A stretch of 64,000 nucleotides of DNA. Origin: Bacteroidota bacterium. GTDB taxonomy: Bacteria > Bacteroidota > Bacteroidia > Bacteroidales > VadinHA17. The notes beneath the pieces were generated by a model. It searched no databases. It saw only the letters and a list, made by a program, of their open reading frames with translations, and had not been told where the DNA came from. Positions 1-64,000 of this stretch are shown piece after piece. The position numbers were made by a program, and so were the translations under genes. Within the stretch, counting starts at the first letter, position 1. Every line of letters begins with the position of its first letter. The stretch spans positions 16,029-80,028 of the forward strand of contig DRFJ01000053.1 in assembly GCA_011050615.1 (NCBI GenBank). Direction: 5' to 3'.

Positions 1-636
<636 letters not shown>

Positions 637-642
637 ATAACC

Positions 643-963
643 ATGGCTGAAAAACCTAAAAATCCAAACCAGATTAATATTGAGCTTAATGATGAAGTAG
701 CCCAGGGAATATATTCAAACCTGGCGGTTATAACACATTCGTCTTCCGAATTTGTAGTTGATTTTGTACGAATAATGCCAGGAATAAAAAAGGCCCAGGT
801 GAAATCAAGGGTTATTCTTACTCCTGAACATGCAAAAAGACTTCTGGGTGCCCTTGCTGATAATATAAAAAAATATGAGGCTGTGCATGGTCCCATAAAA
901 GAAGTAAAAGGCTCAGGGCCTGTGATGCCAATGAATTTTGGCGGTCCAACAGCCCAGGCCTGA
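643..963 (+). CDS. DUF3467 family small protein
   Basis: 106 aa. INIELNDEVAQGIYSNLAVITHSSSEFVVDFV matches my recollection of DUF3467. The position 6 nt after rpoC is the usual Bacteroidota synteny. Confidence 0.65.
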   Translation: MAEKPKNPNQINIELNDEVAQGIYSNLAVITHSSSEFVVDFVRIMPGIKKAQVKSRVILTPEHAKRLLGALADNIKKYEAVHGPIKEVKGSGPVMPMNFGGPTAQA

Positions 964-980
964 TGAATTGTTGAGTTATC

Positions 981-1020
981 AAACCTGCCTCGAAGACACT
1001 TTCCTGGCAGGTTTTTTGTT
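981..1020 (+). terminator. Rho-independent terminator after rpoC-DUF3467
   Basis: 9-bp perfect stem AAACCTGCC (981-989) / GGCAGGTTT (1006-1014), 16-nt loop, then a T-run. Confidence 0.7.
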
Positions 1021-1117
1021 GTAAAGGCTTATGAGGATTATTAGAGCGCAATGCTGATCCCTTAAGTGTTTTGATTAACATTTTTGTTTTGTAACTTTGT
1101 CATGTAAGACCCTATCT

Positions 1118-1513
1118 ATGAAAATACCATATAAAATATTATTTTCCCTTATTCTACTTGCTGTATTATCGGTGGGCTCATGTAAGAAACAGGCGAAATG
1201 CGGATGTGGCGGTGATATAATAAATGAAGTGGTTGGATTCCCGGTTTATATCTACCCTGACACAACCTATGGCCAGGCGACGTTTACGCCCATATCAAAT
1301 CCCTACACTACTTATTATGTCTGTAATCCTTCAGCATTTATGAGTAAGATGAAGAAATTTGACTATGGTGCCTATGTTCTCGTTGATGGTCATGTTTTCT
1401 GGAATTGCAATTATGTAATGCAATCAAGCAGTGGTTCTTACTATTCATATATGTACAAGGCATACGATTTTGAAATGACTGATATCTACGAGGATCTGTA
1501 CGGGAAGAAGTAA
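1118..1513 (+). CDS. hypothetical small Cys-rich lipoprotein
   Basis: The likely start is MKIPYK, inside the 1097 ORF. Signal peptide with lipobox-like LSVGSC. No recognisable family. Confidence 0.45.
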   Translation: MKIPYKILFSLILLAVLSVGSCKKQAKCGCGGDIINEVVGFPVYIYPDTTYGQATFTPISNPYTTYYVCNPSAFMSKMKKFDYGAYVLVDGHVFWNCNYVMQSSSGSYYSYMYKAYDFEMTDIYEDLYGKK

Positions 1514-1707
1514 GCTCCTTGCTTCTTGCTTGCCTTTCCCTCAGAAGCTCAAGTGAAGAATTGCTCCTTGCTTGTTATTAAGCAGATGAATTTAAGGCAT
1601 TGATGGCTTATACTACCTATATACTCCTCAACTGCTAAAGCCTTTCAACAATTAGTCCGTAAATTGTTTTTTTCCTATCTTAAAGCAATAAAACAGTTAC
1701 CAGCATT

Positions 1708-2475
1708 ATGAAAATAGTGATTATCGGTGCCGGGAGGCTAGGCTTAGCCCTTGGCAAAGAATTAATTAAACGAGGACACAGCATTTTAAAGCTTATATCA
1801 CGATCAGGTGAAAAGGCAGCTGTACTGGCTTCTGTACTTGGATGTGCATATGGAAATGAGTTGATAATACCGGGGGATGCGGAAGTGGTGATAGTTGCAA
1901 TTAATGATGATTCGCTGGAGAGTGTACTAAAGAAGCTAAAGGTTAAGGGTAATCCGATCATCGCACATACTGCAGGAAGCGTTGGGCTCGAAGTCTTTGG
2001 TGAAAGAATATCGGGCCATGGAGTTTTTTACCCCTTGCAGACATTTACCCGTGGGAGGGAATATGACTTCACATCAATTCCGGTTTTTATTGAAGCCAGC
2101 GATGATCAAACAGAAAAAGTGCTGAGATCACTTGCGTACTCATTAAGCGAAAAAGTCTTTACGCTGAACAGCGAGAAGCGAAAATATCTTCACCTTGCTG
2201 CTGTATTCTCATGTAATTTCGTAAATCATATGTATTATTCGGGCAAAGAGATTACGGCCAGGGCCGGAATGGATTTTGGTGTATTGCTGCCTTTAATGAG
2301 GGAAACAATGGAAAAAGCTGCAGATATGGGACCGGAGAAATCACAAACAGGACCTGCTGTAAGAAATGATAAAAATACTATTGAAAAGCATTTGGATTTA
2401 TTATCTTTCTCTCCTGATTTGCAAAAAATTTACAGGGTGATAACTGATTCAATAATTAATAAGTATACCGGCTGA
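1708..2475 (+). CDS. Rossmann-fold NAD(P)-binding protein, DUF2520-type
   Basis: N-terminal MKIVIIGAGRLG dinucleotide-binding motif. Length and C-terminal half resemble the Rossmann-like/DUF2520 proteins common in Bacteroidota. Confidence 0.55.
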   Translation: MKIVIIGAGRLGLALGKELIKRGHSILKLISRSGEKAAVLASVLGCAYGNELIIPGDAEVVIVAINDDSLESVLKKLKVKGNPIIAHTAGSVGLEVFGERISGHGVFYPLQTFTRGREYDFTSIPVFIEASDDQTEKVLRSLAYSLSEKVFTLNSEKRKYLHLAAVFSCNFVNHMYYSGKEITARAGMDFGVLLPLMRETMEKAADMGPEKSQTGPAVRNDKNTIEKHLDLLSFSPDLQKIYRVITDSIINKYTG

Positions 2476-2479
2476 CTAC

Positions 2480-3001
2480 ATGGCTAATTTCACGGAAGAT
2501 TTACAGAGGATTAAGGCATTTGTGTTTGATATAGACGGGGTTTTATCAAAACAGACCATAACACTCGATATCGATGGTAACCCCTTGCGCACCATTAACT
2601 TAAGGGATGGCTATGCCCTGCAGCTTGCTGTTAAAAACGGCTATAAGGTATGTGTTATATCAGGAGGTAATTCAGTCCCCTTTAGGAAAAGACTTAATTC
2701 ACTCGGTGTTGAAAACGTTTATCTGAGTGTGTCAGAAAAAGCAGATATATTGAATAAATTCATCAGTGATTCAAATCTTGAACGAGAAGAGGTTCTTTAT
2801 ATGGGCGACGACATACCTGATTATCATGTCATGAAAATAGCAGGTGTTGCCGTTTGTCCGGGAGATGCGGATAACGAAATAAAGCAAATTTCCATGTATA
2901 TTTCTGACAAAACAGGCGGTGACGGCTGTGTCAGGGATGTGATAGAGCAGGTAATGAGACTGCATGGAAAATGGATGAATAATGATGCATTTATCTGGTA
3001 A
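2480..3001 (+). CDS. kdsC: 3-deoxy-D-manno-octulosonate 8-phosphate phosphatase (HAD, YrbI family)
   Basis: 173 aa. HAD motif I FDIDGVLS and motif IV GDDIPD. Length is typical for KdsC. Confidence 0.8.
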   Translation: MANFTEDLQRIKAFVFDIDGVLSKQTITLDIDGNPLRTINLRDGYALQLAVKNGYKVCVISGGNSVPFRKRLNSLGVENVYLSVSEKADILNKFISDSNLEREEVLYMGDDIPDYHVMKIAGVAVCPGDADNEIKQISMYISDKTGGDGCVRDVIEQVMRLHGKWMNNDAFIW

Positions 3002-3003
3002 TT

Positions 3004-3990
3004 ATGATAGCATTTTTTAAACTTATCAGGTGGCAGAATCTGGCGATAATAATTATCACCCAGTTTCTCATAAAATTTGCGCTGATTGATACTCTGGCAG
3101 CAAATATGATTCTGGATGGAATATTGCCTGAAGGACCAGCCAGTTATATTAGCCTTCAACTCCCCTTTATAGATTTTCTGTTGGTTGTTTTTGCTACAGT
3201 CTCTATTACAGCCGGAGGTTATGCTATAAATGATTATTTCGACATAAGAACTGACCTGGTCAACAAAGGGGAGGTGATAGTCGGTACCAAAATACCGAGG
3301 AGAAGAGCTATGATGTGGCATAATATTCTAAGTGCCCTGGGTGTGATTATCGGTTTCTGGGTTTCATACAGAACAGGATATTTCTGGATGGGTATATTCT
3401 TTCTTTTAGTATCGGGTTTATTGTATTTCTATTCAGTTATTTATAAGAAACAATTCCTGGTTGGTAATATTGTCGTTGCCCTGCTTACTTCAATGGTTCC
3501 CTTACTTGTGCTTGTATTCGAGATGCTTGCCGTTTACAATTATTATGGTTCTGAACTTATTAGCCTCTCAACAATAAATGTCGTTTTTTACTGGGTGGCC
3601 GGTTTCTCTGTTTTTGCCTTTCTTACAACCCTGGCCCGTGAAATAGTAAAAGATATGGAAGATTTTGAGGGTGACAGGGTTTATGGCAGCCATTCACTTC
3701 CGGTGGTTGCCGGAATCAGGGTGTCGAAGCTTGTGGCATTTTTTATAATTGCTGCAACAATAATTCTTATGATAATAATGTGGGCCTTATATATTAAAGA
3801 TATTATTTCACTTTTATATATTTTGCTGGCCATAGTGCTTCCGCTGGTATTTGGTATCCTCTTCCTTGTCAGGGGGAGACAGGCAGAACATTTCAGAACA
3901 GTGAGTTCAATCATAAAGCTTGCAATGCTGACAGGAATCCTGTACACCCTCTTATTCAGGTTTGTCATTGATAAAGGACTCTCGTTATAG
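3004..3990 (+). CDS. UbiA-family polyprenyltransferase (integral membrane)
   Basis: 328 aa with about 8 hydrophobic segments. First Asp-rich motif NDYFDIRTD, second Asp-rich region KDMEDFEGD. Confidence 0.75.
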   Translation: MIAFFKLIRWQNLAIIIITQFLIKFALIDTLAANMILDGILPEGPASYISLQLPFIDFLLVVFATVSITAGGYAINDYFDIRTDLVNKGEVIVGTKIPRRRAMMWHNILSALGVIIGFWVSYRTGYFWMGIFFLLVSGLLYFYSVIYKKQFLVGNIVVALLTSMVPLLVLVFEMLAVYNYYGSELISLSTINVVFYWVAGFSVFAFLTTLAREIVKDMEDFEGDRVYGSHSLPVVAGIRVSKLVAFFIIAATIILMIIMWALYIKDIISLLYILLAIVLPLVFGILFLVRGRQAEHFRTVSSIIKLAMLTGILYTLLFRFVIDKGLSL

Positions 3991-3992
3991 GA

Positions 3993-4589
3993 ATGCTTAT
4001 ACAGAAACTTAAAAGCAAAGATATTATACTCGCTTCACGTTCACCGAGAAGGAAAGAATTGCTTTCTGCCCTGGGTCTTAGTTTCAGGGTGGTAATACCA
4101 GGTGTAAATGAAAATTATCCCGGGGAGCTTGGAAGGGAAGAAATAGCGATATGCCTTGCTGAAAGGAAGGCTGCTTGGGTCATTAAACAAGAAAAGGGCG
4201 GGAGTGGGAACCTGCTGGTAATTGCTTCGGATACAATTGTTTGCAAGGACAGTAAAATATTTAATAAGCCGCCTGACAGGGCCGGTGCCATTAAAATGCT
4301 GAAAGAATTATCAGGCAATAAGCATAGTGTGATTACTGCCGTATGTTTGGCAAATAATGAGAGGATGAAATCTTTCTACTCCGAAACTCTGGTATATTTT
4401 ACTAAATTGCAGGATGAGGAAATAAAGTTCTATGTTGATAATTATGAACCATACGATAAAGCCGGCTCATATGGTATCCAGGAATGGATCGGGTATATTG
4501 GGATTGAAAAAATCGAAGGATCATACTTTAATGTCATGGGTCTTCCCGTACAAAGATTGTACAGGGAACTGAAGAATTTTATTGAATAG
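3993..4589 (+). CDS. maf: Maf-like nucleoside triphosphate pyrophosphatase
   Basis: 198 aa. ILASRSPRRKELL near the N-terminus, plus DKAGSYGIQE. Confidence 0.85.
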   Translation: MLIQKLKSKDIILASRSPRRKELLSALGLSFRVVIPGVNENYPGELGREEIAICLAERKAAWVIKQEKGGSGNLLVIASDTIVCKDSKIFNKPPDRAGAIKMLKELSGNKHSVITAVCLANNERMKSFYSETLVYFTKLQDEEIKFYVDNYEPYDKAGSYGIQEWIGYIGIEKIEGSYFNVMGLPVQRLYRELKNFIE

Positions 4590-4620
4590 CGGATATTATC
4601 AATTATTAAATTATATGTAT

Positions 4621-6783
4621 ATGAAGAAATTATTTATTGTATTGACAATCTTGCTGTTAACTGCTCCTTTTGCCAGGAGTGACGAGGGGATGTGGATACC
4701 CCTGCTGATAGAGAAGTTTAATATAGAGATAATGCAGGAGAAGGGATTTAAGCTGACAGCGGAAGATATTTACAGTGTAAACCAGGCATGCATGAAAGAT
4801 GGTGTAATGATATTCGGGGGAGGATGTACGGCTGAGCTTATTAGCCCCGAAGGACTGTTAATTACGAATCACCATTGCGGATATGGCCGCATACAGGCAC
4901 ATTCAAGTCTTGAACACGATTACCTTACTGATGGTTTCTGGGCTATGTCGCGTGAGGAAGAACTTCCAAATCCGGGTCTCACGGTAACCTTTCTGAAATA
5001 TATGGAAGATGTTACTGACAGGGTATTGAAGGGTGTGAAAAAGAAGATGTCAGAAAAAGAGAGAAATGAAATAATTGAAGCAAATATTTCTGAGATTGTC
5101 GCCGGAGCCTCTGAGGGGAATAATTATTCGGCTTTTGTGAGGCCTTTCTATATGGGTAACCAGTTTTTTCTTTTCGTCAATGAGACTTACAGGGATGTAA
5201 GGCTCGTAGGTGCTCCGCCATCGGCTATTGGTAAGTTTGGAGGTGATACCGATAACTGGATGTGGCCAAGGCATACCGGCGATTTCTCATTGTTCAGGAT
5301 ATATGCTGACAAGAACAACAGGCCTGCAGACTATTCGGAGGAAAATGTTGCCTACAAGCCCGGTTTCCATTTTCCAATCTCACTCAAAGGTGTTGCTGAG
5401 GGCGATTTTACCATGGTCTTTGGTTATCCCGGTGGCACTTCTCAATACGTTCCTTCATATCACATATCTATGCTGCTTGATTATGTATACCCCAGCATGA
5501 TTGAACTGAGGGGCACCAAGTTAGATATAATCAAGAAAGATATGGATGCTGATCCCGCAGTCAGGATACAGTATTCCAGCAAAGCCGCAGGAATATCAAA
5601 TTCATGGAAGAGATGGATAGGTGAGAAGACGGGTATGGAAAGGCTTGAAACAATAAATAAGAAAAAAGAGTTCGAGAAGGAATTCTCTGCCTGGGTAAAA
5701 GATAAAAGAAGGCGGGACAGGGCTTATGGGCATATACTACCCACATACAGGACACTGTATGACAAGATGCAGGAATATTACCTGGTAAACTCATATACTT
5801 CAGAAACCCTTGGGAGAAGTGGGGTGGAAGCCATTACAATGGCTGCTTCATTTATTCCCCTTGTGGAAGCAGTGCATAATGAAGCGGACGATGATGAGAT
5901 AAAAGCTATACTGGAAAGACTTTCTTCCCGTATCTCTAATTTCTATCGTAACTATAACAGGTCAACTGACGAGAAGCTTTTCATAGCGATGATGGAACTA
6001 TACGGGAATAATCTTGATCATAAGTGGCAAATACCTGAATACAGGGATTTGTACAGGTCGTGTAATGGTGATTTCCGGTTTATGGCGGAGGATATCTACA
6101 GACAGAGTGTATTTACCAATCATGAGAAAGCCGCCCAGTTTGTATCTGCCTTCGATAGTCGTCTTATCAGTGAACTTGAAGCAGATCCATTATTTATTCT
6201 GGCCAGGGGGGTTAACGCCTTCCTAAATGAAAGGGTGAGGCCGGGATATATGGAAGTATCGAGGGAAATAGCTAATCTTGACCGGCTTTATATGAAAGCC
6301 CAGATAGAATTTGCAGATGATGAGTTGCTGTGGCCTGATGCCAATTTTACCCTCAGGGTCGCATATGGTGAAGTTGGTGGTTATGAACCAGGAGATGGGG
6401 TGTATTATACTCATTATACAACACTCGAGGGGATAATCGAAAAGGATAATCCGGAAATATATGATTATGATGTGCCTGACAGGCTTAAAGAACTGTATTA
6501 TGAAAAGGACTATGGCAGGTATGCACAGGATGGTAAAATGCCTGTGTGCTTCATAGCTGATAACCATACAACGGGTGGAAATTCAGGAAGCCCTGTAATA
6601 AATGCTGAAGGCCATTTGATTGGCGTTAATTTTGACCGTGCCTGGGAGGGTGTTATGAGTGACCTGATGTTTAACCCGGAACAAAGTCGTAATATAAGCC
6701 TTGATATACGGTATGCATTGTTCCTTATTGACAAGTTTGCAGGTGCGGGATATTTGCTGGAAGAAATGACTATAGTGGAATAA
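4621..6783 (+). CDS. S46 family dipeptidyl-peptidase (DPP7/DPP11 type)
   Basis: Start taken at MKKLFIVL (signal peptide). Mature N-terminus DEGMWIP, catalytic His in ITNHHCGY, catalytic Ser in GGNSGSPV. An Arg lies 18 residues after the Ser (NFDR). As I recall, that is the DPP11 (acidic P1) determinant rather than the Gly of DPP7. Confidence 0.8.
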   Translation: MKKLFIVLTILLLTAPFARSDEGMWIPLLIEKFNIEIMQEKGFKLTAEDIYSVNQACMKDGVMIFGGGCTAELISPEGLLITNHHCGYGRIQAHSSLEHDYLTDGFWAMSREEELPNPGLTVTFLKYMEDVTDRVLKGVKKKMSEKERNEIIEANISEIVAGASEGNNYSAFVRPFYMGNQFFLFVNETYRDVRLVGAPPSAIGKFGGDTDNWMWPRHTGDFSLFRIYADKNNRPADYSEENVAYKPGFHFPISLKGVAEGDFTMVFGYPGGTSQYVPSYHISMLLDYVYPSMIELRGTKLDIIKKDMDADPAVRIQYSSKAAGISNSWKRWIGEKTGMERLETINKKKEFEKEFSAWVKDKRRRDRAYGHILPTYRTLYDKMQEYYLVNSYTSETLGRSGVEAITMAASFIPLVEAVHNEADDDEIKAILERLSSRISNFYRNYNRSTDEKLFIAMMELYGNNLDHKWQIPEYRDLYRSCNGDFRFMAEDIYRQSVFTNHEKAAQFVSAFDSRLISELEADPLFILARGVNAFLNERVRPGYMEVSREIANLDRLYMKAQIEFADDELLWPDANFTLRVAYGEVGGYEPGDGVYYTHYTTLEGIIEKDNPEIYDYDVPDRLKELYYEKDYGRYAQDGKMPVCFIADNHTTGGNSGSPVINAEGHLIGVNFDRAWEGVMSDLMFNPEQSRNISLDIRYALFLIDKFAGAGYLLEEMTIVE

Positions 6784-6818
6784 TATGATACCGGGTGTCG
6801 GACAATACTAAATACTGC

Positions 6819-8903
6819 TTAATCTCCCGGCCATGATTGGGTGGGGAGGGTGAAACTTATTATTGTTCCCTCCCCCCTGGTGCTTGTTATATGCATCCTG
6901 CCCTTACTGACCTTTATAAGGTCATGGCACAGTTGTATACCAAGACCGGTACCTTTCTCACCCCGGGTGCCCGGGGTGCTTTTGATTATCTCGTTTTTTC
7001 TCAGTTTTTCAAGATTGTCATAATCAATTCCCACACCGGTATCCTTCACAGAAACCTTTAAATAAGGATTAATATCAGTAATTTCTTCCACTGACACATA
7101 TATTTTACCTTTTTCAGGGGTGAACTTAATTGAGTTTGTAAGAAGGTTCCTGAGAATGATTGAAACAAGGTTTCTGTCGCACCATGCCTCCGGTGATCCC
7201 CTGTGAGAATAACTGAATTGTATGCTTTTCATTTGAGCCCTGGCGTTAAGCAAGTTGAAACAATCAAGTACGATATCGGTCATATTCCACTTGCCGGGCC
7301 TGTAATCGATCTGGTCTTGCTGGGCTTTTCCCCATATAAGAAGATTGTCGATGAGATTAATTGTAAAATCAAGCTGTTTGCCAATTTCTTCAGTCAGTAT
7401 TTCACGTTTTTCCTCTCCGATTAAATTTCTTGTATTGTCAGTAAGCATTGCCAGGTTGACCACCGGAGTTTTCAGATCATGAGCTATTATAGAAAATACC
7501 CGGTTCTTAATTGTTATATTCTTTTTAAGTTCTTCGTTTGTTTTTTGAATCTCCTCTTTTTGCCTCTCCAGCTCGCTTTTTTGATTTGAAAGTTCAGATG
7601 TCCTTTTATTTACAATCTTTTCAAGGTTCTGGTTTACATATTCGAGTTCTGCAAGGAGGCGTTTTTCTTCTTTGAAGGAGTTAACCCAGATACTGATGAG
7701 TATTATCACCTGCATGAAAATAAATACTACTGTGGCATATGGGAGTATATAGCTGCTGAAAAGAAAAGTGTTTGATGTAGACAGTATTGAATCGTTTATT
7801 ACGCCAATAAGCAAGGCTATGAATCCTATTGTGTTTAATATGCCTTTCCTTTCTGCCTTAAGCATGGAAATTATACTTCTTGCACCGTAATACGACAGGA
7901 TCAGCAAAATGGCCGGTATGAATATCCTGATTGAATGGGAAAAAATCAAAACAGGACTTGTCAGAACCAATATTATGCCTGAGGAGAATAAAACTGTGAT
8001 TATGGTACAGATTATTTTAAAGTATTTATCAGGATAAATCCGGTAGAAATACCAGGCACCACAAATAAGTGCAATAAATGAACCTGTATATTCAAGTCTT
8101 ATCAGTGTTATCCAGTTAATATCAACAAAGGTAAAAATCAGGTAAGTACCTGTACTGATGCCCCGGATAAGTATGCCAATTGATGCAAGGGCAAAGAAAA
8201 GTGTTGCATCATTACCCTTGAATATCATAAAGAAAACAAAAAAGAAACAGGCAAATGACAGGAGCATACCGGCACATATGTTTGAAATTGAATTCTGTCG
8301 TTCCAGGCTCACAGATACTTTTTCAGGGATACCTATTTTCATAGGTATCCAGAAACCACCCCTCCTGTGGTGAAAATTCGAGACATTTATTATTACTTCT
8401 ACCGTCTCATCTGTAACTTTGTGTGTGTAGGTGAACGGATCATATCCGGGTTTGGATTCCGCTTCACTCTTACCGGCCAGACCATTGCCTCCGACATATT
8501 TTCCATCAATATATATTCTGAATGCTGCATCAAATACAGGTATATCAAAGACTACTTCACTGATGTTTTCAGGGAAACGAATATTGATCCTGTAGCTTGC
8601 ATATCCGGTATTTTCAATACCTGGTATCTCATCTGCATATTTTATCCAGTAGGAAGGAACTTTCCCCCAGGTATCGGGAACCGGTTTTTCCCTTTGTTTA
8701 AAGTCAGAAGGCAGAAGGTGTTTATTCCAGTAAAACTCCCATTCTCCGTTGAGCTTATATATTTTCTCCGTAAAATCTGCGGATCTGAGGTCCAGGAATC
8801 CATTTTCGACCTTAGTCTGTCCACTGGCATTGGGGGCACAGATAAAGATTAGGAGGAGCTTGAGCAGGGTGATAACTATTTTTACAGAATTGTCCCTCTT
8901 CAT
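6819..8903 (-). CDS. sensor histidine kinase with 7TMR-DISM-type extracellular and 7-TM domains
   Basis: Signal peptide and an extracytoplasmic domain of about 190 aa. Then about 7 TM helices, a coiled coil, the H-box FSIIAHDLKTPV, and HATPase boxes (LLTNSIKFT, DTGVGI, GTGLGI). No adjacent response regulator. Confidence 0.75.
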   Translation of the reverse strand: MKRDNSVKIVITLLKLLLIFICAPNASGQTKVENGFLDLRSADFTEKIYKLNGEWEFYWNKHLLPSDFKQREKPVPDTWGKVPSYWIKYADEIPGIENTGYASYRINIRFPENISEVVFDIPVFDAAFRIYIDGKYVGGNGLAGKSEAESKPGYDPFTYTHKVTDETVEVIINVSNFHHRRGGFWIPMKIGIPEKVSVSLERQNSISNICAGMLLSFACFFFVFFMIFKGNDATLFFALASIGILIRGISTGTYLIFTFVDINWITLIRLEYTGSFIALICGAWYFYRIYPDKYFKIICTIITVLFSSGIILVLTSPVLIFSHSIRIFIPAILLILSYYGARSIISMLKAERKGILNTIGFIALLIGVINDSILSTSNTFLFSSYILPYATVVFIFMQVIILISIWVNSFKEEKRLLAELEYVNQNLEKIVNKRTSELSNQKSELERQKEEIQKTNEELKKNITIKNRVFSIIAHDLKTPVVNLAMLTDNTRNLIGEEKREILTEEIGKQLDFTINLIDNLLIWGKAQQDQIDYRPGKWNMTDIVLDCFNLLNARAQMKSIQFSYSHRGSPEAWCDRNLVSIILRNLLTNSIKFTPEKGKIYVSVEEITDINPYLKVSVKDTGVGIDYDNLEKLRKNEIIKSTPGTRGEKGTGLGIQLCHDLIKVSKGRMHITSTRGEGTIISFTLPTQSWPGD

Positions 8904-9059
8904 GGTGTCATTAGTTGATCAAAAATATCAAAATAGGGGACATAAAAAAAATATTTTGAACCAAATAAAAACAGGATAAGCCTACGGGGAGTAAGCCCAT
9001 CCTGAACAACAAAACCTAAAACTTGATAGTAGAAGAAACTATCTGGTTAACATTTGCAT

Positions 9060-9548
9060 CTATTTAAATGCAAAGACTTTTTCATAATTTTTTACCAGCC
9101 TGGGAAAATAAACAGATATCAGTTTTAAGTGGTCCTTCTCACTTGTTACAGACTGTGTTATCACTTTCTGGTGATAGTATTCCTCACGATCAAGTGACAA
9201 TTCAGATGTGGATAAACCGTCATCCTGGTATCTCTTATTGAGGCGTTGCACGCCAAAGTACTTTCCGTTACACATGTACTGAATTTCAAGATCATCCGAC
9301 AATACAATGTATCTGGTGCATTTTTTGTCAGACCTGTCAATGCCTATCCTGACATTGAGGTCTGAATTTTCATAGTTAACTATGAAAGTTTCAAGTTCTT
9401 TACCATCAACAGATATTGGTTTGACGGCTTTGTCAACAACATAATTCCCCAGGCAACTGTGAGTTTTACCCTGGGCAACCGGGCCTTTGGAAAAACCGGC
9501 AAGACTGAGGACTGAAGCAATAGCAAGGAAACATAAGAATTTTTTCAT
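9060..9548 (-). CDS. hypothetical secreted protein
   Basis: 162 aa with an N-terminal signal peptide (MKKFLCFLAIASVLSLAG). No family recognised. Confidence 0.4.
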   Translation of the reverse strand: MKKFLCFLAIASVLSLAGFSKGPVAQGKTHSCLGNYVVDKAVKPISVDGKELETFIVNYENSDLNVRIGIDRSDKKCTRYIVLSDDLEIQYMCNGKYFGVQRLNKRYQDDGLSTSELSLDREEYYHQKVITQSVTSEKDHLKLISVYFPRLVKNYEKVFAFK

Positions 9549-9957
9549 GGCTGCACTTTTTTGATTTGACTATCATCACAGTTAACCTGTCCCAAAACCG
9601 TGAATCATTAATGTTCATTTTACAGACGCATAAAGAAATTGTTTGTTGCAAAAATCTTTGTTAATTATTTGTTAATGATCTTAAACTCCATTAATATGTA
9701 AGGTAATCTGGGATTATGGTTCAAAATATTAAATGGAGGTAAGGGTGTTAAATATATTAAAACAGATATCTGGAATTAAAAAATTTCGTATCTTGCATAT
9801 GGAAAAAAAGGGAAAATGATCCGGGAACTATCTCATAGTTTTATGTATAACCGTATCGGCAGGCGTTTGTATGAATGCTGGATGTTCTACGAATTACCTT
9901 TTTAAGCTTCCTTATCCCATTCCCCAGTTAATCTTATAAACATTTATCTTATTAACC

Positions 9958-10758
9958 ATGAAAGGTTTGATATTCAATATCAAAAGGTATGCAATACATG
10001 ACGGGCCGGGTATCAGGGTAACTTTCTTTATGAAAGGGTGCCCGCTCGGATGCTGGTGGTGTCATAATCCCGAAGGTATCAGTAAGGATGTTCAGGAAGT
10101 TGAAAGAGTCGACAGGATAGGGGATAAGGAATTTACAGTTAATGAAAAGGTAGGGAAATATTATACTGAGGCGGAATTACTGGATATAGCAAAAAAAGAT
10201 ATGGTTTTTATTGAAGAGTCCGGCGGCGGAGTTACATTTTCCGGAGGTGAACCCCTGGTGCAGGATGACTTCCTTTCAGAAGCGCTTAAGCTTTTCCGTA
10301 ACGAGGGTATCCATACAGTTGTAGATACTTCAGGTTATGCCAGAAGATCGGTAATTGATAAAATACTCCCCCTAACCGACCTCTTCCTTTTTGACATAAA
10401 ACACCTTGATCCTGCGAAACATAAAAAATTCACAGGGGTATCAAACGATTTGATACTTGCTAATTATAAGCATATACTTGAAAAAGGGAAGAAGGTGATC
10501 ATACGAATACCCCTTATTCCCGGATTTAATGATGATGAAGGGCAGTTGAATGCACTCAGGGATTTCGTTGCCGGAAGGCAGGGGACAAATATTGAAAGGG
10601 TAGACCTTTTACCCTATCACAGGATCGGGAGTTCAAAATACAGGAAGTTTAAGCTTGAGTACAGGATGCAGAATATTGAACAGCCCTCTGCCAGAAGAAT
10701 GAACGAAGTGAAGGACTTTTTTGCGGCAAGTGGTGTAAATGTCAAAATTGGCGGATAA
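9958..10758 (+). CDS. glycyl-radical enzyme activating protein (radical SAM)
   Basis: CPLGCWWCHNPE is the CX3CX2C radical-SAM motif. GGVTFSGGEPL is the SAM-binding motif. The gene sits 5 nt upstream of a glycyl radical enzyme. The whole protein has only three Cys. Confidence 0.85.
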   Translation: MKGLIFNIKRYAIHDGPGIRVTFFMKGCPLGCWWCHNPEGISKDVQEVERVDRIGDKEFTVNEKVGKYYTEAELLDIAKKDMVFIEESGGGVTFSGGEPLVQDDFLSEALKLFRNEGIHTVVDTSGYARRSVIDKILPLTDLFLFDIKHLDPAKHKKFTGVSNDLILANYKHILEKGKKVIIRIPLIPGFNDDEGQLNALRDFVAGRQGTNIERVDLLPYHRIGSSKYRKFKLEYRMQNIEQPSARRMNEVKDFFAASGVNVKIGG

Positions 10759-10763
10759 AATTA

Positions 10764-13139
10764 TTGGATATGAAACTGACAGACAGAGTAATAAAATTGA
10801 GAGAACAAAGCCTTAATGCTGTTGAAACAATATCAGCTGAGAGGGCCTTGCTGGTAACAGAATTCTATAAAAGTGACATGGCAAGAGAAGTGTCAGTGCC
10901 CGTTCGAAGGGCAAGGGCATTTGAATATATACTGAGGAATAAAAAACTATGTATTAATGAAGGTGAACTTATAGTGGGGGAGAGAGGACCGGCTCCCAAA
11001 GCTACTCCAACCTATCCTGAAATAAGCCTGCATTCCCTGGATGATCTTGAAATACTTGATAAGAGGGATAAAGTGTCTTTTAAGGTAAGTAAGGAGGTAA
11101 AAGATATTTATGAGAAAGAGATCATCCCATACTGGAGGGGTAAGAGTAACAGGGACAAAATTATGGAAGCCATGACCCCGGCATGGAAGAAAGCCTATAA
11201 GGCAGGTGTATTTACTGAATTTCAGGAGCAAAGAGCTCCTGGTCATACAGTCCTGGGTTATAAATTATTCAGCACCGGTTTCCTTGACCTGAAAAAAGAA
11301 ATTGAGGAAAGTATACAGGACCTTGATTTTTACAGAGATCGTTATGCATATGATAAGGCAGAAGAACTGAAGGCAATGGATATAGCCTGTGATGCCATAA
11401 TAATGTATGCAAACCGCAATGCTGATGAGCTTGAAAAAATGGCTTCAGAGAGCACAGATGAAAAACGCAGGACTGAATTGAAAGAAATGGCCAGGATATG
11501 CCGTAAAGTGCCGGCTCATGCTCCTGGTACCTTTCATGAAATGCTGCAACATTATTGGTTTGTACACCTTGGTGTGGTTACAGAACTCAACCCGTGGGAC
11601 TCGTTTAATCCGGGGAGGCTGGATCAGCATCTGTTACCGGTTTATACAAGGGATAAAACCGAGGGTGAACTGACAGAGGAAAGGGCCTATGAATTACTTG
11701 GCTGCTTCTGGGTTAAATTTAATAACCATCCTTCACCTCCGAAAATGGGAGTTACAGCCCAGGAAAGTAATACCTATACTGACTTTTGCCTTATTAACCT
11801 TGGTGGGGTAAAACCTGACGGAACAGATGCCGTAAACGATATAACCTATATGCTGCTTGACCTTATAGGAGAAATGAGGATTTTGCAGCCCAGTTCCATG
11901 GTCCAGGTTTCAAAGAAAAGTCCTGACAAGTTTATTTATAAGGCCCTTGATATCATTAAAACAGGTTTTGGTCAGCCCTCATGCTTTAATACCGATGCTA
12001 TAATCCAGGAATTGATTCAACAGGGTAAATCTATTGTTGATGCACGCAACGGAGGTGCATCTGGTTGTGTCGAAACGGGTGCCTTCGGAACCGAATCATA
12101 CTGGCTTACCGGATATTTTAACCTTGCAAAGATTCTTGAGATTACACTTTATGACGGGATCGATCCGCGCACTGGAGAGACAGTGGGACTGCCAACCGGA
12201 AATCCGGAGGATTTTAAGAACTTTGATGATCTCTTCCGGGCTTTCAGGCAGCAGCTTGAATATTTTGCTTCTACAAAAATTCGTGGGAACAACGTCATTG
12301 AGAGAATATTTGCAGGGAATCTGCCGGCACCCTTCCTCTCATTGCTGATAGAAGACTGCATAGCAAAAGGAAGGGATTATAATGACGGAGGTGCAAGGTA
12401 TAATACCACATATATACAGGGAGTAGGGCTGGGCACAATAACTGACATGCTCAGTTCCATAAGGTATAATATCTATGATAAGAAGAAATATACCTGGAAG
12501 CAGGTGATTGATGCAATGACAAATGATTTCGAAGGTTATGATCAGCTTCAGTATGACCTGGTTTATAATTCACCAAAATATGGCAATGACGATGATTATG
12601 CCGATCAGCATGCCGTTATGGTGTTTGAAGCATTCTATGATGCAGTAAATGGCCATCGCACACCACGAGGTGGCATTCACAGGATAAATATGCTCCCGAC
12701 CACATCCCATGTATATTTCGGTTCCGTTATTGGAGCAACACCCGATGGAAGACGTGCCTATGTCCCACTGTCTGAAGGAATATCCCCGTTCCAGGGAGTT
12801 GACAGGCTCGGTCCGACGGCAGTGATAAAATCAGCATCCAAGATAGATCATCTCAGAACAGGGGGAACATTGCTTAATCAGAAATTCAGTCCCCGGTTCT
12901 TCGAGGATGAGGACAGTTACCAGAAGCTTACCGCACTTATAAGAAGCTATTTTAAGATGGATGGTCATCATGTGCAATTCAATGTTGTTGATGCTGATAC
13001 TTTGAGGAACGCACAAAAGCACCCGGAACTTTACAGGGACCTGATTGTAAGAGTTGCTGGCTACAGCGATTATTTTAATGACCTGGGTATGGACCTGCAG
13101 AATGAAATTATAAGAAGAACAGAACACGAATCATTATAA
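10764..13139 (+). CDS. hypD: glycyl radical enzyme, most likely trans-4-hydroxy-L-proline dehydratase
   Basis: 791 aa. Glycyl radical motif RVAGYSDYF (G766). Thiyl loop GCVE (C435/E437) of the 1,2-eliminase clade. H161, D279, S335, F341, Y451 and T646 each fall one residue after the C. difficile HypD active-site residues I recall (H160, D278, S334, F340, Y450, T645). Confidence 0.7.
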   Translation: MDMKLTDRVIKLREQSLNAVETISAERALLVTEFYKSDMAREVSVPVRRARAFEYILRNKKLCINEGELIVGERGPAPKATPTYPEISLHSLDDLEILDKRDKVSFKVSKEVKDIYEKEIIPYWRGKSNRDKIMEAMTPAWKKAYKAGVFTEFQEQRAPGHTVLGYKLFSTGFLDLKKEIEESIQDLDFYRDRYAYDKAEELKAMDIACDAIIMYANRNADELEKMASESTDEKRRTELKEMARICRKVPAHAPGTFHEMLQHYWFVHLGVVTELNPWDSFNPGRLDQHLLPVYTRDKTEGELTEERAYELLGCFWVKFNNHPSPPKMGVTAQESNTYTDFCLINLGGVKPDGTDAVNDITYMLLDLIGEMRILQPSSMVQVSKKSPDKFIYKALDIIKTGFGQPSCFNTDAIIQELIQQGKSIVDARNGGASGCVETGAFGTESYWLTGYFNLAKILEITLYDGIDPRTGETVGLPTGNPEDFKNFDDLFRAFRQQLEYFASTKIRGNNVIERIFAGNLPAPFLSLLIEDCIAKGRDYNDGGARYNTTYIQGVGLGTITDMLSSIRYNIYDKKKYTWKQVIDAMTNDFEGYDQLQYDLVYNSPKYGNDDDYADQHAVMVFEAFYDAVNGHRTPRGGIHRINMLPTTSHVYFGSVIGATPDGRRAYVPLSEGISPFQGVDRLGPTAVIKSASKIDHLRTGGTLLNQKFSPRFFEDEDSYQKLTALIRSYFKMDGHHVQFNVVDADTLRNAQKHPELYRDLIVRVAGYSDYFNDLGMDLQNEIIRRTEHESL

Positions 13140-13153
13140 AAAAAAACACTATC

Positions 13154-14551
13154 ATGTTCAAAAAAGAAGTATACATAAAAAGAAGAGAAAAACTTAAGAA
13201 ATCAGTTGGCTCAGGCCTCATATTGTTGCTGGGCAATGATGAAAGTCCGATGAATTATGCCGATAATCCCTTTCATTTTCACCAGGACAGTAGCTTCCGG
13301 TATTTTTTCGGAATGAATTTCCCGTCACTGGCCGGTATTATGGATTGTGATACTGGCGAAGATATAATATTTGGTGATGATCTTACAGTTGAAGATTTTG
13401 TATGGATGGGCCCACAGCCAACAATACGGGAAAGGGCCGCTGCCTTTGGCATTCAAAAGGCTCAGCCTTTAAAGGCTCTTGTGGAACTTCTGCGGAAAGA
13501 AAATACCGGGGACAGGACCATACATTTTCTTCCTCCCTACAGGCCCGAAAACAAGATTAAGCTCTTTGAGTGGCTGGGTATATTGCCTGCTGAATCACAG
13601 GCTGAATCTTCCACCGCCCTTGTACTGGCAGTGATCAGACAGCGAAATTATAAGACCCCTGAAGAGGTGGAAGAAATTCGCAAAGTTACCGATATATCTG
13701 TTGATATGCACCGTACTGCAATGCGAATGGCAGCCCCTGGTGTGACAGAGGCCCAGATAGCAGCTGCTGTTAATCATGCTGCTGAGGCAGTGGGAGCCAG
13801 AATATCCTTTCCCATTATTGCTACCGTTAACGGGCAAACACTGCATAACCATTATCATGGAAATACGTTGAAGAGCGGACAATTATTCCTCCTGGATGCC
13901 GGTGCAGAGCTTGAATCAGGCTACGCTGCTGACCTGTCAAGTACAGTACCCGTTGATCCCCGTTTCACGCCCCTGCAGAGAGATGTATATGATATTACCC
14001 TTGAAAGCCATAATACAGCAATCAGTATGCTTAAGCCCGGCATAGCCTTCAGGGAAGTGTATCTTGAATCAGCAAGGGTTATTGCAAGGGGACTGAAAGA
14101 TATGGGACTTATGAAGGGTGATGTAGATAATGCAGTGGCAAGTGGTGCTCATGCTCTTTTCTTTCCCTGTGGACTGGGTCATATGATGGGAATGGATGTG
14201 CATGATATGGAAGACCTGGGCGAAACATATGTAGGATGGGACGGTCAGGAGAGACCCACCCAGTTTGGCATAAAATCTCTCAGGCTGGGCCGTAAGCTCG
14301 AACCCGGCTTTGTGCTGACTATTGAACCCGGCATATATTTCATACCTGAATTAATCGACCAGTGGCAACAAACTGGCAATAACAAGGAGTTTATCAACTT
14401 TGACAGAGTTAATAGATTCAGGAATTTCGGTGGTATAAGGAATGAAGAAGATTTCCTGATTACCGATACAGGCTATGAACTGCTTGGTAAACCAAAACCA
14501 AAAACCATAGAAGAAGTGGAAGCTGAACATTCTAAAGAGCTACCTCTTTAG
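13154..14551 (+). CDS. M24B Xaa-Pro aminopeptidase / prolidase family protein
   Basis: 465 aa. Pita-bread metal ligand blocks are present (LLDAGAE, CGLGHMMGMDVHD, TIEPGIY, GGIRNEED). Confidence 0.8.
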   Translation: MFKKEVYIKRREKLKKSVGSGLILLLGNDESPMNYADNPFHFHQDSSFRYFFGMNFPSLAGIMDCDTGEDIIFGDDLTVEDFVWMGPQPTIRERAAAFGIQKAQPLKALVELLRKENTGDRTIHFLPPYRPENKIKLFEWLGILPAESQAESSTALVLAVIRQRNYKTPEEVEEIRKVTDISVDMHRTAMRMAAPGVTEAQIAAAVNHAAEAVGARISFPIIATVNGQTLHNHYHGNTLKSGQLFLLDAGAELESGYAADLSSTVPVDPRFTPLQRDVYDITLESHNTAISMLKPGIAFREVYLESARVIARGLKDMGLMKGDVDNAVASGAHALFFPCGLGHMMGMDVHDMEDLGETYVGWDGQERPTQFGIKSLRLGRKLEPGFVLTIEPGIYFIPELIDQWQQTGNNKEFINFDRVNRFRNFGGIRNEEDFLITDTGYELLGKPKPKTIEEVEAEHSKELPL

Positions 14552-14645
14552 CACGGGTCTCGTTCTTTAGTCTTAGACTTGCCGAGCCCGTCTTATAAAT
14601 TGTTTTAATTATTCTCATTTTTTTTGTAACTTATAGCTGTTCTCA

Positions 14646-14675
14646 CCCGGCTGGCCGGGATACTTATTTTTTTTC
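14646..14675 (+). terminator. putative rho-independent terminator downstream of the GRE-peptidase operon
   Basis: GC stem CCCGG/CCGGG (14646-14659) followed by an 8-nt T-run (14667-14674). Confidence 0.4.
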
Positions 14676-14697
14676 AGGTTCCTCAGAATTATTTCTA

Positions 14698-15441
14698 ATG
14701 AAAGAGAAATTTTTCAGATACTTTGATGAAAGGTACAGGGATAATGTCCTGCAAGATGCTTCCGAAGTTTTTGGACCCGTTATAACAATATCCAGACTTA
14801 CGGGTTGTGATGCAGTGGCTGTTGCAAAAAAGCTGGTTATCAGGCTTAACAGGGAAGAGAACAGTACAAGATGGAGATGGATTGACAAGGAAATACTGGT
14901 GAATACTGCACGTGAACTTAACACGGGCGCTCACAATGTTGAAAGTTATGTTAAAAGACATGAATTGTCGGGTTTTTCCGAAATTCTAATGTCAATATCG
15001 GGTAAATACATCAGTGACGCCAAGGTCAGAAAAACAATAAAGGAAGTTGTTTTAACCATATGCAAGGAAGGATATGTGGTGCTTGTTGGGAGGGGAGGAG
15101 TTGCCCTCACGGGCTCTGTAAAAAAAGCTCTCCATGTTCGCCTGGTGGCACCTTTTTACTGGAGGGTGAAGAATATTATGAAGAAAAAAAAACTTGATAT
15201 TGAGGCCGCCGAGGAGTTTATAGTCGATGCCGATGAAAAAAGACATACGCTTATCCTCAATTTCCTTGATAAGAAACCTATCAATCTGGATTACCTGTTT
15301 GATGTTACTCTTAACCGTAGCTCTTTTTCCGTTAACCAGATTTCAGGTATCCTTTGCCAGCTTTACAGGGAGAGGATGGACGCTGTTTCAGGGGGTGAAT
15401 CAACGGGCAGCAAGGGTCCTGTGATGAATGCATACAAATAA
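14698..15441 (+). CDS. cytidylate kinase-like family protein
   Basis: 247 aa. ITISRLTGCDAVAVAKKL in place of a P-loop, and overall layout typical of the AAA/cytidylate-kinase-like family. Confidence 0.5.
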   Translation: MKEKFFRYFDERYRDNVLQDASEVFGPVITISRLTGCDAVAVAKKLVIRLNREENSTRWRWIDKEILVNTARELNTGAHNVESYVKRHELSGFSEILMSISGKYISDAKVRKTIKEVVLTICKEGYVVLVGRGGVALTGSVKKALHVRLVAPFYWRVKNIMKKKKLDIEAAEEFIVDADEKRHTLILNFLDKKPINLDYLFDVTLNRSSFSVNQISGILCQLYRERMDAVSGGESTGSKGPVMNAYK

Positions 15442-15470
15442 AAACAGGATGCCCCAGCGGCATCCTGTTT
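15442..15470. terminator. bidirectional hairpin terminator between convergent genes
   Basis: 12-bp perfect stem AAACAGGATGCC / GGCATCCTGTTT with a 5-nt loop. It is flanked by A-run and T-run and sits between the stops at 15441 and 15483. Confidence 0.75.
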
Positions 15471-15482
15471 GCTGTTGTCTTT

Positions 15483-16802
15483 CTAGTATTCGATTGGTTT
15501 AATACAAACACTGGCAATATCCTGGATATGTTTTCTTACCCTGTTGTCCAGGTTCTTTTTATACTCGTCCCAGTCTGTTATTTTTTTCCTGGCCACGCCT
15601 GAATCCATGGCTGCTTTAGCCACTGCCGGGGCAACCCGGGATATAAGCCTCAGGTCGAGCGGTTTAGGAATAATATATTCCCTTCCAAATTCAAGTTTGT
15701 CAACATTATATGCCTTCGCTACTTCATCGGGAACCGGTTCTTTTGTCAGGTCGGCCAGTGCACAGGCAGCTGCAAGCTTCATCTCTTCATTAATGTCTCT
15801 TGCCATAACATCGAGTGCGCCACGGAAGATAAAGGGGAAGCCGAGCACGTTGTTTATCTGGTTTGGGTAGTCCGATCTGCCTGTAGCAAAGATGAGGTCA
15901 TCCCTGGTTTCCATTGCATCTTCATAGGTTATTTCAGGATTAGGATTGGCCATTGCAAATACAATAGGATTCGGGGCCATGGTGGCAAGCATTTCCTTCG
16001 TCATTATACCGGCAACGGAGAGTCCAAGGAATAGATCGGCATCAACACAGGCTTCAGCCAGTGTTGATATGTCCCTGTCAGTGGCAAATTCAGCCTTATA
16101 CTTATTTATATCAGTCCTTTTTTTGTTTATCACTCCTTTTGAATCGACCATTACTATGTTTTCCTTGCGGATACCGAGAGCAACATATAATTTGGTGCAG
16201 GAGATGGCACCGGCTCCTGCCCCGGAGACCACCATTTTCAGGTCTTCAATCTTTTTACCGGAAATTTCAAGAGCATTTAGAAGTCCTGCCCCTGATATGA
16301 TCGCAGTTCCGTGCTGATCATCGTGAAAAACAGGAATGTCAAGATCCCTCTTCAGCCTTTCCTCAATCTCGAAACATTCAGGTGCTTTTATATCTTCCAG
16401 ATTGATACCTCCGAAAGTAGGTGATATTTTTTTACAGAACTCGACCATCTTATCAACGTCTTTCTCATCTACTTCTATGTCAAATACGTCAACATCTCCG
16501 AAAACTTTAAACAGGAGTCCCTTGCCTTCCATGACAGGCTTGCCGGCCAGGGCTCCGATATCACCCAGACCAAGAACTGCGGTGCCATTCGATATTACTG
16601 CAACCAGGTTTGCCCTGGCAGTATACTTGTAAGCATCCAGGGGATTGCTTTCTATTTCTTTACACGGAAAGGCTACTCCCGGGGTATAAGCCAGACTCAG
16701 GTCAAACTGGGTGCTGAAAGGTTTGGTTGGTATTACTTCAACTTTTCCCTTACGCCCTGTACTGTGATATTTGAGGGCATGTTCTTTTGTAACTTTTGGC
16801 AT
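15483..16802 (-). CDS. NAD(P)-dependent malic enzyme (short form, no PTA-like domain)
   Basis: 439 aa. The N-terminus [20 protein letters not shown] and the Rossmann motif [11 protein letters not shown] are typical of MaeB-type malic enzymes. Confidence 0.85.
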
Positions 16803-16819
16803 AACTTGGATTTATTAGG

Positions 16820-17587
16820 TTAAGTATAATAATTGTTTATTAAGTTTATAATTTTTTCGTGCCTATCATTGTGTATATATATAATATCGTTATTAAAAAC
16901 CTCTGATAATTTAACACTTTTAAGAATTTTTTTTTCCGGGATGAATGCATTATAGCCTTCGTTTACTAATAAATCATTTATTATCCTCCTGTTGTCAGGG
17001 TCCAGTTCAATCTGTATGATCGGTTTATCCCGCTTAATTATTTCAATGAATCCCGGTATAACCCTTTTTTCATAACCTTCGATATCACACTTTATATAAT
17101 CAACCTTCTCGAGCCTGCCAAAGAGCATTGATGGCGTCTTTACCTCAACGGTAAGTTCTTTACCTCCAGGCTCAGCATTTCTGGCAATACGCATTAACCC
17201 GTGCCTGAAAGGCTCGTTACCCGGTATTCTCATGCTTTCGACAGACTCCCTGTCACCAAGTGCGAATGGTAGTATTATAATGTTTGAAAAGCCGGAGGTG
17301 TTAATATTTAATATTTCACGGTATAAGGGGACAGGTTCAACAGCCCATACAATGCCATCCTCCCCGGTTGCCCGTGCGAAAATTTTTGTGTAATAGCCGA
17401 GGTTAGCTCCAATGTCAATGATCGTATCTCCCTTATTTACCAGGTTTTTAACAAAATAGTGCATTTTGAATTTACCGGAAATCTTCAGGAGACCTGCAAA
17501 ATACAGTATGAAAAAAAACCTGCTTATTATCCTGAAATAAACCCTTTCATTTAATATCAGGTATAATGCTTTTTTAATGAACTTCAT
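16820..17587 (-). CDS. FkbM family SAM-dependent methyltransferase
   Basis: 255 aa. SAM motif I IIDIGANLGYYT and FkbM-like C-terminal half (IKCDIEGYE). Confidence 0.65.
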   Translation of the reverse strand: MKFIKKALYLILNERVYFRIISRFFFILYFAGLLKISGKFKMHYFVKNLVNKGDTIIDIGANLGYYTKIFARATGEDGIVWAVEPVPLYREILNINTSGFSNIIILPFALGDRESVESMRIPGNEPFRHGLMRIARNAEPGGKELTVEVKTPSMLFGRLEKVDYIKCDIEGYEKRVIPGFIEIIKRDKPIIQIELDPDNRRIINDLLVNEGYNAFIPEKKILKSVKLSEVFNNDIIYIHNDRHEKIINLINNYYT

Positions 17588-17911
17588 AAGTATCCAGTAA
17601 TCAAGGATGTATGAATGTGATACAAGATCCTCTTACACGTACTAAATTACAATTTAAAATAGATACTATGAAATAATTGAAAAAAATGATTTTATGTCAG
17701 ATAACATATTTTTATGGAGCCAGGAACGGCTGGTGATTGTGGACAGCAGGTGGCGGGCAATACTGCAACCGAGTCATGCGCGCCCGCTAAACCCTGGAGA
17801 ATTCGGGTAGCAGGTGATGACTGACAAAACTACATGTATATTATGTCAAAAAATCTTAATATTTTTGTGGCATGATATATGTAAATATATCGATATCTAT
17901 ATAAATAAAGA

Positions 17912-18502
17912 ATGATGGACATAAGGGATATTTCATCGCTTGAAGATCTGAGGAAGATAACAGGGAAAAATGAAAGGGCTTTCCTGCTCCTGTATAAAAG
18001 TGGTACCGAGAATAGTAACTGTGCGGTTAATGTACTTGATGAACTTGAAGAGAGTCTGTCTGAAGGACTGGTATTCATGAAAGCTGATGTATCCGCTGTA
18101 AGAGATATCCACCCGGAATATGGTATTGTGTCGGTTCCTGCGCTTCTTGAATTCCGATCCGGCATACTTAAAAATTTAATTAAAGGCTGTAACAGCAAAG
18201 AATTTTATATTTCTGCCATCAAAGGTTCACAGCCCCGAATGCAGTCCGGTGAGGAGAAAAGGCAAAAGAATGTAACGGTTTACTCAACACCCACTTGTAC
18301 ATGGTGCAATACCTTAAAATCCTATCTCAGAGAACGGAAAATACAGTTCAGGGACATTGATGTATCGGCTGATCAGAAGGCTGCCGGGCAAATGGTAAAC
18401 AAAAGTGGTCAGCAAGGTGTTCCTCAAACAGACATTGATGGTCATGTTATAGTAGGCTTCGATAAAAAGAAAATAGATAGTTTGCTTGAATCAGGAAATT
18501 AA
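17912..18502 (+). CDS. thioredoxin-fold domain (no CxxC) fused to a glutaredoxin-like domain
   Basis: The N-terminal ~110 aa is thioredoxin-like with a single Cys (SNCAV). The C-terminal ~75 aa is NrdH/YruB-like glutaredoxin, with VYSTPTCTWC and GVPQT. Confidence 0.6.
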   Translation: MMDIRDISSLEDLRKITGKNERAFLLLYKSGTENSNCAVNVLDELEESLSEGLVFMKADVSAVRDIHPEYGIVSVPALLEFRSGILKNLIKGCNSKEFYISAIKGSQPRMQSGEEKRQKNVTVYSTPTCTWCNTLKSYLRERKIQFRDIDVSADQKAAGQMVNKSGQQGVPQTDIDGHVIVGFDKKKIDSLLESGN

Positions 18503-18517
18503 ATTAAAACACATGAT

Positions 18518-19039
18518 ATGAAAAAAATTAGTTATGCTCTTCTGGCAATCTTAATTATGGTTGCGGTCAGTTCATGTTCAACAAGCACTGCGGCAGATAA
18601 TAAGGAGAAGGATGATAAGGAAACCGGAGTGTCATCAGATCAGGGACAGTCAGGCTCCATACATCTTACCAAAGCAGAATTTCTTGCAAAGGTTTATAAT
18701 TATGAGAAGAATACTGAATCATGGGTTTACGAAGGAGATAAACCAGCTATAGTAGATTTCTATGCTGACTGGTGCCAGCCCTGTAAGATAGCAAGTCCCA
18801 TACTGGATGAACTTGCAGAAGAATATGAAGGAAAGATATACATATACAAGGTAGACACCGAGAAAGAAAGGGAACTGGCTGCAGCATTCGGCATCAGGAG
18901 TATTCCTGCCTTCCTCCTTATACCTATGGGTGAGATGCCACAGATGTTCAATGGTATCGGACAGACAAAAGAAGCCACCAGGGAGATTTTTGTACATGCG
19001 ATAGATGAAATATTATTAAAAACCAAAAACAAAGACTAA
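18518..19039 (+). CDS. thioredoxin-family lipoprotein
   Basis: Lipobox VSSC, a low-complexity linker, and thioredoxin active site WCQPC followed by SIPAF. Confidence 0.8.
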   Translation: MKKISYALLAILIMVAVSSCSTSTAADNKEKDDKETGVSSDQGQSGSIHLTKAEFLAKVYNYEKNTESWVYEGDKPAIVDFYADWCQPCKIASPILDELAEEYEGKIYIYKVDTEKERELAAAFGIRSIPAFLLIPMGEMPQMFNGIGQTKEATREIFVHAIDEILLKTKNKD

Positions 19040-19041
19040 AA

Positions 19042-19326
19042 ATGAAAGAGTTACAGCCAATAAATCAGCAGGTGCTCCTGGAACTCGAAGGCTCTAAAGA
19101 GGAGAAAACGGCGTCAGGTATTATAATTCCTGAGACTGCTAAAGAGAAGCCTAAATACGCAAGGGTTGCCGCTCTGGGTGCTATCGAGAAAGCGGAAATC
19201 AGCGTTGGTGACCTGGTCTTTTATAAAAATTTTTCCGGGAATGAAATCGAATTTGGAGGTAAAGATTACCTGATGGTTCCTTATGCAGACATACTGGGAA
19301 AAGTTGTTGAAACAGATAAGATATGA
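19042..19326 (+). CDS. groES: GroES/Cpn10-like co-chaperonin (no groEL adjacent)
   Basis: 94 aa. Mobile-loop region EEKTASGIIIPETAKEKP and C-terminal ILGKV. It starts 2 nt after the thioredoxin stop. Confidence 0.75.
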   Translation: MKELQPINQQVLLELEGSKEEKTASGIIIPETAKEKPKYARVAALGAIEKAEISVGDLVFYKNFSGNEIEFGGKDYLMVPYADILGKVVETDKI

Positions 19327-19399
19327 TCATTGCCTCACCGGCTCCAGATGAATTTTACAGATTTGCTTTTTAATAAGCCTGTTCTATTTGCTGCTATAT

Positions 19400-19432
19400 A
19401 AAAGCTCCGGAAAAACACCGGGGCTTTTTATT
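19400..19432 (+). terminator. rho-independent terminator after the groES-like gene
   Basis: Stem AAAGCTCCGG / CCGGGGCTTT (one G-T pair) with a 7-nt loop, followed by a T-rich tail. Confidence 0.6.
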
Positions 19433-19530
19433 TCTCTCATAATTCATCCCTCCAATGCCTCAGCCTGTTTTTTTCATTTGGTGATGATAATTTAATTGGA
19501 TATTTTCACCCCTGTTTATTTTTATGATAT

Positions 19531-20469
19531 ATGATAGAAAAACATTACTCTATTGGGGTTGATATAGGAGGCAGTCATATTACATGTGCAGCTGTTGACC
19601 TGGATGAAAGAAGGATCATAAGGGAAACCCTTACCGAAAGGTCTGTGGATAATAAAGGCACGGCAGATGAAATCATAAGCAGGTGGTCGGAGGCACTGTC
19701 TGAAACATTTGAAAAACTTGGACTGGATAATATTAAGGGCATTGGCTTTGCAATGCCGGGTCCTTTCGATTATGTAAATGGCATTTGTCTTATTAAAGGA
19801 GTGCCCAAGTACGAAAAACTATACGGGATCAATATCGGTGAAGCCATAGCAGAATCTTTAAGCTTACAACCGGGAATGCCTGTAAGATTCATGAATGATG
19901 CTTCTTCTTTTGCTGTAGGCGAGGCCTGGGCAGGCAAGGCTGCCGCCAGCAACAGGTTAATGGCAATAACCCTTGGAACCGGACTGGGATCAGCCTTTGT
20001 TGCTGACAGGGTACCTGTGGTAACCGGGGATGTGGTTCCTGACCTGGGATGTGTTTATCACATCAGTTTCCGTGATGGAATTGCTGATGACTATTTCAGT
20101 ACACGCTGGTTTATTGGAAGGTATAAAGATATAACCGGGAAGGAAAGCCAGGGGGTCAGGGAAATTGCTGAAGCTGCAAGATATGATGGGGATATAAGGA
20201 ATATCTTTGTTGAATTCGGCACTTCCCTTGGGGCCTTTCTTTCGCCTTACCTGATAAAGTTTGGGGCTGAAGTCCTTGTCATGGGTGGGAATATATCACG
20301 TGCATATGGTCTCTTTGGTCCGTCGATGGAAGAGAAAATGAAAGCAGAAAAGTGCGATACCCTAACACTCCTGTCCGAACTTAAGGAAGATGCGGCCCTG
20401 CTGGGCAGTGCTTACCTTCTCGATAATTTGTTCTGGAGTTCAGTGAGGGGATCACTTCAGTATATGTAA
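19531..20469 (+). CDS. ROK family sugar kinase
   Basis: 312 aa. DIGGSHI ATP-binding motif, GLGSAF, and the ROK core. Confidence 0.75.
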   Translation: MIEKHYSIGVDIGGSHITCAAVDLDERRIIRETLTERSVDNKGTADEIISRWSEALSETFEKLGLDNIKGIGFAMPGPFDYVNGICLIKGVPKYEKLYGINIGEAIAESLSLQPGMPVRFMNDASSFAVGEAWAGKAAASNRLMAITLGTGLGSAFVADRVPVVTGDVVPDLGCVYHISFRDGIADDYFSTRWFIGRYKDITGKESQGVREIAEAARYDGDIRNIFVEFGTSLGAFLSPYLIKFGAEVLVMGGNISRAYGLFGPSMEEKMKAEKCDTLTLLSELKEDAALLGSAYLLDNLFWSSVRGSLQYM

Positions 20470-20488
20470 TTGAAAAAAAACCAATAAC

Positions 20489-21652
20489 ATGAGTTCAAAA
20501 ATCAATTTATACAGGGTACTGCCTGTTCTGATGTCTTTTTTCGTAATGAGTTTTGTCGACCTGGTTGGCATAGGGGTCGACAGAGTCAGCTCTGATATGG
20601 ATTTGAGTGCAACTGTTGCACAGCTCATCCCCTCTGCTGCCTTCCTCTGGTTTTTCCTCCTTTCGGTACCTGTGGGTGTAATGCAGTCGAGGCTGGGCAA
20701 GAGATTCATGCTTAACATAGGAATGCTCGTTACAGCCATTGGATTATTGGTACCCTTCTTTTTCTATTCCTTTGCCATGGTTCTGACAGGATTTGCCCTT
20801 CTGGGTATAGGCAATACCATAGTGCAGGTATCAGCAAACCCGCTGCTGGTTGATGTAGTCCCCGGCCACAGGGCATCAAGTTTTTTAAGCTTCTCACAGT
20901 TTATTAAAGCAATAGGCTCCATGCTTGGAGCTCCTTTAGCGGCAGTTTTTGCCTCACGGCTCGGTGACTGGAAAATTCTTTTCCTGGTATATGGAATTGT
21001 ATCTATCATAACAGTTTTGTGGCTGGGTTTAGTAAAGATCGATGAATCAAGAGAGGGTGAAATAAAAGCATCTTTTGCATCCGCTTTCAAATTGTTAGGG
21101 AACAAATTTGTCTTATTAATGGTACTGGCAATTTTCGTTGTTGTTGGTGTTGATGTGGGTTTTAATTCCAATTCCGGGCAATTTTTTATTAAGAGCTTCG
21201 GTCTGGAACAAACAGTGGCAGAGTCAGGAAGAAGTGTATACTTCTTTGGAAGAATGCTCGGGACCTTTGGGGGGGCACTGTTGCTTACAAGAATTCCTTC
21301 GCGCAAGTTCAATATCTGGACAAGCATTCTGGGGATTTTGTCTTTTGTGGCCATACTGGTTCTGCGCTCGGAGGCTGCCGCCTGGGTGCTAACATTCTTA
21401 ATAGGTCTTTTTGTGGCCAATATATTTCCCCTTGTATTTTCAATAGCCGTTGAAGAATATCCCGGCAGGAAGAATGAGATCTCAGGATTGATGATGATGG
21501 CCATCTCAGGAGGAGCAGTTATACCGCTGCTGATGGGCTGGGTTACTGATATAAGTACCAATCTTTTTGGAATGGCTGTTCTGCTGGCATGCATGATTTA
21601 CCTGCTGGCAGCCGCCCTCTATGCATTCAGATTTCATGCCGCCAAGTCATAA
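20489..21652 (+). CDS. MFS sugar transporter (FucP/GlcP-like)
   Basis: 387 aa with about 12 TM segments. Sits between a ROK kinase and a sugar-phosphate isomerase. Confidence 0.7.
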   Translation: MSSKINLYRVLPVLMSFFVMSFVDLVGIGVDRVSSDMDLSATVAQLIPSAAFLWFFLLSVPVGVMQSRLGKRFMLNIGMLVTAIGLLVPFFFYSFAMVLTGFALLGIGNTIVQVSANPLLVDVVPGHRASSFLSFSQFIKAIGSMLGAPLAAVFASRLGDWKILFLVYGIVSIITVLWLGLVKIDESREGEIKASFASAFKLLGNKFVLLMVLAIFVVVGVDVGFNSNSGQFFIKSFGLEQTVAESGRSVYFFGRMLGTFGGALLLTRIPSRKFNIWTSILGILSFVAILVLRSEAAAWVLTFLIGLFVANIFPLVFSIAVEEYPGRKNEISGLMMMAISGGAVIPLLMGWVTDISTNLFGMAVLLACMIYLLAAALYAFRFHAAKS

Positions 21653-23419
21653 ATGAAAAAAACTGTAAGAAACACCTCACAGTATCTCCTGCCTCTGGCA
21701 AAAAGGCAGGATCAACAAACTTATTATGATATTTATCCTGTATATACAATTAAAGGGGGAAATATCTTCAGCTCCTTTTCAGACCTGGTATCACTGATTC
21801 CCCGGGAAGGAACCATTGTAATTGATGGTTTTGCCGGTGTTCTTTTCGATGAAATTGCCTGTGACCTGGGAAAATGCTTTATAGAAGACAAAAGACCCCT
21901 GCCCCGGTTCATAAATATTGAGGTTGCATTGAAGCCTGAGGATGAGATTGAAAAACAGGTATCCAAATTTACCGGGGGTGATGATCCACTCTTTGGTACC
22001 AGGACAGATATGGATATCCTGGATTTTTTTGTGAGAGAAAAAATTGAAGAGCTGAGGGAAGAGGGAAGAAATGCTTACAGGATAATTTACGGAACAGGAG
22101 CATCACTGGTTGATAAAAATGCCTTTCTTATTTACATTGATCTTCCAAAGAATGAGGTTCAGTTCAGGTCGAGAGCAGGCTTGAAGACTCATATAGGCTC
22201 TTTCCCGGTCAATCCTAAATATGATTACAAGAGAAATTATTTTGTTGACTGGGTTGTTCAGAGAAGGCATATTAAATCTATACTACCTGAAATAGACATC
22301 TTTATTGATGGGCAAAGACCAGGGGAAATAACATTTATTAAGGGTGTGGACCTGAGATATGCCATGAAGGATATGTCGCATAATGTTTTCAGGGTACGGC
22401 CGTGGTTCGAACCGGGTCCCTGGGGAGGCAACTGGATTAAGGAAAGAATTAGGGGGCTCAACAAGAATGTCGCTAATTATGCCTGGTCATTTGAATTAAT
22501 AAGTCCTGAAAACGGTTTAATCCTTGAAAGCAATGGACTTATGTTGGAATTTTCTTTTGACCTGCTGATGATGCAGGAATCGAAGAATGTTCTTGGAGAT
22601 TGTCATGAAGTTTACGGTGATGAATTTCCTATACGTTTCGATTATCTTGATACCTTTAACGGTGGAAACCTGTCGATTCAGTGCCATCCCCGGCCCGGAT
22701 ACATCAGAAGGGAATTTGGTGAAAATTTCACCCAGGAAGAAGCTTATTATATAATGGATGCCGGGGATGATGCCGTGGTTTTCCTTGGCTTCAGTGAAGG
22801 CATCGATCCTCTTGAGTTCAGGGATGAACTGGAGCAGAGCTACAAAGACAGGGTGCCTGTTAAAATTGACAGGCATGTTCTTACACACCGGTCATCAAAG
22901 CATGATCTGTTCCTTATTCCCTACGGCACCGTACATGGTTCCGGTAAAAATAATCTGGTTCTGGAAATCAGTTCAACACCTTATATTTTTACTTTTAAGA
23001 TGTACGACTGGCTCAGGCCTGACCTGGATGGCCAGCCACGATCTCTTAATATAGGCAGGGCGATGGAGAATCTTTATTTTAACAGGAAGGGTGTTACCGT
23101 GAAGAAGGAATTGTTATGTAAACCCACAGTAATTGCCAGAGGCGATGACTGGTTGCTGGAACACCTCCAGACCCATCCCACACATCTTTATGACATACAC
23201 AGGTATAAATTCAGCAGCAGGATCCTGATAAAGAATGGAAATAAATGTCATGTGCTTAATATCGTCGAAGGAGAGAGTATAATACTTGAAACAGCAAGGG
23301 GCCTAAGAATGCATTTTAATTATGCTGAGACTTTTGTGGTCCCGGCAGCTGCCGGGGAGTATATTCTTAGCAACCAGTCGAGCCGGCCGGCCATGGTGGT
23401 AAAAGCGTTTGTGAAATAA
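21653..23419 (+). CDS. long-form class I mannose-6-phosphate isomerase-like cupin protein
   Basis: 588 aa. Cupin Zn-site region NLSIQCHP resembles the LSIQVHP motif of type I PMI. Its start abuts the MFS stop. Confidence 0.55.
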   Translation: MKKTVRNTSQYLLPLAKRQDQQTYYDIYPVYTIKGGNIFSSFSDLVSLIPREGTIVIDGFAGVLFDEIACDLGKCFIEDKRPLPRFINIEVALKPEDEIEKQVSKFTGGDDPLFGTRTDMDILDFFVREKIEELREEGRNAYRIIYGTGASLVDKNAFLIYIDLPKNEVQFRSRAGLKTHIGSFPVNPKYDYKRNYFVDWVVQRRHIKSILPEIDIFIDGQRPGEITFIKGVDLRYAMKDMSHNVFRVRPWFEPGPWGGNWIKERIRGLNKNVANYAWSFELISPENGLILESNGLMLEFSFDLLMMQESKNVLGDCHEVYGDEFPIRFDYLDTFNGGNLSIQCHPRPGYIRREFGENFTQEEAYYIMDAGDDAVVFLGFSEGIDPLEFRDELEQSYKDRVPVKIDRHVLTHRSSKHDLFLIPYGTVHGSGKNNLVLEISSTPYIFTFKMYDWLRPDLDGQPRSLNIGRAMENLYFNRKGVTVKKELLCKPTVIARGDDWLLEHLQTHPTHLYDIHRYKFSSRILIKNGNKCHVLNIVEGESIILETARGLRMHFNYAETFVVPAAAGEYILSNQSSRPAMVVKAFVK

Positions 23420-23590
23420 ACATTGTCTTAGTCCAGCCCTATATATTAGGGTATAATCGTCCTTTTTCGTAAATTGCCTGCTGAGCATTTATTGGTCATA
23501 ATTATGGCAATACTTTGTACCATGATGCAGCTCAGAAACTTATCCTCGAAGATATACTGAACCAACTTATACAAAAACAAATTATTATCT

Positions 23591-24859
23591 ATGAATGGAA
23601 ATAAGAAAGGCAGGAGGGATTTTATAAAGAAATCTGCTGCTGCTGCATTTGCAGTTACAATCGTTCCCAGGCATGTTCTTGGAGGTAGGGGGTACACTGC
23701 ACCCAGTGATCAGCTTACCAAGGGGATTATTGGAGTAGGAGGAATGGGCCGTGGTCATATACCTTACGAGGGAACAAAAGTACTGGCCCTATGTGATGTT
23801 GACAGCGATCATCTTAGCCTTGCCTTGTCACAGGCGGGGAAGGGGGTGGATACCTACAATGATTTCAGGGATCTGCTGGCCCGGCCCGATATTGATATTG
23901 TGCATATAGCCACACCACCGCACTGGCATGGGATAATGGCAAAAATGGCTGCTGAAGCGGGAAAAGATATCTGGTGCGAAAAACCTATGACCCGAACCAT
24001 CGGGGAAGGGATAGAAGTTGTAAAAGCCGTGAAAAAATATGGACGTATGTTCAGGCTGAATACCTGGTTCAGGTTTAAAGATCAGTTTTATGGACTTGGC
24101 ACAACAGTGAACCGGTTGAAAAAACTGATTGACAGCGGGGCTCTCGGGTGGCCTTTAAAAGTGACAATAAGCGGAAATACGGGTTTTGACTGGAAATTTT
24201 ACTGGAGTGGCGAACATAAGCTTGATCCTGTGCCTGTCCCTGATAACCTTGATTATGATTTTTGGCTTGGCCCGGCTCCGTATAAACCCTACAACCCGGA
24301 ACGGGTACACTCTAAGTTCCGTGGCTACTGGGATTATGATGGGGGAGGATTGGGAGATATGGGACAACATTACCTGGATCCTGTCCAATATATTCTGGGT
24401 AAGGATGACACAGGCCCTGTTTGTATCGAAGTGGATGCTCCACAGCAACATTATGATGCAGTAGGATCATGGAGAAGAATTGAATATACATATGCTGATG
24501 GATGTAAGATAGTGCTTGACGGGGCAAATGCTGACTCTGATGCTGCATATATCGAGGGCCCTTATGGCAAAGTGTTCAAAGGATTCCGGTCAACCATACC
24601 GGGTATTCAGAAACTGATTGAGAGTCTTCCGGAACCGGAGCCTCAGCTTACTGTCTTCAGTGAATCCGTACGCACAAGGAATAAATTTGCTCTCAATGAA
24701 GAAAACGGACACCGATCAGCCACAATAGTAAACCTTGGGGTTATCGCAGTACGACTGGGAAGAAACCTGACCTATGACCCTGTTAAACAACGATTCGTTG
24801 ATGACGAGGGAGCTAACAGGTTGATATATCAGCCTATGAGAGGACCATGGACAATTTAA
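23591..24859 (+). CDS. TAT-exported Gfo/Idh/MocA family oxidoreductase
   Basis: Twin-arginine leader [15 protein letters not shown]. Rossmann segment [12 protein letters not shown] motif in WCEKPM. Confidence 0.8.
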
Positions 24860-24870
24860 TATCAGGCATC

Positions 24871-27459
24871 ATGAAAAAAATATTTATCATATCATTTATT
24901 ATAATTGGTTCAGTACTGGGATATGCACAGGATCAGCGCACTACAGAAACAAAAGTAGCCGATCTTCTTGCCAGGATGCCTGTTGATAATCTTGTTGATC
25001 TGAGGATGAAGATGGAGGAGATGACTAAACTTGGGCCGGAAGGCAGGCAACAGATTATTAACATGATAGTACCTCCCGGAAACGGAAATGACACAAGGGC
25101 GAGGTTTGCCATTGAGAGCTACTCCCGGTATCTTTCGGAATACGGCCATGAGCCGGAAAAATATGCCTGGGAATCAGAATGTATTGAGGCTGTTTATGCA
25201 TCGGGATATACCATGGTAAGATCTTTCTTTCTTTCACAGCTCCAATATATGGGAACGGAACGCTCAGTAGAATTTGCTTCGGGTTTCCTGACCGATGCCG
25301 ACATGTGTGAGCCTGCTGTGGCTGTCATTGCTTCCTGTAACTCGCCAAAAAAAGAAGATATTCTTGCCATGAGCCTGCAGATAAAGTCCCTGCCCTGCCC
25401 GGCATCGGTGATGAATGAGCTTGCGGGGATGAAGTCCGATAAGGCTACAACTGAATATATTTTCTGGTATCTCAGGGGCGACGCCGGAATTAAATCGTCA
25501 GCTCTTAATGCCATGGCTGAAAGTGCGCACGAGAATGTATATGCAACTCTGAATGCTGCTGCAGCTGATGCTTCATATGGATGGGATGCAACGGGGGCTA
25601 CCGCTGCCCTGGTGCAGTATGCAAGAAATGTGGGTGATAAAGGAGATGAGAGGACAATGGAGAAAATATGCAGGGAAATTTTCAGCAAGGCTACCGTCCA
25701 ATATAAAACAGCTGCCCTGGAAGCAATGGTTCACTATAAGGGTTACGAAGCTATTGACTACCTTCTTTCGGGATTCGTGTCGGGTGAACTGGAATACCGA
25801 CAAGCCATCCTTAACCTGACAGGGGATATTCCCGGCAAAGCAGCCACAAGGAAATGGATAACCCTGATTAGTGTTGTGGATGAAGAACGTAAAGCCGAAA
25901 TTATAAACATGCTGGGAGAAAGAGGCGATGAACTTGCTGTTTCCACCATAAAAGCCAGTCTTTTCTGCCCCTCTGCCCAGGTTCGCACTGCTTCAGCTAT
26001 GGCACTGGCAAAGTTGCAGGGGAGGGACTCCGTCAGTGAGCTTATAGATTATATAAGATCATATGAAACCGTTGATGACCAGGTAGCGGGTTACCGGGCC
26101 CTTCTGACGGTGCTCGATAGCAAAAAAAGGGACCTCATAGCCGGGGCTCTTGAAGGATCGGGTAATAATACAAAAGCCACCATGTTAATATTACTGGCAT
26201 CAGGTGGAGAGAACAGGTTTTTCAATACTATTATGCAGTATACGTCATCCTTTGACCCAAAACTCAGGACAGTTGCCTTTTCAGAATTGAAAAGCCTGGC
26301 AGGCCCTGATGACCAGGAACTGCTTATTGATCTTATGCTCAATGTATCAGATGAAACCGAGAAAATAGAAGTTCAGATGGCTCTTGTAACTGCAGCAAAT
26401 CAGATCAACAATAAGGAGGAGAGAGCTTCTGTGCTGATTGAAGCAATGAAGAAATCTGATCAAAAGGCCGGATTTATACCTGTTCTTGCTGCCATTGGCG
26501 GTCAGAAAGCCCTTAGTGCTGTTTATGAGGAATTTGAGAAAGGCAATGCGGAAATGCGGGCAGTAACATATGATGCCCTGGCCAGTTGGATCGATTTTAG
26601 TTCTTCCGAAGTATTGTATGATATATGCGCTTCCGGGAATAAGAACTATTCAGAAAAAGCTTTTTATGACTATATAGATAAGGTATATACTGCGCCTGTG
26701 CCTGATAAACAAAAGTTAAGCTTACTCCGGAGAATTGCTCCCTACGCATTCAGGGAGGATCAAAAAACCATCCTTGAGAAAAGGCTGGATTCGGTTAAAG
26801 AATCTATATTAAGTGAAGAGAAAGAGAAGGAGACTGAGAAGGAAACAGTTACCGGCTTTGTTCTCACGGGGCAGGAGAAAAAGGATGGATTCGTGGTCCT
26901 GTTTGACGGGATAACACTTGATAACTGGATTGGGGACAAGGAAACATACGTCGTGGAGGATGGCAATATTGTTGTCAGGCCTGAAAGAGGCAGCGGAGGA
27001 AATCTTTTTACCAGTGATGAATACAGCAATTTTATCTTAAGATTTGAGTTTCAGCTGACCCCGGGAGCAAATAACGGGCTCGGCATCCGTGCCCCTCTTA
27101 CAGGAGATGCTGCCTATGTGGGTATGGAATTGCAAATTATCGATAACACAGCTGAAATTTACTCTAAGCTTCAAGCCTACCAGTACCATGGTTCGGTATA
27201 CGGTGTAATCCCGGCAAAAAAAGGTTTCCTCAAACCTTTGGGTGAATGGAATGAACAGGAAGTAATTGTGGACGGAACAGCCATCAGGGTAATCCTCAAC
27301 GGAACTGTTATAGTTGATGGAGATATAAGCGAAGCAATAAAACATGGAACCATGGATAATCATGACCATCCCGGATTAAAACGCAAAAGTGGACATATTG
27401 GATTTCTTGGGCACGGTTCAGTTGTAAAGTTCAGAAACATAAGGCTTAAGGAACTGTAG
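24871..27459 (+). CDS. secreted HEAT-repeat protein with C-terminal DUF1080 (3-keto-disaccharide hydrolase-like) domain
   Basis: Start taken at MKKIFIISF (signal peptide). A long alpha-helical repeat region is followed by a C-terminal ~200 aa reading [17 protein letters not shown]...[22 protein letters not shown], which is typical of DUF1080. Confidence 0.65.
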
Positions 27460-27607
27460 TTATTTTAATATAAAGAAATTTATACACTTGTCACCTGTAT
27501 TGCTTGATTGATCAAAACTTTGCCGGGATATTTTGTATTTAGTAATAATAGTGGCAAATTTATATCAAGTTTAAGGGAATCAGGCATTTTTTAAAGCTGA
27601 CTGAAAA

Positions 27608-27964
27608 ATGAAAATTCTGATTTGTGAAGATAACAAACTGGCATCACTGGTAATCTCCACGATGTTGAAAAGAAGGGACTATACTGTTGAGATAGCATCT
27701 GACGGCAATGAAGCCCTGGAAAAGATTACAACGGGAAATCCCGACCTGGTGATTGCAGATATTCATCTTCCATATCATAGTGGGCTGGAACTGGTCAGGT
27801 ATCTGCGGAATGAAATGGAGAGCAAGATCCCTGTTATTATTGTGTCTGCTTTTAGTGACCCGCATGTGCAGGAAAATGCCTGGGAACTGGGAATAAGTGA
27901 TTATTTTGTCAAACCTATTGATAATGAGGCGCTTATTGCCAAAGTCGATTCCCTTTTGAAATAA
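27608..27964 (+). CDS. single-domain response regulator (REC only)
   Basis: 118 aa. Acidic pair ED (7-8), phosphoacceptor in VIADIHLP, IIVSA, and the conserved Lys in FVKP. Confidence 0.85.
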   Translation: MKILICEDNKLASLVISTMLKRRDYTVEIASDGNEALEKITTGNPDLVIADIHLPYHSGLELVRYLRNEMESKIPVIIVSAFSDPHVQENAWELGISDYFVKPIDNEALIAKVDSLLK

Positions 27965-27970
27965 CAGGCT

Positions 27971-29134
27971 ATGAAATATTTGTACATTACTACCGCCCTT
28001 CTGGCAATTTTAATTCTACCGGGCATCACTCAATATGCATCTGCACAGGTAATCCCTGATAATCCGGAAGCAGCTTATGATACCATCCGTACAATAGCAT
28101 ATGAAGGAAGGCTGGAAGAGGCGGAAGCCTTGGCCCGCGACCTGCTCAGGGAGAATCCCGGGTACGGTGATGCCGCAGTTCTTCTGGCAAGAATAATTGC
28201 CTGGCAGGAGAGGTATGAAGATGCCATTGAAATGCTGGATTCACTTCTTGCGGTACAACCGGAACATGAGGATGCAATTGTTGCGAGGGAAACGATAAGC
28301 GAATGGTTTAAGCCAGGTTCAGATAATGAGCGTATGTTACCTGATTCATCTTCAGTAAAATCAGGGGATGTTACCCGGGCGAATGATATTCCTGTCGATA
28401 CCATTGCAAGGGGTGTTGATATTTTTCTGGGATATAATTTTGACACTTTTAAGCAACCTTATTCCAGATTCTGGCAAATCTTCCGGCTTGGTGCCAGATA
28501 TGAAACACCGGTGGGCCCGATACTGGGAACGGTTAATTTCGGTAATCTGCACGCTGCTACTGACCCGCGGATAGTGGAAACAGGCATACAGGTGCAGGGA
28601 GAGTTCTGGCCTGAAATAAGCAATAGGACTTATGCCTGGCTGGCATATGCTTACAGCCCGTTCAAATATTTTCCAAAACACAGGGCTGCAGCAGAATACT
28701 GGCTAAATCTGAATAAGGGGTGGGCAGTTTCAGCAGGAGCATCATATTTCTATTTTGACAGGAATATTATTATACCTGCTCTTTCTGCTGAGAAATATGC
28801 GGGTAAGTACTGGTTTTCAGCCAGGACCTATGTTCACCTGAAGGAGGCAGGGACATCGGCATCAGTTTTCCTGAGTGCCAGAAGATACAGTAATGATACT
28901 GATTATATCCAGCTTACTGCAGGAGCCGGTACGGCACCTGATGAACCATGGGACCTCGCTGTTGACCTCGACAGACAGAAAGCAGCAGCTTTCAAACTCA
29001 TTGTGAATAAGGAATTAAGTGAAAGCTTTACAGTCAAGGTGGGTGCAGGATATTCCCGTGAGCAATACCTGGATGAGCAACAACGTAACAGGTTCGAAGG
29101 ATTCTTAAATATTTATTTTAGCCCACAGAAGTAA
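27971..29134 (+). CDS. TPR + YaiO-family outer-membrane beta-barrel protein
   Basis: Signal peptide and an N-terminal TPR-like helical region. The C-terminal ~250 aa has alternating beta-strand pattern and ends in an aromatic residue (NIYFSPQK), like YaiO-type barrels. Confidence 0.6.
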   Translation: MKYLYITTALLAILILPGITQYASAQVIPDNPEAAYDTIRTIAYEGRLEEAEALARDLLRENPGYGDAAVLLARIIAWQERYEDAIEMLDSLLAVQPEHEDAIVARETISEWFKPGSDNERMLPDSSSVKSGDVTRANDIPVDTIARGVDIFLGYNFDTFKQPYSRFWQIFRLGARYETPVGPILGTVNFGNLHAATDPRIVETGIQVQGEFWPEISNRTYAWLAYAYSPFKYFPKHRAAAEYWLNLNKGWAVSAGASYFYFDRNIIIPALSAEKYAGKYWFSARTYVHLKEAGTSASVFLSARRYSNDTDYIQLTAGAGTAPDEPWDLAVDLDRQKAAAFKLIVNKELSESFTVKVGAGYSREQYLDEQQRNRFEGFLNIYFSPQK

Positions 29135-29136
29135 TT

Positions 29137-30933
29137 ATGAAAATACCGGCTTATCTGATAATGCTGATAATATTAATGCTCCCGGGCAATCATGAGCTAA
29201 AAGCCGGTGGTTTGCTCTCTGGTAAATTGACATACAAGGTTATATCAGAAAACCATCCCGGAGAAAACACTCCAAATACACTTTTTCACAGTTTAACTGA
29301 ACAACGCATTATCATACCCCGGAGAGGTTATGCAATTCAACTCGGAGCATTTAAGAATTATAAAAATGCTGAAAAGTTGAAGAATTCAATTGAGGAAGTC
29401 CTGCCCTGGATGTTTGAAACTAAAAACCTGGAGATTGTTATTGAAGATGAATTTTATAAGGTAAGGCTATTTACATTTAAGGACAGGGAAGAGGTTAATG
29501 AAGCCCTAACCGTGCTGGCCAGTCATGAAATAATTGACTATCAACTAGTCTGGTTAAGAACTGATCAGCAACAGGTCCTCTTAAAGGAGAGTCAGGAGTC
29601 AGCAAATGTCTCAGCAGGGAGAACAGTCAGGGCTTCCCGCCGGGATCTGAGTCCGGCCAATCCCCCGGATACAATTTCAGGAATAGATCAATCATTAGTG
29701 AGAGAAATTATTGACAGGATCCTGTATTCTTTATATGGTGATTCGGTAAAGATACCCTTTCAGAGGGATGAGGAAATAATATTTCCGGGTTTCAGGTCTA
29801 TGATAAGCGGAGATGCAATTTCTGGAAGTGAGGGTGTTTTTGATGCACATAACCCGTGGCTTAAGAGATTCGACTACTTTGGCAAATCGATTACCCTGGT
29901 GGCCTTCCTTATCGTTATAATTATCCTGTCAACAGGCACCATGGTGGTTTTACTGGTTATTATTTTGCTGAACAGGCGCAGGATGGAAAGGAGGGAAAAA
30001 CTTAACCAGTACCTTCTTGAGAATTACCAGCAACTTATTATTAGTTACCTCTATGGTGAGGCTGATCTGGAAATGTTCAGGGAAATTGCTTCAAACAGAT
30101 ACCGAAGGCAGGTTTTGATTGATCAGATGAAGGATGTTGCCGTAAACCTGAAAGGTGATTCATGGGGGAAGCTCAGGTCATTATACCTCGAACTGGGACT
30201 TGATTATGACTCTGTATGCAGGGCTAATGCCAGGAGGTGGCATATAAAGATAAAAGGTTTCCGGGAGCTTGCCTTTATGAATATCAAGGATGCTAATAAT
30301 GAAATATACAGGTCCCTGAACTCCCATAATGAAATACTGAGGATGGAGGCACAGATAGCTCTCGTGAGGCTCAGTGAGGATAAACCGTTTGAATTTTTGT
30401 ACCATCTTAAAAGACCTTTCTCCTTATGGGAACAGATATCCTTGCATGAACTGATAGTCCAGCATTCTATCGAAGTACCTCTGTTTAACCAGTGGATAGA
30501 TTCACCCAATGACACGGTGGTTATGTTTGCACTAAGGATGATAAGGGAATTCCGGCAAAATGAAACAGAAGATGATGTAAGAAGGGTTCTGGGACATCCC
30601 AATGAGGATGTACGGGGACTGGTCATAAAGGTAGCCGGTGATTTGAAGATGAAAAGCACACTGGGAGTAATGAAACGTATGTATAAAAACGAGGATTACA
30701 ATAATTCCCTGGAGATACTCAGGTCAATGGGTAAAATGCCCGACGAGTCATACCTTGGTTTCCTTAAGCTGGTGCTGGACAAGGAGGATGACGTGCAATT
30801 GCAGATTGAGGCAACCAAGGCAATTGAAAACATGGGTGAACCGGGTATAAAGGAACTTGTGAAACTCATGAAATCTGAATATAAGAATTATAATATTATT
30901 ATCAGGCATGTGCTCGATCGTAGGATTTATTAA
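29137..30933 (+). CDS. SPOR domain - single TM - HEAT-repeat protein
   Basis: N-terminal signal/anchor. SPOR-like block GYAIQLGAFKNYKNAEKLKNSIE...FYKVRLFTFKDREEVNEAL. TM segment ITLVAFLIVIIILSTGTMVVLLVIILL, followed by a cytoplasmic helical-repeat region of about 320 aa. Confidence 0.55.
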   Translation: MKIPAYLIMLIILMLPGNHELKAGGLLSGKLTYKVISENHPGENTPNTLFHSLTEQRIIIPRRGYAIQLGAFKNYKNAEKLKNSIEEVLPWMFETKNLEIVIEDEFYKVRLFTFKDREEVNEALTVLASHEIIDYQLVWLRTDQQQVLLKESQESANVSAGRTVRASRRDLSPANPPDTISGIDQSLVREIIDRILYSLYGDSVKIPFQRDEEIIFPGFRSMISGDAISGSEGVFDAHNPWLKRFDYFGKSITLVAFLIVIIILSTGTMVVLLVIILLNRRRMERREKLNQYLLENYQQLIISYLYGEADLEMFREIASNRYRRQVLIDQMKDVAVNLKGDSWGKLRSLYLELGLDYDSVCRANARRWHIKIKGFRELAFMNIKDANNEIYRSLNSHNEILRMEAQIALVRLSEDKPFEFLYHLKRPFSLWEQISLHELIVQHSIEVPLFNQWIDSPNDTVVMFALRMIREFRQNETEDDVRRVLGHPNEDVRGLVIKVAGDLKMKSTLGVMKRMYKNEDYNNSLEILRSMGKMPDESYLGFLKLVLDKEDDVQLQIEATKAIENMGEPGIKELVKLMKSEYKNYNIIIRHVLDRRIY

Positions 30934-30942
30934 TAAAATATA

Positions 30943-32382
30943 ATGAATAGTTTTTTCACAAATATTATTTTTATAATAACCCTTTTTATTATAGGGTCTT
31001 ACCTCCTTCTTGGCATTTTTTCTGCTCTCAGGCTGAGAAAATATCTGCGTAAAAATAGCTTTGTTAATTATAACTCTCTGGTTAGCACTCCTTTAAGTCC
31101 CAGAGTCTCGGTAATTGCCCCGGCTTACAATGAGAGCCAGACAATTATTGATAATGTACGCACCCTGCTATCACTCTATTATAATAATTTTGAGGTAATA
31201 ATAGTAAATGACGGTTCTACGGATGATACCTTTAAAAAAATAAAGGATGCCTATAAGCTTGTAAAGGTTAACTATTATTTTGATTACCGTATACCCTGTG
31301 AGAGGATAAGAGGAGTATACAGGTCAGAAGATCCTTCATTCAACAGGTTAACTGTTATAGATAAAAAGAATGGAGGCAAGGCTGACTCCCTGAATGCAGG
31401 TGTTAATATCTCCAGGAGCCCCTTGGTGGTGAGCATTGATGCAGATTCAATTATTGAACCCGGTTCATTACTTAAGCTTATTAAGCCCTTCCTTGAGATA
31501 AAAGACAGGAAGGTAATTGGTACAGGTGGAGTAATAAGAATAGTAAATTCATGTGATGTGGAGAAGGGTTTTATACGAAGCATTCATATTCCTGAAAAGA
31601 TCCTGCCCCGTCTGCAGGTACTTGAATATACCAGGGCCTTTCTTCTTGGTCGTATGGCATGGAGTCATCTCGACGGGCTCATGCTGATATCGGGAGCCAT
31701 GGGTATGTTTGACAGGGAAACACTTGTAGCGGCAGGAGGATATAGTCTGGATACTGTGGGTGAGGATATGGAGCTTGTTTTAAGAATGAGGCGTTATATG
31801 GCTGAAAAGGAAATCGATTACGAGGTAACTTATATTCCTGATCCGCTGTGCTGGACCGAAGTTCCCTCTGATATTAAGTCCCTGAAACGTCAGCGCACGC
31901 GTTGGACAAGGGGACTGGTTGAATCACTCGCAAAACATAAAAAAATATTCTTGCGGCGTAAATATGGCAGGCTGGGACTTCTGGGCTACCCATACTGGTT
32001 ATTTTTCGAATGGATGGCTCCACTCATTGCTTTCGGAGGTATGGCATACACACTTATACTTGCAATACTGGGGATGCTTAACTGGCCTTTTTTCCTCTTG
32101 CTCTTCCTATTCATTTATTCTTTTGCCGTAAGCCTTTCAACCTGGTCGGTTTTGTTTGAAGAAATTACTTTTCACAAGTATGAAAGAAGACGTGATGTCA
32201 TACGCCTCATAATGGTTGCTTTTTTTGAACCTTTTTTCTATCCCGTTCATGCTACCTTTGCGGTAATAGGCAATATTCAGTACCTGCTGGGGAAACAGGG
32301 ATGGGGAGGCGGAGCCGACAGGCGCGGTTTTGAAATGGAGAATAACAGGCGCAAAAAATTCAATAATAATAATCAGGTATAA
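30943..32382 (+). CDS. processive family-2 glycosyltransferase (PgaC/IcaA/NodC-like polysaccharide synthase)
   Basis: N-terminal TM, then VIAPAYNES, NDGSTDDT, DAD in SIDADS, GEDMEL, and QRTRWTRG (the QxxRW motif). C-terminal TM bundle. No PilZ-like tail. Confidence 0.8.
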   Translation: MNSFFTNIIFIITLFIIGSYLLLGIFSALRLRKYLRKNSFVNYNSLVSTPLSPRVSVIAPAYNESQTIIDNVRTLLSLYYNNFEVIIVNDGSTDDTFKKIKDAYKLVKVNYYFDYRIPCERIRGVYRSEDPSFNRLTVIDKKNGGKADSLNAGVNISRSPLVVSIDADSIIEPGSLLKLIKPFLEIKDRKVIGTGGVIRIVNSCDVEKGFIRSIHIPEKILPRLQVLEYTRAFLLGRMAWSHLDGLMLISGAMGMFDRETLVAAGGYSLDTVGEDMELVLRMRRYMAEKEIDYEVTYIPDPLCWTEVPSDIKSLKRQRTRWTRGLVESLAKHKKIFLRRKYGRLGLLGYPYWLFFEWMAPLIAFGGMAYTLILAILGMLNWPFFLLLFLFIYSFAVSLSTWSVLFEEITFHKYERRRDVIRLIMVAFFEPFFYPVHATFAVIGNIQYLLGKQGWGGGADRRGFEMENNRRKKFNNNNQV

Positions 32383-35083
32383 GCGAAAGTCCGTCCCTTA
32401 CTATACTGAGAGAAGCTTTTTCCCTCTCCGTGGTTGAAGGTACAACCAGCCATCCGGGCCATGTAAAACGCGACAGGGTATTTATGTTTTCACCATTTAA
32501 AACTACACTCAGGGCAATACCGTCACTTTCACTTTCTTCAATTTCCCAGTGGTAGCCACCATCCCATGATGAAGCCCCGTCAATAACAGACATCCTTGTG
32601 GGGTCGAAAAAATGTAAGAGCGTCCACGGCAATTCGATGATGATCTGGTTTTCATTCCAGCTCATTCCCTCACCGAATGCAGGATCAGGGGCAGAGCCAT
32701 ATCCGGTCAGTATATTCCCCGGTACAGTTTCTGAAAAGGTGTAGCCATTATTTATCCATTCTACCCTTTTCCATGCTGCTCCATCACTTACCACAGATCT
32801 GAACTTCTGTATTTCCGGATCGGTAAAGTTAAATCTTGGTGTCAATCCCTTCATATCATATGCTTGAGTAACATACAGGGTTGAAGTATCCCTGCCCCTT
32901 ATACTCTTGAGGAGAAATTCTGCCCTGTTGTTAATCGTAAATTCTCCCGGAAGAACCGATTCCCCGATATCAGAACGGTAAGTGTCAATGGCAACCATTA
33001 TTGAGTCACCTGCGGGTACCTGGTCTCCGGTATCAATGGTTATTTTCAATACCTGGTTGTTACCGCTGGCAGTGATTGAAACCTGACTGTCCGGCTCGCC
33101 ATCAATAGTATATTCATGTTCGGGAAAATCTCTTTCCTGCTCATATCCAATGAGACCAAAATTTTGCTCGGGTGATGCCAGATTGTGCCAGAGCTGACGC
33201 GTATAAATAAATTCATCTCCGGATTTGAATCCGGCAGCTTCAAGATACTGGACTATCCATGTTCTTTTGAACCATTCGTCCATCCATGCAAACATGAAAC
33301 CTCCTCCGCAACCGGCGTTCAATATGTTCCTCATCAATCTTATATTCATCTCACCCTGCTCGGTCTCCGTGTTATCGCCATGGTTCATTCCGCTGAATGA
33401 ATTATGGGCATTCCCCTTTGATGAGGGAACGCCAAATTCTGCAATTACGAGAGGCATATCACCATAATAATTACGAAGATTAATGATATATCCATAATAG
33501 CTGTTGGGACCAATATCATCATAGTAAGTCTGGTATTCAGGTTCATCGCTTACAAAATCGGGATAATAGGGATAGGCATGGTAGCTGGCAAACAGAAGTT
33601 TTTCATTTCCCTGTTCAGTAATAACTTTTATATCGATCGATTCAACATCTTCATCAGTATATATCTCTGTAGGGTGTGTAAGAGGATCAAGTGTGGGCCA
33701 GCTTGATATGCTTACAGGCCTGCCGGATGAATATTCTGTCTGTTCATATTGTATGGTCTCATCAAGCATCCTTGCAAAGAAAACCTCTGAAGGGTCTGCA
33801 TCTGTAACTGAGAAACGGTATCCAATGTAATCCTTTACAGTACTATTAAAAGTATTGGTTGAATCAATTTCCTGGGGAGACACCTCTCTTCCTATTATAT
33901 AAGCTGCCACCCAGGGGGAAATATCAGTACTGTAATCTCCGTAAGCCTTTCCCGGCCTGAAAGGCAGGCTTTTGTTGCCGTGGACACAATCTATAAGCTC
34001 ATGAATGCTTTCCCTGAACTGCTGTTCTCTCCTGAACAGGTCGTATTCATCCGCTGAGCTTCCGTCATTAATTTCATCGAGCCATATTCCCTGGAAGAGG
34101 AAGAGTGGGTCGGAAGGATTCTCAGCGTTGTATTCGGCAAGCTTTTCATAAAAAACCGGAGGATGAAGTGTATATACCCTGATTGCATTGAAGCCTGTTT
34201 CGGCCATCATTCTGATCCACCTCTCATAGGTTTCTCCAGGAATTGCGTATGCAATCTCGCCCGGGAAGTAGCCTGGAGGTGATGAACCAAGGTTTATTCC
34301 CTTAAGGATAATAGGAAGGTAGCCCGTACCATCCCTTTTCCCTATATGGTCACCAGATATGGCGTATGGCATGTTATCCAGTGGCATGAGTGTGAAATTA
34401 ATTACCGTATCTGTCGTGAAAGTTATTCCCGTATGGCGAAGGCTATGATAACCTTCTGCGCTAACAGTTGTTAAAGCCTGAAGGATCCCCGGTATGGTTG
34501 CTCCCATGTTTTCATACCCTGGAATATTAAATGATTCAATATATGCCAGCCCGCTTCCCGCATTTTTATTCCCGGTTATAACTATACGGCCTGACACTGT
34601 TTTACCACCATATGTAAGGGCATAGATATAAAACCCGGCTCCGGTTCCGGAACCGGCTACCCTGGAACCGTCCCAGACCACCCGGTAGCTGCCGGCATCC
34701 AGGTTGCTGAATTCTTTTTCAAATACTTTTGCACCGGAAAGGCTATACACAGAGAAGCTGACATCTCCCGGTGACGGGACGGATATCGGGATCCTTACAA
34801 TGCCGTCAGAAGGATTGGGAAAGGGGGGCCAGGTCCTGAATCCTGCTTCCTCACCCTGGTACGTGCCATGTATAGTAATCGAATAATAGCCATTAGTACC
34901 TGAGCGGGCAGCAAAGTGTTTTGAATATATTTCATAGTCAACAAGGGCATTCTCTATCCCTCTTCCCCGGGAATTGGTTACCCTGCCGGTGATGGTGATA
35001 TCTTCTCCCCGGACCGATGGTAACAGCATGAAAAAAAGAAGACTGAAAAAAGTCAGATGCCTGGTGGTAATTATATTTCTCAT
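32360..35083 (-). CDS. secreted multidomain putative glycoside hydrolase (clan GH-A-like TIM barrel)
   Basis: Start taken at MRNIITTRHLTFF (signal peptide). The N-terminus has a CarboxypepD_reg-like module (ITITGRVTNSRG) and an FlgD/T9SS-like Ig module (PNPSDGIVRI...YSLSGAKV...GSYRVVWDG). The core contains NAIRVYTLHP, IIGREV and VIAEFGVPS, reminiscent of (beta/alpha)8 hydrolases. Confidence 0.5.
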   Translation of the reverse strand: MRNIITTRHLTFFSLLFFMLLPSVRGEDITITGRVTNSRGRGIENALVDYEIYSKHFAARSGTNGYYSITIHGTYQGEEAGFRTWPPFPNPSDGIVRIPISVPSPGDVSFSVYSLSGAKVFEKEFSNLDAGSYRVVWDGSRVAGSGTGAGFYIYALTYGGKTVSGRIVITGNKNAGSGLAYIESFNIPGYENMGATIPGILQALTTVSAEGYHSLRHTGITFTTDTVINFTLMPLDNMPYAISGDHIGKRDGTGYLPIILKGINLGSSPPGYFPGEIAYAIPGETYERWIRMMAETGFNAIRVYTLHPPVFYEKLAEYNAENPSDPLFLFQGIWLDEINDGSSADEYDLFRREQQFRESIHELIDCVHGNKSLPFRPGKAYGDYSTDISPWVAAYIIGREVSPQEIDSTNTFNSTVKDYIGYRFSVTDADPSEVFFARMLDETIQYEQTEYSSGRPVSISSWPTLDPLTHPTEIYTDEDVESIDIKVITEQGNEKLLFASYHAYPYYPDFVSDEPEYQTYYDDIGPNSYYGYIINLRNYYGDMPLVIAEFGVPSSKGNAHNSFSGMNHGDNTETEQGEMNIRLMRNILNAGCGGGFMFAWMDEWFKRTWIVQYLEAAGFKSGDEFIYTRQLWHNLASPEQNFGLIGYEQERDFPEHEYTIDGEPDSQVSITASGNNQVLKITIDTGDQVPAGDSIMVAIDTYRSDIGESVLPGEFTINNRAEFLLKSIRGRDTSTLYVTQAYDMKGLTPRFNFTDPEIQKFRSVVSDGAAWKRVEWINNGYTFSETVPGNILTGYGSAPDPAFGEGMSWNENQIIIELPWTLLHFFDPTRMSVIDGASSWDGGYHWEIEESESDGIALSVVLNGENINTLSRFTWPGWLVVPSTTEREKASLSIVRDGLSLIPDYYY

Positions 35084-35253
35084 GTTTGCCTTTATGAAGT
35101 AAGCACCCGGACCCTGGTCCAAAGATAGTATATTATGATTCTTTCTCAAAAACGGGCCTCTTTAAAAATTTGTATGTTTTATGGAATTTTCCCTGAACCT
35201 TCCTTCTTTGAATATTATAGCTTAATTGGTATATTCGTTGCAAACTCTTTTGA

Positions 35254-36486
35254 ATGGCCCTGAACTATATCTGGATAGCTTTTTTCATTCTTGCCTTTAT
35301 TTTTGCCCTCGGGCAGCTGATCTTTACGGGCAATACACAGGTCTTTTCTGATATGGTAAACGAAACCTTTGCCAGTGCAAAAACAGGATTCGAAATTTCA
35401 CTGGGATTGACAGGTGTTCTGACATTATGGATGGGTTTAATGAAGATAGGGGAAAAAGGAGGAATGGTAAAGATGCTTTCAAAAATTATTGGGCCATTTT
35501 TCAGCCGTATATTTCCTGAACTACCCAGGGAGCATCCTGCCTACGGGTCTATAATTATGAACCTGGCTGCAAATATGCTGGGGCTTGATAATGCGGCTAC
35601 ACCGATGGGACTGAAAGCCATGGGTGAGATGCAGGAGGTTAACAGTAAGAAGGATACAGCCTCCAATTCCCAGATCATGTTCCTTGTGCTGAATACTTCA
35701 GGTTTAACTATCATACCGGTAAGTATTATGGTTTTCAGGGCACAGCTTGGAGCTGCAAATCCTGCCGATATATTTATTCCCATCCTTCTGGCTACTTTTT
35801 TTTCAACAATAGCCGGGCTGGTGTCAGTGTCAGTAATGCAAAAAATTAACTTGTTCGACAGGGTTATCCTGGCTTACCTGGGTGGAATGACTGCATTCAT
35901 AGTAGCTGTTATTTGGTATTTCAGCTCATTGCCAAAAGAAGATATCACCAGGATCTCAACCTTCGCAGCCAATTTTATACTTTTTGTCGTAATAATCGCA
36001 TTTATTGTCCTGGGACTGGTAAAAAAAATTAATGTGTATGAAACATTTATTGAAGGAGCCAAAGACGGTTTTAAGATAGCTGTAAGAATTATACCTTTTC
36101 TTGTTGCCATACTCGTGGCAATAGGTGTATTCAGGGCTTCCGGGGCAATGGATATGCTGATAAACGGACTAAAATTTCTTCTTGGCAGCATAGGTATGGA
36201 TACCAGTTTTACCGGTGCCCTGCCTACCGCACTGATGAAACCTCTAAGTGGAGCAGGCGCCAGGGGAATGATGGTTGATGCCATGACTACCTATGGAGCT
36301 GATTCTTTTGTTGGAAGACTGGCATCTACGGTACAGGGCGCAACCGATACCACTTTTTACATAATTGCAGTTTATTTTGGATCGGTAGGAATAAAAAATA
36401 CGAGGTATGCAGTAAGCTGCGGGCTGATAGCTGATTTTGCAGGGATAATAGCGGCCATATTTATAGCTTATTTGTTTTTTGCTTAA
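35254..36486 (+). CDS. nucleoside-recognition domain membrane protein (fused SpmA/SpmB-like)
   Basis: 410 aa polytopic membrane protein. Two Gate-like halves with GLDNAATPMG and SGAGARGMM. Confidence 0.6.
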   Translation: MALNYIWIAFFILAFIFALGQLIFTGNTQVFSDMVNETFASAKTGFEISLGLTGVLTLWMGLMKIGEKGGMVKMLSKIIGPFFSRIFPELPREHPAYGSIIMNLAANMLGLDNAATPMGLKAMGEMQEVNSKKDTASNSQIMFLVLNTSGLTIIPVSIMVFRAQLGAANPADIFIPILLATFFSTIAGLVSVSVMQKINLFDRVILAYLGGMTAFIVAVIWYFSSLPKEDITRISTFAANFILFVVIIAFIVLGLVKKINVYETFIEGAKDGFKIAVRIIPFLVAILVAIGVFRASGAMDMLINGLKFLLGSIGMDTSFTGALPTALMKPLSGAGARGMMVDAMTTYGADSFVGRLASTVQGATDTTFYIIAVYFGSVGIKNTRYAVSCGLIADFAGIIAAIFIAYLFFA

Positions 36487-36598
36487 TGAATGTTAGATAT
36501 TATCAGGAAGGAGCCTGGAAGCCTGAACCGGCAAATAATCAGAGCGCAGTTTGTGCAAAAAACACAGAATCAGTGATATAGAATAAAATTTCTTAGTA

Positions 36599-37501
36599 AT
36601 GAATACAGAGTACAGGAATTTTTTCTCTATGGGAACCAGGCTGGATGCCGTATTCATAAATATTGGGGATGAAAAGGCTGATATACTGGCCACCCGCCTC
36701 AGCAATGAACTGGATAAACTCGAAAATATTTTGAGCAATTACAAAGCTGACAGTGAACTGTCTATACTCAACAGAACTGCTTATGGAAATGATATTGATG
36801 TAAGCCCCTGCCTCTTTGATACTATCACTTTATGTATTGATTATTATGGGATGACAAATGGTGTTTTTGACCCTGGAAAGGGTAAACTGACGGGATCTGA
36901 TTCCAGGAAGAAAAGAAGAAAAGAATCTGAAATATATTTTCTGATTGAATCATCAGGAATAGGCCTGGTGGAGCTTAATAAGAGCCGTAAAACAGTCAGA
37001 TATCATGGTGAGAATGTGAAAATAGACTCCGGTGGCTTTGGTAAGGGACTGGCAATCAAAAGAGTAAAGGAAATACTTGTATCTGAAGGAATAAATAATG
37101 CACTCATCAGTTTCGGTGAAAGTTCGGTACTTGCTCTCGGAGCACATCCTCATGGTAACCACTGGCCAATTGCTGTCACTGATATTTATAAAAAGCAATC
37201 AGTCGCCAGATTGGCCGGGCTCACCAACAAGAGCATCTCAACTTCGGGAACTGGTTTTGTGAATGATAAGGGTATATTTACACCCTCTTATAATGTTTTT
37301 GATCCGCGAACAGGAGAATCTGTAGATGAACCACGCACGGTATCAGTTATTTCCGATGATCCCCTGGAGGCTGAAATTCTGTCAACTTCCCTTTTGATTG
37401 ACTTTGATTGTCTGGCAGGTGGCTTTGACAGATCAGGTAAAGAAGCCTTTGCCGTAATTTATGATCTAAGGAAGAATTTTGTCGTCACGGAAATTTTTTA
37501 A
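36599..37501 (+). CDS. ApbE-family FAD:protein FMN transferase (no signal peptide visible)
   Basis: 300 aa. FSMGTRLDAVF near the N-terminus and DSGGFGKGLA. It begins directly with the catalytic core, without a lipobox. Confidence 0.7.
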   Translation: MNTEYRNFFSMGTRLDAVFINIGDEKADILATRLSNELDKLENILSNYKADSELSILNRTAYGNDIDVSPCLFDTITLCIDYYGMTNGVFDPGKGKLTGSDSRKKRRKESEIYFLIESSGIGLVELNKSRKTVRYHGENVKIDSGGFGKGLAIKRVKEILVSEGINNALISFGESSVLALGAHPHGNHWPIAVTDIYKKQSVARLAGLTNKSISTSGTGFVNDKGIFTPSYNVFDPRTGESVDEPRTVSVISDDPLEAEILSTSLLIDFDCLAGGFDRSGKEAFAVIYDLRKNFVVTEIF

Positions 37502-37547
37502 TTATTCCCTTCAGGGTATCTTTACATATTAACTCAATTGTAATCAA

Positions 37548-38804
37548 ATGACTTACAAACAATCCAGACGGATATTTCTTCAGAAGACAGCTCTTATTAC
37601 CGGGGGACTTTTCCTGGGCTCCCATTTACCCGATCTGAGAACTCTGGCAGCGGACCAGGGGGAAACAACTGAAGAGGTGAAGCTGGGACTGATAGGCAGC
37701 GGCTCACGCGGCCAGTATTTAATGGATCATCTGAACCTGATTCCGGGGATTGAGGTAGTGGCCGTTTGTGACAATTACCAACCCAATCTTACTATGGGAG
37801 TTCAAAAGACTGGTGGTAAGGCAGAGGCTTTCACTGACTACAGGAAGCTCCTTGAAAGAAGAGATATTGACGGAGTTATTATCGCTACCCCTTTACACCT
37901 GCATTCGCTGATGTCTGTTGATGCTCTGCAGGCAGGGCTGCATGTTTTTTGTGAAAAGGCAATGGCCAAAACCCCCCGTGAGTGCCTTGATATGTATAAA
38001 ACACAGCTTCAAACAGGAAAGATTTTGCTTATCGGTCACCAGAGGATGTTTAACCCGAGGTATCTGAAAGCCTTTGAGATGATAAACAGTGGACAGCTTG
38101 GCGACATAACACAGATACGGGCTTACTGGCACAGAAATAACGACTGGAGAAGAGCAGTGCCTGAACCAGGCCTCGAAAGAAAGATAAACTGGAGACTGTA
38201 CTGGGAATATTCGGAGGGACTTATGACAGAGCTGGGAAGTCATCAGATACAGGTGGCAAATTTTATTAAAAAGGATTTTCCCCGCAGGGTGGCCGGTACG
38301 GGTAGTATAAATTACTGGCACGATGGAAGGGAAGTATTTGATAATGTGAACCTGGTATATGAATACCCCGACGGATCAACACTAATCTATGATTCAATGA
38401 TAAGCAATGCTCACTACGGCCTGGAAGAACAGGTTATGGGCCCAAAAGGCACTATGGAACTTGAAACGGGAAAAATGTATTCAGAAAATCCTCCCCCGGC
38501 ACCTGGCATATTGCAACTGCTTAATAATATTGAACATAAGATCTTTGATCCCCTCCCTCTCGGTGGTAAAAGCTGGGTGCCTGAAACAGCCCGGGAAGCG
38601 AAGGGTGAGTATATCTATGAAGTGGACCTTGAAGACGATGGCACTGCACTCGAAATGGAAGGCTTTGCACAGATGATAAGGGAAAACCGTCATAGCGATA
38701 TCTTACTCAGGGAAGCATATTATGGCGCCATAGCTGCCTTGCTGGGTAATGAGGCCATAAAGAAAGGCGAAATGATAACATTCCCTGAGGAATATATTTT
38801 ATAA
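37548..38804 (+). CDS. TAT-exported Gfo/Idh/MocA family oxidoreductase
   Basis: Twin-arginine leader SRRIFLQKTALITGGLF. GLIGSGSRG Rossmann motif. CEKAM. Confidence 0.8.
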   Translation: MTYKQSRRIFLQKTALITGGLFLGSHLPDLRTLAADQGETTEEVKLGLIGSGSRGQYLMDHLNLIPGIEVVAVCDNYQPNLTMGVQKTGGKAEAFTDYRKLLERRDIDGVIIATPLHLHSLMSVDALQAGLHVFCEKAMAKTPRECLDMYKTQLQTGKILLIGHQRMFNPRYLKAFEMINSGQLGDITQIRAYWHRNNDWRRAVPEPGLERKINWRLYWEYSEGLMTELGSHQIQVANFIKKDFPRRVAGTGSINYWHDGREVFDNVNLVYEYPDGSTLIYDSMISNAHYGLEEQVMGPKGTMELETGKMYSENPPPAPGILQLLNNIEHKIFDPLPLGGKSWVPETAREAKGEYIYEVDLEDDGTALEMEGFAQMIRENRHSDILLREAYYGAIAALLGNEAIKKGEMITFPEEYIL

Positions 38805-38815
38805 AGACTGTAATT

Positions 38816-39067
38816 ATGAAAGACCTCGTGATAAAAGGAAGCTGGATAAGAAGAGAACTTATTATACTGGCAATTATATTCTTATTTGCAGTAGTGGTTA
38901 ATGTTATAGGTATAATCAAACACGATACAGGGTGGATTGAGCTTCTCAGCCAGCTCCATGTGGTGTTTATATTAATGTTTATATTATATGCACTGCTCTG
39001 GTTGCTCAGGTTAATAATTTACCTGGTGACATTTCCCTTCAGAAACAAAAAAAACAGTAAGACATGA
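38816..39067 (+). CDS. small two-TM membrane protein
   Basis: 83 aa with two hydrophobic helices. Tightly packed between the neighbouring genes, with a 4-nt overlap to the next gene. Confidence 0.4.
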   Translation: MKDLVIKGSWIRRELIILAIIFLFAVVVNVIGIIKHDTGWIELLSQLHVVFILMFILYALLWLLRLIIYLVTFPFRNKKNSKT

Positions 39068-40386
39068 AAGAATCGGTATTATTAATCCTTCTTGCAGGAC
39101 TGACACTGGCTTCATGTAACGAAAAGGATCCCTGGACTGATCTTATCGGGGATAATCCTGATAACTGGGAACAGTTGAACGGACGAGCCGTGTACAAGCT
39201 TGTAGATGGGACGATAGAAGGCAGAACCGTGATAAATTCACCAAATTCATTTCTGTGTACCAGGGAGCATTATGATGATTTCATTCTTGAGTTTGAGGTA
39301 CTCATTGACCCGCCAATAAACTCGGGAGTTCAGATCCGTAGCCTTAGCCTTTCCGGCTATGACAATGGCAGGGTGCATGGCTACCAGGTTGAGATTGACC
39401 CGGAGCCAAGAGCATGGTCGGGTGGTATCTTTGATGAAGCAAGGAGATTGTGGCTTTATCCGCTCGACCGTAATCCGGAAGGCCGTAAAGCTTTTGTTAA
39501 TGGTCAGTTTAATCATTTCAGGGTTGAGGCTATCGGTAACAGTATAAGAACATGGTGCAATGGCATTCCATGTGCCGACCTGGTTGATGATATGACTGCT
39601 TCCGGATTTATAGGCCTGCAGGTTCACAGTATCGGCGCTGACAGCTCTAAGGCTGGAAAAAAGGTTATATGGAAAAATATCAGGATAATTACTGAAGATG
39701 TAGAATCATATGCAAGTCCGTATACTAAGGAGATTCCGGAGAACAGTTATCTTGTCAATACCCTGAGTTCAAGAGAAATGGAAGAAGGATGGAAATTACT
39801 CTTTGACGGGAATACCGCTAACGGATGGCAGTCAGTTGATAAAGAGCCTTTCCCCGTCCGGGGATGGATTATTGAGGAAGGAGAGATCAGAAGAACAGGC
39901 CCGGGGAAAGATATAATCACTGATAATACTTTCAGCAATTTCGAGCTTATTCTGGACTTTAAATACCTGAATGGAGCTAACAGCGGCATCAAATATTTTG
40001 TTAGCGGTGAAAATGAAGATGATCCTTATTTTAACCTGTGTTGCGAGTACCAGATTATTGACGGGAGAGCTTTCGCCTCTTTGCCCGGGAAGGAAAGGAT
40101 AGGAGGATTGTATGATCTTATCAGCCCTCTTAATCCGATGGATAACGGTCCGGGTATATGGAACAGGGCAAGGATAGTGGTTAAGGACAGCCATGTTGAA
40201 CACTGGCTTAATAACCAGATGACGCTTGAATATTACAGGGGAGGCGATCAGTGGAAAGAATTGATTGCAGGAAGCAAGTTCAGTAATGTGCCCGCCTTTG
40301 GCGAGGCGGAGGAAGGCCACATACTCTTGCAGAACCATGAGGGCTCTGAAGTATATTTCCGAAGTATCAAGATCAGGGAACTTTAA
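39064..40386 (+). CDS. lipoprotein with two tandem DUF1080 (3-keto-disaccharide hydrolase-like) domains
   Basis: Lipobox LTLASC. Two repeats of the jelly-roll pattern (W..L.G...Y.L.DG...G; GLQVH / LLQNH; ...F[KR][NS]I[RK]I). Confidence 0.7.
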   Translation: MKESVLLILLAGLTLASCNEKDPWTDLIGDNPDNWEQLNGRAVYKLVDGTIEGRTVINSPNSFLCTREHYDDFILEFEVLIDPPINSGVQIRSLSLSGYDNGRVHGYQVEIDPEPRAWSGGIFDEARRLWLYPLDRNPEGRKAFVNGQFNHFRVEAIGNSIRTWCNGIPCADLVDDMTASGFIGLQVHSIGADSSKAGKKVIWKNIRIITEDVESYASPYTKEIPENSYLVNTLSSREMEEGWKLLFDGNTANGWQSVDKEPFPVRGWIIEEGEIRRTGPGKDIITDNTFSNFELILDFKYLNGANSGIKYFVSGENEDDPYFNLCCEYQIIDGRAFASLPGKERIGGLYDLISPLNPMDNGPGIWNRARIVVKDSHVEHWLNNQMTLEYYRGGDQWKELIAGSKFSNVPAFGEAEEGHILLQNHEGSEVYFRSIKIREL

Positions 40387-40395
40387 AATATTATT

Positions 40396-41730
40396 ATGAA
40401 AAGCCACAGGAGAGAATTTATTAAAAAGACTGCCCTTGGAACCGCCGGACTCACTATTGGAGGTATGGGACTGAGTGCCGCAAGTTATCGGAGGATTGTT
40501 GGTGCAAACGACACTGTCGTGTTTGCTGCCGTAGGTGTTAACAGCAGGGGACTGGCAAATATACAGGCCGTGCTGGGATGCAGGGGAACTGCAATATCCC
40601 ATATATGTGACGTTGACAGCAGGGCCACAGGGAAGAGTATAGAAGAGGTCAGTAAAATTAATGGGAGTAAACCGGCAGGCATAACAGATATAAGAAAGCT
40701 GCTGGAGAATAAGTCGCTTGATGCAATTACTGTTGCAACGCCCGACCACTGGCATGCTCACATGGCTATAATGGCTGTACAGGCAGGCAAGCATGTATAC
40801 CTTGAAAAACCTTCAAGTCATAATATAGCTGAGAATGAGATACTGGTAAAGGTATACAGGCAAACGGGGAAATTAATACAGATGGGTAATCAGCAGCGAT
40901 CAGCTCCAACGAGTATTGAGGCAATTGAAAGGATAATAAAGGGTGATATAGGAAGACCCTATTTTGGAAAGGCCTGGTATGCCAACAGGAGAGGACCAAT
41001 AGGTGTCGGGAAAATTATCCCGGTGCCGGACTGGCTTGACTGGGATCTCTGGCAGGGACCGGCACCACGGACTGATTACCGTGATAATATAGTCCATTAT
41101 AACTGGCACTGGTTCTGGAGATGGGGCACGGGTGAATTGCTCAATAATGCAACACATGAGGTTGATATATGCCGCTGGGCACTGGGAGTTGACTATCCTG
41201 ATAAAGTGTCGGCCATGGGTGGCAGATTACATTTTAAGGATGATGACTGGGAGTTCTGTGATACTCAGGTAGTAAATTACCAGTATGGTGATGATAAGCT
41301 CATAACATGGGAAGGGAAAAGCTGCAATGGAATGAAAGAGTATAATATGGACAGAGGTGCACTTATACAGGGCACTGAAGGATCTTTCGTTCTTCACAGG
41401 AATGGCTATGAGATGTATGACCTGGCAGGTAAACTTATTGAGAATAAGGAAGAAACAGGAAAAAGTGAAACAACAGGCACAAGGGGATCGGGTAGCCTGG
41501 ATGTGCTTCATATGTATAATTTCCTGGAGGGCATACGAAACGGGACCAGGCTCAATGCACCTGTGGACGATGGTGCTGTAAGTGTTAACCTGTGCCACCT
41601 GGGAAATATATCCCAGAGGTTGGGAAGGATGCTTACGATTGATACCAGTACTGGCAAGATCATAAAAGACAACGAGGCCAAAGCGCTTATGCACCGTGTG
41701 TACGAAGACGGCTGGGAATTGTCAGGATGA
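40396..41730 (+). CDS. TAT-exported Gfo/Idh/MocA family oxidoreductase
   Basis: Twin-arginine leader [25 protein letters not shown] Rossmann motif. LEKP motif. Confidence 0.8.
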
Positions 41731-43647
41731 CAGGGGAGGATGTATTGCGTTTATAATATTTAAAATTTCATTCCCCGTGCTCTTATGGCTCAGTATGTAA
41801 TCAGGCTTTCCAGGAGCCTCATAATCAATATCCACACCAGGTATATTTGATATTCTTCCTTTTTCAGCCCCTTCATACAGTTCCGGCTTGTTGGTTCTGC
41901 AGTATCCAATTTCTTCATCCATATAAACCAGGATGAAGCGATCAGGGCCTATTATTTCCCTTACCTGCTTCCTTATATTTTCATTGGGGGAGATAAAGGA
42001 ACATATTGCAATAATACCCTGGTCATTCAGAATGCGGGCTATATGTGCAACCCGTCGCAGATGCTCTGCCCGGTCGGTTGGTGAGTAATCAAGCTCCCTT
42101 GACAGCCCGCTTCTGACAGTACTTCCATCAAGTAACACAACTGAAGCCCCAATATCAAAGAGCTGTTTCTCCAGAGTGTAGGCAAGATCGTTTTTACCTG
42201 ATCCGTGAAGGCCTGTTATCCATATAGTTCCTCCTGTATGGCCATTGCGGCTGATACGTTGCTCCATACTTACCAGGCTTTTACCACTGCGAATTTTTTC
42301 CCGGTCAATATCGGTTATCCTTGATGGTAATTTGTCACTTGCTCTTTTGTCGATTATCATGCCTACTGCACAGGTATTGTGACTTACAGGATCAATCAGG
42401 ATAAAAGAGCCAGTGTTCCTGTTTTTGCTGTATGGATCAAAAAACATCGGTTTATTGGCAGTTATTACAACACGGCCAATATCGTTCAGCATGAATTTAT
42501 CCTTTTTATACCTCCTGAGTGTATTCACGTCAATCTTATACTGTACCTCGTCTATGCGGGCACGTGAAGTATTTGTATTGTGTTTAATGTAAAATGTCTT
42601 GGAAATATCCATTCTTACCTCATCCATCCATACAAGCATCGACTCAAAATGCCTGTCAATTTTTGGCACATTATCAGTATGTATTATCATCTCACCTCTT
42701 GAGACATCAATTTCGTCTGCCAGCGTCACTGTTACAGATTGAGGAGGAAAGGCTTCCTTGCTTTTGCCCTCGCATGTCATTATGGATTTCACTGTGGATT
42801 TCATCATTGAGGGTAAGACCATCACTTCATCACCGGTCTTTATTACTCCCGAAGCCACCCTGCCGGTAAAACCCCTGAAATCCTTGTCGGGTCTGAGAAC
42901 GTATTGTACGGGGAAGCGGAGATCATCAAAATTATGGTCGCTGCCTATATGTACGGTTTCAAGATATTCCATCATGCTTTTGCCGTGATACCATTTCATC
43001 CTGTCAGAAACATTCACCACGTTATCACCCTTCAGCGCTGAGATGGGTATGCATTCAACATCGGGCACATTAAGCTGTGTAATGAAGCGTTTATAGTCCT
43101 TACTTATTTTTTCAAACGCCTTTTCATCATAATTTACCAGGTCCATCTTGTTTACCGCCAGCACAACATGTTTTATGCCCAGCAGTGATACTATGAAAGT
43201 ATGCCTTTTTGTCTGGGTGATAACTCCCTTGGTGGCGTCGGTAAGGATAATTGCCAGGTTTGCCGTGGAAGCACCGGTAACCATATTCCTGGTATACTGT
43301 TCGTGACCAGGGGTGTCGGCAATAATAAATTTTCTTTTATTGGTAGAGAAATACCTGTATGCCACATCTATGGTTATACCCTGTTCACGCTCAGCCTTGA
43401 GTCCGTCCAGAAGCAGTGCATAGTCTATATCATCTCCTGCATGCCCGACTCTTTTGCTGTCTTTTATCAGTGCTGAAAGGTGGTCCTCGTACAGTTTTTT
43501 ACTGTCAAACATGAGGCGTCCGATAAGGGTTGATTTACCGTCATCCACTGATCCTGCCGTAAGGAACCGCAGCATGTCCTTCTTCTCATCCTGGTCAAGA
43601 AAATCCCTTATATCAATTTGTTCTTTATTCATTATACTATAAATCAA
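41722..43647 (-). CDS. cysNC: bifunctional sulfate adenylyltransferase subunit 1 / adenylylsulfate kinase (CysN-CysC fusion)
   Basis: 641 aa. N-terminal GTPase with [19 protein letters not shown] and NKMD. The C-terminal ~180 aa is APS kinase with P-loop GLHGSGKN. The true start may be MNKEQ at 43632. Confidence 0.85.
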
Positions 43648-43723
43648 TTAATCAACACTTTCTCTATTTATACCGGCCGGGGTTTCAGTTTTCAGATACT
43701 TGTCCCCGGAAGGTGCCTGGCTG

Positions 43724-44650
43724 TTAAAAATATCCCTCTCTCTTTTTTTGTTCCATGCTGGCATCCTGGTCGAAATCGATAACTCTCGTTGTCCGTTCCG
43801 ATTTGGTTATAGTCATCATTTCTTCCACTATTTTTTCTATCGTGTCAGCATCTGATTCCACTGCCCCTGTCAGGGGATAACACCCCAGTGTACGGAACCG
43901 TACTTTTCTCATTGCAGCCCTGGCTGCCAGCTCGGGAGGCATCCGGTCATCATCAACAAGGATAAGATTGCCGTCAATATCAACTATTGGCCTTTCCTTT
44001 GCAAAATAGAGCGGCACAATGGGAATATTTTCAAGGCGTATATACTGCCACACATCCAGTTCGGTCCAGTTACTCAGTGGGAATACCCTTATTGATTCCC
44101 CTTTATGTACGCGGGTGTTATATATATCCCACAGTTCGGGTCGCTGGTTTTTTGGATCCCACTGGTGAAACCTGTCCCTGAAGGAGAATATTCTCTCCTT
44201 GGCCCTTGATTTTTCCTCATCCCTTCGCGCTCCACCAAATGCGGCATCAAATTTATATTTATTCAGTCCGCTCAGCAGGGCCTCTGTTTTCATTACATCC
44301 GTATGAACCTTGCTGCCATGGGTGAATGGTCCTATTCCCTGCCTGTATCCATCTTCATTATAATGAATAATAAGGTCCCAGTTATTCTTCTTCGCATAGG
44401 AATCCCTGAAGCTTATCATCTCCCTGAATTTCCATTTTGAATCAATATGCATCAGGGGGAAGGGTACCTTGCCAGGGTGGAAGGCTTTTTCAGCCAGCCT
44501 GACCATCACTGAGGAATCTTTGCCAATTGAATACAGCATTACCGGGTTTTCAAACTCAGATGCCACTTCACGAATTATATGTATTGACTCTGCCTCCAGT
44601 TCACGGAGATGAGTCAATGTATAACTGTTTTTTTCTTTATTCTTGGTCAT
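43724..44650 (-). CDS. cysD: sulfate adenylyltransferase subunit 2
   Basis: 308 aa. [16 protein letters not shown], the PP-loop region SIGKDSSV, and a conserved C-terminus. Confidence 0.9.
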
Positions 44651-44704
44651 TAAATATCAAATTCGGTTTTTATCAATTTCTCAAATCCGGTTTGCAAAGA
44701 TAAC

Positions 44705-45490
44705 TTATTCAGCAATAAAGTCAGGATTAAGCAGGTTTTCTTTATTATACTTCAATTCTTCTCCATTATCAATTCTTCTCATTGATTTACCCGCATACCT
44801 AAGAATGGCATGCCCTGCTGCAGTATCCCATTCCATTGTGGGGCCAAAGCGAGGATAATAAGTGGCAGCACCTTCAGCCACCAGGCATATTTTTAATGAA
44901 CTACCCCTTGAAACAAGGAGGGTCTTACCTGTTGTCGCCGATCTTGCCCTGATATAATTTTCAGTTGCTTCATTCATGTGAGACCTGCTAACGGCGACCC
45001 TGTTTATCGGGGATACCTTTGCGGGGGGGAGTTTCTCAGCCCTGTCAATAATTGCTTTAATATCATTACCGCTTTCTTTAACCATGGTTTTAAACGAGCC
45101 TTTGTCTGAGCTCCCAAAATACACTTCTCCCGTAACAGGCGCATAAATAACTCCCAGAACGGGCATACTTTCATTTATCAGTGCAATATTCACGGTGAAC
45201 TCACCATTTCTTTTCAAGAATTCTTTTGTGCCATCCAGGGGGTCGACAAGCCAAAACTCATCCCAGCTTTTTCTTTCCCTGTAAGGGATAGTTATATTTT
45301 CCTCGCTGAGCACCGGTATGCTGGTTTTGGAAAGGTAGCCGTTGATAATATTATTTGATTCCAGGTCTGCATTTGTAACGGGCGACCTGTCTTCTTTCAG
45401 TTGTGTTTCGATATTCCCGCCATCGTATAATTCCTTAATTGCCCTTCCTGCTTCTATTGCGGCCTTTATTGTTTTTTCTAATAAATCCAT
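44705..45490 (-). CDS. cysQ: 3'(2'),5'-bisphosphate nucleotidase
   Basis: 261 aa. Inositol-monophosphatase fold motifs LSEE and WLVDPLDGT. Confidence 0.8.
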   Translation of the reverse strand: MDLLEKTIKAAIEAGRAIKELYDGGNIETQLKEDRSPVTNADLESNNIINGYLSKTSIPVLSEENITIPYRERKSWDEFWLVDPLDGTKEFLKRNGEFTVNIALINESMPVLGVIYAPVTGEVYFGSSDKGSFKTMVKESGNDIKAIIDRAEKLPPAKVSPINRVAVSRSHMNEATENYIRARSATTGKTLLVSRGSSLKICLVAEGAATYYPRFGPTMEWDTAAGHAILRYAGKSMRRIDNGEELKYNKENLLNPDFIAE

Positions 45491-45596
45491 TATCGGGGTC
45501 TGTATTCCTTGTCTAGATTAAACTGGCAGTGATGCTATATGTATTTTAGCAGGTGTGCATCCTGATAATTTTGGACTAATTACTCATGGGGTATAA

Positions 45597-46658
45597 TTAG
45601 CTGATATTATTATATTCTTTATACCATTTAATAAACCTCCTGATTCCTTCCTTAACAGGTGTGGCAGGTTTATATTTTATTGTTTCGATAAGGGAGCTTA
45701 CATCCGCCCAGGTGGCAGGAACGTCACCCGGTTGCATGGGAAGAAATTCTTTATTTGCTTCCACCCCCAGTTCTTTTTCAATGGCATGCACAAAATCCAT
45801 TAATTGTACAGGTGAATTATTACCTATATTATATACCCTGTAATTTGCAGGTGACGAAGATGGCTGTGGGTTTTTACCTGACCAGTCAGGATTTCCTGCC
45901 GGTATGGTATGGATAATTCGTGAAAGGGAATTAACTATATCGCTTACATAGGTAAAATCCCTTTTCATGTTACCCTTATTATTTATCTGTATTTTTCTTC
46001 CCTCGCTTATTGCTTTCGTAAAAATATAGAGTGCCATATCAGGTCTTCCCCATGGTCCGTAAACGGTAAAGAATCTCAGTCCGGTGGTGGGTAATTCAAA
46101 CAGGTGGCTGTAGGTATGTGCCATCAGTTCATTGGATTTTTTGGATGCAGCATACAGGCTGATTGGATGGTCAACATTATCATCAGTAGAAAAGGGCATC
46201 TTTTCATTCAGTCCGTATACACTTGAACTGCTCGCATATACCAGGTGCTTGATCTTATTATGCCTGCATGCTTCAAGTATATTGGCAAAGCCAACAATAT
46301 TACTGTTAATGTAAGCCATCGGGTTTTCGATGCTATACCTCACACCTGCCTGGGCAGCCAGGTTTACCACGTAATCAAATCCTGATTCAAGGAATAATCT
46401 GTCAAGAGCCCCCCTGTCTTCAAGATCAAGTTTGATAAAGCTGTAAGCCGGGTATTTATGGCTGGGGGTGAGCCTCCCATATTTTGTTTCTTCCCTTTGT
46501 ATTCCCGTTTCGGCCAGCCGGTCATATTTTAGGTTGAGGTCATAGTAGTCATTAATATTATCCAGGCCTGTAACTGTATGGCCCTCAGCGGCCAGTTTAT
46601 TCACAAGATGAAATCCTATGAAGCCTGCTGCTCCGGTAACAAGTATCTTATTCATCAT
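45597..46658 (-). CDS. NAD-dependent epimerase, UDP-glucuronate 4-epimerase (CapI/LpsL-like)
   Basis: 353 aa. VTGAAGFIG, catalytic YAASK, and extended-SDR layout. The stop abuts the start of ugd's downstream partner arrangement (46658/46659). Confidence 0.7.
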   Translation of the reverse strand: MMNKILVTGAAGFIGFHLVNKLAAEGHTVTGLDNINDYYDLNLKYDRLAETGIQREETKYGRLTPSHKYPAYSFIKLDLEDRGALDRLFLESGFDYVVNLAAQAGVRYSIENPMAYINSNIVGFANILEACRHNKIKHLVYASSSSVYGLNEKMPFSTDDNVDHPISLYAASKKSNELMAHTYSHLFELPTTGLRFFTVYGPWGRPDMALYIFTKAISEGRKIQINNKGNMKRDFTYVSDIVNSLSRIIHTIPAGNPDWSGKNPQPSSSPANYRVYNIGNNSPVQLMDFVHAIEKELGVEANKEFLPMQPGDVPATWADVSSLIETIKYKPATPVKEGIRRFIKWYKEYNNIS

Positions 46659-47972
46659 TTATCTTCCTATTCCATAATAAACAAATCCTGCCTGTTCCAG
46701 CACTTCTCTCTCATAAATATTCCTGCCGTCGAATACAAGCCTGTTCTTCATTATTTTATGAATAACAGTCCAGTTCGGATTCCTGAATTCATTCCATTCA
46801 GTTACCAGTACAAGGGCATCGGCATCCACCAGTGCCCCATATGAATCTTCAGAGTAGCTGATACTGTCATCCAGCCTTCTCCTAGCTTCATCCATGGCTA
46901 CGGGGTCATAAGCGCTTATTTCGGCTCCATGCTCAAGGAAGAGGTTTATGAGTGTTAATGAAGGTGCTTCTCTCATATCATCGGTATTGGGTTTAAATGA
47001 CAGCCCCCAGAGTCCGATTTTCTTGCCTTTAATATTTTCACCAAAATGCCTGTAGACCTTATAAAAGATTGATTCTTTCTGACTTTCATTGACCTCATCC
47101 ACGGCTTTCATTACTCTTAATTCATAGCCATGATCAGCGGCGGTTTTGATAATGGCCTTAACGTCTTTCGGGAAGCAAGAGCCTCCGTAGCCCAGACCTG
47201 CATAAATAAATTTATTTCCTATACGTGAATCTGACCCAATGCCTCTTCTGACCATATTGATATCGGCTCCTACCTTTTCACACAGGTTGGCCATATCGTT
47301 GATGAAACTGATCTTTGTGGCAAGCATGGCATTGGCTGCATATTTGGTCATTTCAGCAGAAGGTATGTCCATATATATCACCGGGTGCCCGTTCAGAACA
47401 AAGGGTTTATACATTTTTTCAATAAGCCTGAATGCCCTTTCTGAATCAGTCCCTACAATTATCCTTTCAGGTTTCATACAATCATTAACTGCATCACCTT
47501 CCTTGAGAAATTCCGGATTGGAGGCAACATCGAAATCAATTATAACATCCCTTTTCGCTAATTCCCCTGCAATTTTCTTTCTCACTTTTTCCGCTGTTCC
47601 AATTGGTACCGTGCTCTTTATTATAACCAGGATATAATCTGTGATGTACCTGCCGATATCTTCTGCCACAGCCATAACATATTTAAGGTCGGCGCTTCCA
47701 TCTTCATCAGGCGGTGTGCCTACGGCAATTAATACTGCCTGTGAATCCCTGAGAGCTCCTCTTATGTCAGTTGAGAATTCCAGTCTTCCTGCATCAATGT
47801 TTCTTTTAACCATTGGTGCAAGTCCTGGTTCGTAAATCGGGATTATGCCCTGGTTTAGCTTATCAATTTTATCCCTGTCTTTATCAATACATTGAACACT
47901 TATCCCTGTTTCAGCCAAACAGGTCCCTGATACCAGTCCGACATAGCCGGTTCCTATAATGGTTATTTTCAT
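46659..47972 (-). CDS. ugd: UDP-glucose 6-dehydrogenase
   Basis: 437 aa. MKITIIGTGYVGLVSG and the catalytic Cys region GYGGSCFPKD. Confidence 0.9.
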   Translation of the reverse strand: MKITIIGTGYVGLVSGTCLAETGISVQCIDKDRDKIDKLNQGIIPIYEPGLAPMVKRNIDAGRLEFSTDIRGALRDSQAVLIAVGTPPDEDGSADLKYVMAVAEDIGRYITDYILVIIKSTVPIGTAEKVRKKIAGELAKRDVIIDFDVASNPEFLKEGDAVNDCMKPERIIVGTDSERAFRLIEKMYKPFVLNGHPVIYMDIPSAEMTKYAANAMLATKISFINDMANLCEKVGADINMVRRGIGSDSRIGNKFIYAGLGYGGSCFPKDVKAIIKTAADHGYELRVMKAVDEVNESQKESIFYKVYRHFGENIKGKKIGLWGLSFKPNTDDMREAPSLTLINLFLEHGAEISAYDPVAMDEARRRLDDSISYSEDSYGALVDADALVLVTEWNEFRNPNWTVIHKIMKNRLVFDGRNIYEREVLEQAGFVYYGIGR

Positions 47973-48055
47973 TCCTGGTTCTAATTATATTTATATCTGT
48001 CTGAATGACAGGCTAATTTTTTAGCTGAGCAAAGCTACTAAAATTAGGTTTATTC

Positions 48056-48850
48056 TCAAATAAGCAATTCAGCTTTAAAAACAGTAACTGCCTCCCCTGT
48101 TATTTCAACCCGTTTGTCCATGAGTTTGACCTTCAAAATACCTGATCTTCTGGAGGCCTGGAAAGACCTGAACTCCTTCTTGCCTGTTTTCATATTCCAG
48201 AAGGGAACAAGGGCACAGTGTGCTGATCCTGTCACCGGATCTTCAGCGATACCCATATTCGGGACAAAGCACCTGACCACAAAGTCAAATTCATGTCTTG
48301 ACGATACTGCTGTCACTATTAGTTCACCCAGCCCTGCATTAAGTAGTGTATCAGGATTCGGGCTCGCCTCAATAACTTCATCTTCCGAACGCATAAGAAC
48401 CAGCTTCCAGTTATAGTCGCTCTGGTACAATTCAAGCGCGTCAAGGCCTGTGCTTTGTCTGAATGAAGAGGGTATGTCGATTTTCCTGAGGCTGTATACA
48501 GGGAAATTCATAACTATACTCTTTCCTCTTTTTATTATGCTCAGTTCACCGGCTTTTGAATGAAATTTAATGGCATCACCCGCGCTTACAATGCCTGTTT
48601 CATAAAGTATATGAGATGCTGATAGAGTGGCATGCCCGCAAAGATCCACCTCGCTTACCGGGGTAAAATAACGTATCTCAAATTCATTTCCACGTGGCAT
48701 AACAAAAGCGGTTTCAGATAAATTCATTTCCATTGCAATGTTCTGCATCCTTTCAGGCGATGGCAAATTATCGGTAATATATACACCGGCAGGATTTCCT
48801 TTGAAAGCTTCAGATGTGAAAGCATCAACCTGATAAATAATATTTTTCAT
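48056..48850 (-). CDS. PhzF-family isomerase/epimerase-fold protein
   Basis: 264 aa. N-terminal QVDAFTSEAFKGNPAGV and DLCGHATL are typical of the PhzF family. Confidence 0.75.
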   Translation of the reverse strand: MKNIIYQVDAFTSEAFKGNPAGVYITDNLPSPERMQNIAMEMNLSETAFVMPRGNEFEIRYFTPVSEVDLCGHATLSASHILYETGIVSAGDAIKFHSKAGELSIIKRGKSIVMNFPVYSLRKIDIPSSFRQSTGLDALELYQSDYNWKLVLMRSEDEVIEASPNPDTLLNAGLGELIVTAVSSRHEFDFVVRCFVPNMGIAEDPVTGSAHCALVPFWNMKTGKKEFRSFQASRRSGILKVKLMDKRVEITGEAVTVFKAELLI

Positions 48851-49162
48851 TCGTTTAAAATTTTATAATTAACTGAATATAATTTAATTAAAAATTTGAG
48901 AACGAATGCAAGCGCTTACTCACAGTAAAACTGTTCGTGAGCTCGCTGTGCCCGGTTCGCTCCCGCATGAAAAATTTAATCATCTTCTATTGTAAAGTAA
49001 GAAATTAAATTTATTCATGCTCGTTTCATTTTTATTATTAGGTTTTTATAATGTGTATACAATATACTAAATCCTTCAAGCCTGAAAAAAGGTTTCTATC
49101 AGGGATTATAGTATCATATATAATCGTATTTTGCATATATAAATCATGAAATAAACCTGATT

Positions 49163-50206
49163 ATGACCACAGACAACAAGGAGAGATATCTTATCCCCGC
49201 TGATAAGAGGATGGTAATAAAAACCGTTGACATGCACACATGTGGTGAGCCACTGAGAATAATTACCGGAGGTTTACCCGATTTAAAGGGTAATACAATC
49301 CTGGAGAAAAGAAAGTATTTTGCTGCTAATTATGATAATATACGCACTGCATTAATGTTTGAGCCAAGGGGGCATGCCGACATGTACGGCGCCGTGTTGA
49401 CAGGACCATCCTCTGACGGAGCTGATTTTGGCGCCTTTTTTCTGCACAATGAAGGTTACAGTACCATGTGCGGGCATGCAATAATAGCCATTACAAGATT
49501 TGCCCTTGAGTCGGGTTTTGTAAAAAAAGAGGGGAAGAATCCTGTCCTGGAAATTGATGTCCCTGCCGGGAGGGTAAGTTCAAGAGCATATTTAAGGGAC
49601 GGAAAAGTGGAGAAGGTTTCGTTTCTGAATGTGCCTTCATTTCTTGTTATACAGGATGAAACACTGGAGGTGCGGGGACTGGGGCGTATTACTTTTGATG
49701 TTGCCTTCGGAGGCGCTTTTTATGCTTTTTGCGATGCCGGTGACCTTGGCCTTAATCTTGATGCCGGCGATTACAATAAATTAATCGATTACGGTAAAAA
49801 GATAAAATCGGCTGTAATGGAGAATTTCAGGACAGACCATCCTTTTGAACCTGAGCTTAGTTACCTTTACGGTACAATTTTTACCGGCAAAGCATACGAC
49901 CTTGATAACTGGAGCCGAAACGTATGTGTCTTTGCCGAGGGTGAAGTGGACCGTTCTCCTACGGGTACGGGGATAAGTGCAAGGGCCGGTCTTCATTTTG
50001 CCAAAGGAGAACTGTCAATTAACGAGCGTGTTACTATAGAAAGCATACTCGGGACTACCATGGATGTTGAGATAAAGGAAGTACTGGAGTATGGTTCTTA
50101 CAGGGCAGTGATTCCTGAAGTTACCGGTAAGGCATATTACACCGGTAGTCATGAATTCTGGATCGACAGCGATGACCCCCTGAAAGGAGGATTTATATTC
50201 AGGTAG
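49163..50206 (+). CDS. proline racemase superfamily protein, Cys/Thr type (predicted trans-3-hydroxy-L-proline dehydratase)
   Basis: 347 aa. The first catalytic position is Cys (STMCGHA). The second is Thr (VDRSPTGTGISAR), not the Cys of racemases and epimerases. Confidence 0.7.
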   Translation: MTTDNKERYLIPADKRMVIKTVDMHTCGEPLRIITGGLPDLKGNTILEKRKYFAANYDNIRTALMFEPRGHADMYGAVLTGPSSDGADFGAFFLHNEGYSTMCGHAIIAITRFALESGFVKKEGKNPVLEIDVPAGRVSSRAYLRDGKVEKVSFLNVPSFLVIQDETLEVRGLGRITFDVAFGGAFYAFCDAGDLGLNLDAGDYNKLIDYGKKIKSAVMENFRTDHPFEPELSYLYGTIFTGKAYDLDNWSRNVCVFAEGEVDRSPTGTGISARAGLHFAKGELSINERVTIESILGTTMDVEIKEVLEYGSYRAVIPEVTGKAYYTGSHEFWIDSDDPLKGGFIFR

Positions 50207-50313
50207 TAATGTAATTCTGACCCGGGTACAGAGTCGTATGAAGGCTGGAATAAAAGTCGGATCATGCTTGTCTAATCAGTAAGTGTTATTAATAAATATA
50301 AAATTTTAAACGA

Positions 50314-50703
50314 ATGAAAAAGATAATAAAAGGTATGGGAGTGCTCATTCTCTCTATGATTATGACATCTGCTTTTGGTCAGCAGAGAGGGCAGGGGATG
50401 CGCCAGGCGGACCCGGATGAGATGGCAAAGCGTCAGCTTGAACAGATGAAGGAGATCATCGAACTGAAAAATAACAAGGAAGAAAAAGCCGTAAAGGAAG
50501 TGTTTGTCAAGTATGCAAAAGAGCGGCAGAAAATGTTCAGCGAAATGGAAAGGGGAGGTGAACCCGGTGCCAACAGGGATAAAATGAATGAATTGATCAC
50601 CAGGCAGAATGAGGAATTAAAAGGTATTCTCGGAGAAGAACGCTTTAAAACCTACAATACCAGGATGCAGGAATTAAGGCGTAACAGAATGCGAAGAAAC
50701 TAG
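50314..50703 (+). CDS. small secreted helical protein (Spy/CpxP- or DUF4890-like)
   Basis: 129 aa. Signal peptide followed by a charged helical sequence rich in E/K/R/Q. Confidence 0.4.
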   Translation: MKKIIKGMGVLILSMIMTSAFGQQRGQGMRQADPDEMAKRQLEQMKEIIELKNNKEEKAVKEVFVKYAKERQKMFSEMERGGEPGANRDKMNELITRQNEELKGILGEERFKTYNTRMQELRRNRMRRN

Positions 50704-50736
50704 CAGATTCCACGCTAAATTTGCCAGCCGGGTATA

Positions 50737-51777
50737 TTATTTACCTCCGGCCCCGGCTCTTATCCTGATTAGAGTTATTTCCGGTGACATGCCAATGCGT
50801 GCGGGGACACCTATGGTGCCCAGTCCCCGGTTTACATAAAGAAAATTATTGTTACCGCCGTAAAGTCCGTTCCAGGCAGGGTACAGGAGGCTTGCCGGGC
50901 TAACTTGAAATCCAGGCAGCACTATTCCTATCTGCATTCCATGTGTATGCCCGGACAAGGTCAGTTCAATATCATCCTTATACTGAATCTCACGCAACCA
51001 GTGATTGGGATCATGGGTCAGTAAAATATTGAAATCAGCACTGTCGGTGCCCTTCAGGGCACCTTCCGTATCACCGTAATAAAGATCAGGAACCATGCCA
51101 TATGTGACTATCCCTGTAAGCGAAACTGTCAGGCTATCAATACTTATAAGGATGCTGGTGTCGTTTAGACAGGTATGATAAGAATGTTCCAGCATCTTCC
51201 TGATGATGTCAAGGTGTTCATCACAATTCTCACGGTTGTAAGCATTGCTGTAAAGACCTGTATCATGATTTCCCGGAATGGCATAAACTCCATATCTTGC
51301 CTGCAATGATCCAAGAATGCCTGTAAATGGTTCCATTTCGTTCCAGAGACAGGTGACAAAGTCACCGGTATTGACTATAATATCGGGTTTATAGGAATTA
51401 ATACTGTCAAAGACCTGTACTAATTTATCCTGGTGCCTGATGAAGCTCTTAAGGTGGAGGTCTGAGATCTGGGCAATAGTAAGTCCGTCGAGCGTGGCAG
51501 GCAGCCCATCATATTCTATTTCCACAATTTTGTATTTAAAATTAAACCTCCCGTGGAAGACGCCAATCAGGATGGTAATTACAAACAGGCTAATCAGGCC
51601 GGCAAAAACCCACCATATTACATGATGCCCTTTATTTCTTTTTCTCTTGCTCAGTGGTCTTTGTTTAATAAATTTTGTTTGAAGGGATAAAGATACTTTT
51701 TTCGCTCGGTAGTGTGGAAGCTTATGATTATCTTTTGCAAAAAAACAGATGCCAGTATGTTGAAAGTGGATTTTCAT
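50737..51777 (-). CDS. membrane-anchored metallophosphoesterase (YaeI-like)
   Basis: TM segment VIWWVFAGLISLFVITILIGVF. Calcineurin-like motifs SDLHL, GDF, GNHD and GHTH. The start is uncertain (ATG at 51777, 51897 or 51906). Confidence 0.7.
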   Translation of the reverse strand: MKIHFQHTGICFFAKDNHKLPHYRAKKVSLSLQTKFIKQRPLSKRKRNKGHHVIWWVFAGLISLFVITILIGVFHGRFNFKYKIVEIEYDGLPATLDGLTIAQISDLHLKSFIRHQDKLVQVFDSINSYKPDIIVNTGDFVTCLWNEMEPFTGILGSLQARYGVYAIPGNHDTGLYSNAYNRENCDEHLDIIRKMLEHSYHTCLNDTSILISIDSLTVSLTGIVTYGMVPDLYYGDTEGALKGTDSADFNILLTHDPNHWLREIQYKDDIELTLSGHTHGMQIGIVLPGFQVSPASLLYPAWNGLYGGNNNFLYVNRGLGTIGVPARIGMSPEITLIRIRAGAGGK

Positions 51778-52197
51778 TCTCCGGACTTTCTTCCGGCTTA
51801 TGGTCTTACCTTTGTAATAATAGGAGCCAGGCACAAAAATAACTGGATTTTCATAAGGAATAAACGCAGAAAGGCATATGAGCTTCCGGCAGGTCATATC
51901 AATCATTCCGAGGATGCTGATGATGCAGCCAGAAGGGAGTTGGAGGAAGAAACCGGGGCCTTGAAATATACTATTGAGTGTATTGCAACTTATACAGTCA
52001 GTGAAGAGGGCAGGGACAGGGCCGGAAGATTATATTATGCAGTGGTAGGGGTAATGGGGGGGGAAGTTGATGATAATGAAGTTGATGAAGTACTGTTATG
52101 CGGATCATTGCCTCAAAAATTAAGTTTTCCCTGTGTTCAGGCTGTTTTGTTTGCTTATCTTGAAAAATATCATGCCTGTCAAATAAATTCAAGGTAG
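51757..52197 (+). CDS. NUDIX hydrolase
   Basis: NUDIX box GHINHSEDADDAARRELEEETG. Start taken at MLKVDF. The ORF opens at 51712. Confidence 0.7.
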   Translation: MLKVDFHSPDFLPAYGLTFVIIGARHKNNWIFIRNKRRKAYELPAGHINHSEDADDAARRELEEETGALKYTIECIATYTVSEEGRDRAGRLYYAVVGVMGGEVDDNEVDEVLLCGSLPQKLSFPCVQAVLFAYLEKYHACQINSR

Positions 52198-53360
52198 ACT
52201 TCCTTTAGCCAGTTTTCTTCCAGCAGGGAAGCTAACTTCTTCACGACATTACGCCTTATTTCAAGACCAACCGGAAGGCTTGGATCCTGATGTGCAATAT
52301 TGATCCTAGTGCCAATAATGAACATGATCTCATCCGATTCCATAAAAAGCCTTACTATTTTATCAGCCGGTCCCTTACCAGGTTTGTATTTTTTATAATT
52401 CCCGAGAATTTCGGCTACTTTTTGAAGGCTTAATATACCTTCGGTAACAAGGTCAATTCCTTTAATAAAACTTTCAGGCGGCAGTTCGGGATCTTCAAAA
52501 ACCATGTTGTCAGTTATTTCCTTCCCTGTTTCCCTTGCGATTATATCTGCTGTAGTACCACCACTAATAATTACCTTTCCAGGAAAATCCATAACCTTTG
52601 ATGCAAGCAGCCTGTCATTGTCCTTCTCATAAGGAGGACCTGTACACAGCAGCAGCTTCCTGGGTTCCCTGAAATATATTCCGGCGCAACTTGTATCGTC
52701 CCTGGACCTGTATCCATCGTTCTTATGAGCCATGGTAACGATTTTTGCAGCCAGCTTTCCTGCTGATATTGTTGGTTCAGATGATATTATCATTCTCGAA
52801 TAACTTATTAAATTTTCCCTGCCCCATCCGGAAGGATAGCTTTCACTGCCCAGTCCGCTCTGTAAAACCCCGTCGGTGCATGATATTATCCTGTCCTCCT
52901 TCCCGGCAGTGAAAGAGCATGTTACAAGCTGCCTGCCGGCATGCCTGCCCTCAGTAAGCTCTACTTTCTCCCAGGAGGGCTCATATATTTCAGTGCCCCT
53001 GATTACAATGCACGGAGGATTGTCGAACTCGAGAATTGTAACTCTTCTGTCAATTTCAATATCAATTATGGTAAAAGTGGCATAACTTATCTTTCTCTCG
53101 GAACATATTGGCAGGGTGTTCATTATTATTGATGCAATCTTTTCCACCTCCTTGTGTTCACGAGTAAAATTTAATGCCATGGTTGCGCTCAGCGTTGCAA
53201 GAATATTTGCTTTTACGCCATGACCCATACCGTCAGAAAGTACGGCAATAATCCTTCCTTCCTCCCTGATTCTTTTTGAAAGAAAGACGTCACCGCAAAT
53301 CTTCTCTTCATAATGACTTCTCTGCTGACAGTCTACTTCTATGTGAAACTCCTTGTTCAC
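52179..53360 (-). CDS. SpoIIE/PP2C-type Ser/Thr phosphatase with an uncharacterised C-terminal domain
   Basis: 393 aa. N-terminal CGDVF...AVLSDGMGHGVKA and a later CTDGV are metal-binding PP2C/SpoIIE motifs. The C-terminal ~190 aa (GGTTADIIARETG...) matches no family I recognise. The gene lies 8 nt downstream of the PAS-type HydS-like gene. Confidence 0.7.
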   Translation of the reverse strand: MNKEFHIEVDCQQRSHYEEKICGDVFLSKRIREEGRIIAVLSDGMGHGVKANILATLSATMALNFTREHKEVEKIASIIMNTLPICSERKISYATFTIIDIEIDRRVTILEFDNPPCIVIRGTEIYEPSWEKVELTEGRHAGRQLVTCSFTAGKEDRIISCTDGVLQSGLGSESYPSGWGRENLISYSRMIISSEPTISAGKLAAKIVTMAHKNDGYRSRDDTSCAGIYFREPRKLLLCTGPPYEKDNDRLLASKVMDFPGKVIISGGTTADIIARETGKEITDNMVFEDPELPPESFIKGIDLVTEGILSLQKVAEILGNYKKYKPGKGPADKIVRLFMESDEIMFIIGTRINIAHQDPSLPVGLEIRRNVVKKLASLLEENWLKEVYLEFI

Positions 53361-53368
53361 AGGCCTTT

Positions 53369-55246
53369 TTATAAATTTTTAGTCTTATTCCCTTCCTTGT
53401 TTTCTCTGTATGATTCCAGTATTGAGTTAAGCATTTTTTCAGTCTCTGAAGCTCCTTCTCCGAGGAGGAAGCCTATTTTCTGGACCATATCAAGATTCTT
53501 TTCAATCACATCATTAATCCGTGTAATTATTTCTTCCCTCTGAACCTCAGGTGAAAACATATCACGTATTACAGCTCCGGCTATCTTGCTTTTGCTTATC
53601 GGGAAAACTGAAATATTAAGCATCTTTTCATTGAATCTTATATCCCTGTTAATAACGGATTCATTCTGCCTCAAGGCAAAGGTAAACATGTTATAAACAT
53701 TGAAGGGCAGTAATGATTTAAGATCAGCACCCTTTAACCCGGGTATGATTTCTGAAATATTTACGGCATCTTCTCCGGCAATATTTATAAAAGAGTTATT
53801 GGAATGAATTACCTTCAGGTTTTCGTCGACTATTACCACTGCCGAGGGCAGTTTCTCAAGCATTGAATTAACCGTTTTTGACGCTTCCTGGGTCAGCTCT
53901 TTCTCCCTGTGTGCAAGAGCTTCCGATTCCCGGAGGGCTTTTTGAGTCTCTGATAATTTTTTGTTTGTTATTCTCAGTTTTTCAATATACTCCTGTTTGT
54001 TTCTGATATTATATTTGTGACACATCTCGGGGATTGTTAGCCCCATGGCCACCGTCACTGCAAAATCACGGCACGATTCGTAGCCGCATGCCCTGCAGTT
54101 GTCTTCAATCAGCTTACCTGTTCTTCCTATTATACTGAGTACTTCATTAATGGCCGATTCAGGGGGTTCAGGTATTCTCTGATCATCTGCCCTGAATTTT
54201 CTTGAATAATCAAGCACACTCCACTTCTTCATATCCTTTTCCCATTGCTCCCTGTCCAGTTCCTTAAGCCTTTTATCAGTGTAGAGTCTGACCAGGTTAC
54301 GCCTCCTGTACCTTTCGCTGTGGTGATCCATTCCGGGACCCAGCAGGCAGCCCTGGCAAAAGAAAAGGTTGAAATGATGCTTTATGGTATCAATGTGACC
54401 GTGGAAATCCTTAAGAGCCTCGCTTGTGTCGTCTTTTCCGGATGCAGTAATAATGCCACTTTCCATAACGTCACGTTCTATTCCTGCGGCATATATTATT
54501 CCTGAAGGTATTGGAAATAAAGCGCCATAATTGCCATATGGAGGATCGAAATCAGAAAACTTGACTTTCTTTTCTTCTATCCCTGCTTCTTCGAAAAGCT
54601 TCCTCAGTTCAATAAAGGTGAGAACGGAATCAATTGCACTCTTGCCCTTCTCTCTCAGTGCTTCATCCTTGCTGTCGATACAGGGCCCAAGGTGGATAAC
54701 ATTGGCATCTTTTCCGTATATCTCTTTTACTATCATCCCGGTGGCTGTCATGGGAGATACAAGAGGGGCAAGATTTGAAACGAGCCCGGGATAGTATTTC
54801 TCTATCATCTTTACAATGACAGGGCAATTTGACGTGATAAAATACTTGCCCTGAGATGATTCGAACAAGTCACGGTAGCGTGCAGCAATTATATCAACCC
54901 CGAAAGAAACTTCGTGCACATGGTCAAAGCCCAGTTGTCTTACCATTGCAACAAGTTTCCTGTAATCGGTTATATCATCAAACTCTGAGGCTATGCTGGG
55001 GGCAACCAGTGCTATGTTTTTTCTTCCGTTCCCGAGTAATCTGAGCGTTTCTTCCGTTGAATCCCTGAATCTGATAGCCTTCGCCGGGCAGGCTATAAAA
55101 CATAGTCCGCAGCCAATACACCTTTCAGAAATAACAGCAGGATGTTGATTGCCTGCCTTTACCTCAATGGCCTTTGCCGGACAAACCCTGATACAACTGT
55201 ATGAATCGGTGCATTTATCCTGGTCAATGTACATGATTGGCTCCAT
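53369..55246 (-). CDS. hydS: sensory-type [FeFe]-hydrogenase homolog with C-terminal PAS domain (HydS/HfsB-like)
   Basis: 625 aa. N-terminal 2x[4Fe-4S] ferredoxin motifs (C..C..CIRVCP, CIGCGLCFIACP). H-domain with variant motifs ITSNCP (N140-C141), GPCIDSKDE and FFCQGCLLGPG. An extra CRACGYESC cluster motif is followed by a PAS-like region (LPSAVVIVDENLKVIHSNNSF...). Confidence 0.75.
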   Translation of the reverse strand: MEPIMYIDQDKCTDSYSCIRVCPAKAIEVKAGNQHPAVISERCIGCGLCFIACPAKAIRFRDSTEETLRLLGNGRKNIALVAPSIASEFDDITDYRKLVAMVRQLGFDHVHEVSFGVDIIAARYRDLFESSQGKYFITSNCPVIVKMIEKYYPGLVSNLAPLVSPMTATGMIVKEIYGKDANVIHLGPCIDSKDEALREKGKSAIDSVLTFIELRKLFEEAGIEEKKVKFSDFDPPYGNYGALFPIPSGIIYAAGIERDVMESGIITASGKDDTSEALKDFHGHIDTIKHHFNLFFCQGCLLGPGMDHHSERYRRRNLVRLYTDKRLKELDREQWEKDMKKWSVLDYSRKFRADDQRIPEPPESAINEVLSIIGRTGKLIEDNCRACGYESCRDFAVTVAMGLTIPEMCHKYNIRNKQEYIEKLRITNKKLSETQKALRESEALAHREKELTQEASKTVNSMLEKLPSAVVIVDENLKVIHSNNSFINIAGEDAVNISEIIPGLKGADLKSLLPFNVYNMFTFALRQNESVINRDIRFNEKMLNISVFPISKSKIAGAVIRDMFSPEVQREEIITRINDVIEKNLDMVQKIGFLLGEGASETEKMLNSILESYRENKEGNKTKNL

Positions 55247-55600
55247 AGTGGCTTGTTTAATTATTTGTTAATATCGAGCTTATCCTTAAGTAACTCTTCG
55301 ATATTGACCCTTTTATATCCCCGCCTATTTCATCGTTAAATGAAATTCTGGCCCTTTTTGGCAATTATCAGGGCATATCCTTATTTCATCATGGCTTTTC
55401 AATTTTATTGTTTATTTCATAACATTTCAAATTTAATCAATTAATTAATACAGATTTTAAAAAATAGAATTCCTTTTAAAGATATATTATGATACATTTT
55501 CATATAGTGTTCACATAATGAAATTTTGCATCCGGAAAGTCATAAGAATGTTAAACAATAGATTAACAGATAAATAATATTGGATTATAAGATTATTCAA

Positions 55601-55620
55601 AGTGTTAATAAAATAACACT
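55601..55620. promoter_or_regulatory. inverted repeat AGTGTTA-N6-TAACACT in the hydS/hydC divergent intergenic region (candidate operator)
   Basis: Perfect 7-bp arms. The TGT...ACA cores are spaced as in the canonical Rex operator TTGTGAAnnnnTTCACAA. 9 of the 14 specified positions match. Confidence 0.3.
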
Positions 55621-55642
55621 GTTTATTGTGTAACAATATTTA

Positions 55643-55659
55643 TATTGTTTATATTTGTA
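55643..55659 (+). promoter_or_regulatory. promoter-like 17-mer TATTGTTTATATTTGTA containing a Bacteroidota -7 box (TAtaTTTG) upstream of hydC
   Basis: It matches the TAnnTTTG consensus and lies 27 nt before the ATG at 55684. The identical 17-mer recurs upstream of rex at 63332-63348. Confidence 0.45.
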
Positions 55660-55683
55660 ATGCACGAATATTTCCATCTGAAA

Positions 55684-56157
55684 ATGGATAAAAAAGCAAG
55701 AAATACTTCAGGTAAATATAAAATTTCCGGCCGGAACGACCTGATACCTTTGTTACAGGAAATTCAGGCAGAAAAGGGATTTATTTCGCAGGAATCAATT
55801 AAGGAACTTGGCGAACTTCTAGGAATAAGTACTACAAGGATATACGGCGTGGCCAGTTTTTATGACGGTTTTCTTTTTTCACCAAAGGCCAGGGTGCATA
55901 TTCGTATCTGTAACGGATCAGGCTGCTATGTGAACAGGACTTTTAGCATTGTCGATGTTATGGCGGAAGAGCTTAAGATCAGACCGGGTGATAAATCAGC
56001 TGACGGCAGGTTCAGCATTGAGATGGTGGATTGTATGGGGGCATGTCATCTTGGACCCCTGATAGCTGTTAATGACAAATATTATACAATTGGTTCAGAA
56101 AGAGAACTGAGACAAATACTCGGGAGGATAAAGAAGGATGAGCAGGCTGGCATATAA
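55684..56157 (+). CDS. hydC: NuoE/HydC-type [2Fe-2S] subunit of a multimeric [FeFe]-hydrogenase
   Basis: Thioredoxin-like [2Fe-2S] ligands CNGSGC and CMGAC. Start taken at MDKKARN, because the -7 box at 55650-55657 lies inside the longer ORF that opens at 55645. Confidence 0.8.
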   Translation: MDKKARNTSGKYKISGRNDLIPLLQEIQAEKGFISQESIKELGELLGISTTRIYGVASFYDGFLFSPKARVHIRICNGSGCYVNRTFSIVDVMAEELKIRPGDKSADGRFSIEMVDCMGACHLGPLIAVNDKYYTIGSERELRQILGRIKKDEQAGI

Positions 56158-58099
56158 ATATAATGAGGGAGATAACAGGAGCTTCCTTATAGAAGAGGTA
56201 CTTGCTAATCGCTCCGATACTGTAAGCAGTGATGTGCAGACCGTCCTGGATAAAATTAGCAGGATCAATTCAGATATCCCTGTTATTTCAGTGTCATTCA
56301 ACAGCGGAAGTATTATTTCCGGTGCTGGTAAAACTTATGAAGCTGTTATGCAATATCTCCTTGACTATGACGTGCAGGCAGGCATTATGAAAGGTGGATG
56401 GTCTGGTGCTACCAATTTTGACCCTGTGGTAACGATCAGGCTGCCGGGTAAAAATAACTTGTTTTTCAGGAATATATATCCTGAGAAGGTTGAGAGCCTG
56501 CTGAACGGAGTGCTGCATTATGAAATCCCAACTGATGATTTCCTGGGCCAGGAGGGAACTAATAAGTTCAGAGAATGGCCCGGACTGAGCTACCTTTCCG
56601 ATCATCCCTTTATGAAGTTTCAGAAGAGATGGCTGCTGAACGAGGGTGAGTCATATGAACCTGCTGATATTGAATTATATATTGCGAACGGAGGATATAA
56701 GACACTGGTGAAAACGCTGGGTAGTTACACTATTGAAGAGGTATGTGACATTATTGAAAAAAGCGGTTTAAGGGGCAGAAGCGGAAGTGGCTTTCCCACG
56801 GGTAGAAAATGGAAATATGCCCTGGCTTCAGATTCTGAAATAAAATACCTTGTCTGCAATGCCCGTGAGAGCGATCCGGGTGCTTTTACCGATAAGATGC
56901 TGATAGAAGGGCAGCCACACAAACTGCTGGAAGGCATAGCAATAGCATCCTATGCCATGGGGGCGTCAAAGGCTTTTATTTATATACAAAACGGTGCTGA
57001 TTATACAATCTCAGTGTTAAAGGAATCCATAAAACAGGCATATGATTACGGCCTTCTGGGATATAATATATTCGACAGCGGATTCGGCCTGGATATAGAA
57101 TTAAGGATCGATCCCGGAGCGTTTGTATGCGGTGAAGAAACAGCCCTGATAGGCAGCCTTGAAGGAAGAAGGGGTATGCCACAGGTGAAACCCCCCTTCC
57201 CTTCCTCCTCGGGACTGAATAACTGTCCAACCGTTATCAATAACGTGGAGACCCTGATGAATGTACCTCTTATTATGAAAAACGGGCCTGAATGGTTCAG
57301 CGCGGCAGGAACTCCTGGCAGTAAGGGAACAAAGGTATTCTACCTCTCAGGTAAATCAGCTCTAAAGGGTATTATTGAGGTAGAGATGGGTACCTCCCTA
57401 AGGTCAGTGATAGAGTATACTGGTGAGGGCGTTGCAGGAGGCAAGGGCCTGAAAGCGCTGCTGATAGGAGGGATGTCAGGCTATCTCCTCCCCGAAAGAA
57501 AGCTTGATATTGCCATTGATTATGAAGAATTGAAGAAGGCTGGAGCAGGAATGGGGTCGGGCGGACTCGTTGTAATTGATGAGAATACCTGCCTTATTGA
57601 TCTTTCAAGATACCAGATGGAATATATGCAGAACCAGAGTTGTGGGAAATGTATACCCTGCCGTGAGGGTACATCACGAATGTTTGAAATATTATCAGGT
57701 GTGGTTAAAAAACCACCTGTTGAATCGTCAATGACAACCCTTGAGAGGTTTAAGGGTGTAATGCAGCTTGAAAATATCGCAAGTGTAATGAAGGAAACCT
57801 CCCTTTGTGGACTGGGCCAGAATGCACCCAACTTCTTTCTTTCTGTCCTTGCTGATTTCAGGGATGAACTGGAAGAACATATTTTTGACCGCCGTTGCAG
57901 GGCAAATCGCTGTCATGGCCTTCGTACCTTTGTTATCGATGTTGATAAATGCACCGGATGTACCCTGTGTGCTGATAAATGTCCGGTAAATGCCATTTAT
58001 GGGACCCGGTTGCAGCCTTTTTTTATTGTGGAGGAAAAGTGTACGGGTTGTGGCATATGCTATGATGTATGCAAGTTTGATGCGGTTTCAGTAAAGTAA
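56138..58099 (+). CDS. hydB: NuoF/HydB-type flavoprotein subunit (NAD(P)H/FMN, Fe-S) of a multimeric [FeFe]-hydrogenase
   Basis: 653 aa. GRSGSGFPTGRKW (FMN), CNARESDPGAF (NADH), CGEETALIGSLEG, SCGKCIPCREG ([4Fe-4S]), and C-terminal 2x[4Fe-4S] motifs CTGCTLCADKCP and CTGCGICYDVC. 20-nt overlap with hydC. Confidence 0.85.
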   Translation: MSRLAYKYNEGDNRSFLIEEVLANRSDTVSSDVQTVLDKISRINSDIPVISVSFNSGSIISGAGKTYEAVMQYLLDYDVQAGIMKGGWSGATNFDPVVTIRLPGKNNLFFRNIYPEKVESLLNGVLHYEIPTDDFLGQEGTNKFREWPGLSYLSDHPFMKFQKRWLLNEGESYEPADIELYIANGGYKTLVKTLGSYTIEEVCDIIEKSGLRGRSGSGFPTGRKWKYALASDSEIKYLVCNARESDPGAFTDKMLIEGQPHKLLEGIAIASYAMGASKAFIYIQNGADYTISVLKESIKQAYDYGLLGYNIFDSGFGLDIELRIDPGAFVCGEETALIGSLEGRRGMPQVKPPFPSSSGLNNCPTVINNVETLMNVPLIMKNGPEWFSAAGTPGSKGTKVFYLSGKSALKGIIEVEMGTSLRSVIEYTGEGVAGGKGLKALLIGGMSGYLLPERKLDIAIDYEELKKAGAGMGSGGLVVIDENTCLIDLSRYQMEYMQNQSCGKCIPCREGTSRMFEILSGVVKKPPVESSMTTLERFKGVMQLENIASVMKETSLCGLGQNAPNFFLSVLADFRDELEEHIFDRRCRANRCHGLRTFVIDVDKCTGCTLCADKCPVNAIYGTRLQPFFIVEEKCTGCGICYDVCKFDAVSVK

Positions 58100-58104
58100 T
58101 TATT

Positions 58105-59820
58105 ATGCTGATAACTATAGAAGTAAACAGTAAGAAACTGAAGGCTGAAAAGGGAGAGACAATTCTCAACGCCCTGAACAGGAATGGTATAAATATACCC
58201 ACTCTCTGTCGCCTCAGGGATCTTACACCAACAGGAGCATGCAGGATATGTGTGGTTGAGGTGGAAGGTGAGGATATGCTTGTCACAGCATGCTCTGAAC
58301 CTGTAAGGGAATGGATGAAGATAGAAACTCATTCCCCCAGGGTTATCAGAGCGAGAAAGGCCATAGTTGAGTTGCTGCTGTCAAATCATCCTGACAATTG
58401 CCTTTATTGCGACAGAAATCTTAACTGCGAATTACAGAGAATAGCCAGTGAACTCAATATCCGGGAACGCAGATTAAGTGGCAAAAAAATGACTCTCAAG
58501 CTGGACCAGTCCAGTCCTGCCATAACAAGAGAATTGTCAAAATGTATCCTATGTGGCCGATGTGTTCGTATATGTGAGGAAGTGGTGAAAGTAAATACCC
58601 TGGATTTTATTGGAAAGGGAAGGGCCATACATATAGGTACCGCAATGGATAAGGATTTTAATTTCTCAAGTTGTATACATTGTGGTCAGTGTCTTAATGT
58701 ATGCCCTACCGGTGCCCTTCATGAAAAATACAATATAGGAGAGGTCCAGGATTATCTTACAAAGAAAGATACACTGAAGGTAATTCAGTTTTCTCCACTC
58801 GTGGCCTTCTCGCTTGCCCGGGAGATGGGCTTAAAATATTCTCAGAACTTTGATAAAAAGCTGAATGAGGCGCTTTACCGGATAGGATTTGACAGGGTTT
58901 ATTGCACAGGTTTTGGTTCTGATATAATGATAAATGAACTGACGGAAATGCTGGAAAATAACAAAACCGGTAAATTGAATGATACTATATATACATCGCA
59001 TTGCCCTGCCTGGGTAAAATATGCAGAACAATTTATGCCCGGTATTCTTGAAAAGCTATCTGGATTGAAATCGCCTCAACAAATTACAGGAGCAGTAATT
59101 AAAGCACTGGTCCCCGGTATCGAGGCAGTAAACCCCGAAAATATATATTCTGTATCAGCTACCCTTTGTACGGCGGCCAAATATGAAGCCCGACGGGATG
59201 CGATGACCAGGAAGGGAATAAGTGACATAGAAACCATACTTACAGTGCGTGAACTGGCGCAGCTTCTAAGGCTTTACGGTATAAATATGGATGTGCTTGA
59301 TGGAAGGAATGTTGATGAACCAATGAACCTTGCCAGTTTCTCGGCATTAATGACCGAGATTTCCGGGGGCCTGACCGAGTCAGTTGTAAAAATTATTGCT
59401 CAGAATAATGGCATAGAGCTCTCTTCCTCTGATATGAGAAAATTAAGAGCAGCAGGTGATTTCAGGGAATTGATGGTAAGAGCAGGTGAGCATGAGTATA
59501 ACTTTGCAGTCATTGATGGTCTTGCAGGCCTGGATATGCTCAGGAGTAAAATGCGATCGGTCCATTATGACATGGTTGAAATAATGGTCTGCCAGTCAGG
59601 TTGCGTGAATGGAGGCGGAGTTAACAGTGATGAGAATGGTGAGTCGGTCAGAGACCGTCTTAAGATGATATACAAAAGTGAAGAAAATTCTGCCATTAAA
59701 ATGCCAGTGGATAATCCGGCAGTTAGAAATTTTTATGAAAAATGGCTTCCGCTTGATAAAGACATATCAGATAAAAAGATATTCAGAAACAAATATTCAA
59801 AAAAGGACGTCCTTCTATGA
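58105..59820 (+). CDS. hydA: [FeFe]-hydrogenase large (H-cluster) subunit, M3-type architecture, with non-canonical H-cluster motifs
   Basis: 571 aa. N-terminal [2Fe-2S] ligands (C35..C46..C49..C63), HPDNCLYCDRNLNC, CILCGRCVRIC and CIHCGQCLNVCP. The H-domain reads TSHCPAW (H299-C300), KSPQQ, TLCTAAKYE (C355) and EIMVCQSGCVNGGG (C496, C500). Confidence 0.8.
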   Translation: MLITIEVNSKKLKAEKGETILNALNRNGINIPTLCRLRDLTPTGACRICVVEVEGEDMLVTACSEPVREWMKIETHSPRVIRARKAIVELLLSNHPDNCLYCDRNLNCELQRIASELNIRERRLSGKKMTLKLDQSSPAITRELSKCILCGRCVRICEEVVKVNTLDFIGKGRAIHIGTAMDKDFNFSSCIHCGQCLNVCPTGALHEKYNIGEVQDYLTKKDTLKVIQFSPLVAFSLAREMGLKYSQNFDKKLNEALYRIGFDRVYCTGFGSDIMINELTEMLENNKTGKLNDTIYTSHCPAWVKYAEQFMPGILEKLSGLKSPQQITGAVIKALVPGIEAVNPENIYSVSATLCTAAKYEARRDAMTRKGISDIETILTVRELAQLLRLYGINMDVLDGRNVDEPMNLASFSALMTEISGGLTESVVKIIAQNNGIELSSSDMRKLRAAGDFRELMVRAGEHEYNFAVIDGLAGLDMLRSKMRSVHYDMVEIMVCQSGCVNGGGVNSDENGESVRDRLKMIYKSEENSAIKMPVDNPAVRNFYEKWLPLDKDISDKKIFRNKYSKKDVLL

Positions 59821-61802
59821 ATTCGCTCGGGAGGAACAGGCAATTGGTTTATACACGCAGGGAACTTTGCAGGACATGCTATACATGTGTGAGGGAGTGT
59901 CCGGCCAAAGCTATAAGGATAGAAAACGGACAGGCAGAGGTAATACATGAAAGGTGTATTGCGTGTGGAAATTGCACCAAGGTTTGCAGCCAGGGAGCAA
60001 AAGTCTTTATGTGGACAAAGGATATAGTGGGGGAAATACTCAGATCAGGAAATACTGCAGCGATAATAGCACCGAGCTTTCCTGCAGAATTCAACGACCT
60101 CCCGGACCACAGGATCCTTGTTTCAATGATAAGGACCCTGGGCTTCAGTTATGTAAGTGAGGTTGCCTTTGGCGCTGATCTTGTAGCCGACCGCTACCGT
60201 CGGCTACTGAATAATTCCGAAGGGAAGTATTATATTTCCTCTGACTGCCCTTCAATATCAAGATTTATTAAATACTATCATCCTAACCTGGCGGCTAACC
60301 TGGCCCCGGTGGTTTCTCCGATGGTAGCGATGACCAGGGCCATGAGGAAGCTGCACGGGAAGGACCTTAAAATTGTATTCATAGGGCCCTGTGTGGCTAA
60401 AAAAGATGAGAGTACAGAGGTTGATGAGGCAATTACTTTTACTGAACTGAGAAGCATGTTGGCAGACAAAGGCATAAGCCCGGAGAATGTTGAACCAACT
60501 GAATTTGACCCTCCCCTGGGAGGTAAAGGTGCTATTTTCCCTGTAGCCAGGGGCTTGCTTCAGACAGCAGGTATTAATGATGATGCCGTTTCAGGAAATA
60601 TAATAGCTGCTGAAGGAAGAACAGCCTTCCAGGAGGCCATTAAAGAATTTGAGGAAGGCCAGATTCATGACCAGCACCTTGAACTGCTCTGTTGTAAGGG
60701 TTGTGTTATGGGACCAGGATTTACCGACCGCGGAAAATATTACAACCGCAGAGCTCATGTAAGCAGCTATGCCCGTAAAAAACTCGAGTCAACGGATCAT
60801 GGGCAATGGAAGGAATATTTCATCAGAATGAATGATCTTGACCTGTCAGTTAAGCATGAACCGGATGACAGGAGACTTGAAAGCCCCGGAAATATTGAGA
60901 TTGAAAATGTCCTGAGACTGATGGGAAAAACCAGTATCAAAGATCATCTGAATTGTGGTGCTTGTGGATATGAGACATGTATTGAACATGCTGTTGCAAT
61001 AAGCAAGGGCCTGGCCGAGGTGGAGATGTGCCTGCCATTTACAATAGAACAGTTACACAATTCTGTAAATGATCTGGCTCTTTCCAATGAAAAGCTGAGT
61101 TCAATGAAGCAGGCGCTCAGACAATCAGAAAAGCTTGCCCACATGGGTCAGCTATCTGCAGGTATAGCTCACGAACTGAATAATCCTCTTGGCGTGGTAA
61201 TTATGTACAGTAATATTTTACTGGAAGAATGTGCAGAAGATGATCCTTTAAGGGATGATCTGAACCTGATAACCGAGCAGGCGGCCAGATGTAAAAAAAT
61301 TGTATCAGGTCTGCTCAATTTTGCAAGGAAGAGCCAGGTAAACCATGATTATACCAACCTGAACGAAGTCGTTAAGCAAAGCCTTGAGTCCCTTATAATA
61401 CCCGAAGGCATTGATTTAATAACGGAGGATAGATCGGATAATCCTTCTGCCATGATGGATAGCGAACAGATGATACAGCTTATCTCGAACCTGGTTAAAA
61501 ACTCGGTGGATGCAATGAAGGGAAGGGGGAAGGTGAAAATTACCCTGGAGGATACCGATAAAAACGTCAAAATGAAGATATGGGATGACGGACCCGGCAT
61601 AGACGAAGATAAAAGAGAAAAGATATTTGAGCCATTCTTTACTACCAAGGAGACAGGTAGCGGAACCGGACTTGGGCTGGCAACTGCCTATGGTATAGTG
61701 AAGATGCATAAGGGCCAGATAAAGGTCGATTCAAACAGCAATCCGGGAAAAGGCCCTACATGGACACAATTTATTATAAGCATACCAAGGACAAATGAAT
61801 AA
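59817..61802 (+). CDS. sensory-type [FeFe]-hydrogenase homolog fused to a histidine kinase (HisKA + HATPase_c)
   Basis: 661 aa. N-terminal ferredoxin motifs ([23 protein letters not shown]). H-domain variant motifs ISSDCP (D143-C144), GPCVAKKDE and [12 protein letters not shown]. Extra motif CGACGYETC, a coiled coil, H-box [13 protein letters not shown], and N/G boxes ([21 protein letters not shown]). ATGA overlap with the hydA stop. Confidence 0.8.
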
Positions 61803-62187
61803 AAAGAAGACAGTTTTTGTTGTTGATGATGATCCGGATTACCTTTTTCAAACGGTAGTCCACCTTGAAAAAGCAGGGTATAATGTGATAAGTGCTGTTA
61901 GTCAGAAAGAGGCAGAGGATATTATAGATACTGTAAAACCGGATATTGCACTGCTTGACCTCATGATGGAACAGGATGACAGTGGTTTTATACTTTGTTA
62001 TAAACTGAAGAAAAAATATCCGGACCTTCCTGTAATAATTGCTACCTCTGTTTCTAAGGAAACAGGCCTGTCTTTCGGCCTGGATTCAGAGGAGGAAAGA
62101 AGGTGGATAAAGGCAGATGCTTACCTTGAAAAGGGAGTAAGAGCTGAACAGCTAAACGATGAAATTAAACGCCTGTTAAAAATATGA
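61795..62187 (+). CDS. single-domain response regulator (REC only)
   Basis: 130 aa. DDD at 11-13, phosphoacceptor in ALLDLMM, IIATS, and conserved Lys in YLEKG. 8-nt overlap with the preceding kinase gene. Confidence 0.85.
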   Translation: MNKKKTVFVVDDDPDYLFQTVVHLEKAGYNVISAVSQKEAEDIIDTVKPDIALLDLMMEQDDSGFILCYKLKKKYPDLPVIIATSVSKETGLSFGLDSEEERRWIKADAYLEKGVRAEQLNDEIKRLLKI

Positions 62188-62188
62188 G

Positions 62189-63322
62189 ATGGCTGAATTA
62201 AAGGTATTGATAGTGGATGATGAAGCCGGAATCAGATCTGGCGTCAGCAGGATATTGAACAGGTTCCGGGTTACATATCCTTTTATGGATGAAGCCTATA
62301 CCTATAAGGTGCTTGAGGCTGAGACAGGTGAAAAGGGCCTTGAGATAATAGACAGTGAACAGCCGGATATAGTGTTGCTGGATAATAAGCTGCCCGGAAT
62401 TTCCGGCGTTGAAGTACTTGACTATATTAAGCAGAAAAATTATGACATTGTTGTAGCAATGATTACCTCATATGCATCGCTCGACGTGGCATTGAGGGCT
62501 ACAAGGGACGGGGCCACCGATTTTATACCCAAACCCTTCACACCGCAGGAACTTAAATCCTCGATTGAGAATATAACAAAGCAGCAATATCTTAAAAGGA
62601 TAACAAGCAGGATGAAGGAGGAAGGGAAAAAGATCCGGTTCCGGTTCCTGTCGGTTCTGTCGCATGAGCTTAAGTCACCACTGAATGCGGTGGAAGGCTA
62701 TCTGAATATGATGAGAGACAGGGAGGCTGGGAACGATATAAACGATTATGCTGAGATGATTGAAAGATCAATACAGCGTATCCAGGGAATGCGTACCCTG
62801 ATTATGGATCTGTTGGATTTTACCAAGATAAAACTGGAAGTGAAGAAAGATAAAGTGGTTGAATTAGATCCTGCCTTGCTTATGACACAATGTGTAGAAA
62901 CAATAAATCCACTTGCCATACAGAAAGATGTCTCAATAGTAATTGAAAAAAAATCAGATGTTATTATTTCAGCCGATGAAGAGGATATGAACATCATTTT
63001 CAATAATCTGCTTTCAAATGCGGTAAAATATAATAAAGAGGGAGGACAGGTTGTTATCACAATCGACAGGGAAGGGAACGATGCCGTAATGGAAGTGAAG
63101 GACACTGGTATTGGAATCAGCAGTGAAGACCAGCAGGTTCTGTTTAATGAGTTCGTGCGTATTAAAAATGATAAAACACGTAATATTGCCGGAAGCGGAC
63201 TGGGTTTGTCGATCGTGAAAAAGATTGCGGATTTGTATCAGGGTTCGATAACAGTTGCTAGCAGGCCTGATGAAGGAAGTGTTTTTAAATTGAAACTTCC
63301 AGTAAGGCAGGAAAAAGAATGA
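62189..63322 (+). CDS. hybrid REC - HisKA - HATPase_c histidine kinase
   Basis: 377 aa. N-terminal receiver (VDDE, LLDNKLPG, FIPKPF). H-box LSHELKSPLNAV. N/G boxes (LLSNAVKYN, DTGIGI, GSGLGLS). No TM segment or sensor domain. Confidence 0.85.
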   Translation: MAELKVLIVDDEAGIRSGVSRILNRFRVTYPFMDEAYTYKVLEAETGEKGLEIIDSEQPDIVLLDNKLPGISGVEVLDYIKQKNYDIVVAMITSYASLDVALRATRDGATDFIPKPFTPQELKSSIENITKQQYLKRITSRMKEEGKKIRFRFLSVLSHELKSPLNAVEGYLNMMRDREAGNDINDYAEMIERSIQRIQGMRTLIMDLLDFTKIKLEVKKDKVVELDPALLMTQCVETINPLAIQKDVSIVIEKKSDVIISADEEDMNIIFNNLLSNAVKYNKEGGQVVITIDREGNDAVMEVKDTGIGISSEDQQVLFNEFVRIKNDKTRNIAGSGLGLSIVKKIADLYQGSITVASRPDEGSVFKLKLPVRQEKE

Positions 63323-63331
63323 TAATCATTC

Positions 63332-63359
63332 TATTGTTTATATTTGTATAGTTTACAAA
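63332..63359 (+). promoter_or_regulatory. rex promoter-like element: same 17-mer as upstream of hydC, overlapping inverted repeat TTTGTA-N5-TACAAA
   Basis: The 17-mer TATTGTTTATATTTGTA (63332-63348) includes a TAnnTTTG -7 box 23 nt before the rex ATG. The palindrome arms lie at 63343-63348 and 63354-63359. Confidence 0.4.
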
Positions 63360-63368
63360 ATCATAAGG

Positions 63369-63989
63369 ATGAAAAAACTACCAGGAAAAACTGTTGAAAG
63401 GCTGAGTGGTTACCGCAGGAACCTTCTGGGCTACCTGGCTGCTGGTAATAACTACATATATTCCCATGAACTGGCTGCCCTGTTGCATATAACTGCAGTG
63501 CAGGTAAGAAGAGACCTGATGCTCATAGGGTATTCGAGTGTTCAGAAAAAAGGTTATGATGTAAAGGAGCTTATAGATACTATTGGTACGATAATTGATT
63601 CCGAACAAGGCCAGAATATTGCAGTAATAGGTATAGGAAACCTTGGACGTGCCATAACTTCCTACTTCAAGGGCAAAAGATCCAAGCTCAATATTGTTGC
63701 TGCATTCGACAATGATCCCCAGAAAGTTAACAGGGTAATAGCAGGAGTCAGATGCTATCCCGTTGAAAAGATGGAGCATATTATAAACGAACAGAATATT
63801 ACCATTGCTTTACTGACAATACCTCCCGATTTTGCCCGACCTGTCGCTGATGCAGCAATAAGGGCCGGGATAAAAGGCATACTAAACTTTACAACTGTTC
63901 CCCTGAATGTACCACTAAATGTCTATCTTGAAGAGTATGACATGATTACATCAATTGAGAAAGTCGCATATTTTGTGAAAGAAGGATAA
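63369..63989 (+). CDS. rex: redox-sensing transcriptional repressor Rex
   Basis: 206 aa. N-terminal winged-helix RLSGYRRNL...SHELAALLHITAVQVRRDL and Rossmann motif VIGIGNLGRA. Confidence 0.9.
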   Translation: MKKLPGKTVERLSGYRRNLLGYLAAGNNYIYSHELAALLHITAVQVRRDLMLIGYSSVQKKGYDVKELIDTIGTIIDSEQGQNIAVIGIGNLGRAITSYFKGKRSKLNIVAAFDNDPQKVNRVIAGVRCYPVEKMEHIINEQNITIALLTIPPDFARPVADAAIRAGIKGILNFTTVPLNVPLNVYLEEYDMITSIEKVAYFVKEG

Positions 63990-64000
63990 GGACAAGAGCA

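Follow-up and report, generated by a model that had tools for sequence, protein, structure and literature searches.

What do the five closely packed genes of this Bacteroidales locus make, and how is their product exported and controlled? The genes lie in a window of 64,000 nucleotides (the whole stretch of DNA that was analysed), and most likely they form a machine that makes a sugar polymer and exports it across both membranes. We find it probable that the locus is a synthase-dependent module for exopolysaccharide synthesis and export, with new accessory parts and gated by a phosphorelay. Here, we infer the polymer, the contacts between the proteins and the regulatory step.

Organization of the locus and its conservation

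Four genes follow each other on the plus strand in the order REC, TPR-YaiO, SPOR-TM-HEAT and GT2, and a fifth open reading frame converges on them from the minus strand:

27460..27607 (+), AT-rich intergenic region, presumed operon promoter as read from the sequence
27608..27964 (+), stand-alone CheY-like receiver (REC) of 118 amino acids (aa) without output domain (Pfam Response_reg)
27971..29134 (+), outer-membrane protein of 387 aa with signal peptide, TPR-like helices, linker and YaiO-type beta-barrel (PF19413, TIGR04390, TPR_19)
29137..30933 (+), bitopic inner-membrane protein of 598 aa with signal peptide, periplasmic SPOR domain, one TM helix and cytoplasmic HEAT solenoid
30943..32382 (+), membrane-embedded GT2 of 479 aa, a processive synthase of PgaC/BcsA type (Pfam GT2 families, motifs)
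32360..35083 (-), convergent exported protein, 907 aa long if started at the ATG at 35083, which is followed by a signal peptide

The intergenic spacers in the four-gene operon are 6, 2 and 9 nt, which reproduces the 2-9 nt of the preliminary description, and in orthologues the start and stop codons of operon genes overlap. No terminator-like sites were found on the plus strand within the operon. In the window, the GT2 gene and the convergent gene share 23 nt at their 3' ends. The presumed promoter region has no Rfam match, and a sigma-70 scan of it is uninformative in Bacteroidota. Neither sugar-nucleotide genes nor modification genes are linked to the module.

The window was compared with about 80 related loci, all from uncultured Bacteroidales and all from MAGs or metagenomes; no cultured host was found among the loci examined. 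The REC and YaiO genes lie upstream of the HEAT gene in 74 of 74 testable loci, GT2 lies downstream of it in 72 of 72, and the convergent gene accompanies them in 66 of 67; the genes that flank the module are of two different sets. The co-occurrence of YaiO barrel, HEAT protein and GT2, proposed earlier as a check, is thus seen in essentially all testable loci. The arrangement is far beyond chance, being found again in nearly all the related loci that were compared, and the comparative data make the functional linkage of the genes much stronger. Compared with the window, the median identity is 75% for GT2, 68.5% for the HEAT domain (81 loci) and 45-50% for REC (about 50%), YaiO and the convergent protein. 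By these values, the HEAT domain is almost as constrained as the synthase.

The HEAT family comprises 510 clusters at E<=1e-30, and the core order REC-TPR/YaiO-HEAT-GT2 is kept in six of seven distant Bacteroidota loci; the seventh (L093) is a contig of 4.9 kb with only HEAT and GT2 and a cut open reading frame upstream. At L090, the GT2 is 50% identical to that of the window.

The synthase

The GT2 matches the Pfam families Glycos_transf_2, Glyco_tranf_2_3 and Glyco_trans_2_3, and the motifs reported for it earlier are all in place (DAD166, GEDMEL273 and QRTRW317), with hydrophobic segments at the N- and C-terminal ends. Residues 52-379 align with BcsA, and the identity to E. coli PgaC is 25% over 356 aa, covering the catalytic and membrane region (E 6e-28). 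From its sequence, the protein is identified as an inner-membrane family-2 glycosyltransferase with the D, DxD, (T)ED and QxxRW motifs and the membrane flanks of PgaC/BcsA-type synthases.

From this similarity one may ask if the locus is an ordinary PNAG locus of the Pga/Ica type, where the GT2 makes poly-beta-1,6-GlcNAc and the remaining proteins are divergent equivalents of PgaA, PgaB and PgaD. In NCBIfam, the GT2 does match PgaC_IcaA best (E 3.7e-40), and the IMG and NCBI pipelines name its homologues 'PgaC' or 'PNAG synthase'. However, the score with the PgaC equivalog model (TIGR03937) is 138 bits, far below the cut-off of 422, and the PgaA model gives 16 bits, with a cut-off of 366.65. 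Furthermore, the module has no CE4 deacetylase, no GH153 (PgaB) and no PgaD-like small two-TM protein, while its barrel is of the 14-strand YaiO type and its hydrolase has a GH-A fold. The profile searches that the preliminary description had named therefore lead us to reject Pga membership and to regard an ordinary PNAG locus as improbable, although the polymer could still contain GlcNAc.

The outer-membrane protein

The preliminary description assigned TPR-like helices and a YaiO barrel to the second gene. Scores of 120.5 bits for YaiO PF19413 (cut-off 23.9), 90.1 bits for TIGR04390 in NCBIfam (cut-off 32) and 36.5 bits for TPR_19 agree with this, as does the AF2 model (mean pLDDT 82.7), in which two parts are seen:

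28064..28309 (+), five TPR-like helices, aa 32-113, predicted to be periplasmic (AF2 model, TPR Pfam matches)
28415..29119 (+), 14-strand beta-barrel, aa 149-383 (AF2 model)

The helices, at residues 32-44, 48-61, 66-78, 82-95 and 100-113, are modelled with a pLDDT of about 90. The best target-normalised TM-scores of the model are to the 14-strand porin OmpG (0.58-0.63); another 14-strand porin, CymA, has 0.42-0.48, and there are further matches, at E about 1e-7, to the exporters BcsC (9b8a, 6tzk) and PelBC (9h80). The known polysaccharide porins PgaA, BcsC, PelB and AlgE have barrels of 16-18 strands. The smaller number of strands in the YaiO barrel counts against its being an export pore.

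These likenesses bear on another alternative, where the GT2, like NodC, OpgH or GtrB, makes an oligosaccharide, a periplasmic glucan or a lipid-linked glycan, and the barrel serves uptake or is an unrelated porin. GT2s of the QxxRW type do include NodC, which makes short oligomers and the model of which matches the GT2 with E 6.7e-13, and the barrel is most like the sugar-uptake porins OmpG and CymA. But BcsC, PgaA and PelB, which are export porins, are likewise built as a TPR domain fused to a barrel, and the model matches BcsC and PelBC. In addition, the barrel gene is co-oriented with and strictly linked to the synthase gene in 74/74 loci and in those distant cassettes that reach far enough upstream, and an exported, glycanase-like partner goes along with them. 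We therefore give this alternative little credence. Export of a polymer agrees with the logic of synthase-dependent systems drawn in the preliminary description, which is supported by the PgaC/BcsA-type GT2, by a TPR-barrel protein matching BcsC and PelBC and by the exported protein with GH-A fold. In such a machine, GT2 would polymerise a common UDP-sugar and guide the chain across the inner membrane in a channel of its own, and the YaiO protein would be the exit pore in the outer membrane, as a smaller counterpart of PgaA, BcsC or PelB. Our best guess is that the polymer is a beta-linked glycan.

The SPOR-TM-HEAT protein

The third protein, described before as bitopic, matches SPOR with 35.8 bits (Pfam cut-off 21) and HEAT_2 with 48.7 bits (Pfam cut-off 27.7), and its PDB profile matches are the SPOR domain of CwlC (1x60) and alphaRep HEAT proteins. 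A single TM segment divides it:

29320..29520 (+), SPOR domain, aa 62-128 (Pfam, PDB profile match)
29908..29964 (+), TM helix, aa 258-276, with a conserved juxtamembrane segment; the only TM segment (Kyte-Doolittle 3.07)
29965..30930 (+), cytoplasmic HEAT-repeat domain, aa 277-598, better conserved than any other non-catalytic part of the module

Of 79 orthologues, 66 carry the SPOR core motif and 13 do not; it is absent from short forms of 380-446 aa and also from several distant relatives. In contrast, P240, W241, Y247, S251, L258, I259, I262, M269, L273, I276, N279 and R280 are invariant in 30 sequences, the helix is followed by NRRRMERREK, in line with the positive-inside rule, and the C-terminus ...HVLDRRI(Y/F) is invariant. 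By this comparison the SPOR domain is dispensable, and the TM helix and the HEAT domain are the conserved part. The protein may thus be an obligatory partner of the synthase, with its TM helix packed on the synthase channel in the manner of PgaD and the BcsB anchor, and with the HEAT solenoid as a docking surface for regulation. When present, SPOR would anchor the machine to peptidoglycan.

The receiver and the proposed control of synthesis

The head of the operon is, as first described, a stand-alone receiver (Response_reg 93.8 bits, residues 3-113) without output domain. All phospho-acceptor residues are invariant: E7, D8, D51, K102 and P103 are the same in 76 orthologues, each of which has S or T at position 80. 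Profile searches of the five proteins and of those encoded next to them found no PilZ, GGDEF, EAL, GIL or MshEN domains, in agreement with the c-di-GMP module's reported absence. An early census of Bacteroidetes genomes found many histidine kinases and zero diguanylate cyclases (PMC1183210).

As for the kinase of REC, which the preliminary description proposed to identify, no kinase or Hpt gene adjoins the operon of the window, but a lead comes from the six distant cassettes, where the core is preceded by REC-Hpt, by split REC and Hpt, or by a hybrid histidine kinase that carries Hpt; REC-Hpt or the hybrid kinase sits directly upstream of the stand-alone REC. The module is apparently controlled by a phosphorylation relay and not by c-di-GMP. 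REC would be the final acceptor of a His-Asp-His-Asp relay and would bind the HEAT/GT2 complex to switch synthesis on or off post-translationally, filling the place held by c-di-GMP receptors in proteobacterial systems.

Stand-alone receivers are often phosphate sinks or connectors. Possibly, then, although we doubt it, REC is a sink or feeds a transcription factor elsewhere, while the HEAT protein is a scaffold or localisation factor acting through SPOR. This would fit with the conservation of REC, which is only 50%, and with the nil distance correlation between REC and GT2, in an analysis that gave no method-robust chain of interactions. It fits poorly with the position of REC, which heads the operon in every locus, near or distant, with enough upstream sequence and follows Hpt-bearing genes wherever these are present, and with its lack of a DNA-binding domain. 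Moreover, the constraint on the HEAT domain is much above what a passive scaffold needs, and SPOR is dispensable. A relay that acts on the synthase complex is accordingly the reading that we prefer.

The convergent protein

The convergent open reading frame extends to a TTG at 35149 (32360-35149, minus strand, 929 aa). The protein was previously described as a secreted, GH-like protein of 908 aa; export, through Sec, and a GH-A-type fold stand, with 907 aa from the ATG, while the GH label is invisible to sequence profiles. The layout is a signal peptide, N-terminal beta-sandwich domains, a (beta/alpha)8 barrel and C-terminal beta-sandwich domains:

34331..34999 (-), N-terminal beta-sandwich domains, aa 29-251 (TIGR04183 and weak CarboxypepD_reg and FlgD_ig)
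33224..34324 (-), (beta/alpha)8 barrel like those of clan GH-A, aa 254-620 (AF2 model), putatively catalytic

For TIGR04183, the score is 33.3 bits (cut-off 23), and the match covers residues 110-191 in the 929-aa frame. This domain resembles T9SS C-terminal sorting and FlgD-Ig domains, yet it is near the N-terminus.

For residues ~250-907 there are no sequence matches in Pfam, NCBIfam or PDB, and no profile assigns a GH family. The AF2 model (mean pLDDT 79.3, pTM 0.78) has GH2 beta-glucuronidases (E 1e-15) and GH157 (TMt 0.44) as top Foldseek matches, with low global TM-scores of 0.2-0.27 normalised to the query. Its barrel strands are 260-264, 300-303, 328-333, 392-397, 457-460, 499-504, 545-550 and 594-597, and invariant residues lie on strands 1, 2, 4, 6, 7 and 8: N264/G266, R302, E400 (IGRE, after strand 4), H502/Y504, E549 (AEFG, strand 7) and W600. 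By the clan GH-A pattern, E400 and E549 are candidate catalytic glutamates, but the residue before the acid/base Glu is usually Asn in that clan and an invariant Arg here, which counts against a hydrolase. The hydrolase call is supported at the level of the modelled fold. The protein could act in the periplasm as a glycanase, trimming the polymer or clearing it away in the manner of BcsZ, the C-terminal part of PgaB (PgaB-C) or PelA.

Is the gene instead a conserved neighbour with no role in the system? It lies on the opposite strand, it is replaced at one locus (L027), the sole exception among the close loci, by a gene for a protein with PKD and a right-handed beta-helix, and it is absent from the distant loci, where a different protein of ~390 aa takes the position. 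The right-handed beta-helix is another carbohydrate-active fold. Missing from the distant cassettes, the GH-like gene is not a universal part of the system, and by this comparison it is specific to the clade of the window. Against a neighbour without role stand its presence in 66/67 loci over two flank contexts and the fact that in half of the loci its 3' end overlaps GT2. The L027 replacement and the ~390-aa protein are found in this convergent slot as well, a pattern which suggests that the slot is a functional one and that different enzymes fill it. A mere neighbour is therefore unlikely.

Comparison with known systems

The locus shares with Pga a PgaC-like GT2 but has neither PgaB nor PgaD; with Bcs it shares a BcsA-type GT2 and the match of the YaiO model to BcsC, and with Pel the match of that model to PelBC. 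The preliminary description is right that a YaiO porin gene lies near the GT2 gene yaiP in E. coli: in MG1655, yaiO, yaiX (a pseudogene for an acyltransferase, interrupted by IS2), yaiP (GT2) and yaiS (deacetylase) lie side by side.

Gene organisation of the locus

The ORF listing of the window returned exactly the genes of the preliminary description, four on the forward strand and one convergent with them:

27608-27964, +, 118-aa protein, stand-alone receiver (REC)
27971-29134, +, 387-aa protein, TPR-YaiO outer-membrane protein
29137-30933, +, 598-aa protein, bitopic SPOR-TM-HEAT protein (HEAT protein)
30943-32382, +, 479-aa protein, membrane GT2
32360-35149, -, convergent ORF, 929 aa when counted from TTG, GH-like protein

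In the convergent ORF, an ATG at 35083 stands before a typical signal peptide and gives a protein of 907 aa, close to the 908 aa stated earlier. The domain assignments made from the sequence (REC, TPR and YaiO barrel, SPOR and HEAT, membrane GT2) were each matched by Pfam or NCBIfam. The claim that a PilZ- or GGDEF-type c-di-GMP module is missing was also borne out, in that searches with the same two libraries found no PilZ, GGDEF, EAL, GIL or MshEN domain in the cassette proteins or their neighbours.

The spacers among the four forward-strand genes are 6, 2 and 9 nt, and the orthologous YaiO and HEAT genes share 4 nt. A terminator scan found no terminator-like site on the forward strand within the operon; this is the only use made of the scan, the sigma-70 promoter part of which is inapplicable to Bacteroidota. 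No Rfam family matched window 23000-37000. At their 3' ends, GT2 gene and convergent gene have 23 nt in common (window 32360-32382). Such an overlap is found in 34 of 69 related loci, where the gap between the two genes spans -217 to +284 nt, and from this follows that convergent transcripts would collide or pair where the genes overlap.

The flanks of the window locus are unrelated to the cassette and encode GFO/IDH/MocA oxidoreductases, 3-keto-disaccharide hydrolase-domain proteins, a nucleoside-recognition 'Gate' protein and ApbE. Oxidoreductase genes together with 3-keto-disaccharide-hydrolase-domain genes lie on either side of the locus (23591-27459 and 37548-40386), and one of the encoded hydrolase-domain proteins, of 870 aa, also carries HEAT_2 repeats. 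For the upstream pair, synteny with the cassette holds in roughly half of the related loci.

Conservation of the cassette

Close homologues of the HEAT protein number more than 1,100, and all those with an organism name come from metagenome-assembled genomes (MAGs). Looking up the names attached to homologues yielded only MAG labels (MAG Bacteroidales, Bacteroidota or Bacteroidetes), generic product names or blanks. When one genome per species was scanned, 275 genomes were found to encode it. The 80 loci listed from these all belong to uncultured Bacteroidales or Bacteroidota MAGs, with no cultured host among them, and several MAGs with the cassette are labelled anaerobic bioreactor (AnMBR) or biofilm in their record titles.

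To quantify linkage, ORFs were called in the listed loci and matched to the window proteins, counting only loci with enough DNA. In 74 of 74 loci the REC and YaiO genes lie upstream of the HEAT gene and share its strand, the GT2 gene comes after it in 72 of 72, and a large convergent protein is encoded at its position in 66 of 67; the comparison of genomes for joint occurrence of YaiO barrel, SPOR-HEAT protein and GT2, proposed in the preliminary description, therefore turns out in its favour. The flanks vary. About half of the loci carry the neighbours seen in the window, while in the others a DUF5916/CBM9 protein is encoded upstream, and downstream either a GNAT acetyltransferase or a SiaC-family protein. 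From these differing flanks follows that the five genes are a conserved unit and not a by-product of general synteny.

In 17 related loci a divergent gene for a SiaC-family regulatory phosphoprotein (PF09345) adjoins the start of the GH-like gene; a GNAT acetyltransferase gene fills this place in 24 other loci, and the window has neither. The sole related locus without the GH-like gene, L027, has in the convergent slot a protein with PKD and right-handed beta-helix domains, which is a different carbohydrate-active fold in the same position; an AraC-type regulator gene comes after it. Examples of both, all from related loci, are:

L039:13745-14254, +, SiaC-family gene (PF09345)
L003:14239-14622, +, SiaC-family gene (PF09345)
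L027:10995-13058, -, PKD and right-handed beta-helix protein, 687 aa, same convergent position

Over the same genomes, median identity to the window protein is 75% for the GT2 and 68.5% for the cytoplasmic domain of the HEAT protein, and lower for REC and the convergent protein (50% each), the YaiO barrel (48%) and the YaiO TPR region (45%). Parts, gene order, linkage and relative constraint of the module are in this way directly observed. Partial correlations of pairwise distances, calculated in mirror-tree style for the five cassette proteins in 60 loci, gave a chain REC-HEAT-GT2-GHlike-YaiO in the Pearson version, but the rank-based version reordered the pairs, so that the chain is not robust to method. 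Stable in both versions are only HEAT-GT2 (0.35), GT2-GHlike (0.46 and 0.36) and a nil value for REC-GT2, and these are not taken as evidence for contact.

The family extends further. A profile search with the HEAT alignment among 1.84 billion representative proteins gave 1,809 matches, of which 510 have E<=1e-30, and the HEAT family therefore reaches well beyond the close clade. From its distant part seven loci with a G+C content of 29 to 49% were sampled, and the core order REC (~120 aa), TPR-YaiO (~420 aa), HEAT, GT2 is retained in six of them (L087, L089-L092, L094); L093, the remaining one, is represented by a 4.9-kb contig with HEAT and GT2 genes and a cut ORF upstream. In the distant locus L090, identity to the window counterpart is 50% for the GT2 and 30% for the HEAT domain. 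The module is, in sum, well defined, widespread in one phylum and uncharacterised.

The synthase and its putative membrane partner

The GT2 has the features of a processive inner-membrane enzyme, i.e., the D, DxD, (T)ED and QxxRW motifs with flanking transmembrane segments. As the preliminary description had it, the motifs are DAD166, GEDMEL273 and QRTRW317, and hydrophobic segments occupy both ends (residues 1-29 and 346-445); Pfam matches are Glyco_tranf_2_3 and Glyco_trans_2_3. Its closest characterised relative is E. coli PgaC, with 25% identity over 356 residues that include the first C-terminal membrane segments (E 6e-28). The alignment with BcsA covers residues 52-379, and identity to E. 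coli YaiP is 28% over the catalytic half. NfrB was dropped as a relative (E 0.004).

The kinship with PgaC raises the possibility that the locus is a pathway for poly-beta-1,6-GlcNAc (PNAG), which the preliminary description had named among the findings that would speak against it. The best NCBIfam model of the GT2 is indeed PgaC_IcaA (TIGR03937), but the score of 138.1 bits lies under the equivalog cut-off of 422.3, which rules out PgaC orthology; annotation pipelines call homologues 'PgaC' all the same. Further, neither a PgaB-type CE4 deacetylase/GH153 protein nor a small PgaD subunit was found in or beside the cassette. Because there is no deacetylase and the equivalog test failed, PNAG is not the default product. 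Judged by its sequence, the GT2 is PgaC-like in its working, yet no PgaC orthologue.

The HEAT protein matches SPOR and HEAT_2 in Pfam and has one strong transmembrane segment (residues 258-276). Its SPOR domain (PF05036) scores 35.8 against a cut-off of 21 and also matches the CwlC SPOR domain, 1x60, by profile; 66 of 79 orthologues retain the SPOR core motif, which the short forms are missing. In an alignment of 30 homologues the periplasmic part is variable or missing, and its N-terminus is essentially unalignable. From the juxtamembrane segment onwards conservation is extreme, including residues of the transmembrane helix and the C-terminus ...HVLDRRI(Y/F). Such strong constraint on the transmembrane helix and the cytoplasmic solenoid is the pattern that would be expected of an obligatory synthase partner. 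The invariant end of the HEAT protein lies at window 30907-30930 (+). A conserved tail motif of the GT2, G-W-G...R-(R/K)-G-F-E, lies at window 32293-32340 (+) and is kept in the 50%-identical GT2 of L090. These two cytoplasmic motifs are candidate regulatory or contact elements.

The outer-membrane protein

The YaiO protein passes both curated family cut-offs with a wide margin (PF19413, 120.5 against 23.9; TIGR04390, 90.1 against 32), and its N-terminal part matches TPR_19. The PgaA model TIGR03939 gives 16 bits against a cut-off of 366.65, in a match that spans the TPR region only. Family membership comes from the profile, since the BLASTP match to E. coli YaiO is not significant (E 0.069). 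In the AlphaFold model (pLDDT 82.7), five TPR-like helices are followed by a disordered linker and a 14-strand barrel. Profile and model together thus identify an outer-membrane barrel with periplasmic TPR, in agreement with the TPR-like helices and YaiO-type barrel read from the sequence earlier. When the model was submitted to Foldseek, the best-fitting barrel was the 14-strand porin OmpG (TMt 0.58-0.63), with CymA at 0.42-0.48, and there were matches also to BcsC and PelBC (E about 1e-7). As modelled, the protein appears to be a miniature of the TPR-plus-porin architecture of known exporters. The YaiO barrel is smaller than known polysaccharide porins, and none of the 65 papers searched that mention YaiO ties it to polysaccharide export.

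The convergent protein

The convergent protein had been called secreted and GH-like. A signal peptide is present, and the modelled fold shows a GH-A-type barrel, but the sequence places it in no GH family: no Pfam, NCBIfam, PDB sequence or profile match assigns the barrel to a described one. Since no sequence profile recognises the barrel, it represents a sequence-orphan family. Searches of PDB by sequence and profile matched only an N-terminal Ig-like domain (FlgD, PorU), and as they gave no GH family, it is the fold that supplies the glycoside hydrolase call.

The AF2 model (pLDDT 79.3, pTM 0.78) has N-terminal beta-sandwich domains, a barrel of eight strand-helix units, i.e., the (beta/alpha)8 fold of clan GH-A, and C-terminal beta-sandwiches. 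The top Foldseek matches are GH2 beta-glucuronidases (E 1e-15) and GH157 (TMt 0.44), with low global TM-scores. Residues invariant in 47 homologues are distributed over the barrel as in clan GH-A: G-I-N-L-G on strand 1, R302 on strand 2, E400 directly after strand 4, H502 and Y504 on strand 6, E549 (AEFG) on strand 7 and W600 after strand 8. Their positions in the model make E400 and E549 candidate catalytic residues. The residue before the putative acid/base E400 is an invariant Arg, R399, and not the usual Asn (window 33884-33889, -), a motif that could point to an unusual C2 substituent or to a charged substrate.

An N-terminal domain (window 34331-34999, -) matches the T9SS type A sorting-domain model TIGR04183 with 33 bits, and some database records therefore read 'T9SS type A sorting domain-containing protein'. 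Its place away from the C-terminus makes a role as sorting signal unlikely, and the name of these homologues is probably misleading. Most simply, the protein is periplasmic.

The receiver and its possible phosphoryl source

The receiver (118 aa) is spanned end to end by Response_reg and has no output domain. E7, D8, D51, K102 and P103 do not vary, and all 76 orthologues have S or T at position 80, so that the acidic pair, phospho-acceptor Asp, Thr/Ser and Lys of a CheY-like stand-alone receiver are all kept. By these residues the protein is predicted to be a competent phospho-acceptor.

The question of which kinase phosphorylates it, posed in the preliminary description, receives a partial answer from the distant loci, where phosphorelay genes adjoin the receiver, but no such gene stands beside the window operon. 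A REC-Hpt fusion directly precedes the receiver in L087 (Hpt motif read in the sequence) and L091 (Pfam Hpt, E 5e-5), split REC and Hpt genes do so in L092, and in L090 the place is taken by an 809-aa hybrid kinase, REC-PAS-HisKA-HATPase-REC-Hpt. In L089 and L094 it is a REC protein (252 and 266 aa) that resembles the REC-Hpt fusions in length. Because Hpt-bearing genes directly precede the receiver in distant cassettes, we infer that a multistep phosphorelay has the receiver as its last acceptor. None of the distant loci encodes the GH-like protein. In four of them the slot convergent with the GT2 holds a ~390-aa protein with an N-terminal hydrophobic segment and no Pfam match (38.6-53% mutual identity). 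In L090 and L087 one extra gene each separates the YaiO gene from the HEAT gene. The coordinates are as follows:

L090:2177-4606, +, hybrid kinase ending in Hpt, precedes receiver
L087:5380-6135, +, REC-Hpt fusion, precedes receiver
L091:5552-6319, +, REC-Hpt fusion, precedes receiver
L092:5394-6163, +, split REC and Hpt, precede receiver
L089:11703-12887, -, ~390-aa protein in place of GH-like protein
L090:10621-11784, -, ~390-aa protein in place of GH-like protein
L091:11492-12658, -, ~390-aa protein in place of GH-like protein
L092:11184-12362, -, ~390-aa protein in place of GH-like protein
L090:6612-7979, +, CotH-family kinase (PF08757, E 5.7e-60), inserted gene
L087:7831-8868, +, 345-aa protein, no Pfam match, inserted gene

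A search of the window found no Hpt, hybrid kinase, ~390-aa family or SiaC gene near the operon. The window does encode a REC-HisKA-HATPase kinase 30 kb from the locus (62180-63319, +) and a 7TMR-DISM histidine kinase 20 kb from it (6822-8918, -), neither with a demonstrated link to the cassette.

Proposed mechanism and significance

The module is probably a synthase-dependent exopolysaccharide system. In such a system the GT2 would polymerise a common nucleotide sugar and translocate the chain, the transmembrane helix of the HEAT protein would complement the synthase in the membrane, and its solenoid would take regulatory input. Phospho-REC would bind the cytoplasmic HEAT/GT2 assembly and switch synthesis; that phosphorylated REC gates the synthase through HEAT is put forward tentatively. 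The chain would cross the periplasm along the TPR helices and exit via the YaiO barrel, the GH-A-like enzyme would trim or clear periplasmic polymer, and SPOR, where present, would anchor the machine to peptidoglycan. A beta-linked glycan is favoured as the polymer because of the GH-A fold and the PgaC/BcsA-type synthase.

An early census of Bacteroidetes genomes found many histidine kinases and no diguanylate cyclases (PMC1183210), which makes a phosphorelay a reasonable replacement for c-di-GMP control. These elements can be joined in one reading, in which the cassette is a distinct, phylum-wide Bacteroidota synthase class, a His-Asp phosphorelay ends in a receiver that docks on the HEAT solenoid and gates the synthase directly, and YaiO 14-strand barrels are general exit pores. 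As a whole this reading is rather doubtful. If true, it would provide a c-di-GMP-independent post-translational switch, reveal YaiO-type 14-strand barrels as so far unrecognised general polysaccharide exit pores, and give the cryptic yaiO-yaiP-yaiS locus of E. coli a function.

If the mechanism holds, control of a polysaccharide synthase can be wired directly to two-component phosphorelays, the YaiO barrel family, including the E. coli protein, obtains its first functional context, the sequence-orphan GH-A-like enzyme family gains a likely substrate, and uncultured Bacteroidales a defined matrix-polymer locus. The system is experimentally approachable: a compact module of four or five genes with hundreds of natural variants is suited to heterologous reconstitution and co-evolution analysis. 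The interpretation in the preliminary description is supported and extended, all support being computational.

Comparison with known systems

The characterised synthase-dependent systems (cellulose, PNAG, alginate, Pel, Nfr) are mostly proteobacterial. No description of the cassette was found in the literature searched on YaiO, on Bacteroidetes synthase-dependent systems, on SPOR and HEAT with glycosyltransferase, or on Bacteroidetes PgaC. A systematic survey of synthase-dependent operons has no mention of Bacteroidetes, HEAT or YaiO (PMC7112194).

Consider first PgaABCD of E. coli. The GT2 motif set and topology are alike, the synthase has a small accessory membrane partner in both systems (here a predicted one), and both have an outer-membrane protein that combines periplasmic TPR with a C-terminal barrel, as well as a periplasmic polymer-processing enzyme (here putative, by fold). 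In the window, however, the place of PgaD is taken by a transmembrane and HEAT protein and that of the CE4/GH153 protein PgaB by a GH-A-fold protein, the porin is of YaiO type with 14 strands, ~5 helices and 387 aa, whereas PgaA has 807 aa (annotated gene length), and a receiver heads the operon in place of c-di-GMP control. BcsA-BcsB-BcsZ-BcsC likewise combines a processive GT2 channel, a single-TM partner that the synthase requires (for the HEAT protein a prediction), a periplasmic glycanase (here putative) and a TPR and barrel exporter, and the relation is visible in the alignment of the GT2 with BcsA and in the match of the YaiO model to BcsC structures. Here the differences are that the window synthase lacks a PilZ domain, that the bulk of the HEAT partner is cytoplasmic while that of BcsB is periplasmic, that the hydrolase has a GH-A fold instead of being GH8, and that TPR and barrel are far smaller.

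The closest genomic parallel for the porin is provided by the cryptic yaiO-yaiX-yaiP-yaiS locus of E. coli, the adjacency of yaiO and the GT2 gene yaiP given in the preliminary description being confirmed by the gene order. Both barrels belong to PF19413 and stand beside a membrane GT2, and product and function are uncharacterised in both cases. Common ground is limited to the barrel family and the related GT2: E. coli YaiO has 257 aa and no TPR region, and its locus, while encoding an acyltransferase and a deacetylase, lacks a HEAT protein, a receiver and a GH-like gene.

NfrA-NfrB-YbcH of E. coli, by the MG1655 annotation, also unites a synthase-type GT2, a TPR outer-membrane protein and an auxiliary protein; NfrB, however, has no significant similarity to the window GT2 and is annotated as c-di-GMP-activated, and NfrA, of 990 aa, matches the window TPR region weakly (E 0.038). 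Pel (PelA-G) shares the TPR and barrel exporter, PelB, with a PelBC structure matched by the YaiO model, and the periplasmic hydrolase, PelA; it also possesses accessory proteins of the inner membrane whose cytoplasmic parts contain helical repeats (PelE). Its polymerase is a cytosolic GT4 and not a membrane GT2, control by c-di-GMP goes via PelD, and no sequence relation between Pel and the window module was found.

The synthase-dependent systems compared here are switched by c-di-GMP. Post-translational activation in such systems goes through a c-di-GMP receptor (PilZ, PelD, the PgaCD interface or MshEN); in the cassette proteins no PilZ, GGDEF, EAL, GIL or MshEN match was found, and the operon has a stand-alone receiver in its place. 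In its working the module resembles Pga, Bcs, Pel and Nfr, and it is a member of none of them: it keeps their overall logic and replaces every accessory part.

Follow-up and report, generated by a model that had tools for sequence, protein, structure and literature searches.

The closest described relatives of the operon analysed here are the electron-bifurcating/confurcating HydABC hydrogenases of group A3 from T. kivui (8a6t), A. woodii (7q4v) and T. maritima (7p5h). They share with it the gene order, the M3 architecture of HydA, a HydB subunit with FMN, N3, CxxxxC and C-terminal 2x[4Fe-4S] sites, a HydC [2Fe-2S] subunit and adjacent sensors with a kinase. In these enzymes and in 53 canonical representatives, the relay Cys (C299 in the numbering of CpI, used throughout), E279, E282, R286, K358, M353 and F417 are invariant. 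Nearly every [FeFe]-hydrogenase is taken to require the relay Cys, K358 and the E279/E282 chain for its function, and exchanges of K358 in CpI and CrHydA1 block [2Fe]H incorporation. CpI variants C299A/S and E279A/Q have less than 1% of their activity left (PMC6226526). Work on relay variants of CpI and CrHydA1 has shown that Asp299 works whereas turnover is almost lost with Ala or Ser at this position, and in the natural TSCSP variant of A. woodii HydA1 a Ser works as cubane ligand (PMC6226526, PMC10021017). All these engineered and natural variants keep the remaining pocket and the proton pathway.

Two other groups serve as points of comparison. The putative sensory [FeFe]-hydrogenases of groups C (TmHydS) and D (TamHydS), for which low activity is expected (PMC8163306, PMC6226526, PMC10407848), are M2-type proteins that carry a Cx2Cx4Cx16C cluster in their C-terminal part and, in some cases, a PAS domain. 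They are devoid of Cys299 (Ala in TmHydS) and of canonical pathway residues; group D enzymes, which bind the H-cluster, have Ser or Thr for M353 as a rule (PMC8163306). The NiFe-HydABCSL complex of A. mobile (7t2r) contains a HydA homologue within a HydBC core but without a canonical H-cluster site (PMC8880783, PMC9304861); its H-domain motifs are entirely lost, and its hydA has genes for separate catalytic subunits beside it.

The window (the whole stretch of 64,000 nucleotides that was analysed) ends with a block of nine genes whose order is shared with related loci:

52179..53360, minus strand: PP2C/SpoIIE-type phosphatase, partner of the PAS-type HydS (Pfam SpoIIE, E = 1e-14)
53369..55246, minus strand: HydS-like sensory [FeFe]-hydrogenase paralogue, the PAS-type HydS (Fe_hyd_lg_C, E = 3e-42; PF04060)
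55645..56157, plus strand: HydC, NuoE-like [2Fe-2S] subunit (2Fe-2S_thioredx, E = 1e-38)
56138..58099, plus strand: HydB, NuoF-like FMN subunit with a C-terminal 2x[4Fe-4S] ferredoxin domain (Complex1_51K, NADH_4Fe-4S, Fer4)
58105..59820, plus strand: HydA-like large subunit, M3 architecture, 571 aa
59817..61802, plus strand: HydS-histidine kinase, a sensory H-domain fused to HisKA and HATPase (Fe_hyd_lg_C, FeS, HisKA, HATPase_c)
61795..62187, plus strand: stand-alone response-regulator receiver (Pfam Response_reg; syntenic)
62189..63322, plus strand: hybrid receiver-histidine kinase (Response_reg, HisKA, HATPase_c; syntenic)
63369..63989, plus strand: Rex-type redox-sensing repressor, the final gene of the window (Put_DNA-bind_N, CoA_binding)

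HydC, HydB and HydA form a tightly packed operon with an intact HydBC core, in agreement with the HydABC-type context proposed in an earlier note on this DNA. The longest ORF for HydC begins at 55645 (TTG), and the gene called on a contig of the same population (L081) corresponds to a start at 55684 and 157 aa; its CX4C...CX3C motif is found in 71/71 orthologues. HydB combines an FMN domain, an N3-type [4Fe-4S] cluster, a CxxxxC site and the C-terminal 2x[4Fe-4S] domain, and its cluster cysteines are invariant from C485 onward (73/73 sequences). Its top PDB matches are the Bfu-type B subunits 9bov_B, 7t2r_B (E = 4e-153), 9n5u_B and 7q4v_B, with E-values down to 5e-155. There is no Cys within residues 1-200 of the window HydB and therefore no N-terminal [2Fe-2S] cluster (B5), a difference from group A3; the HydB of a related locus (L001) has one Cys in this region. 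B5 is regarded as off-pathway (PMC8880783).

About 80 species share the two sensor paralogues and Rex around this operon. The PAS-type HydS, with 2x[4Fe-4S], an H-domain, a C-terminal FeS motif and a long C-terminal region, resembles the phosphatase-linked group C3, and the SpoIIE-type phosphatase is syntenic in most of the 80 related loci. All 65 sequences of this sensor carry Asn at position 299; K358 is replaced by Ala, Asn or Ser, and K359 is retained. The HydS-histidine kinase appears akin to group C1. A search of the divergent promoter region (55247-55644) for the Rex operator TTGTGAAN6TTCACAA with up to 3 mismatches gave no site, and matches across the window were fewer than expected by chance. 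On contigs of the same population, Rex is followed by genes for a RibF-like protein, HydG, a TM1266-like protein, a saccharopine dehydrogenase and HydE. HydG and HydE thus lie 1-5 kb past the window end; scored on the L001 orthologues, they reach 491 bits (cut-off 312) and 319 bits (cut-off 255), and HydG was found in 40 of 46 full-length related loci. The search for maturases and for a canonical TSCCP paralogue suggested earlier was answered in part: the two maturases are adjacent, but neither hydE/F/G nor a TSCCP paralogue is present within the 64-kb window, and no HydF gene turned up within 10 kb of Rex. The sole radical-SAM ORF of the window (9958-10758) is a glycyl-radical activase adjoining a glycyl-radical enzyme.

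We then considered HydA itself. Its domains are arranged in the order [2Fe-2S], His-ligated [4Fe-4S], 2x[4Fe-4S], H-domain and small-subunit-like tail. Pfam matches are Fe_hyd_lg_C (185 bits, above the PF02906 cut-off of 22.1 bits that defines the superfamily), Fer2_4, NADH-G_4Fe-4S_3, Fer4_Nqo3 and Fe_hyd_SSU. The tail is PF02256, and the protein is devoid of PF04060 and of any signalling domain, parts that occur in both flanking paralogues; its full M3 N-terminus and HydBC partners likewise separate it from the group C/D sensors. The top PDB match in a sequence search was 8a6t_A (E = 6e-114). In an AF2 model the H-domain has a pLDDT mostly between 75 and 94; Foldseek ranked 8a6t_A first, with 7q4w_A and CpI among the other top matches, and gave an rmsd of 3.0 Å over 361 columns for 7qv7_D. 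The model thus predicts with confidence an H-domain fold, closest to T. kivui HydA1.

The ORF and the motifs TSHCPAW, TLCTAAKYE and EIMVCQSGCVNGGG read from it in the earlier note were all verified on the sequence and in HMMER alignments. The features of the H-domain discussed below are the following:

58933..58953, plus strand: helix NELTEML (aa 277-283), aligned to CpI M277-L283
58993..59013, plus strand: L1 motif TSHCPAW (aa 297-303), in which C300 is a cluster ligand
59161..59187, plus strand: L2 motif TLCTAAKYE (aa 353-361)
59353..59358, plus strand: T417-E418 in place of CpI F417-G418
59578..59625, plus strand: L3 motif EIMVCQSGCVNGGGVN (aa 492-507)

The four [4Fe-4S]H cysteines reported before are indeed present (C300, C355, C496 and C500, corresponding to CpI C300, C355, C499 and C503). 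HMMER alignments with the HydA proteins of T. kivui, A. woodii and T. maritima and with CpI place His (codon CAT, 58999-59001) on the relay position C299, Thr-Leu on M353-P354 and Ala (codon GCC, 59176-59178) on K358, with zero gaps in the L1 and L2 motifs and conserved flanks around L2; these assignments, made earlier by hand, were upheld, that of His in every alignment. C355, K359 and E361 of L2 are retained, as are the Met equivalent to M497 and the two cysteines of L3, where GGGQP has become GGGVN. Further changes relative to CpI are A230S, S232L, S320G, F417T, G418E, V423L, M424T, Q509V, H565K and H569R. With these substitutions and those of the proton pathway, the three differing positions listed in the earlier note are an undercount. 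The same HydA protein is present on contigs from several samples, five contigs of the same population are 99.96-99.99% identical to the window at the DNA level, and His is found in all ten of the closest orthologue clusters; His299 is therefore neither an assembly error nor due to chance. The intact ORF, its recovery from several samples and the synteny in about 80 species rule out a pseudogene or an assembly artefact for HydA as a whole.

The segment between D273 and C299 of CpI has the same length in HydA, and a MAFFT family alignment, hhalign profile-profile comparison and a clade profile against PDB all align it without gaps. In this register E278 is kept, while E279 is replaced by Leu, T281 by Glu, E282 by Met and R286 by Asn. 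The presence of S319 announced earlier was confirmed, but not that of the two upstream Glu residues, which depends on a one-residue shift placing them on 279 and 282; this shift was obtained in a single-sequence phmmer alignment only and is contradicted by the three profile or family methods. S319 is thus the only one of the pathway residues E279, E282, S319 and R286 that HydA retains. Without E279, E282 and R286, there is no canonical chain into which His299 could feed. A group D type relay (V423E, equivalent to TamHydS E252) was also ruled out, position 423 being Leu in HydA and L/M/I/F across its clade. Some more distant non-canonical clusters (P0123, P0145 and P0184) carry GGE.

These data bear on the proposal that HydA is a fully catalytic group-A-type enzyme in which His299 is an adapted relay in the canonical pathway, tuning pH profile, catalytic bias or O2 response. 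The His is genuine: it is found in 10/10 clusters of the sub-lineage down to 68% identity, together with K358A, S232L and, in most of them, an acidic residue at 281. Neither S319 nor E278 varies, the C299D variant shows that a non-Cys relay is workable (PMC6226526), and His299 recurs in four other representative clusters, of which P0260 retains K358. Against this, the pathway is not intact in profile-level alignments, K358, M353, P354 and F417 are missing, and orthologues from the same locus bear Ala, Val, Ser or Thr at 299. The double-His/Ser/Glu entrance motif, which has been linked to high activity (bioRxiv 10.64898/2026.09.22.753672), is also gone save E278 (H565K, H569R, S320G). We consider this proposal improbable.

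Among orthologue clusters, His299 is confined to the ten closest (at least 68% identity). These have K358A and S232L in 10/10 cases and an acidic residue at 281 in 9/10. About 110 further clusters from Bacteroidales MAGs, all placed in this syntenic locus, have mostly Ala at 299 (87/110; Val, Ser or Thr in the others) and Met at 358 (105/110). His is one of several states of column 299. A230S is found in 110/110 of the further clusters and G418E in 109/110 (8/10 of the closest); F417 is replaced by Ala, Thr or Ser, and M353 by Thr or Ser. The Met equivalent to M497 is retained in 103/110 further and 10/10 closest clusters. The [4Fe-4S]H cysteine ligands are invariant in 120 clade sequences, as are P301, W303, S319, E278, K322-S323, Q326, G421-G422, E425 and E495. 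In contrast, positions that contact [2Fe]H vary: column 299 ranks at the 74th percentile for variability within the clade, and columns 299, 232, 279, 282, 417 and 423, invariant in canonical HydABC, show average to high variability.

A Lys at +3 from C355 is found in 53/53 canonical representatives and 67/67 HydS-kinase sequences. It is also present in a Bacteroides group B enzyme (GPCVAKRKE; PMC12578642 supplement). Among representatives at 50% identity, loss of C299 is coupled to loss of K358 (70/6 versus 13/36, Fisher p = 2e-14, phylogeny ignored), which suggests that the pocket as a whole has shifted in function, and not that one substitution was tuned. HydA scores under all NCBIfam hydrogenase trusted cut-offs, with 303 bits for TIGR02512 (group A; cut-off 406) and 520 bits for NF040763 (NADH-dependent group A6; cut-off 765). 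HydA is part of a large lineage of uncultured Bacteroidales in which most of the residues considered essential for fast H2 catalysis are gone, and may therefore not be a normal hydrogenase. At least 80 MAGs at the species level, recovered from peat, soil, sediment and digesters, carry the operon, and the homologue search and cluster look-ups returned uncultured sequences only. Our literature search found no published description of this clade and nothing relevant on a natural TSHCP, C299H or C169H variant; an apparent C169H in PMC6226526 arises from the formatting of 'C169 HydA1'.

The reading that we tentatively prefer is that HydA is a remodelled, sensor-like and probably slow subunit of a Bfu-type HydABC hydrogenase, from a lineage so far represented only by uncultured Bacteroidales MAGs, in which the H-cluster pocket would have been systematically remodelled. 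The HydBC core is intact, and its motifs are invariant in 71-73 orthologues. A bifurcating core needs a third couple near -400 mV, and the H-domain is the sole relevant catalytic domain in the locus. The cubane cysteines and several further H-domain residues are invariant, the M497 equivalent is largely retained, and the replacement residues at 230 (Ser), 353 (Thr/Ser) and 418 (Glu) are both conserved and polar. The predicted H-domain fold, the adjacent HydG and HydE, and the two H2 sensors and Rex, a usual setting for regulated hydrogenases, are consistent with this reading. Several observations argue against it: K358 is absent (Ala here, Met in most orthologues), pocket columns are variable, the losses of C299 and K358 are coupled, hydrogenase cut-offs are missed, and the maturases and sensors could serve the HydS paralogues alone.

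A different reading, nearly as likely although we still hold it doubtful, is that the H-domain of HydA is free of [2Fe]H and holds the [4Fe-4S]H cubane only, like the HydA of NiFe-HydABCSL or eukaryotic Nar1-type proteins. Such a subunit would make the complex a non-hydrogenase Bfu-type NADH/ferredoxin enzyme, with another third partner, placed under H2-sensor and Rex control. The loss of all of C299, E279, E282, R286, M353, K358 and F417, the contrast between variable [2Fe]H-contacting columns and invariant cubane ligands, and the low NCBIfam scores would all fit such a protein, as would the coupling of C299 and K358 losses in many independent clusters while the HydS-kinase sensor retains K358. 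There is also a precedent for H-cluster-less HydA in Bfu enzymes, among which 17 BfuB clades are of unknown function (PMC9304861, PMC8880783). However, the resemblance to A. mobile is partial: the 7t2r_A match covers residues 3-205 of the window HydA only, and the H-domain with its four cubane cysteines is intact in HydA. Neither the window nor the 10 kb downstream contains a gene for another catalytic partner, such as [NiFe] S/L, Fdh or an Nfn-type protein, and the locus has no other supplier of the -400 mV couple. The conservation of polar pocket residues and of the M497 equivalent also speaks against it, as does the close synteny of the operon with HydG, HydE and the H2 sensors.

In the remodelled hydrogenase that we favour, HydB would take up electrons from NADH at its FMN and from reduced ferredoxin at its C-terminal clusters, and the four accessory clusters of HydA would carry them on to [4Fe-4S]H. 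HydA would still carry [2Fe]H, built by the adjacent HydG and HydE, in sensor-like surroundings: without the relay Cys, the E279/E282/R286 chain and the K358 anchor of the distal cyanide, with Thr for M353, and with a small residue and a conserved Glu for F417-G418. H2 turnover in such a pocket is expected to be slow or biased. As in group D sensors, a hydroxyl residue replaces M353. In the sub-lineage of the window, His299 would adjoin the bridgehead amine and could serve as a local base; most orthologues have Ala at this position, so that water or Glu418 would need to act as base there. Expression of the operon would be under the control of Rex, a phosphorelay and the two H2-sensor paralogues on its flanks.

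HydA is under strong purifying selection, within a bifurcating-type core beside maturases and two H2 sensors. If active, it would have a new proton route (through His299 or Glu418) and a Lys-independent hold on the distal cyanide; if inactive, it would mark a new branch of the Bfu family without hydrogenase function. It is possible, though we think it rather unlikely, that these widespread Bacteroidales 'HydABC' operons encode no hydrogenase at all, the [2Fe]H site having been lost and [4Fe-4S]H kept in a new Bfu-type enzyme that would have another third substrate or partner and be controlled by genuine H2 sensors. Metagenomic inventories would in that case overcount H2 producers in this lineage. 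Anoxic soils, peat, sediments and digesters commonly harbour it, and homology-based pipelines count it as group A hydrogenase: members are named group A or HndD hydrogenase by JGI, and bear generic domain names only at NCBI. The 'group A3' HydA of B. thetaiotaomicron, a possible member of this clade, yielded only 0.26 nmol H2 min-1 OD-1 after [2Fe]adt activation (PMC12578642 supplement).

The pocket of the HydS-histidine kinase raises a last alternative. The earlier note had set HydA apart from the degenerate pattern of the sensors, and the alignments show close to the reverse: in 67/67 kinase sequences Asp299 and K358 are present, F417 and A230-P231-S232 are retained and the changes include M353G and M497L, whereas HydA has lost K358, F417 and M353; K358 is also lost in the PAS-type sensor. 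HydA could be mainly a scaffold and electron wire, to which the HydS-kinase docks to read its redox state or to supply the H2-reactive site. CpI remains competent in catalysis with Asp299 (PMC6226526), the start of the kinase gene overlaps the hydA stop (ATGA), consistent with translational coupling, and extra Bfu catalytic subunits are known to be encoded directly 3' of bfuA (PMC9304861). We regard this as very improbable. Docking of the kinase on HydABC is putative, deduced from the genes, and the full kinase module is typical of sensors. The HydS-kinase has itself lost E279, E282, S319, M353 and M497, and three loci (L043, L064 and L079) keep HydCBA without the kinase paralogue.

The HydA ORF and the three motifs described in the earlier note were borne out, and their coordinates match (residues are numbered as in Clostridium pasteurianum CpI).

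58105-59820, + strand: HydA ORF, 571 aa
aa 297-303: L1 motif TSHCPAW, His299 codon CAT at 58999-59001
aa 353-361: L2 motif TLCTAAKYE, with Ala358 (GCC) and Lys359
aa 492-507 of HydA: L3 motif EIMVCQSGCVNGGGVN

HMMER alignments to solved structures (T. kivui HydA1 8a6t, with E = 6e-114; A. woodii 7q4v; T. maritima 7p5h; CpI) are gap-free in L1 and L2. As had been claimed, they place His at C299, Thr-Leu at M353-P354 and Ala at K358, and all four cysteines of the H-cluster cubane, [4Fe-4S]H, are kept together with S319. The earlier count of three differing positions is too low: E279, E282 and R286 are also changed, as are further pocket residues (A230S, S232L, F417T, G418E, V423L, M424T and Q509V), and at the surface Lys and Arg replace H565 and H569. 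The HydA feature is real, since an identical protein is found on contigs from several samples and five same-population contigs are 99.96-99.99% identical in DNA to the window. An AF2 model built on a 35-sequence alignment gave pLDDT values mostly of 75-94 for the H-domain, the N-terminal Fe-S domain being poorly modelled, and Foldseek ranked T. kivui HydA1, A. woodii HydA1 and CpI at the top. The initial observation is real but incomplete, and its interpretation is partly supported: HydA is best described as a new, widespread HydABC-family variant with a remodelled H-cluster environment, in which the His is a sub-lineage detail.

The claim that both proton-pathway glutamates are kept fails. 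The segment from D273 to 299 is of equal length in CpI and HydA, and no gaps occur in the family alignment, in the hhalign comparison of the clade profile (HydA and its orthologue clusters) with canonical enzymes, or in a clade-profile search of the PDB. In this ungapped register E278 is kept, E279 becomes Leu, E282 becomes Met and R286 becomes Asn. A register pairing both Glu of NELTEML with 279 and 282 was obtained from single-sequence phmmer only, via a compensated one-residue shift, and was rejected, the three profile/family alignments being ungapped.

The best 120 database hits and 80 genome loci all come from uncultured Bacteroidales/Bacteroidota MAGs. His299 is limited to the ten closest clusters (at least 68% identity), all ten of which also carry K358A and S232L, and nine of which are acidic at 281. 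The 110 other clusters have 58-61% identity to HydA.

Residues in the 110 other clusters, by CpI position
C299: Ala 87, Val 10, Ser 5, Thr 5, other 3
K358: Met 105
M353: Thr 100
F417: Ala 99
G418: Glu 109
A230: Ser 110
GGGQP motif: GAGLP

In a rough neighbour-joining tree the His and Ala groups are sisters, followed by other non-canonical clusters and then by a large canonical clade. Outside this sub-lineage His299 has evolved independently in four more representative clusters; K358 is retained in one of them (P0260). The residue may serve as a local base in its sub-lineage, since it is conserved there and recurs in these four clusters. The earlier note had proposed that a catalytic HydA, canonical in other respects, uses His in place of Cys as an adapted proton relay. 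The conservation of His in the sub-lineage agrees with this, but the pathway is not otherwise canonical, and we consider the proposal improbable because the downstream residues (E279, E282, R286) and K358 are gone and orthologues use Ala. Three more distant M3-type non-canonical clusters (P0123, P0145, P0184) show GGE (V423 to Glu), Ser299, no K358 and a HydA-like architecture; in group D TamHydS, Glu at this position has been described as the relay.

Clade-invariant residues (C300, P301, W303, C355, C499, C503, S319, K322, Q326, K359, G421, G422, E425 and E495) comprise the [4Fe-4S]H ligands and scaffold residues. Columns that in canonical enzymes contact the diiron subcluster, [2Fe]H, or carry protons show average-to-high variability within the clade (percentiles: S232, 88th; E279, 79th; C299, 74th; E282, 71st; V423, 68th; F417, 54th; K358, 47th); the same columns are essentially invariant in 53 canonical representatives. 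Among 50%-identity representatives, 70 have both Cys299 and Lys358, 6 Cys only, 13 Lys only and 36 neither (Fisher's exact p = 2e-14, without phylogeny correction). HydA lacks K358, which is needed for cofactor insertion and was found in all verified/canonical H-cluster proteins checked. This absence argues for a [2Fe]H-free subunit, as do the dismantled proton pathway, the relaxed constraint on contact residues, the coupling of C299 loss to K358 loss, HydA scores below the NCBIfam hydrogenase cut-offs, and the Bfu (bifurcating HydBC-type) precedent for HydA subunits without an H-cluster (PMC8880783, PMC9304861). In CpI, C299A/S and E279A/Q leave <1% activity (PMC6226526). We regard a [2Fe]H-free HydA as somewhat unlikely.

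The HydABC-type operon that had been claimed agrees with both architecture and partners, the hydC-to-rex genes being tightly packed.

55645/55684-56157: HydC (NuoE-like), in operon with hydA
56138-58099: HydB (NuoF-like), in operon with hydA
59817-61802: HydS fused to a histidine kinase, start overlapping the hydA stop; followed in the operon by a receiver protein, a hybrid receiver-kinase and Rex
53369-55246, - strand: second HydS-like protein (PAS/phosphatase-linked), upstream and divergent, with a PP2C phosphatase

The top matches of HydB are Bfu-type B subunits (9bov_B, 7t2r_B, 9n5u_B, 7q4v_B); its N3 cluster, CxxxxC site and C-terminal 2x[4Fe-4S] domain are kept in 73/73 sequences, and the HydC [2Fe-2S] motif in 71/71 orthologues. 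Residues 1-200 of the window HydB (56138-56740, the N-terminal thioredoxin-like domain) contain zero Cys, and the N-terminal [2Fe-2S] cluster (B5) therefore cannot form; B5 is considered off-pathway (PMC8880783). The same region has one Cys in an 87%-identical relative (L001) and 3-5 in most Ala-type orthologues.

Gene order across the nine-gene locus is shared by essentially every one of the 80 loci. Maturase genes are absent from the 64-kb window, and hydG and hydE lie just downstream on same-population contigs, where the genes after rex encode a RibF-like FAD synthetase, HydG, a TM1266-like protein, saccharopine dehydrogenase and HydE; no HydF was seen within 10 kb. HydG is downstream in 40/46 loci with full flanks, and in L001 HydG scores 491 bits against an NCBIfam cut-off of 312, and HydE 319 against 255. 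Most related loci also have the RibF-like gene in syntenic position. On one same-population contig (L081, 15901-21213, just past window position 64000) HydE is on the opposite strand and the TM1266-like protein is ACT-type; in locus L084 a C_GCAxxG_C_C protein and an ADP-forming acyl-CoA synthetase come after the HydE region. The AT-rich 398-bp divergent intergenic region between PAS-type hydS and hydC (55247-55644) contains no classical Rex operator, with up to three mismatches allowed, despite rex closing the operon.

We tentatively favour a HydA that would still be H2-active, as a slow, sensor-like enzyme. In its favour, the intact, bifurcating-type HydBC core calls for a third redox couple at about the H+/H2 potential, and the locus contains no other catalytic gene; the new pocket residues S230, T353 and E418 are conserved and polar; the KSPQQ loop and the residue equivalent to M497 have been retained; and HydG, HydE and H2 sensors are in synteny with the operon. 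This reading ranks slightly above the [2Fe]H-free subunit, and the two stay close. Group D enzymes bind the H-cluster and likewise carry Ser or Thr in place of M353 (PMC8163306).

HydA had been set apart from its degenerate sensory paralogues; the data point the opposite way. HydS-kinase (window and 66 orthologues in L001-L080) keeps K358 in 67/67, F417 and A230-P231-S232, with Asp299 invariant (67/67), whereas HydA has lost both K358 and F417. Around [2Fe]H, then, HydA has diverged no less than the sensors have. The HydS-kinase pocket is nearer canonical than that of the operon's own HydA, and Asp is the only engineered C299 substitution known to keep CpI active (PMC6226526). PAS-type HydS has Asn299 in 65/65, has lost K358 (A/N/S), keeps K359, and poses the same [2Fe]H-binding question as HydA.

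HydABC/Bfu complexes share architecture and partners with the window complex. By sequence HydA falls outside the definitions of catalytic group A, in its L1 and L2 motifs, its proton-pathway residues and its scores against the curated cut-offs. Its pocket has features in common with sensory groups C and D, but its domain organisation is not theirs, and the group D relay Glu is missing. Unlike the HydA of NiFe-HydABCSL, it retains the H-domain, and there are no extra catalytic subunits. The natural TSCSP variant of A. woodii HydA1, in which Ser is a cubane ligand, is active (PMC10021017). No literature on His299 or K358-less HydABC was found.

In the representative protein P0121 (4122 aa), seven distinct H-domain regions match the HydA query (E = 1e-237), and the motifs at its start, FTSCC... 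and MPCTVKKTE, look canonical; this could reflect a fusion of several hydrogenases or an error in gene prediction. Elsewhere in the window, 9958-13139 encodes a 266-aa glycyl-radical enzyme activase with CX3CX2C at residue 28 and then a 791-aa ORF taken to be the glycyl-radical enzyme, a gene pair unrelated to the hydrogenase locus.

Follow-up and report, generated by a model that had tools for sequence, protein, structure and literature searches.

A HydS-like [FeFe]-hydrogenase module fused to a histidine kinase core in a conserved Bacteroidales hydrogenase locus: a putative H2/redox-responsive kinase

Introduction

Directly downstream of a hydrogenase gene in a Bacteroidota bacterium, a histidine kinase and a sensory-type [FeFe]-hydrogenase module appear to be joined in one reading frame. 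This raises the question of whether such a protein is genuine and, if so, whether the kinase would respond to H2, to redox state, or to something else. The protein, here called HydS-HK, was investigated within a 64 000 nt stretch of DNA (GCA_011050615.1, DRFJ01000053.1:16029-80028), which is referred to as the window.

Results and Discussion

Domain organization of HydS-HK

HydS-HK (59817..61802; genes, domains, and codons are on the + strand unless the - strand is given) is a 661 aa open reading frame encoding a soluble sensory-type [FeFe]-hydrogenase module and a histidine kinase core. The N-terminal ferredoxin-like domain (59850..59999) has a Fer4-type dicluster at residues 12-61 (Fer4_10, Fer4_9, and Fer4 matches in Pfam), with two [4Fe-4S] motifs formed by Cys18/21/24/28 and Cys47/50/53/57. 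The codons of these eight cysteines were checked and all are invariant in 115 aligned homologues; by its Fer4 families and eight cysteines, HydS-HK has the ferredoxin-like feature expected of group C. The H-domain, predicted to bind the H-cluster (60054..60716; alignment to CpI and Thermotoga maritima HydA), is matched by Fe_hyd_lg_C at residues 80-300 (E 3.6e-42) and contains the motifs ISSDCP (140-145) and GPCVAKKDE (190-198), and a third motif of 12 residues (290-301). It is followed by a C-terminal [4Fe-4S] motif (60948..61037; PF04060 FeS at residues 378-407, E 2.8e-8) that includes CGACGYETC (380-388). Its Cys380, 383, 388, and 405 have exactly the spacing Cx2Cx4Cx16C and are all invariant in the 115 homologues; such a motif, placed after the H-domain, typifies sensory hydrogenases of groups C and D (definition in PMC8163306). 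Besides the [2Fe] site, there are four Fe-S sites in the protein.

The kinase core consists of a HisKA (DHp) domain (61143..61331; residues 443-505, E 2.7e-13) and a HATPase_c domain (61458..61790; residues 548-658, E 2.9e-25). The phospho-acceptor His452 (codon 61170-61172), in the sequence H-E-L-N-N-P-L within the 11-residue H-box at 449-459, is present in 80 out of 80 genome loci. The N (Asn558, Asn562), G1 (Asp590-x-Gly592-x-Gly594), F (Phe604-Phe607), and G2 (Gly616-x-Gly618-x-Gly620) boxes, with codons checked, are invariant in the 115 homologues, and the region matches the kinase cores of CckA, ThkA, ZraS, and LvrB in the PDB (E down to 1e-32). No transmembrane-like segment was found in HydS-HK (maximum Kyte-Doolittle 19-residue mean 1.35), nor was any PAS match by Pfam, HisKA and HATPase_c being at the PAS position of the M2f architecture.

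The initial annotation, made from the sequence alone, had described a 661 aa reading frame with two [4Fe-4S] motifs, an H-domain, CGACGYETC, and a full HisKA/HATPase core, the ATG of which overlaps the hydA stop codon. Reading frame, Pfam, and motif positions all agree with this, and the overlap is seen as ATGA at 59817-59820. The sequence thus supports a single polypeptide with a HydS-type H-domain and a complete kinase core, encoded within a hydrogenase operon.

Between the last cluster cysteine and the kinase dimerization helix is a strongly conserved helical linker (residues 408-442; 61038..61142), and many positions between residues 406 and 449 are invariant in the 115-homologue alignment. 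AlphaFold2 predicts a helix here with low confidence. The model, made on the 115-sequence alignment (mean pLDDT 69, below 50 in the ferredoxin domain and linker), served for fold confirmation only, and in Foldseek it matches CpI, CbA5H, and TmHydA. Being poor in these two regions, it lends no structural support to transmission through the helix.

The fusion in other genomes

A protein 100 % identical to HydS-HK is found on nine public contigs, the longest of 226 kb. More than 100 full-length homologues with the same architecture are among the matches listed. The best 120 all share it, are nearly all 645-680 aa long, and come from contigs of up to 4.99 Mb. In 80 independent genome loci the match extends from near the first to near the last residue, other than in two contigs that end inside the gene. 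The initial annotation had suggested that a frameshift or stop codon in other assemblies would expose an artefact joining two separate genes; instead, the same intact fusion is present throughout these homologues and loci. Misassembly or frameshift as the origin of HydS-HK, for which no sign was seen, is therefore ruled out, with practically no probability left to it. The kinase-fused sensor family is common across the Bacteroidales.

In the wider family, 150 cluster representatives were surveyed, a 37-sequence subset by Pfam and the others by phmmer against the kinase and PAS regions of the window. Within the Pfam subset, the outputs to which this sensor module is joined elsewhere include the sigma-54 activator and GGDEF types; the module therefore behaves as an input domain.

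A conserved nine-gene locus

The gene order is conserved in 80 species-level genomes with 57-90 % identity: the PP2C phosphatase and PAS-type HydS genes, then, divergently, hydC, hydB, hydA, HydS-HK, a stand-alone receiver, a receiver-kinase, and rex. It is seen in nearly every contig long enough to cover the locus. The hydrogenase is of the HydABC type, linked to NuoE and NuoF, and its large subunit is encoded by hydA (58105..59820), the stop of which overlaps the start of HydS-HK. In relatives there is mostly a gap of 11-12 nt between these genes, compared with -4 in the window; only this lineage has the ATGA overlap. The NuoF-like flavoprotein subunit is encoded by hydB (56138..58099; Complex1_51K, NADH_4Fe-4S, Fer4; TIGR01959) and the NuoE-like [2Fe-2S] subunit by hydC (55645..56157; 2Fe-2S_thioredx, E 1e-38), which probably starts in fact at an internal ATG, close to 55661 or 55686.

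Downstream, the start of the stand-alone receiver gene (61795..62187; 130 aa, Response_reg) overlaps the HydS-HK stop by 8 nt. It is always the next gene, with Asp55 in 77/77 and Thr84 in 76/76 relatives, and its product is a likely phosphotransfer partner of HydS-HK. The next gene (62189..63322) encodes, by Pfam, a 377 aa receiver-HisKA-HATPase_c protein, a second kinase whose input is an N-terminal receiver; its locus position is conserved, as are Asp65 (75/75) and His159 (79/79). The NADH/NAD+-sensing transcriptional repressor Rex (63369..63989; NF003995 at 197 bits, cut-off 126) is also conserved in position, its gene overlapping the upstream gene by 4 nt in 25 of 65 relatives. Just downstream of rex, a 90 %-identical relative carries the maturase genes hydG and hydE; in a second relative, radical SAM genes of the hydG/hydE type occupy this position.

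On the - strand are the second HydS-type sensor (53369..55246; 625 aa, Pfam), divergently transcribed and with a weak PAS-like C-terminus, and, co-oriented with it, a PP2C/SpoIIE-type serine phosphatase (52179..53360; SpoIIE, E 1.1e-14), both conserved in position. PAS matches in the 625 aa paralogue are weak (E 0.01-0.08), with none at the default threshold. Its BLASTP identity to HydS-HK, taken through the linker, is 37 %, and the linker is common to both as far as 'LAH' (residues 440-442), where the outputs diverge. The divergent promoter region contains three Rex-box-like sites (55408..55636), each with two mismatches to TTGTTA-N6-TAACAA; three of the eight such matches in the window fall within this stretch of roughly 230 bp, and among 61 orthologous intergenic regions, 32 have the exact palindrome.

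By Pfam, the locus encodes no DNA-binding response regulator. None was found, nor hydF or other hydrogenase genes, in the 19 window ORFs scanned outside it, about 20 further ORFs lying upstream, and profile searches gave no [NiFe] hydrogenase domain in neighbouring genes.

The H-domain and Asp143

Residue equivalences were taken from an HMMER alignment to CpI (PDB 6GLZ, which is the C299D variant). The ligand positions Cys144 (C300), Cys192 (C355), Cys293 (C499), and Cys296 (C503) are invariant in the family alignments (115-121 homologues). So are Lys195 (K358), Glu198 (E361), Ala85-Pro86-Ser87, and Phe241, mapped on CpI or TmHydA. The motifs quoted in the initial annotation are all present, with one correction to the third: in 'CC' it is the second cysteine, Cys293, that is conserved. 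The first as the C499 equivalent is ruled out, the wider family keeping only the second and the HMMER alignment agreeing; the C-x2-C pair Cys293 and Cys296 therefore matches C499 and C503, leaving Cys292, beside a ligand, as an additional cysteine specific to the clade.

Group A residues C299, M353, and M497 are replaced by Asp143, Gly190, and Leu291, and the non-canonical Met169 is at the Q325 position. These four replacements, with Cys292 adjoining a ligand, would fit a degenerate H-domain lacking a functional [2Fe] subcluster, in which O2, NO, or iron-sulfur status would be sensed through cluster damage, as in other Fe-S sensor kinases. A Hydrogenedentota survey also reports difficulty in locating H-cluster motifs in certain group C1 proteins (PMC11406978), and the PAS paralogue in the window has no K358 equivalent. 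HydS-HK itself, however, retains K358, E361, and all of the ligands, and TmHydS and TamHydS still bind an active H-cluster with similar replacements of M353, M497, and C299 (PMC8163306; PMC10055695), making degeneracy improbable.

The assignment of Asp143 to the proton-relay cysteine position in the initial annotation is confirmed by the CpI alignment (codon GAC, 60243..60245). Asp is found here in 121/121 close homologues and in 80/80 genome loci, and in none of 45 kinase-fused 50 %-cluster representatives from outside the Bacteroidales clade. Being ionizable, it is an atypical replacement of C299. The statement there that Cys-to-Asp HydA variants retain activity is backed by the literature: of the substitutions made in CaHydA, C298D alone still turned over efficiently, its kcat being about 2-fold lower (PMC3485046; see also PMC10055695).

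It could therefore be argued that HydS-HK is a metabolically relevant hydrogenase, with Asp143 a working proton relay and the kinase a secondary, self-regulatory appendage, the more so as the pocket of the co-encoded HydA is more damaged than that of the sensor. Apart from Asp143, however, the group A relay is missing. A protonatable residue is kept only at the first relay position: CpI S319 is Ala, E279 lies within a deletion, and Asp125 and Arg129 stand at E282 and R286. That Asp143 signals restoration of the group A proton pathway is thus ruled out. As the characterized relatives are all slow (PMC8163306; PMC10055695), and both the architecture and the receivers encoded downstream are typical of signalling, a metabolic role is highly improbable.

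The pocket of the window HydA is non-canonical, with His at C299 and Ala at K358; a census of the P1, P2, and P3 motifs in relatives gave His or Ala at C299 and Ala or Met at K358. The PAS-type sensor has Asn or Ala at the C299 position and is without a Lys358 equivalent. One speculative and rather doubtful proposal is that the Bacteroidales kinase-fused sensor truly turns over H2, Asp143 setting its H2 threshold, with the PAS-type sensor covering another range or signal, giving two-threshold control of an altered HydABC enzyme. If so, HydS-HK would be the best-preserved H2-reactive site of the locus.

Proposed signalling by HydS-HK

HydS-HK is probably (roughly 0.6 in our estimate) a soluble cytoplasmic H2/redox-responsive histidine kinase with a sensory-type (group C, HydS-like) input, controlling the adjacent hydrogenase. 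H2 would react at an H-cluster, presumably loaded, on Cys144, Cys192, Cys293, and Cys296, where Lys195 and the Ala-Pro-Ser loop are also kept and Asp143 takes the place of the usual proton-relay cysteine. A redox or conformational change of the H-domain and three accessory [4Fe-4S] clusters could then travel along the conserved helix, which begins two residues past Cys405 and continues into the dimerization helix bearing His452. The balance of autophosphorylation and phosphatase activity would shift, in a direction that is itself conjectural, toward the putative partners encoded downstream, the stand-alone receiver and the receiver-kinase. Together with Rex and the second sensor, the PAS-type HydS with its PP2C phosphatase, HydS-HK may tune the expression or activity of hydCBA, its putative final target, to H2 pressure and redox poise.

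In favour of an H2-responsive kinase were counted the invariant ligands and boxes, the nine-gene locus, the tight spacing, the linked maturases, the shared linker, the input-domain behaviour, and the H-cluster binding and slow turnover of TmHydS and TamHydS (PMC8163306; PMC10055695). Counted against it were the group A proton pathway not being conserved beyond Asp143, a locus without a DNA-binding response regulator, the poor AlphaFold linker, and the lack of an H2 response in the C-terminal cluster of TamHydS (PMC13104023). In the view of the authors of that study, this last result seems to refute a central signalling role for cluster reduction.

The same TamHydS observation would suit a redox or electron-flux sensor rather than an H2 sensor. 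The kinase would then read how far the [4Fe-4S] chain is reduced, either by ferredoxin or through docking to HydABC as an extra 'T' subunit, and the H-domain would be mainly a scaffold or electron sink. The four Fe-S sites besides the [2Fe] site agree with this, as does the gene being always directly after hydA, such proteins being treated as a BfuT subunit in a 2024 survey (PMC11406978). The locus also carries Rex, and redox sensing is therefore a theme. Yet all of the [2Fe]-holding residues are invariant (the four cysteines, Lys195, Glu198, Ala85-Pro86-Ser87, and Phe241), an ionizable residue is strictly kept beside the amine position, which is hard to explain for an idle site, and maturase genes are linked in relatives. 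Pure redox sensing is an unlikely alternative to the H2-responsive kinase.

Comparison with known systems

Kinase fusion is not new as an architecture, and the two-sensor locus has already been described in genome surveys. HydDB has a 'histidine kinase-linked' group C class, C1 (PMC5037454), and in a study of Elusimicrobia a group C hydrogenase carrying a kinase ATPase domain was noted next to a trimeric hydrogenase and Rex (bioRxiv 10.1101/765248). A 2024 study reported kinase-type 'BfuT' sensors in sub-type V BfuABC clusters of Caldithrix abyssi, Hydrogenedentota, and Elusimicrobia lineage V, with two bfuT genes in Bacteroidota; the two-sensor clusters, known for Perlabentimonas, Tenuifilum, and Williamwhitmania, have the layout of the window (PMC11406978). 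HydDB subgroup naming is inconsistent in the literature, a Petrimonas protein being called C1 and kinase-domain BfuT C3 (PMC11406978). HydS-HK shares with C1/BfuT proteins the module order, two [4Fe-4S] motifs, H-domain, C-terminal cluster, and kinase, and the position directly downstream of trimeric hydrogenase genes with Rex nearby. There is no categorical difference, HydS-HK being an uncultured Bacteroidales member. As the fusion is common in the Bacteroidales and already known from genome surveys, HydS-HK is a putative-function member of a known family rather than a novel sensor type. The kinase-fused descriptions consulted make no mention of an invariant Asp at C299 or a non-canonical HydA pocket (PMC5037454; 10.1101/765248; PMC11406978); what is new here is residue-level detail on the invariant relay Asp, the conservation of the linker, and the unusual HydA.

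With TmHydS of Thermotoga maritima (group C, M2f) and RaHydS of Ruminococcus albus, HydS-HK has in common two N-terminal [4Fe-4S] motifs, an H-domain with altered C299, M353, and M497, Cx2Cx4Cx16C, and a HydABC-type hydrogenase encoded alongside. M353 is Gly in both TmHydS and HydS-HK, whereas HydS-HK has HisKA/HATPase_c rather than PAS as output, Asp rather than Ala at 299, and Leu rather than Ser at 497. HydS-HK has the group C ligands, dicluster, Cx2Cx4Cx16C, replaced C299, M353, and M497, and HydABC-type neighbour (80 loci) without the PAS of M2f. Because HisKA/HATPase_c replaces PAS, it is a kinase-output variant of group C, not strict M2f. TamHydS (Thermoanaerobacter mathranii, group D, M2e) has the same three-domain sensor body and, like HydS-HK, Leu at M497. 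It adjoins a bifurcating hydrogenase and has its own group D-specific proton route, E252/E289, unlike HydS-HK; its histidine-kinase-like ATPase is a separate neighbouring gene, rather than fused (PMC8163306). The view in the initial annotation that characterized HydS proteins carry PAS outputs only holds for TmHydS, but TamHydS has no PAS (PMC8163306). Each of the two holds an H-cluster, shows slow turnover, and is viewed as a sensor (PMC8163306; PMC10055695).

The likeness of HydS-HK to the [NiFe] HoxJ system is functional only. HoxBC reports H2 to the HoxJ histidine kinase, which controls hydrogenase genes. The logic of HoxBC/HoxJ/HoxA (HydDB group 2b, 'histidine kinase-linked'), from slow hydrogenase to kinase, is the same (PMC5037454), whereas the metal site and fold are unrelated, and sensor and kinase are separate polypeptides connected through a PAS-like domain rather than a single chain.

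In the literature searched, no paper was found combining autophosphorylation with [FeFe] H-cluster work. To our knowledge, no [FeFe] H2 sensor has been experimentally linked to its signalling output, TmHydS and TamHydS included. A TamHydS study of 2026 names finding HydS partner proteins as the critical next step (PMC13104023). The discovery reported here is modest. The family, being abundant in the Bacteroidales, is a practical model for H2 sensing by fermenters, and a single-chain sensor-kinase with receivers encoded next door could provide a direct read-out of H2 sensing.

Domain organisation and authenticity of the fusion

HydS-HK, a 661-aa fusion of a sensory-type [FeFe] hydrogenase to a histidine kinase, is encoded at 59817-61802 (+); as reported in the initial annotation, its start codon and the hydA stop codon just upstream overlap as ATGA. 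Pfam assigns a two-cluster ferredoxin domain to residues 12-61, the [FeFe]-hydrogenase H-domain (Fe_hyd_lg_C, E 3.6e-42) to residues 80-300, the small Fe-S motif PF04060 to residues 378-407, HisKA to residues 443-505, and HATPase_c to residues 548-658. A PDB search aligns the N-terminal half with T. maritima HydA, HDCR HydA2, and the clostridial hydrogenase CpI, and the kinase half with the solved kinase cores of CckA, ThkA, ZraS, and LvrB, the latter at E values as low as 1e-32. These matches support the proposal that an H-domain and a complete kinase core are joined in a single ORF, and all of the motifs quoted for it are found where they had been placed. No membrane-spanning segment was found in the sequence. 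It is highly improbable that HydS-HK is a metabolic hydrogenase.

It had been considered that the ORF might be a misassembled fusion of two genes. It is not an artefact: an identical protein is already present in public databases, on nine contigs, and the domain set is identical in all of the 120 best homologues, nearly all of which are 645-680 aa long, on contigs of up to 4.99 Mb. A genome scan using one genome per species identified 139 relatives. The best 80 of these match HydS-HK over essentially its whole length at 57-90 % identity, the exceptions being two contigs that end within the gene; nearly all are Bacteroidales or Rikenellaceae MAGs. The phosphoacceptor candidate His452 is present in 80/80 of these loci, and few stretches of the protein are as conserved as the linker from Cys405 to His452.

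The H-cluster pockets of HydS-HK and HydA

Residues were mapped by alignment to 6GLZ, an engineered C299D variant and the CpI structure that scored highest in the PDB search. Retained CpI residues are A230-P231-S232 (Ala85-Pro86-Ser87 in HydS-HK), R286 (Arg129), C300 (Cys144), S323-P324 (Ser167-Pro168), C355 (Cys192), K358 (Lys195), E361 (Glu198), and F417 (Phe241). Replaced residues are E282 (Asp125), C299 (Asp143), S319 (Ala163), Q325 (Met169), and M353 (Gly190), and E279 has no counterpart, because five residues are deleted there. Across the wider family, only the second of the two adjacent Cys in the third motif ('CC') is conserved, therefore Cys293 and Cys296 are taken as the equivalents of C499 and C503, at a spacing one residue shorter; Leu291 is at the M497 position. 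The extra Cys292 (60690-60692), directly before the ligand Cys293 and at the CpI A498 position, is present in 120 of 121 proteins of the clade and also in the kinase-fused representatives closest to it, and is not found in the wider family. The motif Cx2Cx4Cx16C, the defining feature of sensory hydrogenases of groups C and D (PMC8163306), is present exactly (Cys380, 383, 388, and 405). Set against the replaced residues, the retained cysteines and Lys195 make a degenerate Fe-S sensor a quite improbable reading.

Asp143, at the position of the proton-relay Cys, is found in 121/121 proteins among the closest homologues and in 80/80 loci (best 80 of 139 relatives). Among 45 kinase-fused representatives, drawn from the best 150 of 808 family proteins, the C299 position is occupied by Pro (14), Thr (11), Ala (8), Ser (4), and others, and by Asp in none (0/45). 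Fixed in the clade and absent from these representatives, Asp at this position is indicated to be a derived character of the Bacteroidales clade. Published frequencies for sensory hydrogenases are Ala ~43 %, Cys 17 %, Pro ~10 %, and Ser ~10 % (PMC10055695). The initial annotation stated correctly that Cys-to-Asp variants of catalytic enzymes retain activity: in saturation mutagenesis of CaHydA, efficient turnover was kept by C298D only, with kcat ~2-fold lower (PMC3485046), and the exchange likewise retains activity in prototypical enzymes generally (PMC10055695). That Asp143 rebuilds the group A proton pathway was also considered, and is rejected because S319 and E279 are missing.

The H-cluster pocket of the neighbouring HydA (58105-59820, +) is non-canonical. 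His occupies the CpI C299 position in P1 (TSHCPAW), and P2 (TLCTAAKYE) carries M353T, P354L, and K358A; E279, E282, S319, and M497 are kept. Across 72 orthologues from the related loci (best 80 of 139 relatives), the canonical pocket with Cys and Lys-Lys is present in 30, Ala with Met-Lys in 29, and Ser with Lys-Lys in eight; His with Ala-Lys, as here, is shared with one, the closest relative. In the window the sensor thus keeps Lys358 and an ionisable residue at 299, whereas the presumed catalytic subunit is without Lys358. For hydrogenase specialists this pocket is possibly the more surprising feature of the locus.

A conserved nine-gene locus

The locus comprises a PP2C phosphatase and a PAS-type HydS on the reverse strand, followed on the forward strand by hydC, hydB, hydA, HydS-HK, a stand-alone receiver, a receiver-HisKA-HATPase protein, and rex. 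This order and orientation is kept at nearly every related locus with sufficient contig (best 80 of 139), gene calls having been checked on one closed 4.99-Mb contig. The hydC ORF call begins at TTG 55645, and in-frame ATGs at ~55661 and ~55686 are likelier starts (55645-55690). Gene spacing is operon-like. Usually 11-12 nt separate hydA from HydS-HK, the 4-nt overlap being confined to the window and its closest relative, and the receiver-kinase gene usually follows that of the stand-alone receiver at a distance of 1 nt. At 25 of 65 loci, rex overlaps the receiver-kinase gene by 4 nt and therefore belongs to the sensor operon in those relatives; in the window a 46-nt gap separates the two (63322-63369). 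The receiver Asp residues and the His of the second kinase are conserved across relatives.

The window stops at rex, and the genes downstream are known from relatives. In L001, the 90 %-identical relative, ribF (FAD synthetase), hydG (TIGR03955, 491 bits), a CPF_0552/TM1266-family putative regulator, and hydE (TIGR03956, 319 bits) lie 3′ of rex (14189-19604), and the related locus L081 has the same kinds of gene by Pfam (13298-17764). H-cluster maturation is thus encoded in the same neighbourhood in L001. Upstream of the locus, 41722-51906 contains seemingly unrelated genes, for sulfate activation (a CysN/CysC-like fusion and a PAPS_reduct protein), an inositol monophosphatase, an NAD-dependent epimerase, a UDP-glucose dehydrogenase, a PhzF-like protein, a proline racemase family protein, and a metallophosphoesterase.

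The divergent promoter that separates the PAS-type sensor gene from hydC contains three copies, each with two mismatches, of TTGTTA-N6-TAACAA (55408-55425, 55602-55619, and 55619-55636), which we take to be the clostridial Rex operator consensus. They are three of the eight matches in the 64 kb, and the exact palindrome is present in 32 of 61 orthologous intergenic regions. By their sequence, the three sites look like a Rex operator.

The PAS-type paralogue and the wider family

The 625-aa PAS-type sensor (53369-55246, -) adjoins the PP2C/SpoIIE phosphatase gene (52179-53360, -). It is 37 % identical to HydS-HK over a region that opens with the first cluster motif, includes the linker helix, and ends at 'LAH', ten residues N-terminal of His452, beyond which a kinase in one is set against a weak PAS-like output in the other (E 0.01-0.08, barely detectable). 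At the C299 position the paralogue carries Asn140 (Asn, Ala, Thr, or Val in orthologues); Ser192 stands in place of Lys358, and the third motif is a single C-x2-C.

A full HMMER search with HydS-HK residues 1-415 against 1.84 billion cluster representatives matched 808 proteins at E <= 1e-30. Of the best 150, 45 have a kinase core like that of HydS-HK and 54 a C-terminus like that of the PAS paralogue. Within a subset of 37 longer proteins from these 150, 15 carry a sigma-54 activator AAA+ region (Sigma54_activat/AAA_lid_14), ten of the 37 have an HTH_8 match in addition, three have a GGDEF output, and one has HisKA_3 (P0146). Fusions of other outputs to the Fer4x2, H-domain, and PF04060 body (P0160, P0162, P0163, P0180, P0183-P0185, and others) come from other lineages. 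Such varied outputs suggest that the Fe-S/H-domain body is a general input module, and the sigma-54 and GGDEF fusions would be one-component H2-to-transcription or H2-to-c-di-GMP transducers.

Proposed mechanism

The best-supported model is that HydS-HK is a soluble H2/redox-responsive kinase (probability about 0.62). H2 chemistry at the H-cluster would put the sensor body into a different state, this shift would travel along the conserved helix from the last cluster Cys into the DHp helix with its His452, and phosphoryl groups would then flow to the adjacent receiver proteins. HisKA kinases have the phosphatase motif E/DxxN/T, which the H-box HELNN appears to fit. The model is weakened because no output regulator is visible among the locus genes, and because the C-terminal cluster of TamHydS, from Thermoanaerobacter mathranii, is not reduced by H2, from which that study concluded that cluster reduction is probably not the signal (PMC13104023). 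A sensor of redox state or electron flux only, which might dock on HydABC, is unlikely; the Lys358 equivalent and ionisable Asp143 of the pocket count against it.

Comparison with known systems

Judged by its domains, HydS-HK joins a kind already described by genome bioinformatics and is not a new category. HydDB recognises groups C1 'histidine kinase-linked (putative)', C2 chemotactic, and C3 phosphatase-linked (PMC5037454). In Elusimicrobia, a group C hydrogenase with a kinase ATPase domain, kin to those of Ignavibacterium and Caldithrix, is encoded upstream of the genes for a trimeric group A hydrogenase, and Rex is also close by (10.1101/765248); in Petrimonas mucosa, a gene classed as 'C1, histidine kinase-linked' lies near hnd genes (PMC7768429). 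Among [FeFe]-hydrogenase sensors, biochemical characterisation covers TmHydS (Thermotoga maritima) and TamHydS only (PMC8163306; PMC10055695), and a literature search for autophosphorylation and [FeFe] H-cluster work in one paper found none. Some of the residue-level detail is new here, and HydS-HK is well suited to experimental work. In the survey by Zheng and Huang (2024), 'BfuT' sensors have either a PAS or a histidine-kinase domain; those with the kinase (best HydDB hit WP_006928132.1) are in sub-type V clusters organised as in Caldithrix abyssi (PMC11406978). In Perlabentimonas gracilis, Tenuifilum thalassicum, and Williamwhitmania taraxaci, bfuT occurs twice, upstream of bfuC and again downstream of bfuA, an arrangement whose significance those authors called unclear (PMC11406978). 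This two-bfuT layout of three cultured Bacteroidota is the layout seen in the window.
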